Assembly (NCBI RefSeq): GCF_006345805.1 | Contig: NC_042998.1 | Span: 155,806,001-155,870,000 of the forward strand | Length of the DNA stretch: 64,000 bases | Direction of reading: 5' to 3' | From: Octopus sinensis | Lineage: Eukaryota | Part shown: positions 1-64,000 of the stretch, one piece after another | How the letters are laid out: each line of letters opens with the position of its first letter | Position numbering within the stretch: position 1 is the stretch's first letter | Translations under genes and position numbers: made by a program | The notes under the pieces: model-generated | Told to the model about the DNA's origin: nothing | The model's database searches: none | The model's input: only the letters and a program-made list of their open reading frames with translations

Positions 1-217
1 GTCCGACCTTTTAAGGACAGCGAAGGAATTGCAAGGGAAGGCGGAAGCATGGGATCCCTATATGGTTCAGTCTCTCCAATTTAAAAATGCCATCGATGTT
101 GCTATGCAGACATATAAAACTCTCCTCACCACCATGAAGAAACAACGACGGCAACTTGCCATCACAATGTTCCTCAAGCCTATTAAGAAAGCCTTGCACG
201 AAGATATGACGCCCTAA
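1..217 (+). pseudogene. C-terminal fragment of a pogo/Tigger-like transposase
   Basis: ORF end SLQFKNAIDVAMQTYKTLLTTMKKQRRQLAITMFLKP resembles the pogo/Tigger C-terminal tail (..YK.L...KK..Q..I..F.K). The catalytic region lies outside the window. Confidence 0.5.
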
Positions 218-348
218 AACACCTGATGAAGAAGCGACACATGAAGAGCTTTAAATCTTCTTTGCTGTGCAGTCATTACCTTCATTATTTTCATCATCAT
301 CGTCTTAAATCAATATCATTCATTATTGGTACATTTTACTTTAATTTA

Positions 349-394
<46 letters not shown>
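349..394. repeat. (TAT)n microsatellite, probably the (TAA)n tail of the adjacent minus-strand SINE
   Basis: Perfect trinucleotide run abutting the SINE 3' end. Confidence 0.9.
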
Positions 395-395
<1 letters not shown>

Positions 396-602
396 TACTC
401 TAGAAACAAGGCCCGAAATTTTGGGAAGGGGGCCAGTCGATTAGATCGACCCCAGTATGCAAATGGTACTTAATTTATCGACCCCAAAAGGATGAAAGGC
501 TAAGTCGACCTCAGCGGAATTTGAACTCAGAACGTAAAGACAGACGAAATACCGCTAAGCATTTCGCCCGGCATGCTAACGTTTCTGCCAACTCGCCACC
601 TT
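395..602 (-). mobile_element. tRNA-derived SINE, family B
   Basis: Head GGCGAGTTGGCAGAAACGTTAGCA, B-box GTTCAAATTCC, central GCCTTTCATCCTTTTGGGGTCGATAAA. Other copies at about 40066-40260(+), 41230-41400(+), 57541-57752(-), 61870-62095(+) and 62790-63142(-). Confidence 0.85.
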
Positions 603-729
603 ATATAGATAAACATTATGTGTGTATGTGTGCATGTGTGTTCCCGTGTGTATGTATATGTGTATGTTTTTATATGTGTGTAGATGCATATATACCTATG
701 TCAAACTTCGTCTACGGGATTTCTTCCGA

Positions 730-1315
730 TCCATCACTTCTGAAAAGCAAAACCGGATTCAAACCTCCAATGAACAGGAATAAGCATTTATAGTAATATA
801 TTAATATAATGCGTCCAAAATGGTCAGGAAGCTCAAACGTTCAAACAAATCATGTAAAACCAAACATTACAAATGAAGAGCAAAATACATTGGAATGTCT
901 ACCGAAAGATTCCTCCATAGTCATTTAAGAAACTGAAAAACGAGGAGCTATTATACTGATGTACAAGATCCATTACAGGGAAATGGTTTTAGAATAACTA
1001 AATGACCAGCATTATTTTTAATTAGAAATCAATGTTTATAAACAAACAATGGACACAGATTTCCAAAACCATGTTGGCTTTGACGTAACCAGTCTCTACA
1101 CAAATATTACTTATGGAGTAGAGTTCTGTATAGAAAAATACCCATAAAGAATTCAGGAGAGATTCCTAAAAGAATTTATATTTGAAGGATTACGATTGGT
1201 GCAAGAAAACATTTATTTCTTTGATAACTAGTATTACGTACAAATACGAGGCAATGGGAACAAAAGATGCACTAATGTTTCCGACACTTGTAATAGGATT
1301 CCTGGAATAAAAAAA
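730..1315 (+). pseudogene. Degraded Penelope-like element reverse transcriptase fragment
   Basis: Broken frames read NITNEEQNTLECLPKDSSIVI*ETEKRGAIILM, FDVTSLYTNI and YYVQIRG-AMGT..LMFPTLVIGFLE, matching PLE RT motifs (NLT.EE..AL..L..D..IVIK.ADKG; SFDV.SLYTNI; G.AMG). Confidence 0.75.
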
Positions 1316-1329
1316 TTAGTAAAATTGTC

Positions 1330-1722
1330 TTTTACTATAGCCTCAGGTCGACAAAAGCCTTGTGGGTATATTTGGTATACAGAAACTGAAAGAAGCCTGT
1401 CGTATGTGCGTGTTTGTGTGTGTGTTCGTGCCTGTGTTTGTCCCCCACCTCCCACTTACAATAGTTGTTGGTGTATTTACATCCTTAGCGATTCGGCAAA
1501 CATGACTGATAGAACCAGGCTTTAAAAAAGTACTAGGGTAAATTATTTCGACTAAAATCCTTCAAGGCAGTACCCGAGCATGGGCATAGTCCCATGACTG
1601 AAACAGTTAAAAGAACAGGCTTTTAAAAAAGAAAAGTATTAGGGTCGATTATTTCGACTAAAATCCTTCAAGGCAGCATCCCAGCATGGCCGTAGTCTCA
1701 TGACTGAAACAGTTCAAAGAAT
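1330..1722 (+). mobile_element. SINE family A, 5'-truncated, with a tandemly duplicated 3' end
   Basis: GGAAACTGAAAGAAGCC body, internal GT-rich tract, and two copies of the CAGCATGGCC..ATGACTGAAACAG tail. Confidence 0.75.
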
Positions 1723-1920
1723 AATAGAATGTACAGGGGTTGGACAAAATAATGGAAACACCTAGCATCATAGCATCATAATTTTGGAATATCTATAAAA
1801 CCGTCAAAAGCTTGTTCCTTTTTGTTTTTTGATCTATTATTAGTGTTGCTTAATATGTTTGGCTAAAATTGCTGTTTATTTTCAGGTATCATCAGAAAAA
1901 GGTAATTAAAATTCATTAAA

Positions 1921-3410
1921 ATGACAGATCTATCGGACTTTCAAAGAGGTCAAATTGTTGGTGCTCGTATGGCAGGCGCTAGTGTAATGAAAACAGCTGA
2001 AATGTTTGGTGTATCAAGAAGTACTGTCTCGAAAGTAATGACAGCCTTTGAGAAAGAAGGAAAAACCTCCTCCTCAATACAAAACTCCGGAAGAAAATCA
2101 AAACTTTCAGATAGGGGCCGTCGGACTCTTACGTGAATTGTTAGAAAGGATCACAAAATACAGCTCCCAAAATTACTACATAGCTTAATGACCACCCCGA
2201 GAACCCAGTTTCCACAAAAACCTCTCGCCGGGAGCTGCACAAAGCCAGATTTCACGGAAGGGCTACAATCAGAAAACCACTACTTTCAAAAACATACGTT
2301 GCAAAGCATTTACAGTGGAGTTAAAACTTACAGAATTGGTCCCTAGAGCAGTGGAAGAATGTTATTTTCTCAGACAAGTCATCCTTTACCTTCTTTTCGA
2401 CCACCAGCCGAGTATACATGTGGATACAGCCAAAAGAAGCATTTGACTCAGACTGCCTTCTCCAACAGTTAAACATAGAGGAAGATCTGCGATGATCTGG
2501 GGTGGGGGTATATCTTGGAAATCTGCCGGCTCAATGGCTTCCCTTCATGGCAGAATAAATAGTCAAGACTATTTAAGCACTTTATCTGATCAAATTCATC
2601 TTATGGTTGTGGAACTGTTTCCGGAGGGAAACGCAATCTTTCAGGATGATAATGCACCAATCCACACAGCTAAAGTTGTTACTGAATAGTATGAGGAACA
2701 TTCTAGTGAAGTTCAACATCTTATTTGGTCACCACAGTCCCCAGATTTCAATATTATTGAACATTTCAGATCTCAATATTATTGAACAAATCAAACAAAA
2801 TCAAAATAGATGAACATCAATGGAATTTGTATCTTTGTGGTACCAGTGCCGGTGGCACACAAAAAAACCATCCGAACGTGGCCGTAGCCAGTACCGCATC
2901 GACTGGCCTCCGTGCTGTGGGCATGTAACAAACACCATCCGATCGTGGCAGTTCGCCAGCCTCATCTGGCACCTGTGTCGGTGGCACATAAAAAACACCA
3001 TCTGAGCGTGGCCGTCTGCCAGCCTCGTCTGGCACCTGTGTCGGTGGCACATAAAATCACCCACTACACTCTCGGAGTGGTTGGCGTTAGGAAGGGCATC
3101 CAGCTGTAGAAACACTGCCAGATCTGACTGGCCTGGTGCAGCCTTCGGGCTCCCCAGACCCCAGTTGAACCGTCCAACCCATGCTAGCATGGAAAGCGGA
3201 CGTTAAATGATGATGATGATGATGATGATTTATGGTGAATTTTAGAAAAGGAGTCGATATCCTCCACCATCATCACTACAAGAACTGGAGACTGTTTTAG
3301 CTGAAGAATGGACAAAAATTCCTTTGGAAACAATTCAAACTTTTTCCGAGTCCATACCTCGTAGAATTCAAGCTGTAATTACTGCCAAAGGCGGTCCTAC
3401 CCTATATTAA
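1921..3410 (+). pseudogene. Tc1 DD34E transposase pseudogene
   Basis: MTDLSDFQRGQIVG paired-like HTH, VIFSDKSSF, FQDDNAPIH, SPD.NIIEH, C-terminal AKGGPTLY*. Stops, frameshifts and a SINE insertion. Confidence 0.92.
2789..3228 (+). mobile_element. SINE family C with internal ~60-bp tandem repeats and a (GAT)n tail
   Basis: GGTTGGCGTTAGGAAGGGCATCCAGCTGTAGAAAC domain (V-SINE-like by recollection) and GGACGTTAAATGATGATG tail. Removing it restores the transposase reading EHLW. Second copy at 23588-23830(-). Confidence 0.8.
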
Positions 3411-3662
3411 AATAAATTTACTTGAAATTTTAAGTTGTTTCCATTATTTTGTCCAACCCCTGTATGCACATCCTTTCCTTTAATAAATATATCATAAAAT
3501 ATCTTCGAGTTTCGTTCCAGTTTACACCACAAGCAGCCCAACTTAATCCATAATCTTACACCATAATACGGCGACAATGGTGCCCAACACACTTCGCGAC
3601 AACCTCTTAACACTTAACAAAGAGAAAACTATACATATCCGGTCGATGCATTTTGTGTACTG

Positions 3663-3825
3663 GGCACAGGCAAGGTTGTGTGGTAAGAAGTTTGCTTCCA
3701 ACCACATGGTCTCGGGGTCAGTCCTACTGCATGGCACCTTGGTCTATAGTGTCTTTCACTATAGCCGCGAGCCAACCAAAGCCTTGCGAGTGGATTTGGT
3801 AGATGGAAACTGAAAGAAGCCCGTC

Positions 3826-3878
<53 letters not shown>

Positions 3879-4112
3879 AGTATGTATGTATGTATGCGTG
3901 TATATATGCCTATGTGTATGTGTCTTTTTGTCCCTCCACTACCGCTTGCCAACCGGTGTTGGAGTCTTTGCGTTCTCATAACTTAGCGGTTCGGCAAAAG
4001 AATAAGTACCAGGCTTTAAAAAATTGCTGAGTCGATTCTTTTGACTAAAAATTGAAGGCAGTGCCCCAGCATTGCCACAATCTAATGACTGAAACAAGTA
4101 AGAGATAAAAGA
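3663..4112 (+). mobile_element. SINE family A, full length, with internal (TA)n
   Basis: tRNA-like head GGCACAGG..GTGTGGTAAG, GGCACCTTGG, internal microsatellite, and 3' GGCAGTGCCCCAGCAT..TGACTGAAACAAG. Confidence 0.85.
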
Positions 4113-4437
4113 CACCAATGTACTCTTGTTTGTTTTACAAAATCTATATTGAATTCAAATGTACACATTCACACACACACACACACACACACACAGTGTC
4201 CGTTCGGACATATAGAAGAGTTTGCAAGAAGCAACGAAAATTTTGTTAATGTATCATGACACAAGGCCAGTCTATTAATTAAGTCTACAAGATTAAGTAC
4301 TTAAATGCATCAGATGGCATTATTTTGTTTCCAGAAATATATCTTGCAAATAAGGTGCCTATCTACTTTTACTTTTGAGATGTCATAATTATAATAGCAA
4401 TGACGGCAGCCCCAACAACATCAGTGGTAACAACAAC

Positions 4438-4762
4438 CACTTTGATATCGTATGGGGTCCCTTGATCTTTGAGGTGCCCTACATGGCTGGCCAGGTATAT
4501 GACGAATCGTCTTTCAGGGACCCTGAATGAAGATCTGACCCTGAGCCAATCCTAAACCCTGAGCCAACCAGAGATGCACCAATAATGTGAACACAGTCAA
4601 CACTTAAGCCTGGAAATACATTGGATCAGCCGGTACGGCATTCAAGCGATGCCTGTACAACCTCAGGTTTTCATTCAGGGTCCCTGAAAGACAATTCGTC
4701 ATATACCTGGCCAGTCATGTAGGGCACCTCAAAGATTAATGGACCCCATACGATATCAAGTG
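4438..4762. mobile_element. MITE-like foldback element with ~88-bp TIRs
   Basis: 4444-4531 and ~4669-4757 are inverted repeats (GATATCGTATGGGGTCC...GGACCCCATACGATATC) with a few mismatches. Confidence 0.8.
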
Positions 4763-5540
4763 GATGATCTTAGAACGGCCAGACTCCTACATCAATAAGA
4801 AAGCTTCGGCTTTCGTGGGTGTGAAACCATTGGATAAAGATTAAGATAGTTATGACCGTTTATTATGTTACCCAGGATTCTGTGTGCATAAAACTCTTGG
4901 CTTCATAACGTCTCATCAGACCCCAATGGCCGGTGGCCAATAACCTCTCTTGAAAATGGAGGAAGAAAAGGCCTCGTGGTTAGTTATTGAACACACAAAA
5001 GAGAAACGTCGAGCGCGGGGATTTGCCTCCCTTAGACTATCCACCCAGTCAGCTTGCGGATCCCAAAATTTCAGTAGGAAACGCCTGAAGTGTAAGCAGG
5101 GTCCGAAGGGTTCCATCCTGGAATCTAAGATTTCCGTGGGTCAAGTAAGTTCTTTAATATTATCGCCCGTTCCGCTATGCACAGCTTCCAACGCTTGCTC
5201 TTGTTGATGTAGGGACCCGGTTTTCTAGGATCTTCTATGCGATTAGAAGTGGAGTCCCTTCGTCTTTCAGGCGCCATACGTAGATGGACAAGGACGCATT
5301 ATCATTAGCGATGGTGCTGCTGCTATTTCTGCTATAGTTATTGGCGTTGCCATTCCTGCTATTAGAGTCAGATATCTCAGCCTCGTAAACGAGAAAAAAT
5401 AGAAGAGAGAGAGAGAAAAAAACACGTCCGGTCTTTTGAACGTCCGTGCAGGAAAAGAAAGCTGGACGATGGTCACATGTGAACAACGAGAGAGAGCAAA
5501 AGAGAAAGAGAGGGGAGAGACAGATAGAAAACGGTGAAAG

Positions 5541-5598
<58 letters not shown>

Positions 5599-6559
5599 CA
5601 AAAAATTCTTTAGCACATCTTTAATTATAAGTTGCAAATGTTTCCATACCATCCCTGTTTACAACGCCAGTTTACGCGAAAATTCTAAATGAAAAATATT
5701 TGCAGTTTTAGACTTTGGAGGGGCACTTCATCAGACTTGTGTGCTATTACATTGTGCGTCCTTCAGATCTTGTTGTTAGGAAAATATAGAGGGGGAAAAA
5801 AAAAACCAATTAATAGTGTGAGGAGAATGTTTCTTCTTCCTCTTCTCTTCTTTCCACTCCACTTCACAATATAATAGCACATCTTTGATGCAAGTCTGAG
5901 GAAGTACCTCTCCAATGTCTAAAACCGCAAATATTACGTGATTTTTCATTTAGGATTATCACGTAAATTGGTGTTGTAAATGGAGATGGGACGGAAATAT
6001 TTGTAACACAATTAAAGATGTGTTAGAGAATTTTCTTCATCTTTCATTGGATTATTTACTCATTGCCAAACCCACATGACGGTATAATCATCGTGAAACT
6101 TGCATTTTCTACATCTGAACTATTCTTAGTGTTCTTAGCCCAGTATTCGAGTCGAGCGCTTCTCTGGAAATACCCCAACTTCACACCCAACCTGACCATA
6201 GCGGTTTCTGGCCTCCAACCCTTTTTTCTGCAAAATACGGGTAGCTTATTCTGTTCAGGCTATATTATTAGCATTATCCTGCGTTTGAGAATTTAAAATC
6301 ACTTTATAATGGGACTAGAAGGTTCCTGACACCTGTGGAGTATCTCCTCCCTTTACAGTTATTTTTTCTAGCCTTAGGATTCTGGAACTCAAAGAAGTGG
6401 CTTACAAGCGGATGCAATTCAATGGTTGTTTATTTGGTTCTCATTTCATGGGATTTGCTCTCGGCGACCATCTGTATGTCAGTGCGTACTTCGTTAGCTC
6501 TGTTCGCGAGAGGTACATTACCTCTGGAGATAACGGGTAAAGTTAGAGCGGGTTAAGAA

Positions 6560-8100
6560 TCCGTTGTGAGCTGCTAGGTTGTAGTGTTGTTCAACGTGAG
6601 CGCCAACGCGAGAGAAGAGAACAGGTTGCTTAATACATTTCCATAAATAGATGTTGCTCACAATAGCCTCGCTGTGGTCTCGCGCGTGGCAAACATGGTT
6701 GTAGGCGAGATCTCGTTCTTGTCTCGGACCTGGCAATGGCCGCCGGCGAGATCTCGTACAAAATAGCGCTGGCTTCTTGTGTCACGCTACAGGGGCTCTC
6801 CGCTGAGAACGCCAGTGCGAAAATTAGAATGACTGGAGCATGCACAAGAAAGCAAAGATGGCCACCGATCATAAACAACAAGATGTGGTACAAAATATAA
6901 GGCAAAATGTGAAATTGAGAAAAAAATAATCACAGGCAATATATAAGGAGCGTGCACAAAATGTTATTTTACAGAGTTCAATGACAAGGCATTAGTACTG
7001 TTCAGCACACGAGAAACAATTGTCTATCACAGGAAGAAAAAGGAAAAAATTAGATGTAAATAGTTTTAGTGAGTTTTTTGGGGCCAATGCACAGTGTGGC
7101 CTGTCCTGGTGACATAGGGTTTGTTCGTGTTAGGTAGTGGCGATGAAGGTGGAGGTGTTGGTGATGGTCAAAGGTGCGTGTGCAGGTGAATGTGTAGGTG
7201 GTTGTAAAGGATCAAACGCGGGCGTGGTTGGGGTGTCCTCGAAGGGTGTGGACACCTCAAAATTTGTCCTTTTAAGTCTGTCGACCGACACGGTCTCTGC
7301 CCGACCATTGATTTCGAGACTAAAAGTTTTGGGTGTGCGTGATAACACACGAAATGGTCCCTTATAAGGAGAAACGAGAGGTCCTTTGACAGAATCATCG
7401 CGAATAAAAACGTGAATCCATTTGTCAATGTCCGGTGAGACGTGAGAGGGAATAGACTGGTCATGTGGATGCATGGGTGGAATACTTGAGAAATACGAGC
7501 GAAGTCTGGTGACATACGACGTTGGATCAGGACGCGATGAATTGTCTGGCGCCAACATTCATTGTACCAGGGAGTGCCAGAATGGTACCGTAAAGGAGCT
7601 CAGCAGAGGAGAAACCTAAATCTGTTTTAACAGCAGCGCGACAACCAAGAAGAACGATAGGGAGAAATTCTGTCCAAGACTGTGAATCAGGAGTGGCGAT
7701 AACAGCAGCTTTCAGTTGCCTGTGAAAACGTTCAACCATCCCGTTGGAAGCTGGTCGTGCAAATGTGATGAACGTCTAGGATTCGTGACAATTCACGAAA
7801 TAAGGAAGCTTCGAACTGGCATCCACGATCAGTAGTTATTTTAACTAGGACACCAAAGCGAGCAATCCAGTTAGAAACGAAAGCTCGAGCATCTGACTCA
7901 GCGGAAATGTCCACTATTGGAATGGCTTCAGGCCAACGAGAGAAACGATTGACGCATGTCAACATGTAAGAGAACCCGTGACTGACAAGCCATGGTCCAA
8001 TCAGATCAATGTGGACATGGCGAAAACGAGTCTCCAGCGGAGAAAACTGTCCAAGAGGAGCGCGAATGTGCCTGTAGACTTTAGAACGCTGGCATTTCAC
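6560..8100 (-). mobile_element. 3' fragment of a CsRn1-clade Ty3/Gypsy element (integrase, 3' UTR, PPT, start of 3' LTR)
   Basis: Integrase [35 protein letters not shown] is homologous to 52213-53292. On the minus strand a purine tract AGCGGAGAGCCCC precedes TGTAGCG at 6791. The left LTR boundary is uncertain. Confidence 0.85.
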
Positions 8101-8342
8101 ACTGTTATGTAATCATCACAACAAACATGAACAATCAACGTTGCCCATTGTCTCCCTTGATACAAGGACATTCAGTAAGTTTCCCGCCACAACAAATACC
8201 TTGTACAACAACGGCAGTCTAATAAAGTATCTCGTATCGTTAACACGTTTTTTCAGTATCTCTCATTTTCTTAATCTTTCATACTAAGTACTCACTACTT
8301 CCTTTAATACTCAATACATTATATATATATATAACAACAACA

Positions 8343-8353
8343 TGGTGTCAGAA
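8343..8353 (+). promoter_or_regulatory. Primer binding site, tRNA-Leu(CAA/CAG) type
   Basis: TGGTGTCAGAA immediately after the LTR is complementary to the ...TTCTGACACCA end of tRNA-Leu. Confidence 0.8.
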
Positions 8354-8420
8354 TACTAAAAGAACCCAAAATACAGAAACCAAAAGAAAAAAGAAGTTGA
8401 AATCATACTTCAAAGACGAA

Positions 8421-10885
8421 ATGGAAAATTTACCGCATCCAAAAGACCTAGACTTTAATCAGGAAAATCTAGCCGCCGCATGGAAAAAGTGGAAAAAAGA
8501 ATTCAATCTCTTTTTGATAGCAACAGAAAGTGACATGAAGCCAGACCAAGTAAAAACTTCAATGTTTTTAACTTGCATCGGTTCCAAAGGCCGAGACATC
8601 CATTCCACTCTGGATTTCGATTCATCCGACGAAGAAATGAACCTTCAAACAGTAATCGAAAAATTCGATGCATATTGTGAACCCAGGAAAAACATAACTT
8701 TCCTGAGACACAAATTCTTCACATGTGGACAAGCGGAACATCAAAAATTCGATGAGTACGTGGTAGAGTTGCGCCAAAAGGCACAACAGTGCGAATTCGG
8801 CAACCTCACAGACAGTCTCACCAAAGATATTCTGATATGTTGAATCAGAGACATGAGATTAAGAGAAAGACTATTGAGAGAACCAAATTTAGACTTACAA
8901 AAAACAATTCAAGCAGGTCAGAGTGCAGAGCAAACACGACTCCAATCAAAGATGCTGAATGCCACATCCGAAACAAGAGATAACGAAATCTCGAGGGTAT
9001 ATAGTCAACACGACAGAAAAGGCGCCAAAACTCAAATAACTCGCCATATGCAATCCAGACATCAAAACGAACAAGGCGGAAGTGACAGAAAGCCTGCGAA
9101 GTTTCAAGCGCCAAGTCAACACTACGTCACTAACTGTCACTATTGTGGTTATAATCACAAAAGAAATAAATGCCCAGCATTCCACAAGACATGTGAAAAA
9201 TGCAAGAAACAAGGACACTATGCAAAAATGTGCAAATCAAGAAAATTTGTACATAAAGTAGAGATACATACCGACGATGAATCAGATGACGATACACATG
9301 CACTCGAAATGATCACTGCAAATAATTCCCGCGTGCACAAAATCGAAAAGTTCAAGACTCCAAAAGACATTTGGACGGTCGAACTAAAAGTGAACAACTC
9401 GAATGTAACATTCAAAATTGATAATGGAGCAGACGTAACCGTACTGCCATTCAGAGAATATAGAAATATAATTCCAAAACCACAACTGCAAAAAACCTCA
9501 ACTCGATTATCAGCTTACAATAACACAGCTATAAAAGTGCTAGAAAAATGCACAGCAGTCATTAAATACAAAGAATTATAAAAACAAATAAAATTCATTG
9601 TTGCAAAAACCAACTCGCACGCAGTTATAGATGCAAAGACAGCTAAAGATCTGAACCTAATTAAGAGAATTTCAAAAATAAACTCGTCGAACACAAACGA
9701 CATAATAGAAAAATATGAAGACTGTTTCGGGGAAATCGGCACTTTGTCAATAACACATCATATCACAGTGGATCCACAAATAACTCCTGTAATTCATCCA
9801 CCAAGATCGGTTCCTTTTTCTATAAAAGAAAAACTCAACAAAGAATTAAAAAGAATGACAGAATTAGGTATCATAAAACCTGTTAGTGAACCTACAGACT
9901 GGGTAAATTCCCTAGTCATCGTTGAAAAAGCCAACGGAAAACTCCGACTCTGTTTAGACCCCAAGAATCTAAACAAAGCCATAAAAAGGCAACATTTCAA
10001 ACTCCCTACAGCGGAGGACATTTTTGCACAAATGCATAACCCTAAATATTTTTCGAAACTCGATGCATCTAATGGATACTGGCAAATTCCAGTTGACGAA
10101 GAAAGCTTCCATCTGTTAACGTTCAACACACCTTTTGGAAGGTATCGCTTCACACGACTACCCTTTGGAATTCACAGCGCCAGTGAAGTTTTCCAAAAAG
10201 AAATTGCAAAAATAATAGAAGGTATAGAAGGAGCAAGAAATTCACAGGATAACATCATAATCTGGTCCAGCACTTTAGAAGAACACACAAATCAACAAGT
10301 TTTCGATCGAATCCGAAAGCACGGATTAAAGTTAAATAAATCAAAGTGTATCTTCTATGAATCACAAATCACGTACCTTGGACATCTATTAACCAGCGAA
10401 GGGATAAAACAAGATCCAACCAAAGTACAAGCAATCATTCACATGCCACTGCCAACAAGTAAAAAAGAATTACAAAGATTCCTAGGTATGACAAATTACC
10501 TATGTAAATTTTTATCTAATTACTCCGAAGTTACAGCACCATTACGCCAGCTTCTACAGAGTGACACGTTATGGTCATTCGACAAACCACAAATCGAAGC
10601 AATAAAAAAGCTAAAAGAAATGATTACCAGAAAACCAGTGCTACAATTTTATAATCCAGATCTACCAATAAAAATAACTACAGATGCTAGTAAGCATGGG
10701 CTCTGAGCGATACTTGAGCAGAAACACAACGAAAGATGGCTACCTGTTTCGTTTGCATCTCGTGCAACAACTCAAGCAGAACAAAACTACTGTCCGATAG
10801 AGAGCGAAGCTCTCAGTATAGTTTTCGCATGCAAGAAATTTCATCAGTTTATATACGGAACTCATTTCAGAATTGTAAATAAGGA
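8421..10885 (+). pseudogene. gag-pol: Single-frame gag-pol with in-frame stops at 8841, 9579 and 10704
   Basis: ORF segments 8397, 8853 and 9744 share one frame. Mag-type CHYCGYNHKRNKC and CEKCKKQGHYAKMC knuckles, protease KIDNGAD, RT LDASNGYWQ and SQDNII (degenerate YxDD), RNase H TDAS. Confidence 0.9.
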
Positions 10886-11689
10886 CATGAAGGAGAAATT
10901 GGCAATTCCTTCACAAATATATTTAAAAGAATGAAAGGGGTACAACAGCACATTGCGAACGAAATTGAATCGGATATTTCTGTATCCGAAACCGAAAGCA
11001 GCGATTCTGAAGAAACTGAAAGAAGCATTAAGATGATTTACACCATAATGTTGTAAAAACTTTAAAAATGTTTTATTAACAATTTTTCTAAGGAGACAGG
11101 GTCTACCCACAGTCTTTCTCAGGAAGTGAAATCAATAGACTTATTATTATTATTATTTTTTCCAGCATGCTTATTTGAAGCGAGCACTGCGGAAACAAAC
11201 TGTTACGCAGAATGTAAAGAAGCTGGAAAAAAAAGATAGCTTGTGGTTACCCACAACCGTAGTAGAACTGGGGATGAACCACAATGCAGCTCTGGCCTAT
11301 AACGGTTATGTGCGAGAGGTATGCGCACATGACTTGCTCATGAACCCAGTTCAAATGAAACTAGTCTATATTCATGATTATTTTACAATTCAATTGAAAC
11401 TTATGAGGGGTGTAGTTTGGTCAGAAATATAGTACAATAATGCACTGTAGTCAGTTCCTTGACCCAAGAGTACAAAAAATGACTACAGTCTGCAGAGGAA
11501 GTGTGGTACCTTCTAGCCATGTCCCCTTTCAGATAGACACTCTCTCACAGCAACCTTTGCGACTACACCTCCAGCAAACATTCTTCTCTACCAATTTCTT
11601 TTTCATTAAGTGCCCTTTTCTACAATTTTTAGTACTGGGTATAATACTCTGCCAAGTATGCCTCCGCACCCTCCTCCGCTTTTATTACA

Positions 11690-12150
11690 TCAAACAACTT
11701 GCCTAGACTACTTATTTTGAAAAAACAAAGTAATTTACAATTCAAACAATATGTACACACACACACAAACAAAGTAAACCTAAAAGCAAACGAAAATACT
11801 TTAACAATTAACAAACAAAATAAACTGAAAGGCTAAAACCAAACGAAAATTATTTTATACACACGCGTATCTCAAACGAAATATGTCATAAATACCAGTG
11901 ACAAACGAAATATACACCGCCGGAACTTCCTGTTGACAAACAACAGCAGTAATTGTATTCATCTCAATAAACGTCATTGATTGGCTGAAATTGCCGAAAT
12001 ACGAGAAATTTAGCAACAAATAGCTTACAAACTACAGAATTTTCTCAAGAACGTATACTGGTAGAATGTGACACATTCTACCAGCATACGAAGTTTAGAA
12101 GTGTTTAGTTACAAAAATTTATTTTTTAAATCTGCCGGTCAAAGCAGGCA
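11690..12150. mobile_element. Partial copy (right arm) of the Merlin-like MITE family
   Basis: GACACATTCTACCAGCATACGAAGTTT subterminal motif and interior match 42480-42863. Confidence 0.65.
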
Positions 12151-12329
12151 ACAATGACACAAACGTTTCAGGTACAACAATAATAAACACACACTCCCAT
12201 CCAATAATTATTTGAAAAAATTGGGCTCTTGCCAATTGACTTTGGCTTACGGAGTTCTTGTTTTTATTGCTATCCAAAACCAGCCAGAAGGACAGACATA
12301 TTGTTGAGAAAAATAGATTTTGTTGGAGG

Positions 12330-12530
12330 TCTGTGACATCTCTATTCGATCTATTGGTAAAATAGACGTTAGAAGGGTCAAGCGGCAAAGATATTATTCT
12401 GCTTTAGCGATGGCATATGGCAAATATAACTGCTGTCACTCACAGAAAAACTATTGTTTTAACGTGAGAAAAGTGGTATTGAAACTTAGCGATCGAGGAT
12501 CGAATCCATGCTATGCCTGCATGAAGCCAC
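12330..12530 (-). mobile_element. Old tRNA-headed SINE-like repeat, family E
   Basis: Shares GGTCAAG(C/T)GGCAAAGATATTATTCTGCT..AGCGATGGC..CTGTCACTCA.AGAAAAACTATTG with 29350-29575, 34490-34600 and (inverted) 34850-35000. B-box-like GGATTCGATCC on the minus strand. Confidence 0.6.
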
Positions 12531-12670
12531 TACACATAATGTGTCAGTTGGAAAAGAGAAGAGACACAACCGAGTAGAAGGCTTAGAGAACATATATTCA
12601 TATATTTACATGCATCTCTGTGGGTTGTGCGTTTGCTGTTAACCATGGTAAGCGTATATAGAATTACTCC

Positions 12671-12949
12671 TGTGGGATGACGTCAGCAGCTGGGTGCGTT
12701 GACCGGAAGCTGGGGCAACCGGAAGGGGAAGCTGTGAGGCGTGCGCAGGCAGGGGTCAATTGGGCTTTTTCCAACGTGGGTCGTGCAGGTGACAAGACGT
12801 GTGCGGACGTCGCTAAGGGCTTGGGCTAGCAGCTGCTATCGTTAGTGTTCGGGTCGGGGCTGTGTCGAAGGACTAGTTAGCACTGGAGGGTCTCCGTCAC
12901 GAGGAAGAGAAGGTAGGTGCCTTTATATTCAAATCGCGCACACACCACA
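12671..12949 (+). repeat. 5' LTR of the compact element
   Basis: Direct repeat of 16422-16700; contains TGACGTCA at 12678-12685. Confidence 0.97.
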
Positions 12950-12961
12950 AGCTATTTCGGC
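12950..12961 (+). promoter_or_regulatory. Putative atypical PBS complementary to nt 1-12 of tRNA-Phe(GAA)
   Basis: AGCTATTTCGGC is the reverse complement of GCCGAAATAGCT, the 5' end of metazoan tRNA-Phe. It sits immediately after the LTR-terminal CA. Confidence 0.7.
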
Positions 12962-13002
12962 CGTTCTTAAACATTTACATTTCAACACGATTCGTCGCCA
13001 CG

Positions 13003-13767
13003 ATGTCTGCAAAAATTAGGATCGCCAGCGACGTCGTCAAACCTTTTAATGGCGAAGGCGATGTAGTGGCCTGGATTCGCAAAATCAGGCTGGTGGCAAG
13101 ACTGCAAGGTATAAGCGATGTGGCGAGTCTTATGGCGCTGTATTTAGAAGGGAGCGCCTTAACGCTATACCGAGAGATGGATGAAGAGGAACGGCTCAGC
13201 GAGGAGAACATAGAGCGACGCTTGCGGGATGCCTACACGGAATGCGAATACACAGCTTTTGCTAAGCTAGGTGCAATCAGGTGGACGGGAGGCCAAGTGG
13301 ATGACTATGCATCAGAAGTTAGAAGGTTAGCGACTCTGGCTGGGTTTGCGGGAGAAGGGCTGGAGAGAGCAGCCCGGCTGGCGTTTGTGAATGGGTTCCC
13401 CGACGATGTAGGGATTCACCTACAACGACTGCCCGGGATTAAAAAGATGCCGCTGAGCGAACTTGTGGCTCAGGCTCGCGTGTTGACGAGACACTCTGGG
13501 TGGAAGGCGATAGCGATGGCGGTGACGGAGGCGCGTAAAGACGGACGACGTCCCGAGAAAGACGTACAGAAGCTTACCATGCGACGAGAGCGGCCGTTCT
13601 CAGGACGGTGTTTTAGATGCCAGGGACCGCACATGGCGCGGGACTGTACGCAGCCGGGGCCCGTTTGCTATCGATGCAGGCAGACAGGGCACATTGCCCG
13701 TGATTGCGACCAGGGAAACGACCGAGGGGAAATTGCTGCCTCTCGAACTTTCCCTGCAAACGAGTAG
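13003..13767 (+). CDS. gag: Gag with two zinc knuckles (CX2CX3HX4C and CX2CX4HX4C)
   Basis: Intact 254-aa ORF; CFRCQGPHMARDC and CYRCRQTGHIARDC. Confidence 0.9.
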   Translation: MSAKIRIASDVVKPFNGEGDVVAWIRKIRLVARLQGISDVASLMALYLEGSALTLYREMDEEERLSEENIERRLRDAYTECEYTAFAKLGAIRWTGGQVDDYASEVRRLATLAGFAGEGLERAARLAFVNGFPDDVGIHLQRLPGIKKMPLSELVAQARVLTRHSGWKAIAMAVTEARKDGRRPEKDVQKLTMRRERPFSGRCFRCQGPHMARDCTQPGPVCYRCRQTGHIARDCDQGNDRGEIAASRTFPANE

Positions 13768-16400
13768 AGGCGCTATTGGAGACGCTGCCATTGATTGACG
13801 TGGAGGCCGAGGGGAAGACGTTCAAGGCCCTCGTGGATACGGGCTGTACGACCACCCTTGTGACTTCGAGGGTGACGAAGGAATGGAATGGGGTGAGTAG
13901 TGTCCGGGCGGTCGACGGCAGCGAAATCCGTTGCAGAGGCAGCAGCAAGATAGAGATAGTGGTGCGCGGCGCGACGCTAAGGCTGCAGGCAATTGTGGCC
14001 GAACGCGTGATAGATGGAGTTGATGTGGTGATGGGGATGGACGCCATCAACTGCCTCGGTGGCGTCAGTGTTGTGGGAAATTAGGTCACGTTCGGAAGCG
14101 TGGGGGCGTCGTGCACTGCGAGTCAGGATCGCCAGAGAGAGCAGAGCCCCGCGAGGGACTGCCCCGCTTACACCATCGAGGACAAAGACTTTCAGGCGGC
14201 GTTCGATGGTCAGCGGTGGACGATAGAATGGCGATGGAAGGACGAGCCCCCGACGCTGGAAAACAGGGTGAGCTGTTACCAGCATACCCTGAAAGGCCAC
14301 GCCAGGGTCGAGTTTGAAGACGAGGTGGAGAGGTGGATCGAGGAAGGGGTCCTTGTCCCTTGGAAGGAAGAGGTAGCGGGCGGAGTGCTACCCCTGATGG
14401 CGGTGGTGTAGCCTACGAAGGGAAAAGTCAGACCGGTGCTGGACTTCATGGAGCTAAACCAGCACATATCGTGTCACACGGGAGGTGAGGCGACAGACGT
14501 TTGTGGCGAGGCGTTACGTAAGTGGAGACAGTCGACCGAGGCAGCGACGATTGTCGACTTGAGATCGGCATACTTGCAGTTCCATGTGAGCGACAAACTG
14601 TGGCGATATCAGCTGGTGCGGTACAAGGGCCGGACGTACTGTTTAACCAGGCTGGGTTTCGGGCTGAATTCCGCTCCGAAGATCATGGCGGCAGTGCTTA
14701 GGTGCGTCCTAGGGAAAGACGGCAAGATTAGAAAGGCCACCAGCTCCTACATTGACGACATTTTGGTGGACGAAACTGTAGTGCCAGCCGACGAGGTTGT
14801 TAGACATCTGGAGAAGTTCGGACTGATTGCCAAGCCACCGGAGTCGATTGAAGGGGGAGCCGCGCTGGGGCTGAAGCTGCGAAGAGATGGATCGGGTGAA
14901 TTGGTGTTCCGGAGAGGAAATGAAATCCCAGAGCTGAGTTCCAGCGTTAGCAGGAGAGAGCTGTTCTCGGTGTGTGGGAAGTTGGTCGGTCACTACCCGA
15001 TCGCTGGATGGCTGCGCACGGCGTGTAGTTACACCAAGAGATGAGCAGAAGGGGAGAGGTGGGGCGACAAGGTGGGAGAAGGAACGATGGCGATGATGCA
15101 GGAAATCCTAGAGAGGACGAGAGCGGAAGACCCGGTCAGGGGGAACTGGTACGTGCCCAAGATGGAATGCGGGACCGTCTGGTGTGATGCTAGCAGTATA
15201 GCGATAGGGGTGGTGTTGGCAATCGAAGGCGCTGCGGTGGAGGACGCGGCCTGGCTTCGGAAAGCAGATGATTTCAACCACATCAATGTCGCCGAATTAG
15301 ACGCGGTGCTGAAAGGGGTGAACTTGGCCTTGAAATGGGGGCTGCGCACGATTGAAATCCGGACGGATTCGGCCACTGTGCTTGGCTGGGTAGGATCGGT
15401 GATCACCGGTGAAAGGAGAGTGCGGACGAAAGGTGCTGCGGAGATGTTAGTGAAGCGCCGTCTAGGAGTTCTAGGTGAATTGATCGCCGAGTTCGGACTG
15501 AAGCTGAACTGAAGAAACTGCATGCTATGCATCACCTGGGTGTGGACAGGACCCTGTATCTGGCGAAGAAAATTGATGCTGACATCACTAGGAGAAGCAT
15601 CCGGAAGGTGGTCGGGAGCTGCGACAGGTGTCAGTCCATCGACCCTGCTCCGTGTGGGCATGAACAGGGAAGCCTTTCCGTGGAGCAGAACTGGAAAAGG
15701 CTAGCTGTGGATGTGACACACTACCGTCAGTGAATGTACGACTGCGAGCCGGGCCGGCTGGCCATTTGGAGGGAGTTGAGATCGGGCATTGCTGACGAGA
15801 TCGCGCAGATCCTGAACGGGATATTTTTAGAGAGAGGTCCCGTGGAAGAACTACTGATGGACAACGGGGCGGCGTTTCGTTCGGAAGCATTGAGGGTTAT
15901 GCTTGATCGGTGGAATGTGCGACGCTTGTTCAGAGCAGCGTGTAGGCCGAGCGGTAACGGGATCGTGGAGAGGCACCATCGGACAGTCAAGGCCATAGCG
16001 GAAAGAGGGCACATTTCGCCGCTTGAAGCAGTTTTTTGGTACAACTTGTCTCCCCGATCCGGACAAGCTGAGGAATCTGTGCCGAACAAATCGCCGGAGG
16101 GTCACGAAGAAGAGAAGGGACCCGTTCGCATTAAAATAAGGGAGGAAGTCTGGGTCAAGCCACCAAAGGCGCGCTGTACGTCTCAATGGAGCAGAGGAAC
16201 GGTGACGGCGGTCAATTCCAGAAACAACGTATCCGTAGATGGAACACCATGACACGTCTTGGACCTTCGCAGGATTGTCACTTCGACGGACGACGATTCT
16301 GGAGAGGGGGAGAACGAGGTGCCCAGCTTGAGAAGATCTCGACGAGCAAGGCGCTCTCCCGGTTGGATGGTGGACTACGACATGGAGCGGAGAGATTGTG
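13713..16400 (+). pseudogene. pol: pol in the -1 frame relative to gag: protease, RT, RNase H, DDE integrase
   Basis: ALVDTGC protease; RPVLDFMELN, VDLRSAYLQ and YIDD RT; WCDAS, HINVAELDAV and TDS RNase H; HHLG..CDRCQ, VDV, LMDNG and GIVER integrase. Several in-frame stops and deletions. Confidence 0.92.
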
Positions 16401-16421
16401 ATCTTTAAGATCAGGGTGGCG

Positions 16422-16700
16422 TGTGGGATGACGTCAGCAGCTGGGTGCGTTGACCGGAAGCTGAGGCAACCGGAAGGGGAAGCTGTGAGGCGTGCGCAGG
16501 CAGCGGTCTATTGGGCCTTTTCCAACGTGGTTTGTGCAGGTGACAAGACATGTGCGGACGTCGCTAAGGGCTTGGGATAGCAGCTGCTATCGTTAGTGTT
16601 CGGGTCGAGGCTGTGTCGAAGGACTAGTTAGCACTGGAGGGTCTCCGTCACGAGGAAGAGAAGGTAGGTGCCTTTATATTCAAATCGCGCACACACCACA
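16422..16700 (+). repeat. 3' LTR of the compact element
   Basis: Direct repeat of 12671-12949. Confidence 0.97.
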
Positions 16701-16705
16701 ACTCC

Positions 16706-17191
16706 AAACCCAGACGCACCATCAAGTAAAGATTAAGTTCATTTTGGACAAACTACTGTCAAGCAAAAAAAAAAAAAAAAAAAAAAAAACCCTTTAAAAT
16801 ACAATAATGACAAAAGCGCTATACCGAAAAATTTTGAAGTTGGCGAAAACGTGTTTTTTAAAACATACAGATATGGGAAACAATCATGGAAGGATGGTAT
16901 TATTTGTAACAGAATTGGAAAAATGATCTATATGGTAAAAGAAGGCAAAAGATACACCGAGGATAATAATAAAAGATTTGAAGAACCGATAGATTTTATG
17001 TACACTATGTTTGAAGTACCATTACCAGTTAAAACTGATGCACCCTTTCGGAGCAATACTAGAAAGAAGAAATTTCGAGGGCTTTTAATAGTTTCAAAGA
17101 GGAAGTTAATTTTTTAAGAAGGGTAGCTGTGGGGGAGAACTAAAAGAAAATTAACAAATGTGTACACCCACATTCTTCGAGAAATGTATTG
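16706..17191 (+). mobile_element. 3' part of an older K02A2.6-like Gypsy host (integrase C-terminus, PPT, start of 3' LTR at 17128)
   Basis: Joined across the ACTCC TSD it reads SVYRITPNPDAP, then KIKFILDKLL and FEVGENVFFKTYRYGKQSWKDGII. AAGAAGGGTAGC is followed by TGTGGGGG. The LTR continues at 21994-~22284. Confidence 0.75.
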
Positions 17192-17608
17192 TGTTATGTG
17201 TAGTTTCGTTCTAATGGGATAGACAACTCAAATGAAAGCCATTGTTATTGTTTTACGTGTTTATTTACTTTTCATGTTACACGAACTGTCAACATTCGGC
17301 GTAGTGATACATAATTACTTTAGACACAGTTCGTACTGTTGCTAACAAAATAGTGCCAAAAGTGGGGATGTATTCTACATACGTATAACTACGTATACAC
17401 ATAGATATGAATGTGTAACATCCCTTCTTGAAAAAAAATAAAGGGGTCTTTTGGCAGTGAAGACAAATATAAGTAGTCTCCCTTACTCTAATGGATTGTC
17501 AGCGCGTGGTGGCAATCCTGCAGCAGAAACCGTGAGATTATTCTGCCTCTGCTTTGTAATCTAGCTGAATTAGTTACTTATCTTTTCATTTTCTTTTTTT
17601 CCTTTTTT

Positions 17609-20600
17609 TTAACGGTATCGGACCGGTGGCAGAATGTTCTTTCTCCATCTGGTGGATCTTGTGCTTCGCACCGGTGTCTGAGGTGTGTTGCTGGGCTGCT
17701 GATGGGTAGTTGGTGCCCGTTGGGGTGATGATTCTGTGGGCGTTGTCACTGATGCAGCAGGTGTTGTACACGTTGTCCTTGACAGCTTTGGTGTTGGGCG
17801 GATGTGGGCCCTGTTGCGTCTCAGCTGCCTACCAGATTCCGTTTCTATTATATACGATCTTAGAGTTTCAGCTCTACTGACAACCTGTGCTGGAACCCAT
17901 GTTTTAGTTATGGGATCTTGAGTATGCACATGTTGTCCTCCAAGTATCTCAGGTAAGTATTGTGCATGTTTGTTGTAATATTTCTGTGATTTTTCTTGAG
18001 TGGCTGCTAGCTTTTCCCTTGTTTCTTCCTGGTCAATAGGAGGTTGGATCTTAGTTGGCAGGGTAGTTTTGTACTTCCTGCCATTCAGCAATTCTGCTGG
18101 GGATTTCATGTCAGCTCTCAGTGGTGTCGCTCGTAGGGACAGAAGTGCCAGGTGTGGGTCTTCCTTAGTCTCTCGGCATTTGACTAGTGTTCTCTTCACT
18201 GTCTGCACCTGTCTTTCTATAAACCCATGGCCTTTGGGGTAGTGTGGAGATGAGGTTGTAATATAGAACCCATACTCATCGGCTAGCTTTTTAAATTCTT
18301 GCGATGTGAACGGGGTTCCATTGTCACATATGATCTGTTCTGGTATTCCTTGCTCTGCTAGAAGTCCTCGAGCCACTGTAGTGATTGTTTTGGCTCTCAG
18401 GTCTTTCACTTTTATCACAAATGGAAATTTGGAGTAGTAGCAGGCCATTATCAAATACCATTCATAGCTCTCTGTGAACAGATCTACTCCAATAGTTTGC
18501 CATGGCCTTCTTGGGATGTCACTAGATATCATTTCCTCCTTTTGTTGTGAGTTTCTGTACTTTTGACAGTTGTGGCATGTAGAAACTGTCTTTTCTATGT
18601 CTTTGTACATGCCTACCCAATACACTGCTGACTTGGCTCGGAGCTTGCATTTCTCCATTCCTAGATGCTCTTGGTGGATCTTGTCAAGAATCTCTTTTTG
18701 CATTGACTTGGGTATAATTATTCGGGATCCAGCCATCAGGATTCCATTCTCCACTGATATATCATCATGGATGGCCCAATATTCACGAATTAGGGGCTGC
18801 ACCTGATGTCTCTTTTCTGGCCACCCCTGAATCGCCATCTGAGTAAGGAACTGGAGTTCTTCATCTTTGCTGGTCTCCTCTTTGATTTCTGCTAGCTTTG
18901 TGGTTGTTACATTTATAATGTGGTGGACCTTTATGCTTAGTCCTTCCATCTCCTGTTTATCATGTGAGGATAGTCTGGAAAGTGCATCCGCCAATATCAG
19001 GTCTTTTCCTGGCTTGTACCTGATATCATAGTCGTATGTTTGAAGCCTTAACAGTAATCTTTGCAGTCTGGCTGGTGCTTTTGTCAGGTTTTTTCTATGT
19101 ATTTGTTCTAGCGGGTGATGGTCTGTTTCAATATTGAAATGTCTGCCATACAGGTATGTATGGAACTTTTCACATCCATATACTACTGCCAGGAGTTCCC
19201 TTTCAATATTTGCGTACCTTGTCTCTGTGGGTGAGAAAGCTTTTGAGGCATATGCAATGGGTTTACCTTCCTGTATCAGTGCTGCGCCAGCTCCTCTCAT
19301 AGAAGCATCGACTTGGAGTATTATTGGTTTGCGTCTGTCATAGTATTGCAGAGTTGTCTCCTTACTGATGAGATTTTTGATTGTTTTGAAATCCTGTGTG
19401 TGTGAAGCACACCAATCAAACTCTACGTCATCTTTGTTTAGCTCTCGGAGATTTGCAGTGTGATCGGCCAGCTTGGGTATGAAGGCTCCCATGTAGTGAA
19501 TGAGTCCCAGGAAGCTCCTGAGTTCCTTCTTGTCTTTGGGTTCTTTAATGTCTCTGATGGCTTCCACTTTAGCGGGGTCTGGTTTAACTCCCTCTGCAGA
19601 GTATATAATTCCAAAGAATTTGCACTCCTTTGCTTTTATCACACACTTGTCTGCATTGAGTTTGATGCCTGTTTGTCGGGTTTTCTCCATAGCTTCATGT
19701 AAATTGAAGTCATGTGTGGTCTCATCCTTGCCATGCACTTGGATGCCATCTGCTATTCCAATTGCTCCTTGCAGCCTTGGTAGGTCTCATCTATTTGGCA
19801 CTGGAAAACATCTTGGCTTACCTTCAATCCAAATGGGAGTCGGTTGAATCGATATCTGCCAAATGGTGTGTTGAAGGTAGTGAGCATGGATGACTCTTTG
19901 TCTATCTTTACATTCCAGTACCCATTACTGGCATCCAGTTTGCTGAATAATTTGGATCCAGCCAATGATGGTGTGATTTCTTCAAGGGTTGGAATTGGAT
20001 GGTACTCTCTTTTTAATGCCTTGTTCAGGTCCCTTGGGTCGAGGCATATCCGTAGGGTACCATTGGGTTTTTCCTTGATTACAATTGAATTCACCCAGTC
20101 TGTTGGTCGTGTCACTTTGGTGATTATTTCTTTTTTTCCATTGTGTCCAACTCTGTCTTCAGCTTCTCTTTTTGTTCTAGAGGGACACGGCGAGGTGTGT
20201 GAACAATTGGTTTGATATTGGGGTCGACTGTTATATGGTATCGACATTTCACAAAGCACCCGACTGTATCGTCAAAGCATTCAGGGTACATGCTTATCAG
20301 TTGTTCTTTGTTTGTGATTGGTGGTCGGTCTTTGATAGGCATATCTCTGTCAATCCTGCTCGGAGCTGCCTTCACTTCTCCATTGATTGACACAATATTT
20401 AGCTTTTTGCAGGTATTGAGTCCAAGAATTGCTGGTCCTTCTGTTCTTGTGACATAAAAAGAACACTTGATTGTTTTTCCTTTGTGTGTCCCTGTGATTG
20501 TTGTTTTACCCAGTTGTGGAATCCTGGTACCTCCGTACGCACTGAGGATTACATCACTTGGTGTGAGGATTCCTTCTTTGATTTTATCCTCTTTTGTTAT

Positions 20601-21636
20601 GTGTTCTGGGAACATCTTTTTGTAGAGGTTGACAGGCAAAATATCACTCTGGGCTCCAGTGTCAATCTTTAGCCTTAAGTCTATGTTTGTTCGTTTCTTG
20701 CCAGACTTCTTTTGTATTCTTATCGTTGTGTATGCCTCATTTTTTTTTTCTGGTCGTCATTTCCCATCTCATGCACATTTATTGTGCCGACTGTCAAGAA
20801 TTCCTCCTCTGAGGTGTTTTGTTCTTGTTGTTGGGCATGTATATCTCTTCTTCTATTTCCGCTCCTCTTTGAAAATTGGGGCTTGTTTTTCTGGGATTTT
20901 ATTAGCCTACACATTTTTTTCCAGTGGTTGGGTTTTCCACATGCTTTGCAGTGTGTACCGAATGCAGGACATTTCTTCCGGTTATTGAATTCATGTTCTG
21001 TACCACAGTACTGGCATGTTCTTTGTTTGCGGGTATGTTTCGTCATGTGCCTAGATACAATATCTACACTGCTGCCTAGTGAGCTTGTTTGTAAGGTAAG
21101 TGAGGCCATTTGTTTGGTAGTGGCTTCGAATGCTCTTGCAGTGTCTACTGCTATCAACTGGAGAGCGTCCTTACCTATGAGGGATTTCTGAACTTCTTTA
21201 TGAGCACATCCCCATATTAATTGATCAACAATTCTTTCGTCCTTATCTTTGAATTTGCATTTTTCGGCAACATTCTTTAGTCTTGACAGGAAATTGTCAA
21301 TCGTTTCTTGTGGATCTTGTTTCAGGCCCTGGAATTCGTATCTGTGAATTCTATGGTTCGATCTGGGCTCTAGGTGCCTTTCAAATTTCTCTAAAAGTGT
21401 GTCTGAGTTATTGCAATCCGATTCTGACATGTCCCAGCTATTGAATAGGTCTAGACCCTTCTCGCCCGTACATAAAAGGATGTAACTTACCTTTTCATCT
21501 TCAGTTGTGCCTTTCAGGAAACTTTTGAAAGCTAGTTGAGTTTCTGTTTGAATTTCTTAAATGCTTCCATGATATCATCGGAGTCCCAGTTCATGATCGG
21601 ATGTAGATTCACCTGTACGGCGACGGGGGTCGACAT
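17609..21636 (-). pseudogene. gag-pol: Frameshifted gag-pol; the RT-end/RNase H/integrase part (17609-19738, 709 aa) is still open
   Basis: CQYCGTEH..KKC and CKACGKPNHWKKMC knuckles, KIDTGAQ protease, LDASNGYW RT, VDAS and TDH RNase H, HQEHLG..CHNC, GVDLF, CDNG and FIER integrase. Confidence 0.92.
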
Positions 21637-21750
21637 TTTGGATCCTCGTGTATGTGTGTGTCCGAAGACGAAGCGATGTTTTGTTTGTTAAATTTCTGGT
21701 TCGTTGTGTTTCTGTTTTGTTGTAAAGGCACAGTTTCCGATTGATTATTT

Positions 21751-21763
21751 ACCGCTGCCACCA
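21751..21763 (-). promoter_or_regulatory. PBS, tRNA-Leu(AAG/TAG) type
   Basis: TGGTGGCAGCGGT is complementary to ...ACCGCTGCCACCA and lies directly after the 5' LTR. Confidence 0.85.
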
Positions 21764-22279
21764 TGTTATGTGTAGTTTGTGTTCAAATGGGATAGACAAC
21801 TCAAATGAAAGCCATTGTTATTGTTTTACGTGTTTATTTACTTTTCATGTTACACGAACTGTCAACATTCGGCGTAGTGATACATAATTACTTTAGACAC
21901 AGTTCGTACTGTTGCTAACAAAATAGTGCCAAAAGTGGGAATGTATTCTACATACGTATAACTACGTATACACATAGATATGAATGTGTAACATATAGTT
22001 TAAAAGGAAAGATGTGAATTTAACTGATACCCCAGCACGTGGCTGTCAGTGGACTGGACGAGTCTATAAATAGATGAGCGCGTATACATTTGTGGTCAAA
22101 CTATGAGAGCGTTTGTCTCGTTATTGATTTTGCGTTGGAATATTGGATTGTTATTGTGCGAACAGTTATTATAAGATAATCAACTCTTGTTACATTGCAT
22201 ATTATTATACGAACTGTTTTTAAATAATACATATAACTCCTAATAAATGTGTTGAGTGCCCATTCTTTCGTTTGTACAC

Positions 22280-23900
22280 TCACTACTATATATATATATA
22301 TATATATTTATAAAACTGAAATGCGTAAAGTTTGTTTGTTTGCCTGGCTTTTGGCATTAGAACGGGTTAAAGGCCACTAGATTTCGTCGGATTGACTCCA
22401 AAATTTACAGGGACATGTAAAATGAGGTGAGGATGAGAGTGGGCTAGGTTAGAAACCCACATCTTAAAAGGTGTTGTTGCTAGGGCCAAAAACTCACTTT
22501 AACAAGTCTACTCTCATTCTTTAATGTATCTGTCTTCCTCCGTCACTCATTCTCTTTCCTCCCTTCCCGTCACTTTCTATATATAACGTTCTTTTCACGG
22601 CGTCTAACTACCTTACCTTCCCTTTCTCTTTATAACGTCGTGTCACGGCGTTCTGTATCTCCCCCTTCCCCGCCTTCGACAGCGCTTTCACACACACTCT
22701 CTCTCTCTACGTCTGTCTGCATTCATAAACAGAATTATCATCGCCACCACCACAACACAACACAATCATGAGAACAAATATTATGAATCAGATATTTATT
22801 GGGTTAATTTATATATATGTGTGTGTGTGTGTGTGTGTTCTATATATAAATATGTATATTAAACTTTTTAACACTTTTTGATAGTTATATATATTTTAAA
22901 AAAAAATTATAAATATAAATTAATAATTTTCATTTTAAATTTAAATAATTTAAAATTTTTAATTTTATATTCTATATATTTTGTATATTATATTTTTATT
23001 TTTATGTTTTCGTTTATGTTTTTCACTGTTTGATTTGCTTAATAGTGGTTTTATCTCTAATTTAATTTATTTGTATATATTTGTATATATAATGCGTACA
23101 CACACGCACACATAATGCTTGCCATGGTGAGTCTACTGTCGTGAGAAAGAATCACTTCAAAGCTTGGTGTTTACGAATTTTCTTTCACATCAAGTTCAAA
23201 TTTTTACGCCAGCCGTTAAACGGCCACTATGTTACTGTCCGTCGTTAAGAAATGCCAGCCATGGTGACTACTATCCTCAGATTCTATCCTTTCAAACTTT
23301 GGTTTCCAATTTTTTTTTTTTTATTCAGCTCGCAAGTTCGTCTGTCCCTTTTAAATGTTAGTGTTTTGCTTTCTGCCTTGATATTTATGTCACTGCCTGA
23401 TATTTATGATTGATCTTTCAAACTACTTTCTTTCTCAACTTACTCAAGATCTTTTGTTGTTTATAAATGGGAGAGATATAGATAGAGAAAGATAGAGAGT
23501 AAGAGAAAGCGAGGGAGAGTCCGAGAGAAAGGAAGAGTAAGAGAGTGGGAAAGGGAGAGAGAAAGGTGAGAGAAACAAACAGGGAGAATCATCATCATCA
23601 TCGTTTAACGTCCATTTTCCGTGCTAGCACGGGTTGGACGGTTTGACCGGGGTCTGGGAAGCTAGGAGGCTGCACCAGGCTACAGTCTGATCTGGCAGTG
23701 TTTCTACAGCTGGATGCCCTTCCTAACGCCAACCATTCCGTGATTGTAGTGGGTGCTTTTTTCGTGCCACCGGCACAGGTGCCACGGGGGGAGGGGCACT
23801 GGCAGCGGCCACGTTCGGATGGTGCTTTTTACGCGCCGAAAGGATGCAACAATAACAACCACACTCTTACCCGCGCGTAGAGCGGGTCACCTTAAGCTAG
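22280..23900 (+). mobile_element. Non-autonomous Helitron-like element
   Basis: 5' CTATATA..TATAAAACTGAAATGCG plus (TTTG)n. 3' hairpin ACCCGC-GCGTAGA-GCGGGT (23869-23887), then CTAG at 23897-23900 followed by T. The exact 5' TC is not clear. Confidence 0.7.
23588..23830 (-). mobile_element. SINE family C, 3' part, inside the Helitron
   Basis: Reverse complement of the 3' domain and (GAT)n tail seen at 2789-3228. Confidence 0.85.
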
Positions 23901-24242
23901 TATATTAAACTTTTAATACTTTTGATATTGTTACACATTCATATCTGTGTGTTTGCGAATGCCAAACTACTCCATACTCTTGGCACTATTTGTTAGTGAA
24001 CAATACAAACTGTTTGTTAAGTAAACAATGTATCACTACACTGTAATGGGTCGTCCATGTAAGTAACGTCAATAAACACGATAAACATAACAATGGTTTT
24101 CAACTGGTTGTCTTTCCCATTAGAACCCAACAAACACGCATAACAGATATATATTTAAAATAATATATATTAATTAATTTTATGTATTGGCTTATGTTTT
24201 TCATTGTTTGGTTTGCCTAATAGTGGTTTTATCTCTAAATTA

Positions 24243-24285
<43 letters not shown>

Positions 24286-24334
24286 ATTGGTGAATTGAAG
24301 AAATGGAGCTGAACGCAGATTGAACAGAAATCGT

Positions 24335-24432
24335 TTTATTTCATTCTACACGTGTTTCGAAAGGCACAAATTACCAAAATCCGATTGAATAATGGGACCA
24401 TATTGTGTCTTTCTCTTCAGGAAGAAAAAAGG
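24335..24432 (-). ncRNA. Mirror copy of the hammerhead ribozyme in the inverted arm
   Basis: Reverse complement of 25954-26048. Confidence 0.8.
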
Positions 24433-24880
24433 AAATCCGTTGGAAAAACAAAAACAGAACAGAGGCAGAGCAAAAAACAAATCGAACTGTGCTCCTAAGA
24501 GCCCATGGCGAAACTGTTTATCAGTGTATGTTGAGAACCGGTGGCTGAAGAATTCAACAGGTCAGGCATCGGTCAAACATGTGGGTGAGGGCGTATAGAT
24601 GTTCTTTGTAACCGAGAATAAAGTTCTGACTATTTAAAGAATATTGGATGTTTTATAAGGGGCGAGAAAAAATCTACTTAGAGACGTGTGTGTGTGTATA
24701 CTGTTCTATATATGTGTGTGTTGGCGTAGGGGTAGAAAACATTTTTTGTGTACGTGTGTGCGTTTGATCGTTCGGCTGTCAGTGGCTACTGCCGTGATAA
24801 CCGTTGGGTGGCAGAAAGAAAAAAAATAAAGAAATTATATATATATATTTTATGTTTTATGTGTGTGTGTGTGTGTGTGC

Positions 24881-25342
24881 AGGTCTCGGAACGAATATAG
24901 TGACAGGAACGCAGTTCTAATTTCAGAAACCAATCCTAGCAGAGTAAGATTCACGTCGGCGAACTCCAAGATCAAAAACGCCGTCTACCAATGCAAGGTT
25001 TACACGGACTCAGATGCCTTCACTTATATAGGGGCATCGTCCTCAAGATTGTCTTTGCGTGTCTCCAACCATTACGCAACTTTTCGGGACGTGAACAAGC
25101 GCCAGACCACGGGACTCAGTAAGCTAATATGGCGACTGAAGGATGCGAACTTAAGCTATAGGCTGGAATGGTCAATTTTGTCGGTGGCCCTCCCATTTGA
25201 TAGGGGCAGAAGACAGTGCAACCTTTGTGTCTCCGAACTCTTCCATATTTTGTTTGCCAGAGGCCGGATGGTAAACGGGCTCTTACAGTCGGCTTTTCGA
25301 TGCCCCCATTGGCGGCGTTACACTTATCTGGCCTTTAAATAG
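24881..25342 (+). CDS. GIY-YIG endonuclease C-terminal fragment of a PLE (open frame, 5'-truncated)
   Basis: AVYQCKV..TYIGAS..LRVSNH..F..TGLSKLIWRLK..WSIL..CNLCVSE..CPH, the Cys/His-tailed PLE endonuclease pattern. Confidence 0.85.
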   Translation, partial: RSRNEYSDRNAVLISETNPSRVRFTSANSKIKNAVYQCKVYTDSDAFTYIGASSSRLSLRVSNHYATFRDVNKRQTTGLSKLIWRLKDANLSYRLEWSILSVALPFDRGRRQCNLCVSELFHILFARGRMVNGLLQSAFRCPHWRRYTYLAFK

Positions 25343-25953
25343 CGTTTATAAATAAGACCGGCACCCATAGCCCTTGGTAACAAATTCTGAAATAGATTTT
25401 AAGATATCTACAATTAACCACTGCAAGGGAAATTACTCCTGTAAGACAAACGGGGCTTGTTTTTTTCACAGCGGGGGGTTTCCTTGTCAAGGTAGGCTTA
25501 GATGAACACACACACACACACACATAAAACATAAAATATATATATATAATTTCTTTATTTTTTTTCTTTCTGCCACCCAACGGTTATCACGGCAGTAGCC
25601 ACTGACAGCCGAACGATCAAACGCACACACGTACACAAAAAATGTTTTCTACCCCTACGCCAACACACACATATATAGAACAGTATACACACACACACGT
25701 CTCTAAGTAGATTTTTTCTCGCCCCTTATAAAACATCCAATATTCTTTAAATAGTCAGAACTTTATTCTCGGTCACAAAGAACATCTATACGCCCTCACC
25801 CACATGTTTGACCGATGCCTGACCTGTTGAATTCTTCAGCCACCGGTTCTCAACATACACTGATAAACAGTTTCGCCATGGGCTCTTAGGAGCACAGTTC
25901 GATTTGTTTTTTGCTCTGCCTCTGTTCTGTTTTTGTTTTTCCAACGGATTTCC

Positions 25954-26048
25954 TTTTTTCTTCCTGAAGAGAAAGACACAATATGGTCCCATTATTCAAT
26001 CGGATTTTGGTAATTTGTGCCTTTCGAAACACGTGTAGAATGAAATAA
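25954..26048 (+). ncRNA. Type-I hammerhead ribozyme in the pLTR
   Basis: CUGAAGA (25964-25970), stem II GAAAGACACAA/TTGTGCCTTTC (10 of 11 pairs), GAAA (26026-26029), palindromic stem III ACACGTGT, GUA cleavage triplet ending at 26037, stem I TTC/GAA. Confidence 0.8.
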
Positions 26049-26254
26049 AACGATTTCTGTTCAATCTGCGTTCAGCTCCATTTCTTCAATTCACCAATAA
26101 TGTTTTAATTTCAATTATCCGCACCAACGCACGGTTGCAACGCCAGATGGTTGTACCTCCAACCGTGCTGTTCACTGCTGTGATTTTTGCTACTAAGGTA
26201 TCGGTTAAACTTTTGATTAATCCACTACAAGATTATTCATCTTTCTATTTCACA

Positions 26255-26330
<76 letters not shown>

Positions 26331-26805
26331 CACACACATGTGCACACAGAAAGACAGAAAATGAAAGAGAGAGGGGGGAGAGAGAGGGAGAGATAGGAAT
26401 AACTCGGAAAAATATCCTTAATAGGGAAAACATATCCTGGGTAAACAAAGATAACTTAAGCCAGGGGAGACAACTCTAAAATTTCAGTTTATTAAAATGT
26501 ATTCAATGTAGATTGCAGTGGTGTATTCATAAATCGACTAAAATTTAAGAGTTGTTTTTCTTGAATTTTTTAATAATTATTAGTCACTTAGAAAATGATT
26601 GTCCTCATTACAAAGGGTGTTATTTTATCTAATTAAGATATCTTGACATACTGTATAACATCACTTATATTCCAAACACACTGCTTTCAACTTATCGCAC
26701 AGTAAGTGTCCCTGATGATTTTCCCTGTATTCTTTTGATTTATAGCACCTACCAGCCTACCTGCCTGCATGCCTGCCTGCCTACCTACCTACCTACCTAC
26801 CTGCA

Positions 26806-26871
<66 letters not shown>

Positions 26872-26874
<3 letters not shown>

Positions 26875-26961
26875 AATAAATGAAAGAATGGAGTCGAACG
26901 ACGATTTAACAAAAGGAATTTTGTTAAATCGTCGTTCGACTCCATTCTTTCATTTATTTAT
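26872..26961. repeat. Perfect 43-bp inverted repeat with a GGAA loop
   Basis: Arms 26872-26914 and 26919-26961. Confidence 0.95.
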
Positions 26962-27108
26962 ATTAAAAAAAAACACACAAATTTCCACACGAAAGCACGT
27001 GATTTCTGCCCTTGGCATGTAGTTCCAACCGTGTTTTCTGACGTGAATTTGCTACCCGGGTATCGGTTAACCGAATTATTCATACTAGGATAATTCATTC
27101 AACTACTA

Positions 27109-27139
<31 letters not shown>

Positions 27140-27184
27140 CACATACACATATGTATGTATGTATGTATGCATGTATGTATGTAT

Positions 27185-27420
27185 ACTTTATTAAAAAGCA
27201 GTAAAAAAATCTCAAGAACTGCTACTCAGAGTTTCACATTCCCTTTCGCCGGATAGTTTTGTTTAGAATGGAACAAAAATAAGGTTATAAGCAAACATAC
27301 AATTAAATTAATGGATACACATTTGAAAATGATTTGGATTCATTGGTCCTTTCAACTAACAGTCTTTATAATAACAGGTTGCATGCAATGAACAAAATTC
27401 GGTATAAAATCATCTTATTG
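27185..27420 (-). mobile_element. Penelope-like 3' UTR/pLTR remnant with a degenerate hammerhead
   Basis: The minus strand shows GAAACTCTGAGTA-GCAGTT, but the CUGANGA core reads CCGGCGA; followed by AATAAA. Confidence 0.45.
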
Positions 27421-27680
27421 AAGGAAACCTTAAAATAAAAATAGCTTGTAACGAAGGACAGAGTCAAAATACCCGGGGTAAATAATTATTTGAAGAATAT
27501 TAATCAATTAATGCATTAAAAGTTATAACCGTTTAATAAAATTGTTTGCATATATACGCTATGATGTAGATATGTTTCTATATATATATGTGTATGTATG
27601 TATTGAGGTATGTATATGTTTTATATACATGTATGTGTGTGTACGGATACATATGCGCGCGCGAACGTGTATATACATAA

Positions 27681-27710
<30 letters not shown>

Positions 27711-27712
<2 letters not shown>

Positions 27713-27977
27713 AGGCGCAATGACCTCGTGGTTAGGGCAGCGGACTTGCGGTCGTAGGATCGCGGTTTCGCTTCCCAGACCGGGCGTTGTGTGTGTTTAT
27801 TGAGCGAAAACACCTAAAACACCTAAACACGAGGCTCCGGCAGGGGGTGGTGATCCCTGCTGTACTCCTTCACCACTCTTTCTTCAGTTGGCCTGCTCGC
27901 TTAGCCAGCAGGGTGGCGTCATTCGAAGGCTAAAACAATGCGAACGCATTGTGATCAGCGATGTGTAACAGTGATCC

Positions 27978-27990
<13 letters not shown>
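27711..27990 (+). mobile_element. tRNA-headed SINE, family D
   Basis: GGAGGCGCAATGACCTCGTGGTTAGG A-box and GGTTTCGCTTCC B-box. A related degenerate head lies at about 43870-44130. Confidence 0.7.
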
Positions 27991-28020
<30 letters not shown>

Positions 28021-28226
28021 TACATATATAAACGTGTATGTATGTGTGTGCATACTTTTATATATGTGAGCATGTAATTTTATGTGTGCGTTTTCATGTG
28101 TTCGTTGCTCAAGCCATATGAAGTATCCAAATGTTGTTGGGTGTCATTATGTAGCACTCCCCTGCCCCTATCTATTTTTCCTCTTTCTCTCACTAGTTTT
28201 CTGCTTCTCTTTTTTTAATTTTCTCT

Positions 28227-28304
28227 TTCTTCTTCTTCTTCTTCTTCTTCTTCTTCTTCTTCTTCTTCTTCTTCTTCTTCTTCTTCTTCTTCTTCTTCTT
28301 CTTC
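28227..28304. repeat. (CTT)n microsatellite
   Basis: Long perfect trinucleotide run. Confidence 0.95.
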
Positions 28305-29349
28305 TACTTTAATTTCTTGATTTTTCCTTCTCTTTCTTTCGCCTGTAACAACTAACTTGTTTTAGCATACGCCAGGAGATTTTATGCGCGTGCATGTGTG
28401 CGTTTATATATATAAAAATATATATAATCATTTGTTTATATTTATGTCTTGCCTATATATGTCTTTATATGTATGTAGCTATGTACATACGTCTATACGT
28501 ATGTAGCTATGTACATACGTCTATATGTTTTAGTGTATATGTGCATATTATAGATGGTTTGGTGTGTGCATTTACTGCTAAATGCATATGTAATCCAACG
28601 TGAAAAAATTTTTTAAACAGACATAATTTTTGGTTAATGTTTACATCTTGATACTCTGGGTATTTTGACACTGTCCTTCTTTATAATCTATTTTTGATTT
28701 AAGGTTTTCTTCGATTAGTTCTTCGTTGCAGTCGGGGGTCACTAAGTGTAACGGTTGTTGTTAAGGTGTTGGCTTCCAGTATACAGGATGGAAGAAGAAC
28801 AGCGATCGAAGTTTTAAAGAAATATTTATTTACTGTTACTTTGTATAATGTATATTTCACTCTGAAAAACCTTCAAGGCATTTCACACTCTGCAATCCTG
28901 CAGGAAGATCTTCGATATCATGGACTGAGAAGACACTCACTCGCTCACCCTCGACGGGCAGGTATGTGTATCATATAAAAGTAATAGAGTTATCTTTTCT
29001 TTATGTGGTTGCTGTTTATGTTTGGTCAACTAGGCTGCCTAACTAGGAATTAGAGGAAGGTAGAGTGAATGTTAAATGTAGGGAGTCGATAATATGATAC
29101 CTTTATGGTGCCTGACATTTAAACAGCAGAGGGTTGTGATATGACACTGTATCATATTTGACATTCCCACTGTACGCCTTCTCTCAGTTGAATTATCTCA
29201 CAAACAGGATTCTGCCTGTGGTCGCCTCTACGTCATCTCCTTTTTGCCAACTAACTTTTTCCTACGGTGTTTTAGTATTTATAAATTTCTAAACTAGTTA
29301 GAAGGAGAGACATATTGATGAAAAAAAAAATTTGTTGGCGGTCTGTTAT

Positions 29350-29575
29350 CTCTTGTTCAAGCTTTTGGTGGCCTAAAAGAGATTAGACGGGTCAAGTGGC
29401 AAAGATATTATTCTGCTTAGCGATGGCATCTGACAAACGTAACAGCTGTCACTCATAGAAAAAACTATTGTTTTACCGTAAGAAAAGTGGTGTTGAACTG
29501 TTAAGTGAAATTTGGCGATCGAGGATCGAATCCACGCCGTGCCTGCATGATCCACTACATAGCTCCCCCACCCCA
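29350..29575 (-). mobile_element. SINE-like family E copy
   Basis: Best-preserved copy; minus-strand head GGGGAGCTATGTAGTGG...GGATTCGATCCTCGATCGCCA. Confidence 0.6.
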
Positions 29576-30779
29576 TCTAGAGAGGTTCCAGGAAAAGGAA
29601 ACGAACGATCAAGGAAGAGAAAGAAATGCATGGCTAAGGAAAAATTTTGCATATCAGGAGAGAAGACCATTGAAGTATATACGAGACAATTTTCTATTCT
29701 GATAGGTCCGAATAGCGGTGTCGCTTTGCGTGCCAAAATGCGCAGTCAGTGATTGGGCAGCACAGGAAAGTTAGCGCATGAGTGCGCGTGAGCGCGTATA
29801 CACGAGTGCAGGTGCACGTATCAAAATTCACTGTAGTGAATTCACTCAGGTGAGCAAGTGAGACTTTTCTCAATCCATGACATCGAAGATCTTCCTGCAG
29901 GATTTCAGTGTGTAAAATGCCTTGAAGGTTTTTCAGAAGTGAAATGTGTCTGGTGTTGTGGGTAATTGCTGAAGTTAGCAAGAACGACAGTGTAGCATGC
30001 TGGGATGATGCGCGAGACATGTAATTTTCTCCATTTATTACGTGACCAAACAGGGGTGTAACAGAAGGAAATTATGTCTGACATGAGCGCAGAGCATGTG
30101 AACATCCGACGTGCATCGAGTCGGGATCTGAGTTGAGCTGGCACAGACGTGTTGAAAAGCAAAGCAGTAGAGGCATAATAGAGGTGCGTGTGTGTGTGCA
30201 AAAGGACTTATGGCTGAGGTAGTAAGCTAGTTCAGTTATTACAAATTCAGTGTACACGTGTTGAATATGCCAGTGATTAAGGCGGTGCTGGATATGCCAG
30301 CTGATGCAGGAGGTATTAAATGCCTTGAACATGAAGGAGCATAAGTGTGGCATGCTGGCGCGTTGTAAGGGACAAACAACTTTTTCTATGTATAGATGAT
30401 CGACTTAGGGTCTTACAGAAGCGAGTTGTATCTACAAGGGAGCATGAAAAACAAGCGAGAAAGGCATGCGTGGTGCATGAATGTGACATTGTTAGCATGC
30501 GTGTGTGTGTGTGTAACAATACAAACATTTCCAAAATGAACGAAAAAAGTACATGCAAAATGCAACGTGCGACAATGTGACTGCAAGAAAGTGGAAGTGC
30601 AAAATATGAATAAAATTGAGAAGGCATGCAAACAAAAGTTCAGGTTATGTATAAATGTTCAGTTCATTTTAGTCTGATAGGATGCAAGCAGAATCAATTG
30701 TAATTCAATATAACAAACAGGAAATTGAATTAGGGCAATGTAAGTCTTAAAGGTATGATCCTTGTGAAGTTCAATGGAA

Positions 30780-31416
30780 AGAAAAAAATGAATATATAAG
30801 TCTTGTAGGTGTTCGTGTAGAAATTAAGGCATTGGTGCCTGTAAATCACTCAGCTGAATTTTATTTGAAAGAGAGAATTTGTACGTATTTAGCCGGCCAG
30901 TGGACTCTCGCCTGTTTCTTGTACGTATTTGCTGTGAAGACGAGGTACTTGTGGGGGAGGCGTTGACGAGACTGTCGGTTTGGTGTGGAGTCGACGATGA
31001 TGATGATGCGGAATCGGGTTTGACGATCGATATTGATAGAATTTTGCTTGCCATTTACCTCCGACGACAAAGTATTTCTCCCTTCTTTGTACTACACTGT
31101 ATGGTCTAAAATACGGCGGACGGATTTGTGATGGTATTCCATCGTTCCGGATAAAAACGTGCGTCCATTGGTTAATGTCCGAGGGGATATATGTGTCGGA
31201 ATTGGGGAATTGCCGTCCTCTGGGAGAATGGCGGTCAGGTTCTGTTTTGAAGGCGTATACTAGCGGTTTATGGTCCGTGTAGATGCTGGAAACGCACCCT
31301 TCTAACATATGGCGGAAGTGCTTAATGGACAGATATGTAGCCAGTAGCCCACGCCCCAATGTACTGTATTTAGCCTCCACAGGCTGAAGTCGTTTGGAGA
31401 AAAAGGACAATGGTTG
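30780..31416 (-). mobile_element. CsRn1-clade host element, left piece (RNase H end, internally deleted integrase, 3' end)
   Basis: QPLSFFSKRLQPVEAKYST..HFRHMLEG..YTDHKPL, then WTHVFIRND and QETG. Confidence 0.8.
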
Positions 31417-33660
31417 TGTAACGACTAGTGAATATCTTCTCTGGACCTTTTGGGGGTGCGAGAAGCAATCACTTTCCGTTGCTTTAATAATCCAGATTCT
31501 ACCAGTCAGAAACAACAAGACGCAGACGTAAAATATATATATCTACTTTATTCTCTTATGATAGTAACAGATAATTGGTATATCTGGGTATCCCTTTGGT
31601 ATAGATGTGTCAGAGCTGAACGTTATCGCTGTAGAATTTACAAAGTTCAAATGCTAACGACACTGGTCAAAGATGGCTTCCGGAACATGGAGATGATGTT
31701 GTCTGCAACAATTTGGTTAAAGCCTTCGGCCGACTGCTATCAAAAGTGGACAGCGAGAAAATATACGTCCGTTGCCTTCGGTCGCTTTGTCTCAAGTCAA
31801 TGACTGCTGCTGGACGCTAGTGGTCAACGTCCTACGATCCCCCTGCCTCGGCTAACTGCCACGTAGGCAAAAGGGTCCTTCTTCCGGTGCTTCGCGCATG
31901 CGCGAGAGGGCCCTTCCTCTCTGCCTTGGTGAAGGCACCAACACCGCACGCGCGAAATAGAAATGGACGGTGCGCGTGCGCGCACCGTTATATCGGATCA
32001 CTACAGAGCTCCGCCCTAGTGCGAAGCACGACACAAAATTCCCTGTAGTGATTATAAAACTCAAGGTGGACACCAGATAACCAAATAGCACACAATATAA
32101 TAAAATGGCAAAATTTACAACATACATAAGAAATTTACCAAAAAGGAAAAATACTCAAAATGAGCAAAATCAAAAGTGCACGCGTGAAGGTGGATACGTC
32201 ACAAAGTAAAGAGCCTTCCGCTGACCAGCGGAAGGAAAGCAAACTCACAGTTAATGTACCTAGGCGAAATTAAAATCCAACTTCTCTAAAGGTGGTTGAT
32301 CCTGCGAAATAGCAGTTAAATCAATTGCTGCAGGAGAGGAAATGGAATCGACAGATAGATCGCTAGTAACACAAAAGGCAGACAGTGCAAGCATGCTGGT
32401 GTGATGCGCGACACAGATAAGTCTCTCTGTTAATTACGTGACCAACAGGGGTCTAACAGGGAAAAAATTACGTCTATACATGGCGCAGCGCATGTGAACA
32501 TCCGACGTTCTATGAGTCGGGAAAAGAATTAAGCTAACGCAAACGTGTTGCAAAAACAAGGCAGTACACGTGCGGAGCAAAGGCGCATGAAATGCAATAG
32601 GGCTTGCCAGACCGAAAAAACAGCAATGAATATGCCAGTGGTTGAGCGATTATATGCCTCGTTCGTACAGGAACAAAAGTATGGCATGCCGGCGCGTTAT
32701 AATGGACAAACAACCCTCTCAATGTATACGTGACCCCTAGGGTCTATAGAAATGAGGTGTGTCCACAAAAGGCAAATTTAGCATGGAAAAAACAAGCGAG
32801 AAAAGCATGTATGACGTATATATGTGAGAAAGATAGCATTTATGTGTGTGTACGTGTGTGCGACAGAAATACATACAAGGTGAATGCGAGCAAAAATAAA
32901 AATACAGCGCATAGAAAAAGTCTCTCAGGGCTATCTCAGACAATGGAGTTAATTTACCAGTCTCTAATAGCCTGATGCACAATAGCAGTTCGTTCTGTAA
33001 CAGAATGTTGAAATCACAAATGCAGATGCCGATTGAACACATATCGTGTAACGGTTGTGGCTTCAATGCTGTGACAGGTTAACTGGAACAGAAGAATCTC
33101 GCAGATAGTGCTGGGCTGTTAATTCCTTGGTGTGCCATGTACAAACAGCAAGTGGGCTAAACTTCCGCGAGTTGCTATTTACATCTTGTTGTGTCGACGG
33201 TGTTGAAGGCGACTGGTGGTGGAGGCGACTGTGGTGTGGACTTGGGACAACATTGTTCTTAGTGTTGATGACGACGACGTGAAGTTCTAAGACGACGATG
33301 ATGATGACGAAGGCAGAGAAAAAGCATCGATGATATGATGGCGTCCGTCATTATGTTGAAGAATAAAAAGGTTAAAGCCTTCGGCCGACTGCTATCGAAA
33401 ATGGACAGCGAGAAAATATACGTCCGTTGCCTTCGGTCGCTTTGTCTCAAGTCAATGACTGCTGCTGGACGCTAGTGGTCAACGTCCTACGATCCCCCTG
33501 CCTCGGCTAACTGCCACGTAGGCAAAAGGGTCCTTCTTCCGGTGCTTCGCGCATGCGCGAGAGGGCCCTTCCTCTCTGCCTTGGTGAAGGCACCAACACC
33601 GCACGCGCGAAATAGAAATGGACGGTGCGCGTGAGTGCACCGTTATATAGGATCACTACA
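31417..33660 (-). mobile_element. Internally deleted CsRn1-subfamily element nested in a relative, 4-bp TSD
   Basis: LTR 31417-32005 (TGTAAC...CTACA) and partial LTR 33370-33660 share ~290 bp; TSD GTTG at 31413-31416 and 33661-33664; PPT AGGGCGGAGC on the minus strand. Confidence 0.85.
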
Positions 33661-34490
33661 GTTGCCAAACGCCATCCACCAACTGCTGAAGAACACCGCC
33701 AACTTCCGGACATGGACGCGTCAACCAGTAAAGTGAGTGGAGCACTACGTTTGGTGTAAACGAGCATCACGGCCCTAGCTAGTATATCCTTGAGTTTATT
33801 GAAGGAGGCCAGCTTTGCCTTACCTAACATTATAGCCTGTCTCTTCCTACTTTTGTTACGCAGAACATCTGTAAGCGGCTGAGCTGTTTCGGTGCAGTGT
33901 GGTAGGAAACGCCGGCTGAAGTTAATTAATTCCCAAAATTCGCGCAGTTTTCAAAGGGACGTAGGAATAGAGAAATTGACTATCGCCTCCACCTTTTTGG
34001 ATAGGAGCCGAATTCAGTCCTTGTAGACAATATGGTCGAGGAATGAAAGACACCAAAAATACACTTACTGTTGATTACGATGCCGTACTCAGCTAACCAC
34101 TGGAATAGTTGATGTAAACGCTCTTCATGTTCGGCTTCGGATTTACTTGCTATCAGCATATCATCGATGTAAGTGTAAATGTCTGCGTTGCGTTACGGAA
34201 ACCGAAGGGCATCCGAAAAAGCTCGAATTGTCCGAAGGGCGTGGCAATTGCCGTTTTCGGAACATCACAGGTTCGACGGGTATCTAATTGTAGGCCCGCA
34301 CTAGATCGATTTTAGAGAAAATCGGTGCTCCGTTCAGGGAACTGGGAAAATCGTGTAAGTGTGATATGGGGTGGGTGTTAGGCACTGTAGCGTTGTTGAG
34401 GGTTCTGAAGTCTCTGCAAGGACGCCAGCCGTTCACCACCTTCTCAGTTACCAAATGTAGCTGCTGGATGGCCGACGGATCAAGTAGAAA
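33661..34490 (-). mobile_element. CsRn1-clade host element, right piece (RT to RNase H, degraded)
   Basis: WRPCRDFRTLN..FSKIDLVRAY, LLVDAS, GGVLQQLVDGVWQ. Confidence 0.8.
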
Positions 34491-35465
34491 AGACATTATT
34501 CTTCTTAGCGATGGCATCTGCTGTCACTCACAGAAAAACTATTGTTTTACCGTGAGAAAAGTGGTGTTGAACTGTTAAGTGAAATTTGGCGCCATGCCTG
34601 CATAGGGGAGAGTCATTCTCTTTTTGTGCCTTGTTATTTGACACACTGACCGGTTCACTTTCCACTCATTTACTTCATTACTTTTTCTAAAATTTTCATT
34701 GTGTCTTGCAACCTTTTCAATAGTCGTGCATCTGTCCGTTCTCCGAGCAGCGTTCTTTTTGTTTGTGCGCATGTGTGTGGGTCAGGGTGCGTGCGAATAC
34801 ACATTATGTATGTATGTATGTATGTATGTATGTATGTATGTATGTAGTGACTTCATTTAGGTATAGAGTAGATTCGAACCCAAATCTGCCAATTTCCTTT
34901 AACATTTCAACAGAACTTTTCTCACGTAGAAGTTACGTATACCAGATGGCTTCGCTAACCCGTTTTATATCATTGCCACTTGACCTTTCAAACCTCTTGT
35001 CTGCGGTAGAGTGGACCCCACAAAATAGCCATTGCTTTGGTTGCTTCTTGCATTCTTATAAATTCTAGTAGCCTTCAGGGAAAAGTGAGAGCAATCATTG
35101 ACAGAGAGGAGGCTGACCGGCTCACACGAAATGCTGTCTCGACTGAAGTAACGACACAGAGTGACAACTATGGAATTAACCAACATAGAAGTTGTCTCGT
35201 CCCACACTCAATCGCTTTCATTTGCTCAATTTCTTTTCTCTGCAACATTACCATATCTCTCTCTATGTATACTACTATGAGATCGTGTACACACATATAC
35301 AGGCCGAAATTAACTTTCCTTACCTCGCATGCTTTTTCACTTATATTATTACGTATTTTTCAGTCGTTGGTGATGTTCTCTTCTTATTGTATATTTTTTA
35401 TTGCTAATTTGTCCCGTACTTATTGCTCGTGTACCAACGTATTTTTCACTCGTTGGTGATGTCCT

Positions 35466-35468
<3 letters not shown>

Positions 35469-35524
<56 letters not shown>

Positions 35525-36791
35525 CAGGTAGTAAATAGATACCTTTAATTTTCAAAATTTCTGATCTATACGTCTTAATATGTTTTCAGCGGAGTAGAAT
35601 TTACAATGTAATTATTCTTTTTCATTCCAGGTGCCATTATATTAAACATTTGCGAAGAGTAACCATGCCACACACAAGAAATTCAGCAGAGCTCTCAGAT
35701 TTTCAAAGAGGTCGTATTGTTGGGTAATCTGAGGCTGGTCTTAGCCAGCGAAAAATTGCCGAAAATCTTCAAATTCCTCTTGCTACTGTTAATAGAATTA
35801 TATTGCAATTCAAAAGCCAAGGAAAAGAATCAACAGATTCTCGTCCTGGCCGACCTGGGCCCTCGGAAAGGAAACTTCGCTGCTTGAAGAGAATTGTGGA
35901 AAATGAACACCATTCGAGGGTTTCTGACATTGCAAAACAACTAGAAGTTAGTCCAAGGACGTGTGTCACATATCTGCATAAGCTTGCGTATTATGGCTGA
36001 GCAGCTAGAAGAAAACCTTTCCTTCAGCCAATTAATATCATGAAAAGAAAGATATGGGCTAAGGAGATCTCAGAAAAATCCTGTCCATTTTGGGATAGAG
36101 TGATTTTCTCAGATGAATCCAGATTTGCATTATTTTCAGACAGTGGACGTGTTTGGGTCTGAAGGCTTCCCACTCAAGAATTTGATTTGAAACAACTCCA
36201 ACCAAATGTGAAACATGGCAGTATCTCTGTAATGGTATGGGAAGTTTTCAGCAGCAATGGTCGTTCTGAGCTGATCGAATGTGTTGGAACCATAAAGTCT
36301 GAAAAATACATCGAAATACTTAAGCAAGGATTACTTCCGATTTATTCACAAGATAACATAACGAAAAATTACTTTTTATTCATGGAAGATTGGGCTCCAT
36401 GCCACCAGCGAAAAGGAATCAACAATGGCTGACTGAAAATGGGATCAAAAAGCTTCCTTGGCTGGGCCAGTCTCCTGACATGAACCCAGTTGAAAATCTT
36501 TGAAGCATACTAGATAGAACTATAAGAAAAACTCAACAAAAACCTAAATCTAAATATGAATTGCTTCGATTGTTGCGTGAAAAGTGGGCAGAAATTTCAC
36601 AAGAAACAATCACAAAGCTCACCAGTTTAATGCCAAAAAGAGTTTCTGAATTAAAAACTGCAAAGGGAATATCAACTAAATACTAAAGTATGTAGTCCTA
36701 CCTATCGATTACATTTCGATTGTTCGCTTTGCGTATTAAATAAAAGATTTTGAAAATTAAAGGTGTCTATTTACTTCCCGCATGTCTGTGT

Positions 36792-36792
<1 letters not shown>
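35469..36792 (+). mobile_element. Second Tc1-family transposon with a dead DD34E transposase (35665-36686)
   Basis: TIR core CATGC(A/G)GG(T/A)AGTAAATAGA(T/C)ACCTTTAATTTTCAAAAT at both ends, TA at 35467-68 and 36793-94. ELSDFQRGRIVG, VIFSDESRF, FMEDWAPCH, SPDMNPVENL. Confidence 0.88.
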
Positions 36793-36839
<47 letters not shown>

Positions 36840-37128
36840 GCGCGCGCACACACGCACACACACATTCATAATCAGGATACACAGTATTGCTAGAAATAGG
36901 AGTCAAACGGCTCCAGAACTACAGTAAATCACTTATATACACACTGGCAAATTCAAGAAAACGAGTATATAAAAAGCCATCTTACCAATAGCGAGTAGAA
37001 ATCGCAAATGAGTTGCAGACGTACTTATATCACATGACATCGGACCCTGTGATAAACACTTAGTTTTCGTCAGTGAGTATTATGCCGAGGACTAAAATAC
37101 TCGCGGCACCATGTGTGTATTGATCATA

Positions 37129-37522
37129 TGAATGCTGTGGTAATTTCAAAATGATCGAAATGAGTAAAATTATAAAAATATATAAAGATATTAATTAAAA
37201 AATGAATAAGTGGCTAGAAAGTATAAAATATCCAAAAAGGTAAAATTATTAATATATAAATCAGGGTTTAAGATAGTACACATTATTGCTAGACATAGGG
37301 GTGAAACGGCTCAAGAACCACCGTGGTAAGATGGCTTTTTAATATACTCATTTCCTCGAATTCACCAGTGTGTATATAAGGGATTTTCTGTGGTTCTTGA
37401 GACGTTTGACTCCTGTTTTACCTATTTGGTTATTTTATGCTTGCTAGCCACTTAATAATATCGTTATATATTTTTTTATAATTTTACTCACTTCGATCAT
37501 TTTGAAATTTCCGCAGCATTCA
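37129..37522. mobile_element. MITE with ~110-bp AT-rich TIRs and TA flanks
   Basis: TGAATGCTG.GG.AATTTCAAAATGATCGAA...TTCGATCATTTTGAAATT.CC.CAGCATTCA. An extra copy of its inner arm lies at 36890-37000. Confidence 0.65.
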
Positions 37523-37651
37523 TATAGTAACCCTCCTTTTGAAATTCACACGCTTCCGTAACTTCAATTTTCTACTTTCTGACGCCATAGCCACCTCTCC
37601 GCGCATTGAAAAAAAAAATAAAATAAAACAGAAAAAAAAGACAAGAATCTT

Positions 37652-37813
37652 GGCGCAGGAGTGGCTGTGTGGTAAGTAGCTTGCTAGCCAACCACATGGT
37701 TCCGGGTTCAGTCCCACTGCGTGGCATCTTGGGCAAGTGTCTTCTGCTATAGCCTCGGGCCGACCAAAGCCTTGTGAGTGGATTTGGTAGACGGAAACTG
37801 AAAGAAGCCTGTC

Positions 37814-37900
<87 letters not shown>

Positions 37901-38133
37901 TGTTTATGTTTGTGTGTCTGTGTTTGTCCCTCTAGCATTGCTTGACAACCGATGCTGGTGTGTTTACGTCCCCGTCACTTAGCGGTTCGGCAAAAGAGAC
38001 CGATAGAATAAGTACTGGGCTTACAAAAAATAAGTCCCGGGGTCGATTTGCTCGTCTGAAGGCGGTGCTCCAGCATGGCCGCAGTCAAATGACTGAAACA
38101 AGTAAAAGAGTAAAAGAGTAAGAGTAAAGAGTA
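37652..38133 (+). mobile_element. SINE family A, best-preserved full-length copy
   Basis: GGCGCAGGAGTGGCTGTGTGGTAAG head, GGGTTCAGTCC B-box, internal (TA)n(TG)n, tail GGCGGTGCTCCAGCATGGCCGCAGTCAAATGACTGAAACAAG plus (TAAAAGAG)n. Minus-strand copies at 38379-38706, 44400-44715, 49520-49940, 60895-61385 and 61540-61660. Confidence 0.9.
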
Positions 38134-38718
38134 ATCTCAACCTTTTAGTAACAAAGTTCTTGGCCCTCCCTCACCAGCCAGTTACTTACAAGTGCGCTCG
38201 CCATTCCATAAACCAGCTCTCGATATTCAGCATTTAAGCCCACCAAATGTATCACACCCTACTAAACAAGAAAAACCTAATATTTACTCTAAATCTAAAT
38301 GAACATTTCTTCTCCAGTGGTTCCTTATGAACTATCCCGTGGATCTCTATATTTTCTATCGTTTATCTTTTCCTTTTTTTTCAGTCATTAGATTGCGGCC
38401 AATGCTGGAGAACCACCTTGAAGAATTTTAGTCAGACGAATCGACCCCACTACTTATTTTTTGCTAAGCTTGGTACTTATCCTATCGGCATCTTTTGCCG
38501 AACCGCTAAGCTACGGGGACGTAAACACACCAACTCCGGTGGGAGACAAGCACAGTCACAAAGACACACATGGCAAGCTTCTTTCAGTTTCCAGTTACCA
38601 AATTCACCCACAAGGCTTTGGTCGGCCCGAAGGTTCCCCGCAGTGGGACTGAACCCGGAATCGTGATTGGGAAGCAAGCTTCTTACTACACAGTTACGCC
38701 TGCGCCTAAATATTAACG

Positions 38719-38778
38719 TTCCTATGCCGGGAGTCGAAACTGAGCCACCTGGGTGAAAGCCAGGAATCCTAACCACTA
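38719..38778 (-). pseudogene. 5'-truncated tRNA-Glu(TTC) pseudogene or fragment
   Basis: TAGTGGTTAGGATTCCTGGCTTTCACCCAGGTGGCTCAGTTTCGACTCCCGGCATAGGAA: anticodon loop CTTTCAC and T-arm present, 5' acceptor strand missing. Confidence 0.7.
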
Positions 38779-39769
38779 CCGTTATTTTAATTTAATTTTT
38801 CTCATCTTTCAATGTCAGTTTCATCTTTCCCTTATTTTGATGTTAGTGAATGCGTGCGCAGAATGCCTCAATAGATAAAGTGAGAACATGTATGGTTCCT
38901 CAACTTGCGTCGGCTGTATGAATATGTGACGCCATATGTGTTTATTCGTGCCCCTACTATCCGTTTGTAGATACTTTTTGTTGCAGTGACTGACATCACT
39001 CACTTCCTTGTTTAAACAAGCATGACATCAGGTTCTAATCCATCACCTTTCTTATTTTTTCCACTTCTTTCCCAAATTATCTTTCATTTTCCCCAAAGAA
39101 CTTCTCCATCCGACTACTTCCCTCCGACGCATGCGCAACTACTAACACTCTGCCATTATGTTTCTTTACTGTATCCAACCTCTCGTGGATGAAAGACGAA
39201 GAAAATTCTCCTTGTGTCCGAAATGTTGGAAACTCATCTCCTGACTGTGTACAAACGCAAGAAACTGCCAATAAACACATTTTTTTTGTTGGCACAGATA
39301 ATAGTCTCCCAAGATTTCGCATTTCTTAACATTCTTCTCTCCTCCATCTCATCTTTATTTTATACTTCGCATTCCTTTAGCTTCTTTCTTATTCTGTATT
39401 TAATATTTTCTCTTTACTTGTCACTATTCCTCGCATTTTCCCGCGCACTCTCACTTGAGTATTTTCTTCTCTCTTTCACTTAAATCAATTTGTTTTAGTC
39501 CTTCTTTGGTTCCGTCTTTCAATCAATCCGTTTACTCCTACTTCATTCATTTTCTCTCCTGTTTCTCTCACTTCTCAGTGTCTTCTTATTACTCTAATTT
39601 ATTTCTTAGCTCATGTCATTTTTTTCTACCATCTACTTTTTTTTCTCTTTTGCTTTTTATTTTCACACTCATACTTACTTTCCACCGACCTTGTCTCTTT
39701 TCCTCTTTTTCTTTCAATGTATTTACTAAATGTACTGTATGTAATTATGTATTTTTGTTTGTCTGTATG

Positions 39770-39874
<105 letters not shown>

Positions 39875-40323
39875 TTACCTTTACAAGAAGGATGATTGGC
39901 TTCGTCCTGCTAGCCTTCGATGAAGGCCAACGTGCTAGAACTTCGAAGTTACTCTCACCTCTCTGCTTGTAGAAGTATAATAAATATGTGCTTCACAAAA
40001 TTATTGAGTGATGTTTCAGTTTAATGTTAAATTGTTTTTATTATAACCCAACATAAGGCGGTGAGCTGGCAGAATCTTTAGTACGTCGGATAATGTGAGT
40101 AGTGGCATTTTCTGCTTCTTCACGTTCTCAGTTCAAATTCTGCCGAGGTCGACCTTGCTTTCATACGTACCAGCTGAGTACATGAGTTAATGTAATCCTT
40201 CCCCAAAAATTCACCTTCCCCTAAATTTCAGGCTTTGTACCTTTAGTGGAAAGGATTATAATTAGACATAGAAATATTTACACACACACACACACACATA
40301 TATATAAGTTGGGATGCATGGCG

Positions 40324-40387
<64 letters not shown>

Positions 40388-40607
40388 CGGAGATGTACTC
40401 GCATAGCAAGTAATTTGATCTGAGATCGTGTGCTGAAACGAAAACAATTGCAGCGTGGAAGGTGTTTATAAGCCATTTAAGAAACACACAAAAGCCGTTC
40501 GATTCACTCCAACATTTAAGTTTAATTTGTCAAAATATTTTCGTCGCTAAAATCCGCGACCTGTTCACTGACAAAGTCCGTGCTGCATCTAACACACACA
40601 CACACAC

Positions 40608-40663
<56 letters not shown>

Positions 40664-40734
40664 CAATATGGACCACGTGTGTATCGTTGGCGATTTTCTT
40701 CCTTCGTTTTCCCTTCTTTGGACTTTTTCTATAT

Positions 40735-40769
40735 ATTTCTGACGAAGAGCTCCGCTCGAAACGTGAAAT
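40735..40769 (+). ncRNA. Minimal hammerhead-like motif (PLE type), cleavage triplet GUG
   Basis: ATTT-CTGACGA-A-GAGC-TCC-GCTC-GAAA-CGT-G-AAAT. Confidence 0.55.
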
Positions 40770-40869
40770 CCCCTTTCTTTTCTTCTTCCTTTTCCTGAGC
40801 ATCCAATAACACTGTACTTATTCCACGTCATCGCGTTGTTTTTTTTTTCTTGCTTATTCATGTTTGGAT

Positions 40870-40972
<103 letters not shown>

Positions 40973-42162
40973 GATAAGGCCGGTTTATGGGATTACCTTA
41001 GGTTTCACGTCCATAAAGAGCTTGCCTTTATGGTGTATCATAAAATCCCCAAACCTGTTGGCTAAAGGCCTCTCTAACGAGTGGCCTCTCTAGAATGTAT
41101 ATATGTACACGCACGTACCCCTTTTTATATATCTACTTAATATCTTATCTAGAGTTAATATAAAATATCAATTCGCATCTCGTTATATATGTATTGAATA
41201 TAGAAGTAATATCAATATATCGCTATCTACGTTTATTATTACTTAATGGATGAAGGCGGCGATCTGACAAAATCGTTTCTGCGCCAAAATGCTTAGCGAC
41301 ATTTCGTCCCACTTTACGTTGTGAGTTCAAATGCCACCGAGATTGACTTTGCCTTTCATTCTTTCGGGATCGATAACATAAGCATAGGCCCGGGAATAGC
41401 GGGTACAAGGGTGAAAGCGCACCCTCTAACATTTTTTTGATGGAGTAGGGGGAAATGAAAATGCTTTGAACATCCTGCGTTGAATCTGGGTATACATCCC
41501 TAAGCAAATTTCGTTCCCGTACTTATGTACATAAGTGAGTACCTGTTGAGCACAGGGGTTGTTGTAATCAACTCCCCCAGTTCCCATAAAAAATTGCTGG
41601 CTTTGTGCCAAAAGTTAAAGGCATTATTTATTGATACACTATCATTCACGTTAGCGAATGCTGTTGAGTCGAAGTCAAGCTATTAATGAATTTAATCCTC
41701 TATGTTTTGATTACGAAATGAAAGGTACCGTGTTTTGTAACATGATAAAATGCTGGATTGTGGAAGAAGCATCCTGATCTTGGAAATGTAATTCTGGGAA
41801 AAATTTTTTTATACTTACAAGTGCCTAGTGGGTACAAGCTAAATGCTTCTTATGATAAAAAATTTGCTAGTAAACCAGCGGAGTGCTCATGCTCGTCAAT
41901 GAGCGAAAACACCAGACAATGCCCATCTACATGATAGTTTGATGCTTGATATTATTGCAGTACATAACACTGTAATCTTCGTATATGCCCTGTGATTAAT
42001 CATGCGACACACCATGGTAATCGTACTAAACCCACTACTGCTGACTACCTATCAACGGTCAGTATGTTTGGGAACACATCGATGGGCAAAGATCGATTGT
42101 GTGAACGGGCCTTAACCGATGCCAGTCGTTTATCGGTCGTTAGATGTAACGATATTAATTTT

Positions 42163-42863
42163 GGATCTTTTCCTTTTGAACGGCACATGTCAACACAATT
42201 TCTAGTTAACTAAACACTTTAAAACTTCGTATACTGGGTAGAATGTGTCAAAATAAAACATTTTTTTCTCTTGGCTTTCTTGATAAAATTGTAATTCGTT
42301 TGTTTAACGTAGTTTACTTTTTCGAATTTTAACCAATGAATCGCCTCTAATTTAGCTAAAATCATTTGCTGCGTCTAAAACTGAGACAACATCCTGTCAC
42401 TAACCCTAAACCTCACCCTAACCCTAAACTTTTTTTCTTAATTGTTAAATTAATTTAATTGTTACGCGTGTAAAAAAAACCCAAAGGCTAAAACGAAAGC
42501 AATGGAAAATAATTTAAACGATTAACAAACAAAATAACTCTATAATTTTATACACACGCTTTCCGTACGTTTTTTTTTCTTAATTGTTATCCTTAAATTA
42601 ATTTAACAATTAAGAAAAACGAAAGGCAAAAATTTAGGGTTAGGGTTTTAGACGCAGCAAATGATTTTAGCTCAATTAGAGGCGATTCATTGGTTAAAAT
42701 TCGAAAAAGTAAACTACGTTGAACAAACGAATTACAATTTTATCAAGAAAGCCAAGAGAAAAAAATGTTTTATTTTGACACATTCTACCCAGTATACGAA
42801 GTTTTAAAGTGTTTAGTTAACTAGAAATTGTGTTGACATGTGCCGTTCAAAAGGAAAAGATCC
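42163..42863. mobile_element. Merlin-like foldback MITE (701 bp)
   Basis: GGATC...GATCC termini, ~217-bp TIRs with 2 mismatches seen, 8-bp TSD TTAATTTT, interior CCCTAA/TTAGGG motifs. Confidence 0.9.
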
Positions 42864-44749
42864 TTAATTTTTAATGAAGAATCTGTAAAGGAAGTGGAAA
42901 TCTTTAATATAATACTCCTTTTCTTTCTGGTGGACTGATCTTTTCATTTTATTCGTCTTACAAAGGATAAATTTTTCTAAGGGCTGGTTTCAGTTAACCC
43001 TACGAAAATCACAGCAATAATTTCTCAAATAACACCGTGGAAGACGCATGGTAATTTCGAAGGTTGTGTGTATGTGCGTGTGTATAGACAAAAAATATGC
43101 GTGTTCCATGCTGCAAAATACCGTACTTAACTTACACCATATTTCTTCCCAATTTACTATGGTTAAAATACTCGTCATGTGATTATGATTTTCAGTAACT
43201 GAAATGGCATTAATTTTCCAAACTTATTGTCGTGGGCATTATTTAAAAATTTAAATTTATTTCTGCCTGGATGACGCGAGATATGTTTTCTCTTAAAGCG
43301 GACGTACTTGATAAGAGTTGGGAGAAGGAAACAAAATTAAGAATTGTTTTAAAAGAAATTAGTCTTCTATTCTAAAATTTTCCTTCATGATATATCAGAA
43401 CTAGTGCTGATAATTAAAAAAAATCATTCATAAGATTTCATGAAACGCGCAAAACACTCTGATGATGAAGATATTTGTTTAGACTACATGAAATTTCCAT
43501 TGCAGTGAATGTGTTTCTGAGATTCTTTTATGTATTCTACGTTTCATAAACAAGTGGTTCGCATAAAGACATGCAGTAGTTGTTAAGAACAGCCTTAAAC
43601 AGATGGAAATCATTATTGTTCTCATTTCTGAAGGCAATCATTCAATTTTTATTCGCTGACAATTTTTGCGAATACACTATCACTGAAACTAAATATACCT
43701 TTGTTAAATGAAAAATCCCTTTAAAATTGGCTCAAGTCGACCCAATTCTTGTGAGAGAATTTGGCTGGTAGAAACTGAATCTGTTGACTGGACTATATTT
43801 GGAATTCCAAGATCTAAGTCTCATCACTCATTGCGTCACACTGATACGCTGATTCTATATGTGTGTGAAGGCGCGCAACTTAATGATTAAGGTGCTTTGC
43901 TGATAATCATAAGGTCGTGGGTTCGACTTTTTGATCGGGCAACACGTCGTGTCATTGAGCAAGGTGCTTTATTTCACGTTGCAACAGTCTACACGGCCGA
44001 GAGGCCATGAATGTATGCTCTTTGTGGGGAAGGTAGGACACTTGTCGTGCTTATGACGCCCACTGAGGCAGAAACTGGTGTTCACGGCTCTCTTCTTATT
44101 TCCAAACAAAAGCTCTCTCCTTTTCCTTAATGGTACGTATGTCAGCATTGGAAGACCCTTCATTCATAAGATTATCTCCCCTTCTTATATGGAACCAGTC
44201 TCAAATGCCTTCCAGTAATTGTGATCCACACGCTAAAAGCGGTGATACTTTTAATAAATCAAAAATATATACTGTATACCTCTTTTTGACTTTGTTGTTC
44301 ATATACAGGGCACTGGCCACTGGGTTATTTCTCTTAGTCCATTGTTGTTGCATATATACGTAACATATATACATACATATATACATACATTATACATATA
44401 TCTTTTATCTTCTATATTTTACTTGTTTCGGCCATTAGACTGTGGCCATGCTGGGGCATTGAGATGAAGAAATTTTTTTAGTCAAATAAATCGACACCAT
44501 TACTTATTAATCTTAAATCATAGTACTTATTCTATCAGTTTCTTTTTTGCCGAAACGCTAAGTTACGGGGACGTAAACAAACCAATTTCCGTCTACCAAA
44601 TACATTTACAAGGCTTTGGTCGACCCGAGGCTATGGTAGAGGACACTGGCCCAAGGTGTCACGCAGTGGAATTGAACCTGGAATCATGTGGTTGGGAAGC
44701 GATCTTCTTACCACATGCATATCTAAATATATAAACATATATTTGCTTA

Positions 44750-44858
44750 TATGTATGTTTATATGTATGTGTACATACATATGCACGCACGTACGTACGT
44801 ACATACATACGTACATACGTACGTACATACATACGTACATACGTACATACATACATAC

Positions 44859-44889
<31 letters not shown>

Positions 44890-44895
44890 CATACA

Positions 44896-44925
<30 letters not shown>
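44750..44925. repeat. (ACAT)n/(ACGT) microsatellite abutting the LINE 5' end
   Basis: Tetranucleotide array. Confidence 0.9.
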
Positions 44926-44928
<3 letters not shown>

Positions 44929-47556
44929 TTGGAACAAAGAGAATGAATTTAACCAAGATGCTCTGTGACTGGAAGAAATCCGAAAAGTTATTGCTCCTGC
45001 ATTACATCCAAGACATACAACATTGATGGTGAAACTCTTGCAACAGTGATCCAGAAACTCCAGAATGGAAAAGCTCCTGGAAGAGACTTGATTGTAGGAT
45101 ATTGGTACAAGAAACTAACATTCTACTGACCATATCTTATCAATCTGTACCAGCAAGCTTTTATTGGCAACAATAGCATACTACACTGGTTAGCTCTGGC
45201 AGAGAAAATTGATCTCCAAATGCAGGACCACCCACATGGCAAAAAGCTACCAGCCAATTGCATGCCAGAACTTAATGTATAAAATATATGCAGCATGTTT
45301 AAACCTATTCCTCCAGGACCACTGTGAAACCAATAACATTATCACAGAAGAACAAGCAGCTGGGAAGAAGGGAGTCAGGGGATGTGCTGAGCAATTGTTA
45401 ATCAACAAAACTGTGATGTCAGAGGTGTGAGAGCATAGGACGAACCTAGTTTCAATGTGGCTAGACTACAAGAAAACCTTTGACTCTGTTCCCCACTCAT
45501 GATTGCTAGAAGCCCTTCAACTTTCTAAAGTTCCTGTGAGAATAATCAAAGACATAGCTGACCTGACTTCATCTTCGGCCACTATCTTGAAATTAAATAG
45601 AAAGAGTGAATGTATTATCACCGATAGAATACAAAATCGCAAAGGCATATTCCAAGGAGACAGCTTCTCTCTGATGCTGTTTATACTTTCTGTAAACCCC
45701 TTGTCATTCATGTTAAAGGAGTCTGAAGGATATCTCACTGGTTCACAAGGCAACAGAAATACCAAAATTATACACCGTTTCTTTATGGATGACTTGAAAC
45801 TTTATGCAAAGAATATGCATGGGATGAAAAAGAGCCCTGACCTAGTTACAACATCCTCATAGGATGTAGGATTGGAGTTTGGTCAGGATAAATGTTATCA
45901 TATGGTTGTGAAAAGGGGGAAAACTATAAATCAGACTAGTAACATCTCCATTTATGATTTGACTGTTCCCCCTGTATCTGATGAGAAATGTTACAGGTAT
46001 CTAGGGGTGGATGAAAATATATCTTACAATGGCACCTATCACTAAAACACATGTCACTAAAGAATATTACTGCCAAATAAAGAAAATTTGGACCTCAGAA
46101 CTCTCAGCATTCAATAAAACTGGCCCACAATGTGTTTGCAGTGCCAGTACTTATACCAACATTTGGGCTGCTTGATTGCATGCATGATGAGATCTGAGTC
46201 ATTGATGTGAAAACCCGAAAAATACTAACAAACACACATAATTTCCATATAAACAGTGACATAGATTGCCTCTACCTAAAACAAAAACAAGGTGGAAGAG
46301 GCTTAACATCGATCCAAAATGTCTTTAAATGTCGCATCATATCCTTTCAGCAAGATCTTTTGACCACCAAGTGTTGAAGTGCATCCCTTGACCAAGTTTG
46401 CATACATGATGCTGATAACATCATAAGACTTGGAAGGCAGCTCCTTGAGCAACTCTCTTTGTGTGATAACCTAGAATACATATCCAAAGAAGTCACACAA
46501 CTCTACCGCAACGTATCATCAGATGAAAGGATGCGTATATAAGACCAGAAGATTATGCATTGATATGTTACTAGAAAGCTCCGTGATGATAGTAACATCA
46601 ATCATTAAAGCAGTTTATCATGGACCAATAACCGGATTACTACCTCCTACTTTGAAGGGTATGCATTTGCAATCCAAGAACAGGAAATACCAACCAAGTA
46701 CCTGATGCACAAAAGGGATAGATATGCAGGTAAAGCAGTAAAGTGTGACAACCAATGCAGACTCAGTGGAGTTCACACTGAAGATATCACCCACATCATA
46801 AGCAGTTGTCTGAAAATGTCATCACGGTATTATCTACTGATGACACATGATGTTGTAGCTAGGACACTCTATAATAAAATTCATTAGAAGAATAATACCG
46901 AGGACAAAGAAATAAGAACCCACAATATGGTAGAAGCCATAGCCACTCACAATAAAAAGGAATACTGGTGGAATGTACCAGTGAAGACCTCAATAAAATG
47001 TAAGCATAACAGACCTGTTATAATGATTTGGGATAGAGAAGAGAAATCGTGCATAGCAGTGGAAATTAACTGCCCAGTGGATGTTAACATAAAGCAGAAG
47101 ATCAATGAAAATGAGAACACCTATGCTGAACTATTGAGAAGTCTGCAGTTACTCTATCCAGGTTACAAGTTCAGGTTTATACCTGTAATTATTGGGGCCC
47201 TGGGGTATGTAACATACTACCTAAATACCAATCTTGTTAAATTAGGCTTCTCAAAACCAGAAAGGAGAAAGCTAATTTGAAGACTACAGAGCCAATCCAT
47301 CAATGAAACTGTAAAAATCTGTAAAACTTTCCAGAAGTTTATCATTTAAATATATATGAGCATGTCTAGATATGCAATTATATGCATGAGAATACATACA
47401 TAAAACATACAAATCTGCACATATACATACATACAAAAATACCCTGTTGTTGATGTTGAAATTCCAATGAAGTAGCCTTGGATCTAAGTTAGAAACCGGT
47501 TCTTTCTCTAGAGGCAAGAATTCTTGAAATTTACTGCATAATGACATCCATCCATC

Positions 47557-47590
<34 letters not shown>

Positions 47591-47790
47591 CAGATACATA
47601 CATACATACATATATACATACACACATACATACATACATACATACATACATACATACATACATACATACAAACAAACAAAAGTGCTCTGTTGTTGATGTT
47701 GATATTCCAATGAAGGAGCCTTGGATCTAAGTTAGAAACTGGTTCTTTCTCTATTGGCAAGAATCTTGAAATAAACTGATTAATGACATA
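44926..47790 (+). mobile_element. 5'-truncated R4/Dong-type non-LTR retrotransposon (RT plus restriction-like endonuclease), degraded
   Basis: KAPGRDLIVGYWYKK, WLDYKKTFDSVPH, GIFQGDS, FMDDLKLY, CRLSG..EDITHIISSC..HDVVAR, NRP..IWD..VEINCP. Coding ends at 47349; the 3' UTR unit is duplicated. Confidence 0.88.
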
Positions 47791-49647
47791 CATTCATACA
47801 TACATGCATGCATACATACATACATACGTACGTAGATACACACACACACCATCCATCCATCCATCCATCCATACATACATACATACATACATACATACAT
47901 ACATACATACATACATACATACATACATACATACATACATGCATGCATACATACATACGATGGTAGTACTGTGGTTACGTGAGCTAATAGACTTTTTGAA
48001 ATCTTGGGGTCAGTGGGAAAATACATTTAAATAGAAATAGCAGTTGATATCTAGAAGGTTTGGGGATTTTTCTGAAGAGACTTACTATAGTGAACCTAAC
48101 TAAAATGTTGCTTCACCAGCATTCATGCACAGCGCTTGATTTATTTTTCTGGGAATGATCGATAAAATAAATACAACGAAGTCAATAAAATCCGTATAAT
48201 CAGACTGGAGTCGATTGAGAGACTACTCACTTACAAGAATTAACTTTCAGATGGCGATAACCTAGTTGACATCTTCAATGTTTTCCAATTTTTAATTACG
48301 TTATGTTTCAAGAGATGCGTGAATTTGTGACATTCAATTCAGCTACATTAATGGGGGGAAAAAAATACTGATAATCTTGTCTATTGATTCATCTTGTTAT
48401 TATGATTATTAATTAAAAAAAAAATTCTGGTGATCGTGGGTGTGTATGTGTGTGTGAAGACAGTACAGTCAAGTGGTCATGTGATGATGATGATGATGAT
48501 AATGATGGCGGTGGTAGTGGTGATAATAATAATGATGATGGCTAAACATACGCGCGCTTTCGCCACCACTAGGAAACCATTGAATGATTAATTACTATAT
48601 ATGTAGATTTCAAAATGTATCTTTAAAAAGAAATAAGGCCTAATAAATAACAAGATGTTACATGTTTCGTTCGACTATCACAGTTGGAAAACATTCGTGA
48701 AAATGAAAATAAAAAACGAAAACAAAAACACATATGCATGTGAAATTATTAGGCTGCCATTTCTTCCTCGACTGAAGAAAGCAACAAGTCGTTTGACTTT
48801 CGAGCACAGTTGAGCATGCGTAGCAAACTTTCGAGAAAGTACCTCCTACAAAAACGACGAAGCTTCGTAGTTTTCTCTCAGTGAAGGAATTCCAATACCT
48901 AATATGGTAATTGACGTCAAAAGAAAGGAAGTTCCTTGCCAAAATAAAATAACGTCACAGCGTGGGTGTCCGCTATTCCAATGACAAAACGAAAAGGTCT
49001 ATTCCATATTAGTGTGACGTCAGAAAATTCATAATTTTGTTGCTACTCTCTCTCTATTCTAAGCGAATCTCATACCACTTCTTCACATCTCATCCTACCT
49101 TCATCCATCCATCCACCATCGACTGTCACAGCAGGCTACACGTGACAGTTAAACAGTAGCTCGAGAAATACAAAACACGAAGGGAGAATTCGAAGTAATG
49201 AGGCTAGTGAGTGATGGAAAGAGGAAGGAGAGAATGAGAGGAGACGTGTGTATATGTATTTCTCATATAAAGTGTATGTATATACGCACACACACACATA
49301 TACACTGTGAAAGGTAGATAGATAGATTGATAGATACAGAGAGAGAGAGGGAGGAGAGGGGGGTGACTTTAAAATATAGTTTTTTGTATACAATCGATGT
49401 AATTTTTAATTCAGAAAAAAATTTGTAGCGAAATGCGCTAAATTAAAAGTAATGTAAAATATAGACCTACGTGCATGACTCTATAGGGTGTGTGTGTGTG
49501 TGTGTGTGCACATCATTTATATTTTATCTTTTCTTGTTTCAGCCATTAGAATGCGGCTGTGCTGGTGCACCGCATTGCAGGGTTCAGACGATCGACTCCA
49601 GAAATTTATTTATACAAACCAACTCCAGTTGCCAAGCCATGGTAGCC

Positions 49648-49733
<86 letters not shown>

Positions 49734-49951
49734 GACACACAAACACATACACACACACGTACTGGTACTTACATGACAAGCTTCTTTCAGTTTTCATGTA
49801 CGAAATACGCTCACAAGACTTTAGTCGGTCCGGCACTATAGTATAAGACACTTGCTTCAGGTGCCGCGCAGTGAAACTGAACCCAAGACCATATACTTGG
49901 AAAGCAAGCTTCTTCATCACTCGGCGACGCTTGCGCCTGCCTAACTGTATA

Positions 49952-50275
49952 TCTTTATATATATAAAACTGAGAATGTGTGTCTGTCTGTCTGTCTGTCT
50001 TTCAAAATATTCGTGGCGGTCTATAAGGGACGACCCTCTGTTTGTCATACCTAGTAATAGTAAAGTTATCCTAAAGAGAACGCGTAAAAAAAATTAGAAA
50101 ATTCTTCCGTAATTTTAACTACGCCCTTACATGATTTAACCTAAATTCTGAACATTATTCCTCCCCGCCTCTCTTAGAATCTTAATCTTTAACAGGGGTA
50201 TGCTGCCCTCATATCTCTACTTAATTACCTCTATTTCCTTTGACTCAAATTCTAGCTATTCATCTCTCTAACTCC
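49952..50275 (+). mobile_element. 5' end of a second Helitron-like element
   Basis: A|TCTTTATATATATAAAACTGAGAATG followed by (TCTG)n, the same 5' pattern as at 22280. Cut off by the LTR at 50276. Confidence 0.6.
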
Positions 50276-50831
50276 AACGGGAACTCGTTGCTTCTTTACA
50301 CTTTTGGGGTGCAACTTGGGTGCAACACAATTTCCTTTCTTTTTGTTTCTAGAAACTACCAGTCAGGAACTAAAAGCAAGTTTAGAAATATATAATTCTT
50401 TATTCTCTTATACAAAAATGAAACACGATGGTATACTGGTATCCATTCTTACAACAATTCAGCAGCAATAGATAGGTTAAATCCCAAGCGTCTGGGACAG
50501 GAGAATAGGTTGATCACACGTATGAAAATACATCCTTTCTCTTCGATCGCTGTGCCTCAAGTCTTAGCGTCCAGAGACAGCGGAGAAAAATTGGTCTGCA
50601 ACAATCTCGTATGAAAGGCGTTCTGCTACTGCCTGTCTCTCTGTACCCCTTTGTTAAGGGAACCTCCCTCGCCTATCAACTAATGCCACATCAGCATTTC
50701 CTTCTTCAGTGCTTCGCGCATGCGCGAGAGGGCACTTCCCTTCTGCCTTTCCAGAAGGCTCCAAACCCGCACACGCACACTGAAGAGGACGTTGCGCGCG
50801 CGCACTGTTGTATAACGTCACTACAAAAGCT

Positions 50832-51996
50832 GGATCTTTTCTATTTTGAGGCCAGTTTTTTCAAATTTTTCCTACTGAACCAAACAATTTGAAACTTCGT
50901 ATACTGGTAGAATGTGTCAAAAGTAAACTTAATTGTAAACCAGAATGAAAACGGAATTGTAACTTCTAAGTTTAACGTTGTTTAATAATTAGAATTTTAA
51001 CCAATGATATTCCGTCATTCGGCTTTATTTTATTTACTCCGTCTCGACCACCAATTTCGTGACGTATTTAACATCTTAAATGTAAACAAGTCAGCCACCT
51101 TCTAATAACAATATTTAAAACTAGTTAATAAGCCACATGTATTAAATTGAAAATGTTTCCATTCTGTATGTCTGCATGTATGTGTGTGTGTATGTATGTG
51201 TAAGTATGTGTGTGTGTGTGTATGTATGTGTGTGTGTGTATGTATGTATAGCCGATTCATCGTAATCGTAATTACGATGAATTGGCCATACATACATAGA
51301 TACATACACACACACACATACATGCAGACATACATATACACATACACCGAGTAAAAAATTTCAGTTATCTCTCTCTTTCACACATTACTCTCTCTGCCTC
51401 TTCACACACACTAACAGAAGCACTTCACTTACACAACATACTGTCTCCCACACCCCATCAAACACACACACACACATGTACATCAATGCTTCCCCTAGAC
51501 GGTAACTTCAAAGACAAACTTCCCTCGTCATAAAATCGCTTCCTCTTAGTCTCTTTCGCTCTCATTACTTATGTAAAAAAATAAAAGTTTTTTACGGAAA
51601 TCGACGGAAAACTTGTGCTACGACAAGCGAAACTTCGCCGAAATTTAATATTAAAAAAGCAAAGAGCTGGCAGAAACGTTAGCACGCCGGGCGAAATGCG
51701 TAGCCGTATTTCGTCTGCCGTGTTTGTTTACAGTTTTCCGAACGTTAGTACGTCACAAAAGCGCTTTCTACGTCACACTAATAGAATGCAGTCAAGTTTT
51801 ACACATGAAAACAAACAATCTGATTGGTTAAAATTCGCAGTTTTAATCTACGATTAAAGTCATAAAATAGATTTTTCTCAAATAAACTAGTTCCAACCTG
51901 TGTCTTGTTTTGCTAGACTCTATCAGCATACGAAGTTTCAGATTATTTAGTTAAGTAGAAAGATCTGTGGTCCTGGCTTCAGAATAGAAAAGATCC
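50832..51996. mobile_element. Merlin-like non-autonomous element (1165 bp) inserted at the PPT/3' LTR junction
   Basis: TIR GGATCTTTTCTATT(T/C)TGA(G/A)GCCAG, 8-bp TSD CAAAAGCT (50824-50831 and 51997-52004), same subterminal AAACTTCGTAT.CTG motif as 42163-42863. Confidence 0.9.
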
Positions 51997-52212
51997 CAAA
52001 AGCTCCCCCTCGAGTGCGTAAGCACGAAACAAAATTCCTTGTAGTGACTTTAAAACTCAAGGTGGATACCAGATAACCAAAATAGCACACAATATAACAA
52101 ATCAAGGCAGAATTTACAATATAAACAAGAATGCACCGAAAGGAAAAAGGAGAAAAAAAATACTCAAATGAACAAAGTTCAATAAGTATTGTAACTGTCA
52201 CAATTGAGAATG

Positions 52213-55200
52213 TCAAATATAAATAGTTTTTGAAAGTTTTTTCGGCCAGTGAACAGTTCTGCCTGACATCGTAACATAAGGTTTGTTCGAGGCAGGCTGC
52301 GACGACGAAGGTGGTGTTGCCGATGGTGGTGTTGATAAAGGTGCATGTGTAAATGGTGGTGTTGTCAAAGGTGCATGTGTGAATGGTGGTGTTGTCAAAG
52401 GTGCATGTGAAGGTTCAACGATGGTTGTGGCAGTGGGGTCATCAAAAGATGTGGACACCTCAAAATCTACGGAGACGGTCTCCGAACGACCGTTAATTTC
52501 AAGTTTGAATACCTTCGGCGTGCGAGAAATCACACGAAAAGGTCCTTTATAAGGAGAAACAAGAGGTCCTTTGACAGAATCATCACGAATAAAAACATGC
52601 GTCCAAGAATCAAGATCTGATGGCACATTAGAAGGAGGATTTTGGTGTCGAGGGTCCATAGGAGGAAGGGCAGAAAAATATCTGCGTAGTCGAGCAACAT
52701 AAGACTCCAAATTAAGAGACTGTGACTTGTTTGGCACCAACATCGTACCAGGCAATGCCAGTGTGGTACCATACAAGAGCTCAGCAGACGAAAAACCAAG
52801 GTCTGCTTTAATCGCAGTCCGACATCCAAGCAGGACGATAGGTAGAAATTCAGTCCACGACTGTGGATTCGGCGAGGCACGCAACGCGGCCTTAAGTTGC
52901 CTGTGGAAACGCTCCACCATCCCATTAGAAGCGGGGTGGTAACTAGTGGTGCGTATATGATGCATCCCCAGGATTCGTGATAACTCACGAAACAAGGCAG
53001 ACTCGAATTGTCGACCACGATCTGTGGTTAAACTGGACGGTACACCATACCTAGAAATCCAATTAGACACGAAAGCTTTCGCAACAGTTTCAGCAGAAAT
53101 GTCTGCTATAGGAATAGATTCCGGCCAACGTGAAAAGCGATCAATACAAGTTAAAATGTATGAGAACCCGCGACTCACAGGCCATGGTCCAACCAAATCA
53201 AGGTGGACATGGCGAAAACGGGCTTCAGGAGAAGAAAACTGTCCAAGTGGAGCACGAACGTGTCTATGGACTTTAGCACTCTGGCACCTCAAACAAGAGC
53301 ATGCCCAAGAGGTAATTGATCGTCACATATTGGGCCAGAAGAACCGAGCAGTAACAAGCTTTACTGTGGCAGAGATACCTGGATGTGACAGTGAATGAAG
53401 AGCATCAAACACAGAACGTTGATGTTTCTCAGGTACTAATGGTCTAGGTGAACCGGTAGAGACGTCACAAAGAATAGAGCCTTCTGCTGAAGGGAGCGGT
53501 CGGTAGGCAAACTTACAGTTAATAAACTTAGGCGAAGTTAAATCCAACTCCTCTAAAGGTGGTTGATACTGCGAAATAGCAGTTAAGTCAATTGCTGCAG
53601 GAGAGGAAATGGAATTGACAGGGAGTCTAGAGAGAGCATCAGCAGGGACGTTCTCCTTCCCTGGCACATGCCTAATATCACTTGTAAATTGAGAAATATA
53701 GTCCAGGTGACGGAAAGCACGAGGAGAGAGTTTATCCGTTTTAGAAGATAGTGCAAAGGTAAGGGGCTTGTGATCAGTATAAATCACAAACTCTCGTCCC
53801 TCGAGCTGGTGCTGAAAATGCCGAACTGACAGATAGATCGCTAGTAACTCTCGATCAAAAGTACTATATCTGCGTTCAGCTGGCTTTAGCTGGCAAGAAA
53901 AGAAAGCCAAAGGTTTAACTTCACCCTCTACGGTGTGCTGCAAGACAGCGCCAACTGCAGAATCTGATGCGTCCACAGATAAAGTAAGTGGGGCATCAGG
54001 AGCCGGATGTGCCAAAACAGGGACTGAAGCTAGTTCCTTTTTAACTAACTCAAAGGCAGACAGTGCTTCAGCTGAAAGAGTACGATGGGCGTCCTTTTTA
54101 GAATTGCCCTTTAGCATCTGCGTTAAAGGAAACAACTTGTCCGCACACCGATCTATGAAACGTCGATAGAAATTAACTATACCCCAAAAATGGCGAAGTT
54201 GACGCAAAGAAGAAGGTGGTGCGATGCGCTGAATAACATCGACTTTAGACGAGAGAGGTTTGATTCCTCTCGAATCAATATAATGACCGAGAAAATTAAG
54301 AGATGGTTGCCCCAAAACACACTTGTCTGGATTAATGCGAACACCATAGTCGCGAAGACGCTGAAAAAGCTGAGACAAGTGCAGGAGATGATTCTCATGC
54401 GTATCACTTGCGATGAGAATATCATCGACATACGCGAAAACAAAATCAAGTCCACGAACAACTTCATCTATAAAACGTTGGAACGTACTAGTAGCGTTCC
54501 TCAAACCAAAATTCATATACAAAAATTCGAAACAGCCAAAAGGAGTGGTAATTGCCGTTTTAGGAACATCGTCTGGGTTGACCGGTATTTGATGATAAGC
54601 ACGTATGAGGTCAACCTTAGAAAAAATGGTACAGCCATGAAGATTTGCTGAAAAGTCGTTGAGATTCCTAATTGAATATCTGTCCGGAATCGTCACAGAA
54701 TTTAGACGCCAATAATCTCCCACCGGGCGAAAATCTGTATCCCCTTTTCGAACTAAATGAAGGGGTGATGCCCATGGACTGGTGGATGAGCGTATCAGAC
54801 CGAGCTGGAGCATATGCTCAAACTCAGCCTTAGCAGTTTTAAGTCGGTCAGGTGCAAGACGCCGTGGTCGCGAAAAAACAGGCGGTCCAGTTGTTGTAAT
54901 AAAATGGAGTGTCGAGTGTAATGGCTTTGCCACTTTAAAGGTAACATCAAGTAGCTCTGGAAAAGAGGCCAAAAGAGAGTGAAAAACGTCTCCAGATGCA
55001 GAAACAAAAAAATGTCGGGCTAAGAGCTGAATCGGTAGATTCTCTGGTCGGCGTGGAGAGTGTAGTCGAAGTATCGACTAGCCTCCGACGTCTGACATCT
55101 ACCAATAAATCAAAATTACTTAGAAAATCCGCACCTAAAATAGGATGCTGAATGTCAGCAATGATAAAAACCCATTGAAAATCTCGACGAAGATTAATGT

Positions 55201-55438
55201 CAAGGCGTAAAGAGATCTGAACGAATGTGGCTATTGGTGACGAATCAATAGCGTGCAATGTAACGTTAGATCGTTTTGGCCTGTCGGTTGTGAGACGCAA
55301 AGGCCAAATGCTGCAACAAGGACCAGTGTCCACCATGAAGTTTTTCTTCGACACTTGATCCTTGACGAAAAATGCACGATAACTAGAAAATGATGTGGAG
55401 GAAGTTGACGTGCTCAAATTCTCCGAAGCTAGTTTAAA
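52213..55438 (-). pseudogene. pol: pol (PR, RT, RNase H, integrase); one frameshift near 55000 and an in-frame TGA at 53323
   Basis: FMVDTG, SPWASPLHLV, VDLIRAYHQ, YVDD, VDAS, TDH, HSLSH..CLRC, LDLVG, TDRG, MVER. 30-bp repeats encode [10 protein letters not shown] near the C-terminus. Confidence 0.95.
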
Positions 55439-56113
55439 GGTTTATAGGTACATGGCTGTATGCACTTATGTGCTTTCTCTCCATAATTGGAGTGATACCA
55501 ACACAGTCCGGACTTTGACTGTGTGGAACGTGACGATGAACGGCTGCGACTCCGCGATCTTGAAAATCGCTTGCCATCGCGACACATCGCGTCCATCCTT
55601 TTGGTGAGACTTTCTATTTGTTTAGAAAGTCCCTCAATCGAGGCTGAGGAAGCTTGTGAGCAGACACAAACAGACCGTGACGATGGTTGAACGGCAAATT
55701 CAACCATTTTATCAGCCATTGTTGCTATCTGGTCCACGGTATTTGACTCTAAAGCGGTTGCCAAAACAGTCTGTATATAGGCGGGCAACCTTGAAAAAAA
55801 AATTTTCCGAAGGAGAGGAGCGTCTGCAGCTTTACCGCTCAACTTTCTTAGTCTTCGCAAAAATTCAGAAGGAGTCCTCCTCGCTTCTAGTGTTTCTCTT
55901 TTCCACTTCTAATTTAACAGACGCATAAGTGGCGTCTGGGCCAGGATCTGTAATAAGATCTCTGGCTGTAGATGCAAGTTGAGGAGGCATACAACCATAC
56001 AGGATTTGCAACTGCTGCTGGGGAGAAACATTATGTGCACAAAATTGTGCCTCTAGCTGTGCAAACCACAGTGTGGCATCACCTGTGAAAGTAGGTAATG
56101 AATTTAGAGACAT
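55429..56113 (-). pseudogene. gag: gag with the CsRn1-type CHCC motif, one frameshift near 55863
   Basis: LPTFTGDATLWFAQLEAQF; CWYHSNYGEKAHKCIQPC (CX2HX9CX3C). Confidence 0.92.
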
Positions 56114-56580
56114 TTTGTAGTTTTTAACTTTTAGATGACTCTGTCAAATGGAAAGGTAAACTGACAACGAATCAACGGTGAACAGACGCAACAAGGAAAA
56201 GGGAAAAAGAAAGACCAGCAATTGAACCAATAAAATTCTTTATATGTGCAATTTACAAAAAAAATTGTGTTTTTTTTTTTTTGTTTTGTACTGTGTGCAC
56301 AGAGAATAAAAAATTCTTTTTTTTTATTTTACCAACCTTCGTCGCGTCTAAAACAAATTTTTTTAAATGTATTTTAAACTGTCTCTTCTTAAGTTTGACT
56401 GCCTGTTATGCTTGGTCACGGATCGCACTAACAGATTAAGTCAAACTTTTTTTTTCTCTCGTCGACGATGAAATTGCTGAAACTGCTTGAGACGACTGGA
56501 GACAAACTGTTGAAAGATAATGACTGCGGCGGGTTGATTGGTTCAGACTAGGTAGAATCTAGATTTCAGTTAAATGTTCT

Positions 56581-56598
56581 ATCACGTCGGGGTCACCA
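56581..56598 (-). promoter_or_regulatory. 18-nt PBS for tRNA-Trp
   Basis: TGGTGACCCCGACGTGAT is complementary to ...ATCACGTCGGGGTCACCA, 1 nt from the LTR. Confidence 0.92.
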
Positions 56599-57839
56599 CT
56601 GTAACGGGAACTCGTTGCTTCTTTACACTTTTGGAGTGCAACTTGGGTGCAACACAATTTCCTTTCTTTTTGTTTCTAGAAACTATCAGTCAGGAACGAA
56701 AAGCAAGTTTAGAAATATATAATTCTTTATTCTCTTATACAAAAATGAAACACGATGGTATACTGGTATCCATTCTTACAACAATTCAGCAGCAATAGAT
56801 AGGTTAAATCCCAAGCGTCTGGGATAGGAGAATAGGTTGATCACACGTATGAAAATACATCCTTTCTCTTCGATCGCTGTGCCTCAAGTCTTAGCGTCCA
56901 GAGACAGCGGAGAAAAATTGGTCTGCAACAATCTCGTATGAAAGGCGTTCTGCTACTGCCTGTCTCTCTGTACCCCTTTGTTAAGGGAACCTCCCTCGCC
57001 TATCAACTAATGCCACATCAGCATTTCCTTCTTCAGTGCTTCGCGCATGCGCGAGAGGGCACTTCCCTTCTGCCTTTCCAGAAGGCTCCAAACCCGCACA
57101 CGCACACTGAAGAGGACGTTGCGCGCGCGCACTGTTGTATAACGTCACTACATATGTATTACTACCTACACTTCATCTTTAGTCGTTGATTACGAACCAC
57201 TTAATTGTCACAAACTTACATCCTGACAGGCCACTAGCCAGGCTGGTGGCCATAAATCTCATCTCTACCCAACTCATTATATTCCTTATACACTTCCATT
57301 TCTGCTTTCTTCCATTCAAGGCCAGCTTCGCCGCATGGATTGTTCTTCTATTGTTTTGAAATTATATGAGACATCTGATGAATATGTTTTTTTAAAAAAC
57401 TTATGTAATGTAATCAACTCATCAAATAAAAAATACGTAAGAAACGGCTGTAATGAACTGACATTTATCCATCCTCTATTATTTTTTCTTTGCTAATAAT
57501 ATACCAAAAGACCCGTCGAACTTCCTACAGTATACCTATTTCTTTACTACCCACAAGGGGCTAAACACAGAGAGGACAAACAGACGGATTAAGTCGATTA
57601 TATCGACCCCAGTGCGAAACTGGTACTTTATTTATCGATCCCGAAAGGATGAAAGGCAAAGTCGACCTCGGCGGAATTTGAACTCAGAACGTAGCGACAG
57701 ACTAAAACTGCTGAGCATTTCGCCCGGCGTGCTAACGTTTCTGCCAACTCGGTTCTTGACTGAAGATTAGAGGCTTCGAATGACCCGTCCGTTTTTTGTA
57801 TCGTCTACTTGAATGTTTTGCGTTCTTGTCCCATTTTGT

Positions 57840-57910
<71 letters not shown>

Positions 57911-57914
<4 letters not shown>

Positions 57915-60858
57915 TGATTGATTGATTGATTCTAGTTTCAGCTCATGAGCTGTGGCCATGCTGGGGCACCGCCATTTGGTGTTGCTACATGGTTTTACTT
58001 CACGAAAGCTTTTTAGCAACTGCCATTTGGTGCATGAGAGAGTTCGATGCAGCTGCCCTCATCTGCACCTCCTGCCGTGAAGTTGGTTCATCTGGGACAC
58101 CTGACAGGAAGAGATCCAGTTTCATTTTAAAGACATCTGCATCCACCCCATGCAGGTCTCTCAGGTTCTTCGGGAGGATATTGAAAAGCTGTGGGCCTCA
58201 GAAGCCCAGGCTATCACAGTATCTTGTCCTACATCTTGATGGCAAATTCGGAGTCCTAGGCACCACGCAGTGGCGTCCAGTTCTTTCATTTGTGTAACTC
58301 TCGATGCCAAAGTTTGGGACACGTCCCTCCAGGATCTTCCAGATGTATATTATGGCATATCTCTCCCGCCTACGCTCCAAGGAATATAGTTTTAATCTCT
58401 TGAGTCTTTCCCAGTAGCTTACATTCTGCATAGAGGCTATCTTCTTCGTGTAGTTATGTTGGATCGCCTCGAGTTCCGTGATCAACTTGACACTGGATGG
58501 TGACCATAGCTGAGAGCAATAGTCAAAGTGGCTTAGGACAAGTGTCTTCCAGAGGACCATCATGGTTTCTTGTTCTCTTGTTCTAAAGGTTCTAAGAATC
58601 CATCCGGCCAGTCGTCTACACCTCATTGCCAATTTAGCAACATGTACACGAAAGGTTGTGTCATCACTCATGTAAATACCCAGGTCACGCACTGATTGTG
58701 CCTCTGGGATTGCTATTCCTCCGGGTCCAGTGTATTCATTGGGTATTGCATTTAGTTTTGCATGCTGATAGTATAAAGCTTGAAACTTTTCAGCATTGAA
58801 CTGCATGCTATTCTTTTCAGCCCACTTGTATATTTTGTCCAGCTCACATTGCAGGCGTTTAGTGTCCTCAGGGTTCTGTATTGCCTGTGAAACTTTTGTA
58901 TCATCTGCATAACTTGTGATCGTGGCTCTCTGCGTGGCTGAGGGCATGTCTGAGAGGGCCATTATGAACAGTAGTGGTCCCAAAACAGTGCCCTGCGGAA
59001 CACCGCTCACTATTTGCGTGTTAATGGAAGTGGCCCCATTGGCTACTACCACCTGACTTCTATCTTTCAGAAAGTCATGAAGCCATTCTCCCAGTTTTCC
59101 AACAATGTTGAGATCACGCAGTTTGTGACATATCATTCCGTGATCGACTTTATCAAAGGCCTTTGCAAAGTCGAGATATATCACTTCCACATTTGAGTGG
59201 TTGAGCAGCCGTTTCAGCACCCAGTCATAGTGCTGTAGGAGCTGAGTTAAACAGCTTCTCCCTGGTCGGAAACCATGTTGGGTGTCGGGCAGCAAGTCAT
59301 TTTCTTCAAGGAAGGTGATCAGTTTCCTTCTGACTATTCGTTCCATGACCTTGCTTATGTGTGAGGTCAGAGAGATAGGTCTGTAGTTCTTGGCCTCCGC
59401 TCTGCTACCTCCTTTATGAATGGGGCATATTTTACCTTCCTTCAGTTTTCTTGGAAGTTTTCCAGCTGCAAGGAAGCTAGGACTCTCTTACATACTTTTA
59501 GGAGGATTGCCGGGAAACCATCGGGGCCAGTAGCTGAGTCTGTTTTCATTTCATCTATAGCCTTTATTACATCGTCTTCCTTTATATCGATGTAATCTAT
59601 CGTCGCCGCCTCTGATTTTATATCTGCAGTGGTAAAGAAGTCAGTTGGATTGGTGATTTGGAGATGCCCAAGGGGTGGAGTGAAAACACTCTTGAATTGC
59701 TCATTCAGTATTTCACTTACCCTCATTGGTTTTCCTGTAAGTGTGCCATCCTTTTCAAGGAGTGGCCCTATCCTACAGTGCACCGTAGCTGTTTCTTTGG
59801 CATACCTGTAGAAGGCTCTGGGGTTAGATTTTATGTTGTCTATAGCCCAGGCTTCTTTGTCTGCTCTTTCCTTTTCATGGGAGAGTTGCAGACATTTTTC
59901 AATTTCCAACAGTTTTATTTTCAGGCGGGACTTTTCACTGCTTTCAATCTGTTTGTTTAGGCGATTTGAAAATTTTGTATGCCGTCTCATTAGAATTTTC
60001 CTCTCTCTGGGGATTTTGTTCTTGTGTACAGTGGCCTTTCTCTCTGGGACACATTTGTAGCATATGGCTTGCATTACAGACATGAATTGTTGAAGTTTCA
60101 CGTCGATGTCTGGCGAGGAGAGACATTTAGGCCAGTTTTGTTTGAGGATCTCTTTCTCAATTTGTTTCCAGTTTGCCTTATGGTAGTTCAAGCTGGAAAG
60201 ATTCTGAGGGTTTCTTGTAGGCTGCATGTCCGTGCTCTCTTTTGGCCCGTACATGGTCAGCTCTACCATGTTGTGATCCGAGAGTAGTGTCGGTGTCACT
60301 TTCACATTATGGATGAGATCCATATTATTTGTGAAGCAGAGATCCAGTGTGTTACCTGCACTGGTTGGTTGGAGTATTACTTGCTCCATGTACAGGGTGT
60401 TGATGAGGTTCAGGAGGGACCTCGCCTGTCCTCGTTCACATCTTGTCATTCCTGGAAGAGAAAGGCCCTCAGGCCATCTGACATTGGGTAGATTGAAGTC
60501 TCCCATGAGAAGTACACTTATGTGTTGTTCTAATGTGATTAGAACTTCTTCTATTTTTATAAGGCAGTCTTCAAACTTGCCTACATGGCTTGGGGTATCT
60601 GGAGGGCGATATGTAGCACACACAACTACATCAAGTTGCCTTATGTGTACAATTAGTGTGTCACACACCGAGTTTGAGTATGACAAAAGGACCTGGGGTG
60701 TGAGGTCCTCACGGATGTACATAGCAACTCCTCCATGACTCCTTTCTTTTCTGTCGGTCCGTAGTACAACATACTGTGGTATGTGTAATTCCGCATCTGC
60801 TATGTCCGGTTTCAGGTGCGTTTCCGTAAGTGCTATGCATAAGGCTTGATTGCATGCG

Positions 60859-60862
<4 letters not shown>
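57911..60862 (-). mobile_element. CR1-type LINE ORF2 (APE plus RT) with 3' UTR and (AATC)n tail, 5'-truncated at a (TA)n tract
   Basis: ALTETHL, GGVAMY, YRPP, MGDFN, LDL, SDH (APE); QHGF, YLDFAKAFDKV, GVPQGTVLGP, YADD, SLERRR (RT). One frameshift near 59480. Confidence 0.95.
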
Positions 60863-60898
<36 letters not shown>

Positions 60899-61125
60899 TT
60901 TTATTCTTTTACTTGTTTCAGCACCGCCTTGAATAAGTCGAATAAGTCGACGCCAGGACTTATTCTTTGTAAGCCTAGGACTTATTCTACCGATTAGTTT
61001 TGCCGATCTGCTCAGTACGGGAACGTAAACACGAACATCGGTTGTCAAGCGGTGATGGGGACAATCACAAACACAAAGACACACACACATAGATACACAC
61101 ACACACACACACACAAACACAAACA

Positions 61126-61242
<117 letters not shown>

Positions 61243-61394
61243 GATAGGTTTCTTTCAGTTTCCTTCTACCAAATTCACTCACGCGGTTTTGGCCAGCTTG
61301 AGGCTATAGTAGAAAACAGTTACCCAAGGTGCCCGGAACCATGTGGTTGGGAAGCAAACGTCTTACCACACAACTGCACCTGCGCACATATGTA

Positions 61395-61470
<76 letters not shown>

Positions 61471-62264
61471 AGAGAGCGAGCGTGTATTAGTTTAACGCTC
61501 AGGAAGAAGGGAAGAGTCTTTTATGTTTTGAGTCTATCAAATTCAATCAAGGTTTCGGTCGGCTCGAGCCTATAGCAGAAGACACTTGCCCAAGGTACTA
61601 CACAGTGGGACTGAACCCGAAATCATGTGGTTGGGATGCAAGCTTCCTAATTACAAAGCTATGCCATAAATACGTACATACACACACGCACGCACACACG
61701 CACGCACGCACACATACACACGTACACATACATACATACATACATACATACATACATACATACATACATACATACATACATACATACATGTATATTTATG
61801 TATGTAATTATTTGTATGTATACATGTATGTATACACACCTACATTTATACAGACATAATTACCGACCTGGTTGGAAGGTGGCAAGCAGAATCGTTGCCA
61901 TGCCATGCAAAATTCTTAACGGCATTTCGTCCGTCTTTACCTTCTGATTTCAAATTCCACCAAGTTCGACTTTGCCCTTCATCCCTTTCGGGGTCGATGA
62001 AATAAGTACCAGTTGCGTAATGAGATCATTGTAATCGACTTACCTCTTCTCCCAAAAATCAGGCCTTGTGCCTACAATACAAAGGATTATTATAGATTAT
62101 ACTAGCAAACGTAAGGAGTGGCTGTGTGGTAAGAAGCCCGTCGTATATATGTATGTGTGTGTGTGTGGGAATGTCTGTAATATTTGTATTTTCTGTTTAT
62201 ATACGTTCGTGTAATTTGTTTTTGCTTTTGTTTATTCATATTTTGTTCATGTGTCTACATCCAC

Positions 62265-62328
<64 letters not shown>

Positions 62329-62387
62329 CATTATTATTATTATTACCTATGCTTGTATGTATGTATATATGTATGTATGTATGTATG

Positions 62388-62434
<47 letters not shown>

Positions 62435-62479
62435 TTAAAAAAATTTTTTTTTAATGTATATAGTTATTTACTTCCATTT

Positions 62480-62762
62480 GTTTATTTATCTGTGTATTTT
62501 ATTTTATTATGTTTTCAGTTTTGTTTATATTGTAACCAGTTTATGGGGATCCTCTTCTGTAATATGTTGTGGTGTGTGCTAGTGTTCCATTCCAGTTTCC
62601 TATTCAGGCTAGGTTTATCTTCTATTATGTGTGTAGCTTCCGTAATTTGTCTGATTGTTGCGTCTGTTCTATGTGTGGACAGGATTTTAACTTCTATGTT
62701 GTTGATTGAGCCCCCGTGTTCCTGCTCGGCGTGTTGGTATAGAATCGATGAGCTCTTTCCTT
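62480..62762 (-). pseudogene. PLE GIY-YIG C-terminal fragment
   Basis: The minus frame reads SILYQHAEQEH..VKILS..TIRQITEATHI..KPSLNRKLEW. Confidence 0.7.
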
Positions 62763-62789
62763 CCTTAAGTTCTCTTCAATTCTTTCTAT

Positions 62790-63142
62790 TATAGGCACAA
62801 GGCCTGAAATTTTAGGGGAGAGGGGCCAGTCGATTTGATCGACCCCAGTACGACCCCGAAAAGATGAAAGGCAAAGTCGACTTCGGCGGAATTTGAACTC
62901 AGAACGTAAAGACAGGCGAAATACATATTTCTTTACTACCCACAAGGGAATAAACACAGAGAGGACAAACGAATTAAGTCGATTATATCGACCCCAGTGC
63001 GTAACTAGTATTTATTTAATCGACCCCGAAAGGATGAAAGGCAAAGTCGACCTCGGCGGAATTTGAACTCAGAACGTAGCGGCAGACGAAATACCGGTAA
63101 GCATTTCGCCCGGCGTGCTAACGATTCTGCCAGCTCGCCACC
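62790..63142 (-). mobile_element. Two tandem family-B SINE copies
   Basis: Repeated GAAAGGATGAAAGGCAAAGTCGAC..GAACTCAGAACG blocks. Confidence 0.85.
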
Positions 63143-63565
63143 TTCATATAGTCATTTAGGGATGTAAGGAAGGGGTTAGAATAATGCCGAAACTTTAACT
63201 TCTTTACACTGCTCCATAGGTCAGTCCGAACGTTCTCAAGGTCTTTCATACATAGGGGGTCACTTTCAGTATTTGAAGCCGAATTTATCCGCATGCGTTT
63301 GATGACATTTTCCGTCTTCTCTGTAAGTTGCGTCGAGTAGATTTTCCTTGAAGGTATTTGAATATTACTCGGCGAGTACGGTTGGTCAGGCGTTCGTGCA
63401 TGGCACTCAACAGATTCTGGAGCAACTGTACGAGTGAGTGGACAAACGAAAGAAGGGCACTCAACCAATTTATTGGGAGTTACATATATGGATAAAAAAC
63501 AATTTGATTCAAATTCATTGGTACTCTTGAGTTTCAAGTTTGATGCTAATCGTCAGCCATTTTGA
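63143..63565 (-). pseudogene. N-terminal part of a PLE ORF preceded by a hammerhead-like motif
   Basis: YSPSNIQIPSRKIYSTQLTEKTENVIKRMR..DL..VKKLKFR..NPF matches PLE RT N-termini. CTGACGA...GAAACTCAAGAGTA at 63521-63556(-). Confidence 0.7.
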
Positions 63566-63689
63566 ATTTCAATGACAGAAGTTGATTGTTATTACTGTAA
63601 GGTGAGCTGCGATTGGTCGAGGAAGGTCACGCGGTATCGCGGTTTGATGTTGGTATATGGGTACCAGTTAGTTGGAAAATGCTGGATGG

Positions 63690-64000
63690 CGAACTGGAAA
63701 TTGACCACGCGGAGACCCCCAGAAGGATTAGAAGGAGAATTATACGGTATAACCCCCTTTCAACCTAGAAGTTTCCACCATCGTTGCTAGGGGCTTCCTG
63801 TTGTTAATTAAGAAACACTTCCCCAGAAACCATAAGTATTACAAACTCTTCAACCCCATAATGTCAAGGTGAGTTACTCCTGCTTAGACAACATCGTATC
63901 TAACATAGCACGCATTAACAAACGTAAAAATGCACCCACACCACCTCCAACCCCAACCTGCAACTTCCGAAACCCCACCATGTGTTCTCTTGAAGGATTT
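63690..64000 (+). pseudogene. PLE thumb/linker fragment running off the window
   Basis: RRIIRYNP..STIVARGFLLLIKKHFPRNHKYYKLF..VKVSYSCLDN..TCNFRNPTMCSLEG. Confidence 0.75.

Follow-up and report, generated by a model that had tools for sequence, protein, structure and literature searches.

The choice and making of the primer is a defining step in the life cycle of retroelements, and few solutions are known: the 3' end of a tRNA, a tRNA half, and self-priming. In the canonical mode of retroviruses, Ty1, Ty3 and gypsy, a host tRNA pairs beside U5 through its 3'-CCA end. Non-3' priming by tRNAs has been described from internal tRNA regions, not from the 5' terminus (PMC4139406, Candida review; PMC8515867, ICTV Pseudoviridae profile). 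The sites of copia, Ty5 and the Candida Tca-type elements complement an internal part (anticodon stem-loop, ~39-nt fragment) of initiator tRNA-Met or tRNA-Arg. In the self-priming element Tf1, the site pairs with the first 11 nt of the element's own RNA, which is cut by RNase H between nt 11 and 12 (PMC7175516). In addition, fungal GalEa copia elements carry a conserved non-canonical motif at the primer position, the mechanism of which is unknown (PMC5445492).

An LTR retrotransposon in a 64,000-nt stretch of Octopus sinensis DNA (the window, i.e. the whole stretch that was analysed) and its relatives were compared with these systems. Directly after the 5' LTR they carry a 12-nt complement of the 5' end of tRNA-Phe. 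As in canonical priming, a host tRNA would thus pair beside U5; however, the opposite tRNA end is matched, a TGG is lacking, the duplex would comprise 12 bp rather than up to 18, and cleavage of the tRNA would be needed. With copia, Ty5 and the Candida Tca-type elements (Hemivirus-style) the putative mechanism would share the use of the 5' portion of a cleaved host tRNA in place of the 3' CCA. Those elements belong to Ty1/copia and encode integrase before reverse transcriptase (RT), whereas the present site complements nt 1-12 of tRNA-Phe, the inferred cut lies in the D stem and the order is protease (PR), RT, RNase H (RH), integrase (IN). Their criterion, a complement to an internal tRNA region, was not met, as no 7-mer match to tRNA-Phe nt 13-76 recurs. 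Tf1/Tf2 of Schizosaccharomyces pombe and other self-priming Ty3/gypsy elements are similar in that a short duplex, of 11 nt in Tf1 and 12 nt in the present case, involves the extreme 5' end of an RNA and lies flush with U5. Tf1 releases its primer by endonucleolytic cleavage immediately behind the duplex, a step that is inferred here and with which the geometry is compatible. Plus-strand copying of the primer terminates in Tf1, as it would here, at a natural RNA 5' end. In contrast, the partner of Tf1 is its own transcript, while the partner sequence here is a host tRNA-Phe, so that priming would act in trans; moreover, the pol of the present family is not Ty3-like. The GalEa motif is a palindrome without a tRNA match, whereas the site described here is non-palindromic and matches a tRNA 5' end exactly.

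The window element and the sequence following its 5' LTR

The element spans 4,030 bp of the + strand and contains gag, a broken pol and a polypurine tract. It is flanked by the target-site duplication ACTCC (12666-12670 and 16701-16705) and bounded by a 5' LTR of 279 nt (TGTGGG...CCACA, 12671-12949) and a 3' LTR (TG...CA, 16422-16700), which are direct repeats with ~97% identity. The gag ORF (13003-13767) is open and encodes 254 aa with two CCHC zinc knuckles. Pfam matches to PR, RT, DUF7047, RNase H and integrase identified pol (13704-16252), which lies in the -1 frame relative to gag behind a -1 frameshift signal (13713-13754) composed of the slippery heptamer G GGA AAC (13713-13719) and a stem-loop, GGGAAA...TTTCCC (13727-13754). 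The pol of this copy carries four in-frame stops, which end at 14084, 14411, 15044 and 15733, and one frameshift in the region of 15512-15527. A short G-rich polypurine tract, GGGTGGCG (16414-16421), adjoins the 3' LTR and is present as GGGGGGCG or AGAGGGCG in relatives. A preliminary description had called the element complete; this held for the LTRs, the target-site duplication, the ends and the polypurine tract and failed for the coding capacity, pol being broken.

The first base after the LTR-terminal CA opens the 12-mer AGCTATTTCGGC (12950-12961), which was assigned as primer-binding site from its sequence. No other match to it was found in the window with up to one mismatch allowed. Its reverse complement, GCCGAAATAGCT, is identical at 12 of 12 positions to nt 1-12 of human and Drosophila tRNA-Phe(GAA), the 5' ends of which were taken from a forward primer for the human tRNA (GCCGAAATAGCTCAGTTGGGAG; PMC10505166) and from a 5' probe for the Drosophila tRNA (GCTCTCCCAACTGAGCTATTTCGGC; PMC7038984). 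Insect and human tRNA-Phe both start with GCCGAAA. Given ~50 tRNA families, a sequence at one fixed position would agree with nt 1-12 of some family at all 12 positions with a probability of ~3e-6. The paired stretch would comprise the acceptor strand, U8, A9 and three bases of the D stem. Because the next tRNA bases, nt 13-15 (CAG), are not complementary to ACA at the end of the LTR, the duplex would terminate at the LTR edge and be exactly 12 bp long. A TGG-type site was absent after the LTR of the window element and of every member read. The preliminary description had stated that the 12 nt directly following the LTR CA are an exact complement of tRNA-Phe nt 1-12, that pairing ends at the LTR edge and that metazoan tRNA-Phe(GAA) begins with the corresponding sequence. 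All three statements held, the last for human and Drosophila only, the gene of the host being unread.

A tRNA or tRNA-like gene at the site itself was considered and rejected: ARAGORN detected no tRNA gene anywhere in the window, and a search against Rfam gave nothing at E<=1 within 12400-17000. The tRNA-Phe of the window host therefore could not be read from this DNA.

Relatives, classification and conservation of the site

For the window gag, 35 homologues with 38-51% identity were obtained. The intact pol of one gag relative had at least 670 relatives at E<1e-5, and a gag profile retrieved 321 clusters (50% identity) at E<=1e-30. Among the sources with a species name are Petrolisthes manimaculis, Oratosquilla oratoria, Argonauta hians and Aplysia californica; among IMG/VR viral contigs no further relatives were found. 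DNA was examined for 12 relative proteins, mostly on contigs of ~4.0-4.5 kb with intact gag (237-280 aa) and pol (913-990 aa), the latter in L003, L004, L007, L012 and L014. Two full genomic copies were obtained. The copy of A. californica (L136; GCA_000002075.2) has LTRs at 3418-3631 and 7436-7649 that are 99% identical and the target-site duplication GATCA, and that of P. manimaculis (L137; GCA_034508575.1) has LTRs at 4700-4973 and 8639-8912 that are 100% identical and the duplication TAAAC. At the gag-pol overlap of L003, L004, L007, L009 and L012 the -1 frameshift signal is kept as G GGA AAC, or a close variant, with a GC-rich stem-loop. The family is a large one of compact (~4 kb) gag-pol LTR retrotransposons of marine invertebrates, with members in molluscs and crustaceans.

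The criteria for an LTR retrotransposon of the Ortervirales type were met by direct TG...CA LTRs with a short target-site duplication (window, Aplysia, Petrolisthes), a zinc-knuckle gag, and a pol with protease, RT, RNase H and integrase (Pfam) that is intact in relatives. The order PR-RT-RH-IN fits that of Ty3/gypsy (Metaviridae), and Ty1/copia (Pseudoviridae) is excluded because the integrase is C-terminal. However, pol matched the Pfam entries RVT_3/RNase_H and the DUF7047 'connection', not the Ty3-type RT_RNaseH or RT_RNaseH_2. When the family pol profile was compared with the PDB, the integrase came nearest to those of retroviruses (MMTV IN, 7e-16), HIV-2 and MLV RT were matched at ~1e-6 to 1e-5, and Ty3 was absent among the 60 matches considered. 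An ordinary gypsy RT from the same window matched Ty3 at 1e-65. Signatures of BEL/Pao (Belpaoviridae), namely Peptidase_A17 and associated DUFs, were not found at E<=0.01 in three pol sequences; since no BEL/Pao structure was compared, membership in this group is not strictly excluded. For an intact pol, comparison of an AlphaFold model (pLDDT 75) with BFVD retrieved generic Pol proteins of retroviruses and caulimoviruses, which did not discriminate between clades. The family is therefore placed only as an LTR retroelement; its pol may point to a deep, unnamed lineage of marine invertebrates.

Among lineages whose LTR end could be read, the sequence across the LTR boundary (slash) is ACA/AGCTAT-NNN-GGC in the window copy and in 10 further lineages (11 in total; gag 38-48% identical), with L010 having ATA in place of ACA. 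The 12-mer is thus shown to be a trait of the family and not an accident of the window copy. It occurs in three variants: AGCTATTTCGGC in the window, A. californica L136 and L011; AGCTATCTAGGC in P. manimaculis L137, L003, L007/8, L014, L015 and L010; and AGCTATCGAGGC in L004/5/6 and L012/13. AGCTAT-NNN-GGC is the complement of GCC-NNN-ATAGCT. Read as tRNA, G1, C2 and C3 as well as A7, U8, A9, G10, C11 and U12 are invariant, and the variation is restricted to positions 4-6, halfway along the acceptor stem, which read GAA, UAG or UCG. The 40 nt on each side of the 12-mer are unconserved among lineages. Conservation ends on one side at the LTR edge and on the other at the base opposite tRNA nt 1, the mature 5' terminus generated by RNase P. 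The distance from the 12-mer to the gag ATG ranges from ~10 to ~190 nt among members, which excludes a translation signal. In a gag tree, TAG and TCG sites were mixed within one well-supported clade, and GAA sites were found in a separate clade and in the window copy. Because TAG and TCG are mixed within one clade, the site variant is not simply inherited with the element.

The preliminary description had proposed that the nucleotides after the LTR of other copies should complement tRNA 5' ends, and had hoped for switches between tRNA species. The first point was confirmed in the 10 further lineages, while the second was not seen, switches being limited to variants of the tRNA-Phe acceptor stem. 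It had also named three results that would refute it, an unconserved motif, a TGG primer site deleted from the window copy and a different 5' end of the host tRNA-Phe, none of which was obtained, the last as judged from human and Drosophila tRNA-Phe.

Metagenome contigs were scanned for GCCTMGATAGCTCAG as a source of tRNA genes with the variant 5' ends. At least 120 stretches were obtained, most of them bacterial or archaeal tRNAs. Two matches were tRNA-Phe(GAA) genes of eukaryotic type, in which the D arm (AGCTCAGTTGGGAGAGC) and the anticodon arm (AGACTGAAGATCT) are those of nuclear tRNA-Phe. The gene on contig L029 starts with GCCTAGATAGCTCAG and has a T arm identical to that of Drosophila tRNA-Phe; the contig also carries exons of an SLC12 transporter and is eukaryotic on this ground. 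The gene on contig L103 starts with GCCTCGATAGCTCAG and has a T run (TTTTT) after its end; it contains one acceptor-stem mismatch (U4-C69) and could be either a variant or a pseudogene. The three site variants thus correspond to nt 1-12 of eukaryotic tRNA-Phe variants, with the reservations that the TAG and TCG forms come from environmental contigs and not from hosts and that one of the two genes is possibly a pseudogene. Other eukaryotic tRNAs with TAG or TCG 5' ends are not excluded, given that the scan was partial. Cognate duplexes had calculated energies of -18.7 to -21.4 kcal/mol, compared with -10.4 kcal/mol for a TAG or TCG site with the GAA tRNA. On this reading the P. manimaculis copy with identical LTRs predicts a crab tRNA-Phe starting with GCCTAGA, i.e. 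GCCTAGATAGCT, and GCCGAAATAGCT is the predicted tRNA-Phe start in Aplysia and in the window host; none of these genes has been read. As a separate observation, L103 (1,213-nt metagenome contig) contains, in addition to the tRNA-Phe gene, a second GCCTCGATAGCTCAG stretch without a tRNA fold, possibly a truncated tRNA copy; the two features lie at ~107-121 and 926-998, both on the - strand.

A putative priming mechanism and its rivals

The data show the site and its position, and also that it is conserved, co-varies with known tRNA-Phe 5' variants and has no complement inside the elements. The identity of the 12-mer as a binding site is well supported by these data, while cleavage after nt 12 and priming are inferred, in the absence of any experiment and of small-RNA or cDNA data. 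With this limitation, we favor, by a modest margin, the explanation that these 12 nt next to the 5' LTR serve as primer-binding site for the minus strand and bind the 5' end of host cytoplasmic tRNA-Phe(GAA), which is cut after U12 to prime. In the sequence of events that we infer, the zinc-knuckle Gag would act as a chaperone that opens the acceptor and D stems of tRNA-Phe, allowing nt 1-12 to form a 12-bp RNA duplex with the site, flush with U5. The next step would be cleavage of the tRNA between U12 and C13, for which the RNase H of the element is the most economical candidate in analogy to Tf1, and synthesis into U5 would start from the 3'-OH thereby created on U12. During later plus-strand strong-stop synthesis the 12-nt primer would serve as template up to the natural 5' terminus of the tRNA, by which the site would be regenerated without a modified-base stop. 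Comparison of the leader and U5 with tRNA-Phe nt 13-76 revealed no recurrent complementarity of >=7 nt among members; recruitment of the whole tRNA is therefore without support. The preliminary description had inferred that a 5' fragment of tRNA-Phe ending at about nt 10-12 primes after a specific cleavage, perhaps by RNase H, which is supported by the evidence on the site and remains an inference.

The main rival, which remains possible, accepts that the site binds the tRNA-Phe 5' sequence and holds that the primer is a fragment made beforehand by a host nuclease (D-loop cut, tRF-5a, ~14-16 nt, trimmed) and not cut on the template by the RNase H of the element. It rests on the same sequence evidence as the favored explanation. 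Short 5' tRNA fragments are a known class that is covered by reviews, and the absence of contacts to the tRNA body fits a short fragment. On the other hand, nt 13-15 (CAG) mismatch the LTR end in every member, so that the 3' end of a 14-16-nt fragment would remain unpaired and would first have to be trimmed back to exactly nt 12. To our knowledge, a 12-nt 5' tRNA fragment is not a recognised abundant species.

It is unlikely that the 12-mer is instead a cis element (for packaging, dimerisation or an integrase-proximal function), or binds an unknown RNA ending in ...AUAGCU-3', with a non-functional likeness to tRNA-Phe and another route of priming. In favor of this rival, direct evidence for priming is lacking and the variants were matched to tRNA-Phe genes of unrelated environmental contigs and not of the hosts. 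Against it, the block sits exactly at the primer position of LTR elements without a TGG-type or self-complementary alternative, both of its edges match the tRNA 5' end and the LTR edge, and the three variants are eukaryote-type tRNA-Phe 5' ends. The variable spacing to the gag ATG further speaks against a role in translation.

Tf1-type self-priming, in which the site would pair with the 5' end of the element's own transcript, is suggested by the duplex length (12 versus 11 nt) and by the position flush with U5. It is very unlikely and already contradicted by the sequences: in 10 elements tested, no complement of the site with fewer than two mismatches was found, and matches with two or three mismatches were scattered, none of them in an LTR. 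Self-priming of this type is therefore excluded, and upstream host sequence that supplies the complement to transcripts cannot be a general solution. Finally, a chance match or a degenerate copy that has lost its TGG site, which the age of the window copy (LTRs ~97% identical) and its broken pol might suggest, is all but excluded, since the same site is found in a copy whose LTRs are identical and in many others in which gag and pol are intact, and since the chance is ~3e-6.

Beyond the favored explanation, priming by tRNA-Phe cut after U12, a bolder reading can be formulated, toward which we lean slightly to the negative. It states that a large and widespread mollusc and crustacean family primes from nt 1-12 of host tRNA-Phe, cut in trans by its own RNase H, and also appears to represent a deep lineage outside Ty3/gypsy, BEL/Pao and copia with a retrovirus-like integrase and RNase H. 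A primer site for a tRNA 5' end, or this family, was not found described in open-access full text, including searches with the exact site strings; older or paywalled papers and Repbase notes were outside this search. The statement of the preliminary description that no such system is described thus met no counterexample in the open-access literature searched. The kind of element, a tRNA-primed LTR retroelement, is already known; the chance that its mode of priming is new is fair.

The bolder reading would imply a third way of priming by tRNAs, in addition to the 3'-CCA end and the anticodon-arm half, and the missing link between tRNA priming and the self-priming of Tf1. If tRNA-Phe priming as favored here is true, it would add a new solution to the few known ones and indicate that the 'cut to prime' chemistry of Tf1 can work on a host RNA in trans. 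It would explain why no primer-binding site is called for these elements, since standard annotation tools seek only complements of tRNA 3' ends. Furthermore, the site should track the acceptor stem of the host tRNA-Phe, and tRNA-Phe cut after U12 would be a natural substrate for biochemistry. A further question would be whether such elements can be restricted by 5' tRNA fragments in the way that 3' fragments restrict ordinary ones.

Additional features of the family and of the window

A splice-donor-like sequence, AAGGTAGGT (AAG/GTAGGT, 12910-12918), lies inside the 5' LTR of the window element, ~40 nt before the LTR end. An AG/GTRAGT-like motif was also observed 38-78 nt before the LTR end in most relatives, namely in eight of them (L136, L011, L003, L007, L014, L015, L004 and L012). 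A function of this motif as a route to pol was rejected, as gag and pol are joined by a classical -1 frameshift signal and a spliced pol mRNA is thus not needed. U1 binding or control of polyadenylation are conceivable and remain a guess.

Just 5' of the polypurine tract, the window element contains the palindrome TGATCTTTAAGATCA (16399-16413), which is kept as TGATCTTGAGATCA in relatives. The arrangement of TGATCTT(N)AGATCA directly 5' of the G-rich polypurine tract and the LTR start TGTGG was observed in one half of the family (window, 16399-16421; L136, 7414-7435; L137, 8617-8638; also L003, L007, L009 and L011), and the palindrome was not found by the same search in the clade of L004, L012, L014 and L015. 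It might be a determinant of plus-strand priming, although folding z-scores were weak.

The window as a whole is a nest of retroelements. Two ordinary Ty3/gypsy elements (Pfam) were identified on the - strand. The first (17208-21994) has the primer-binding site TGGTGGCAGCGGTAAA at 21748-21763 (-), and the second (~50271-56900) has TGGTGACCCCGACGTG at 56583-56598 (-), which we take to be a tRNA-Trp-type primer site. According to the preliminary description, three other elements have ordinary 3'-CCA sites; this held for these two, both with TGG sites, which thereby serve as internal controls. In addition, a gypsy pol remnant at 8853-10706 (+) and a non-LTR element with endonuclease and RT at 58198-60722 (-) were observed. 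Many long microsatellite-like arrays with a periodicity of 8-12 nt are spread over the window (26732-26890, 40204-40430, 44700-44970, 47494-47730, 61015-61290 and others), and similar arrays flank the A. californica copy in L136.
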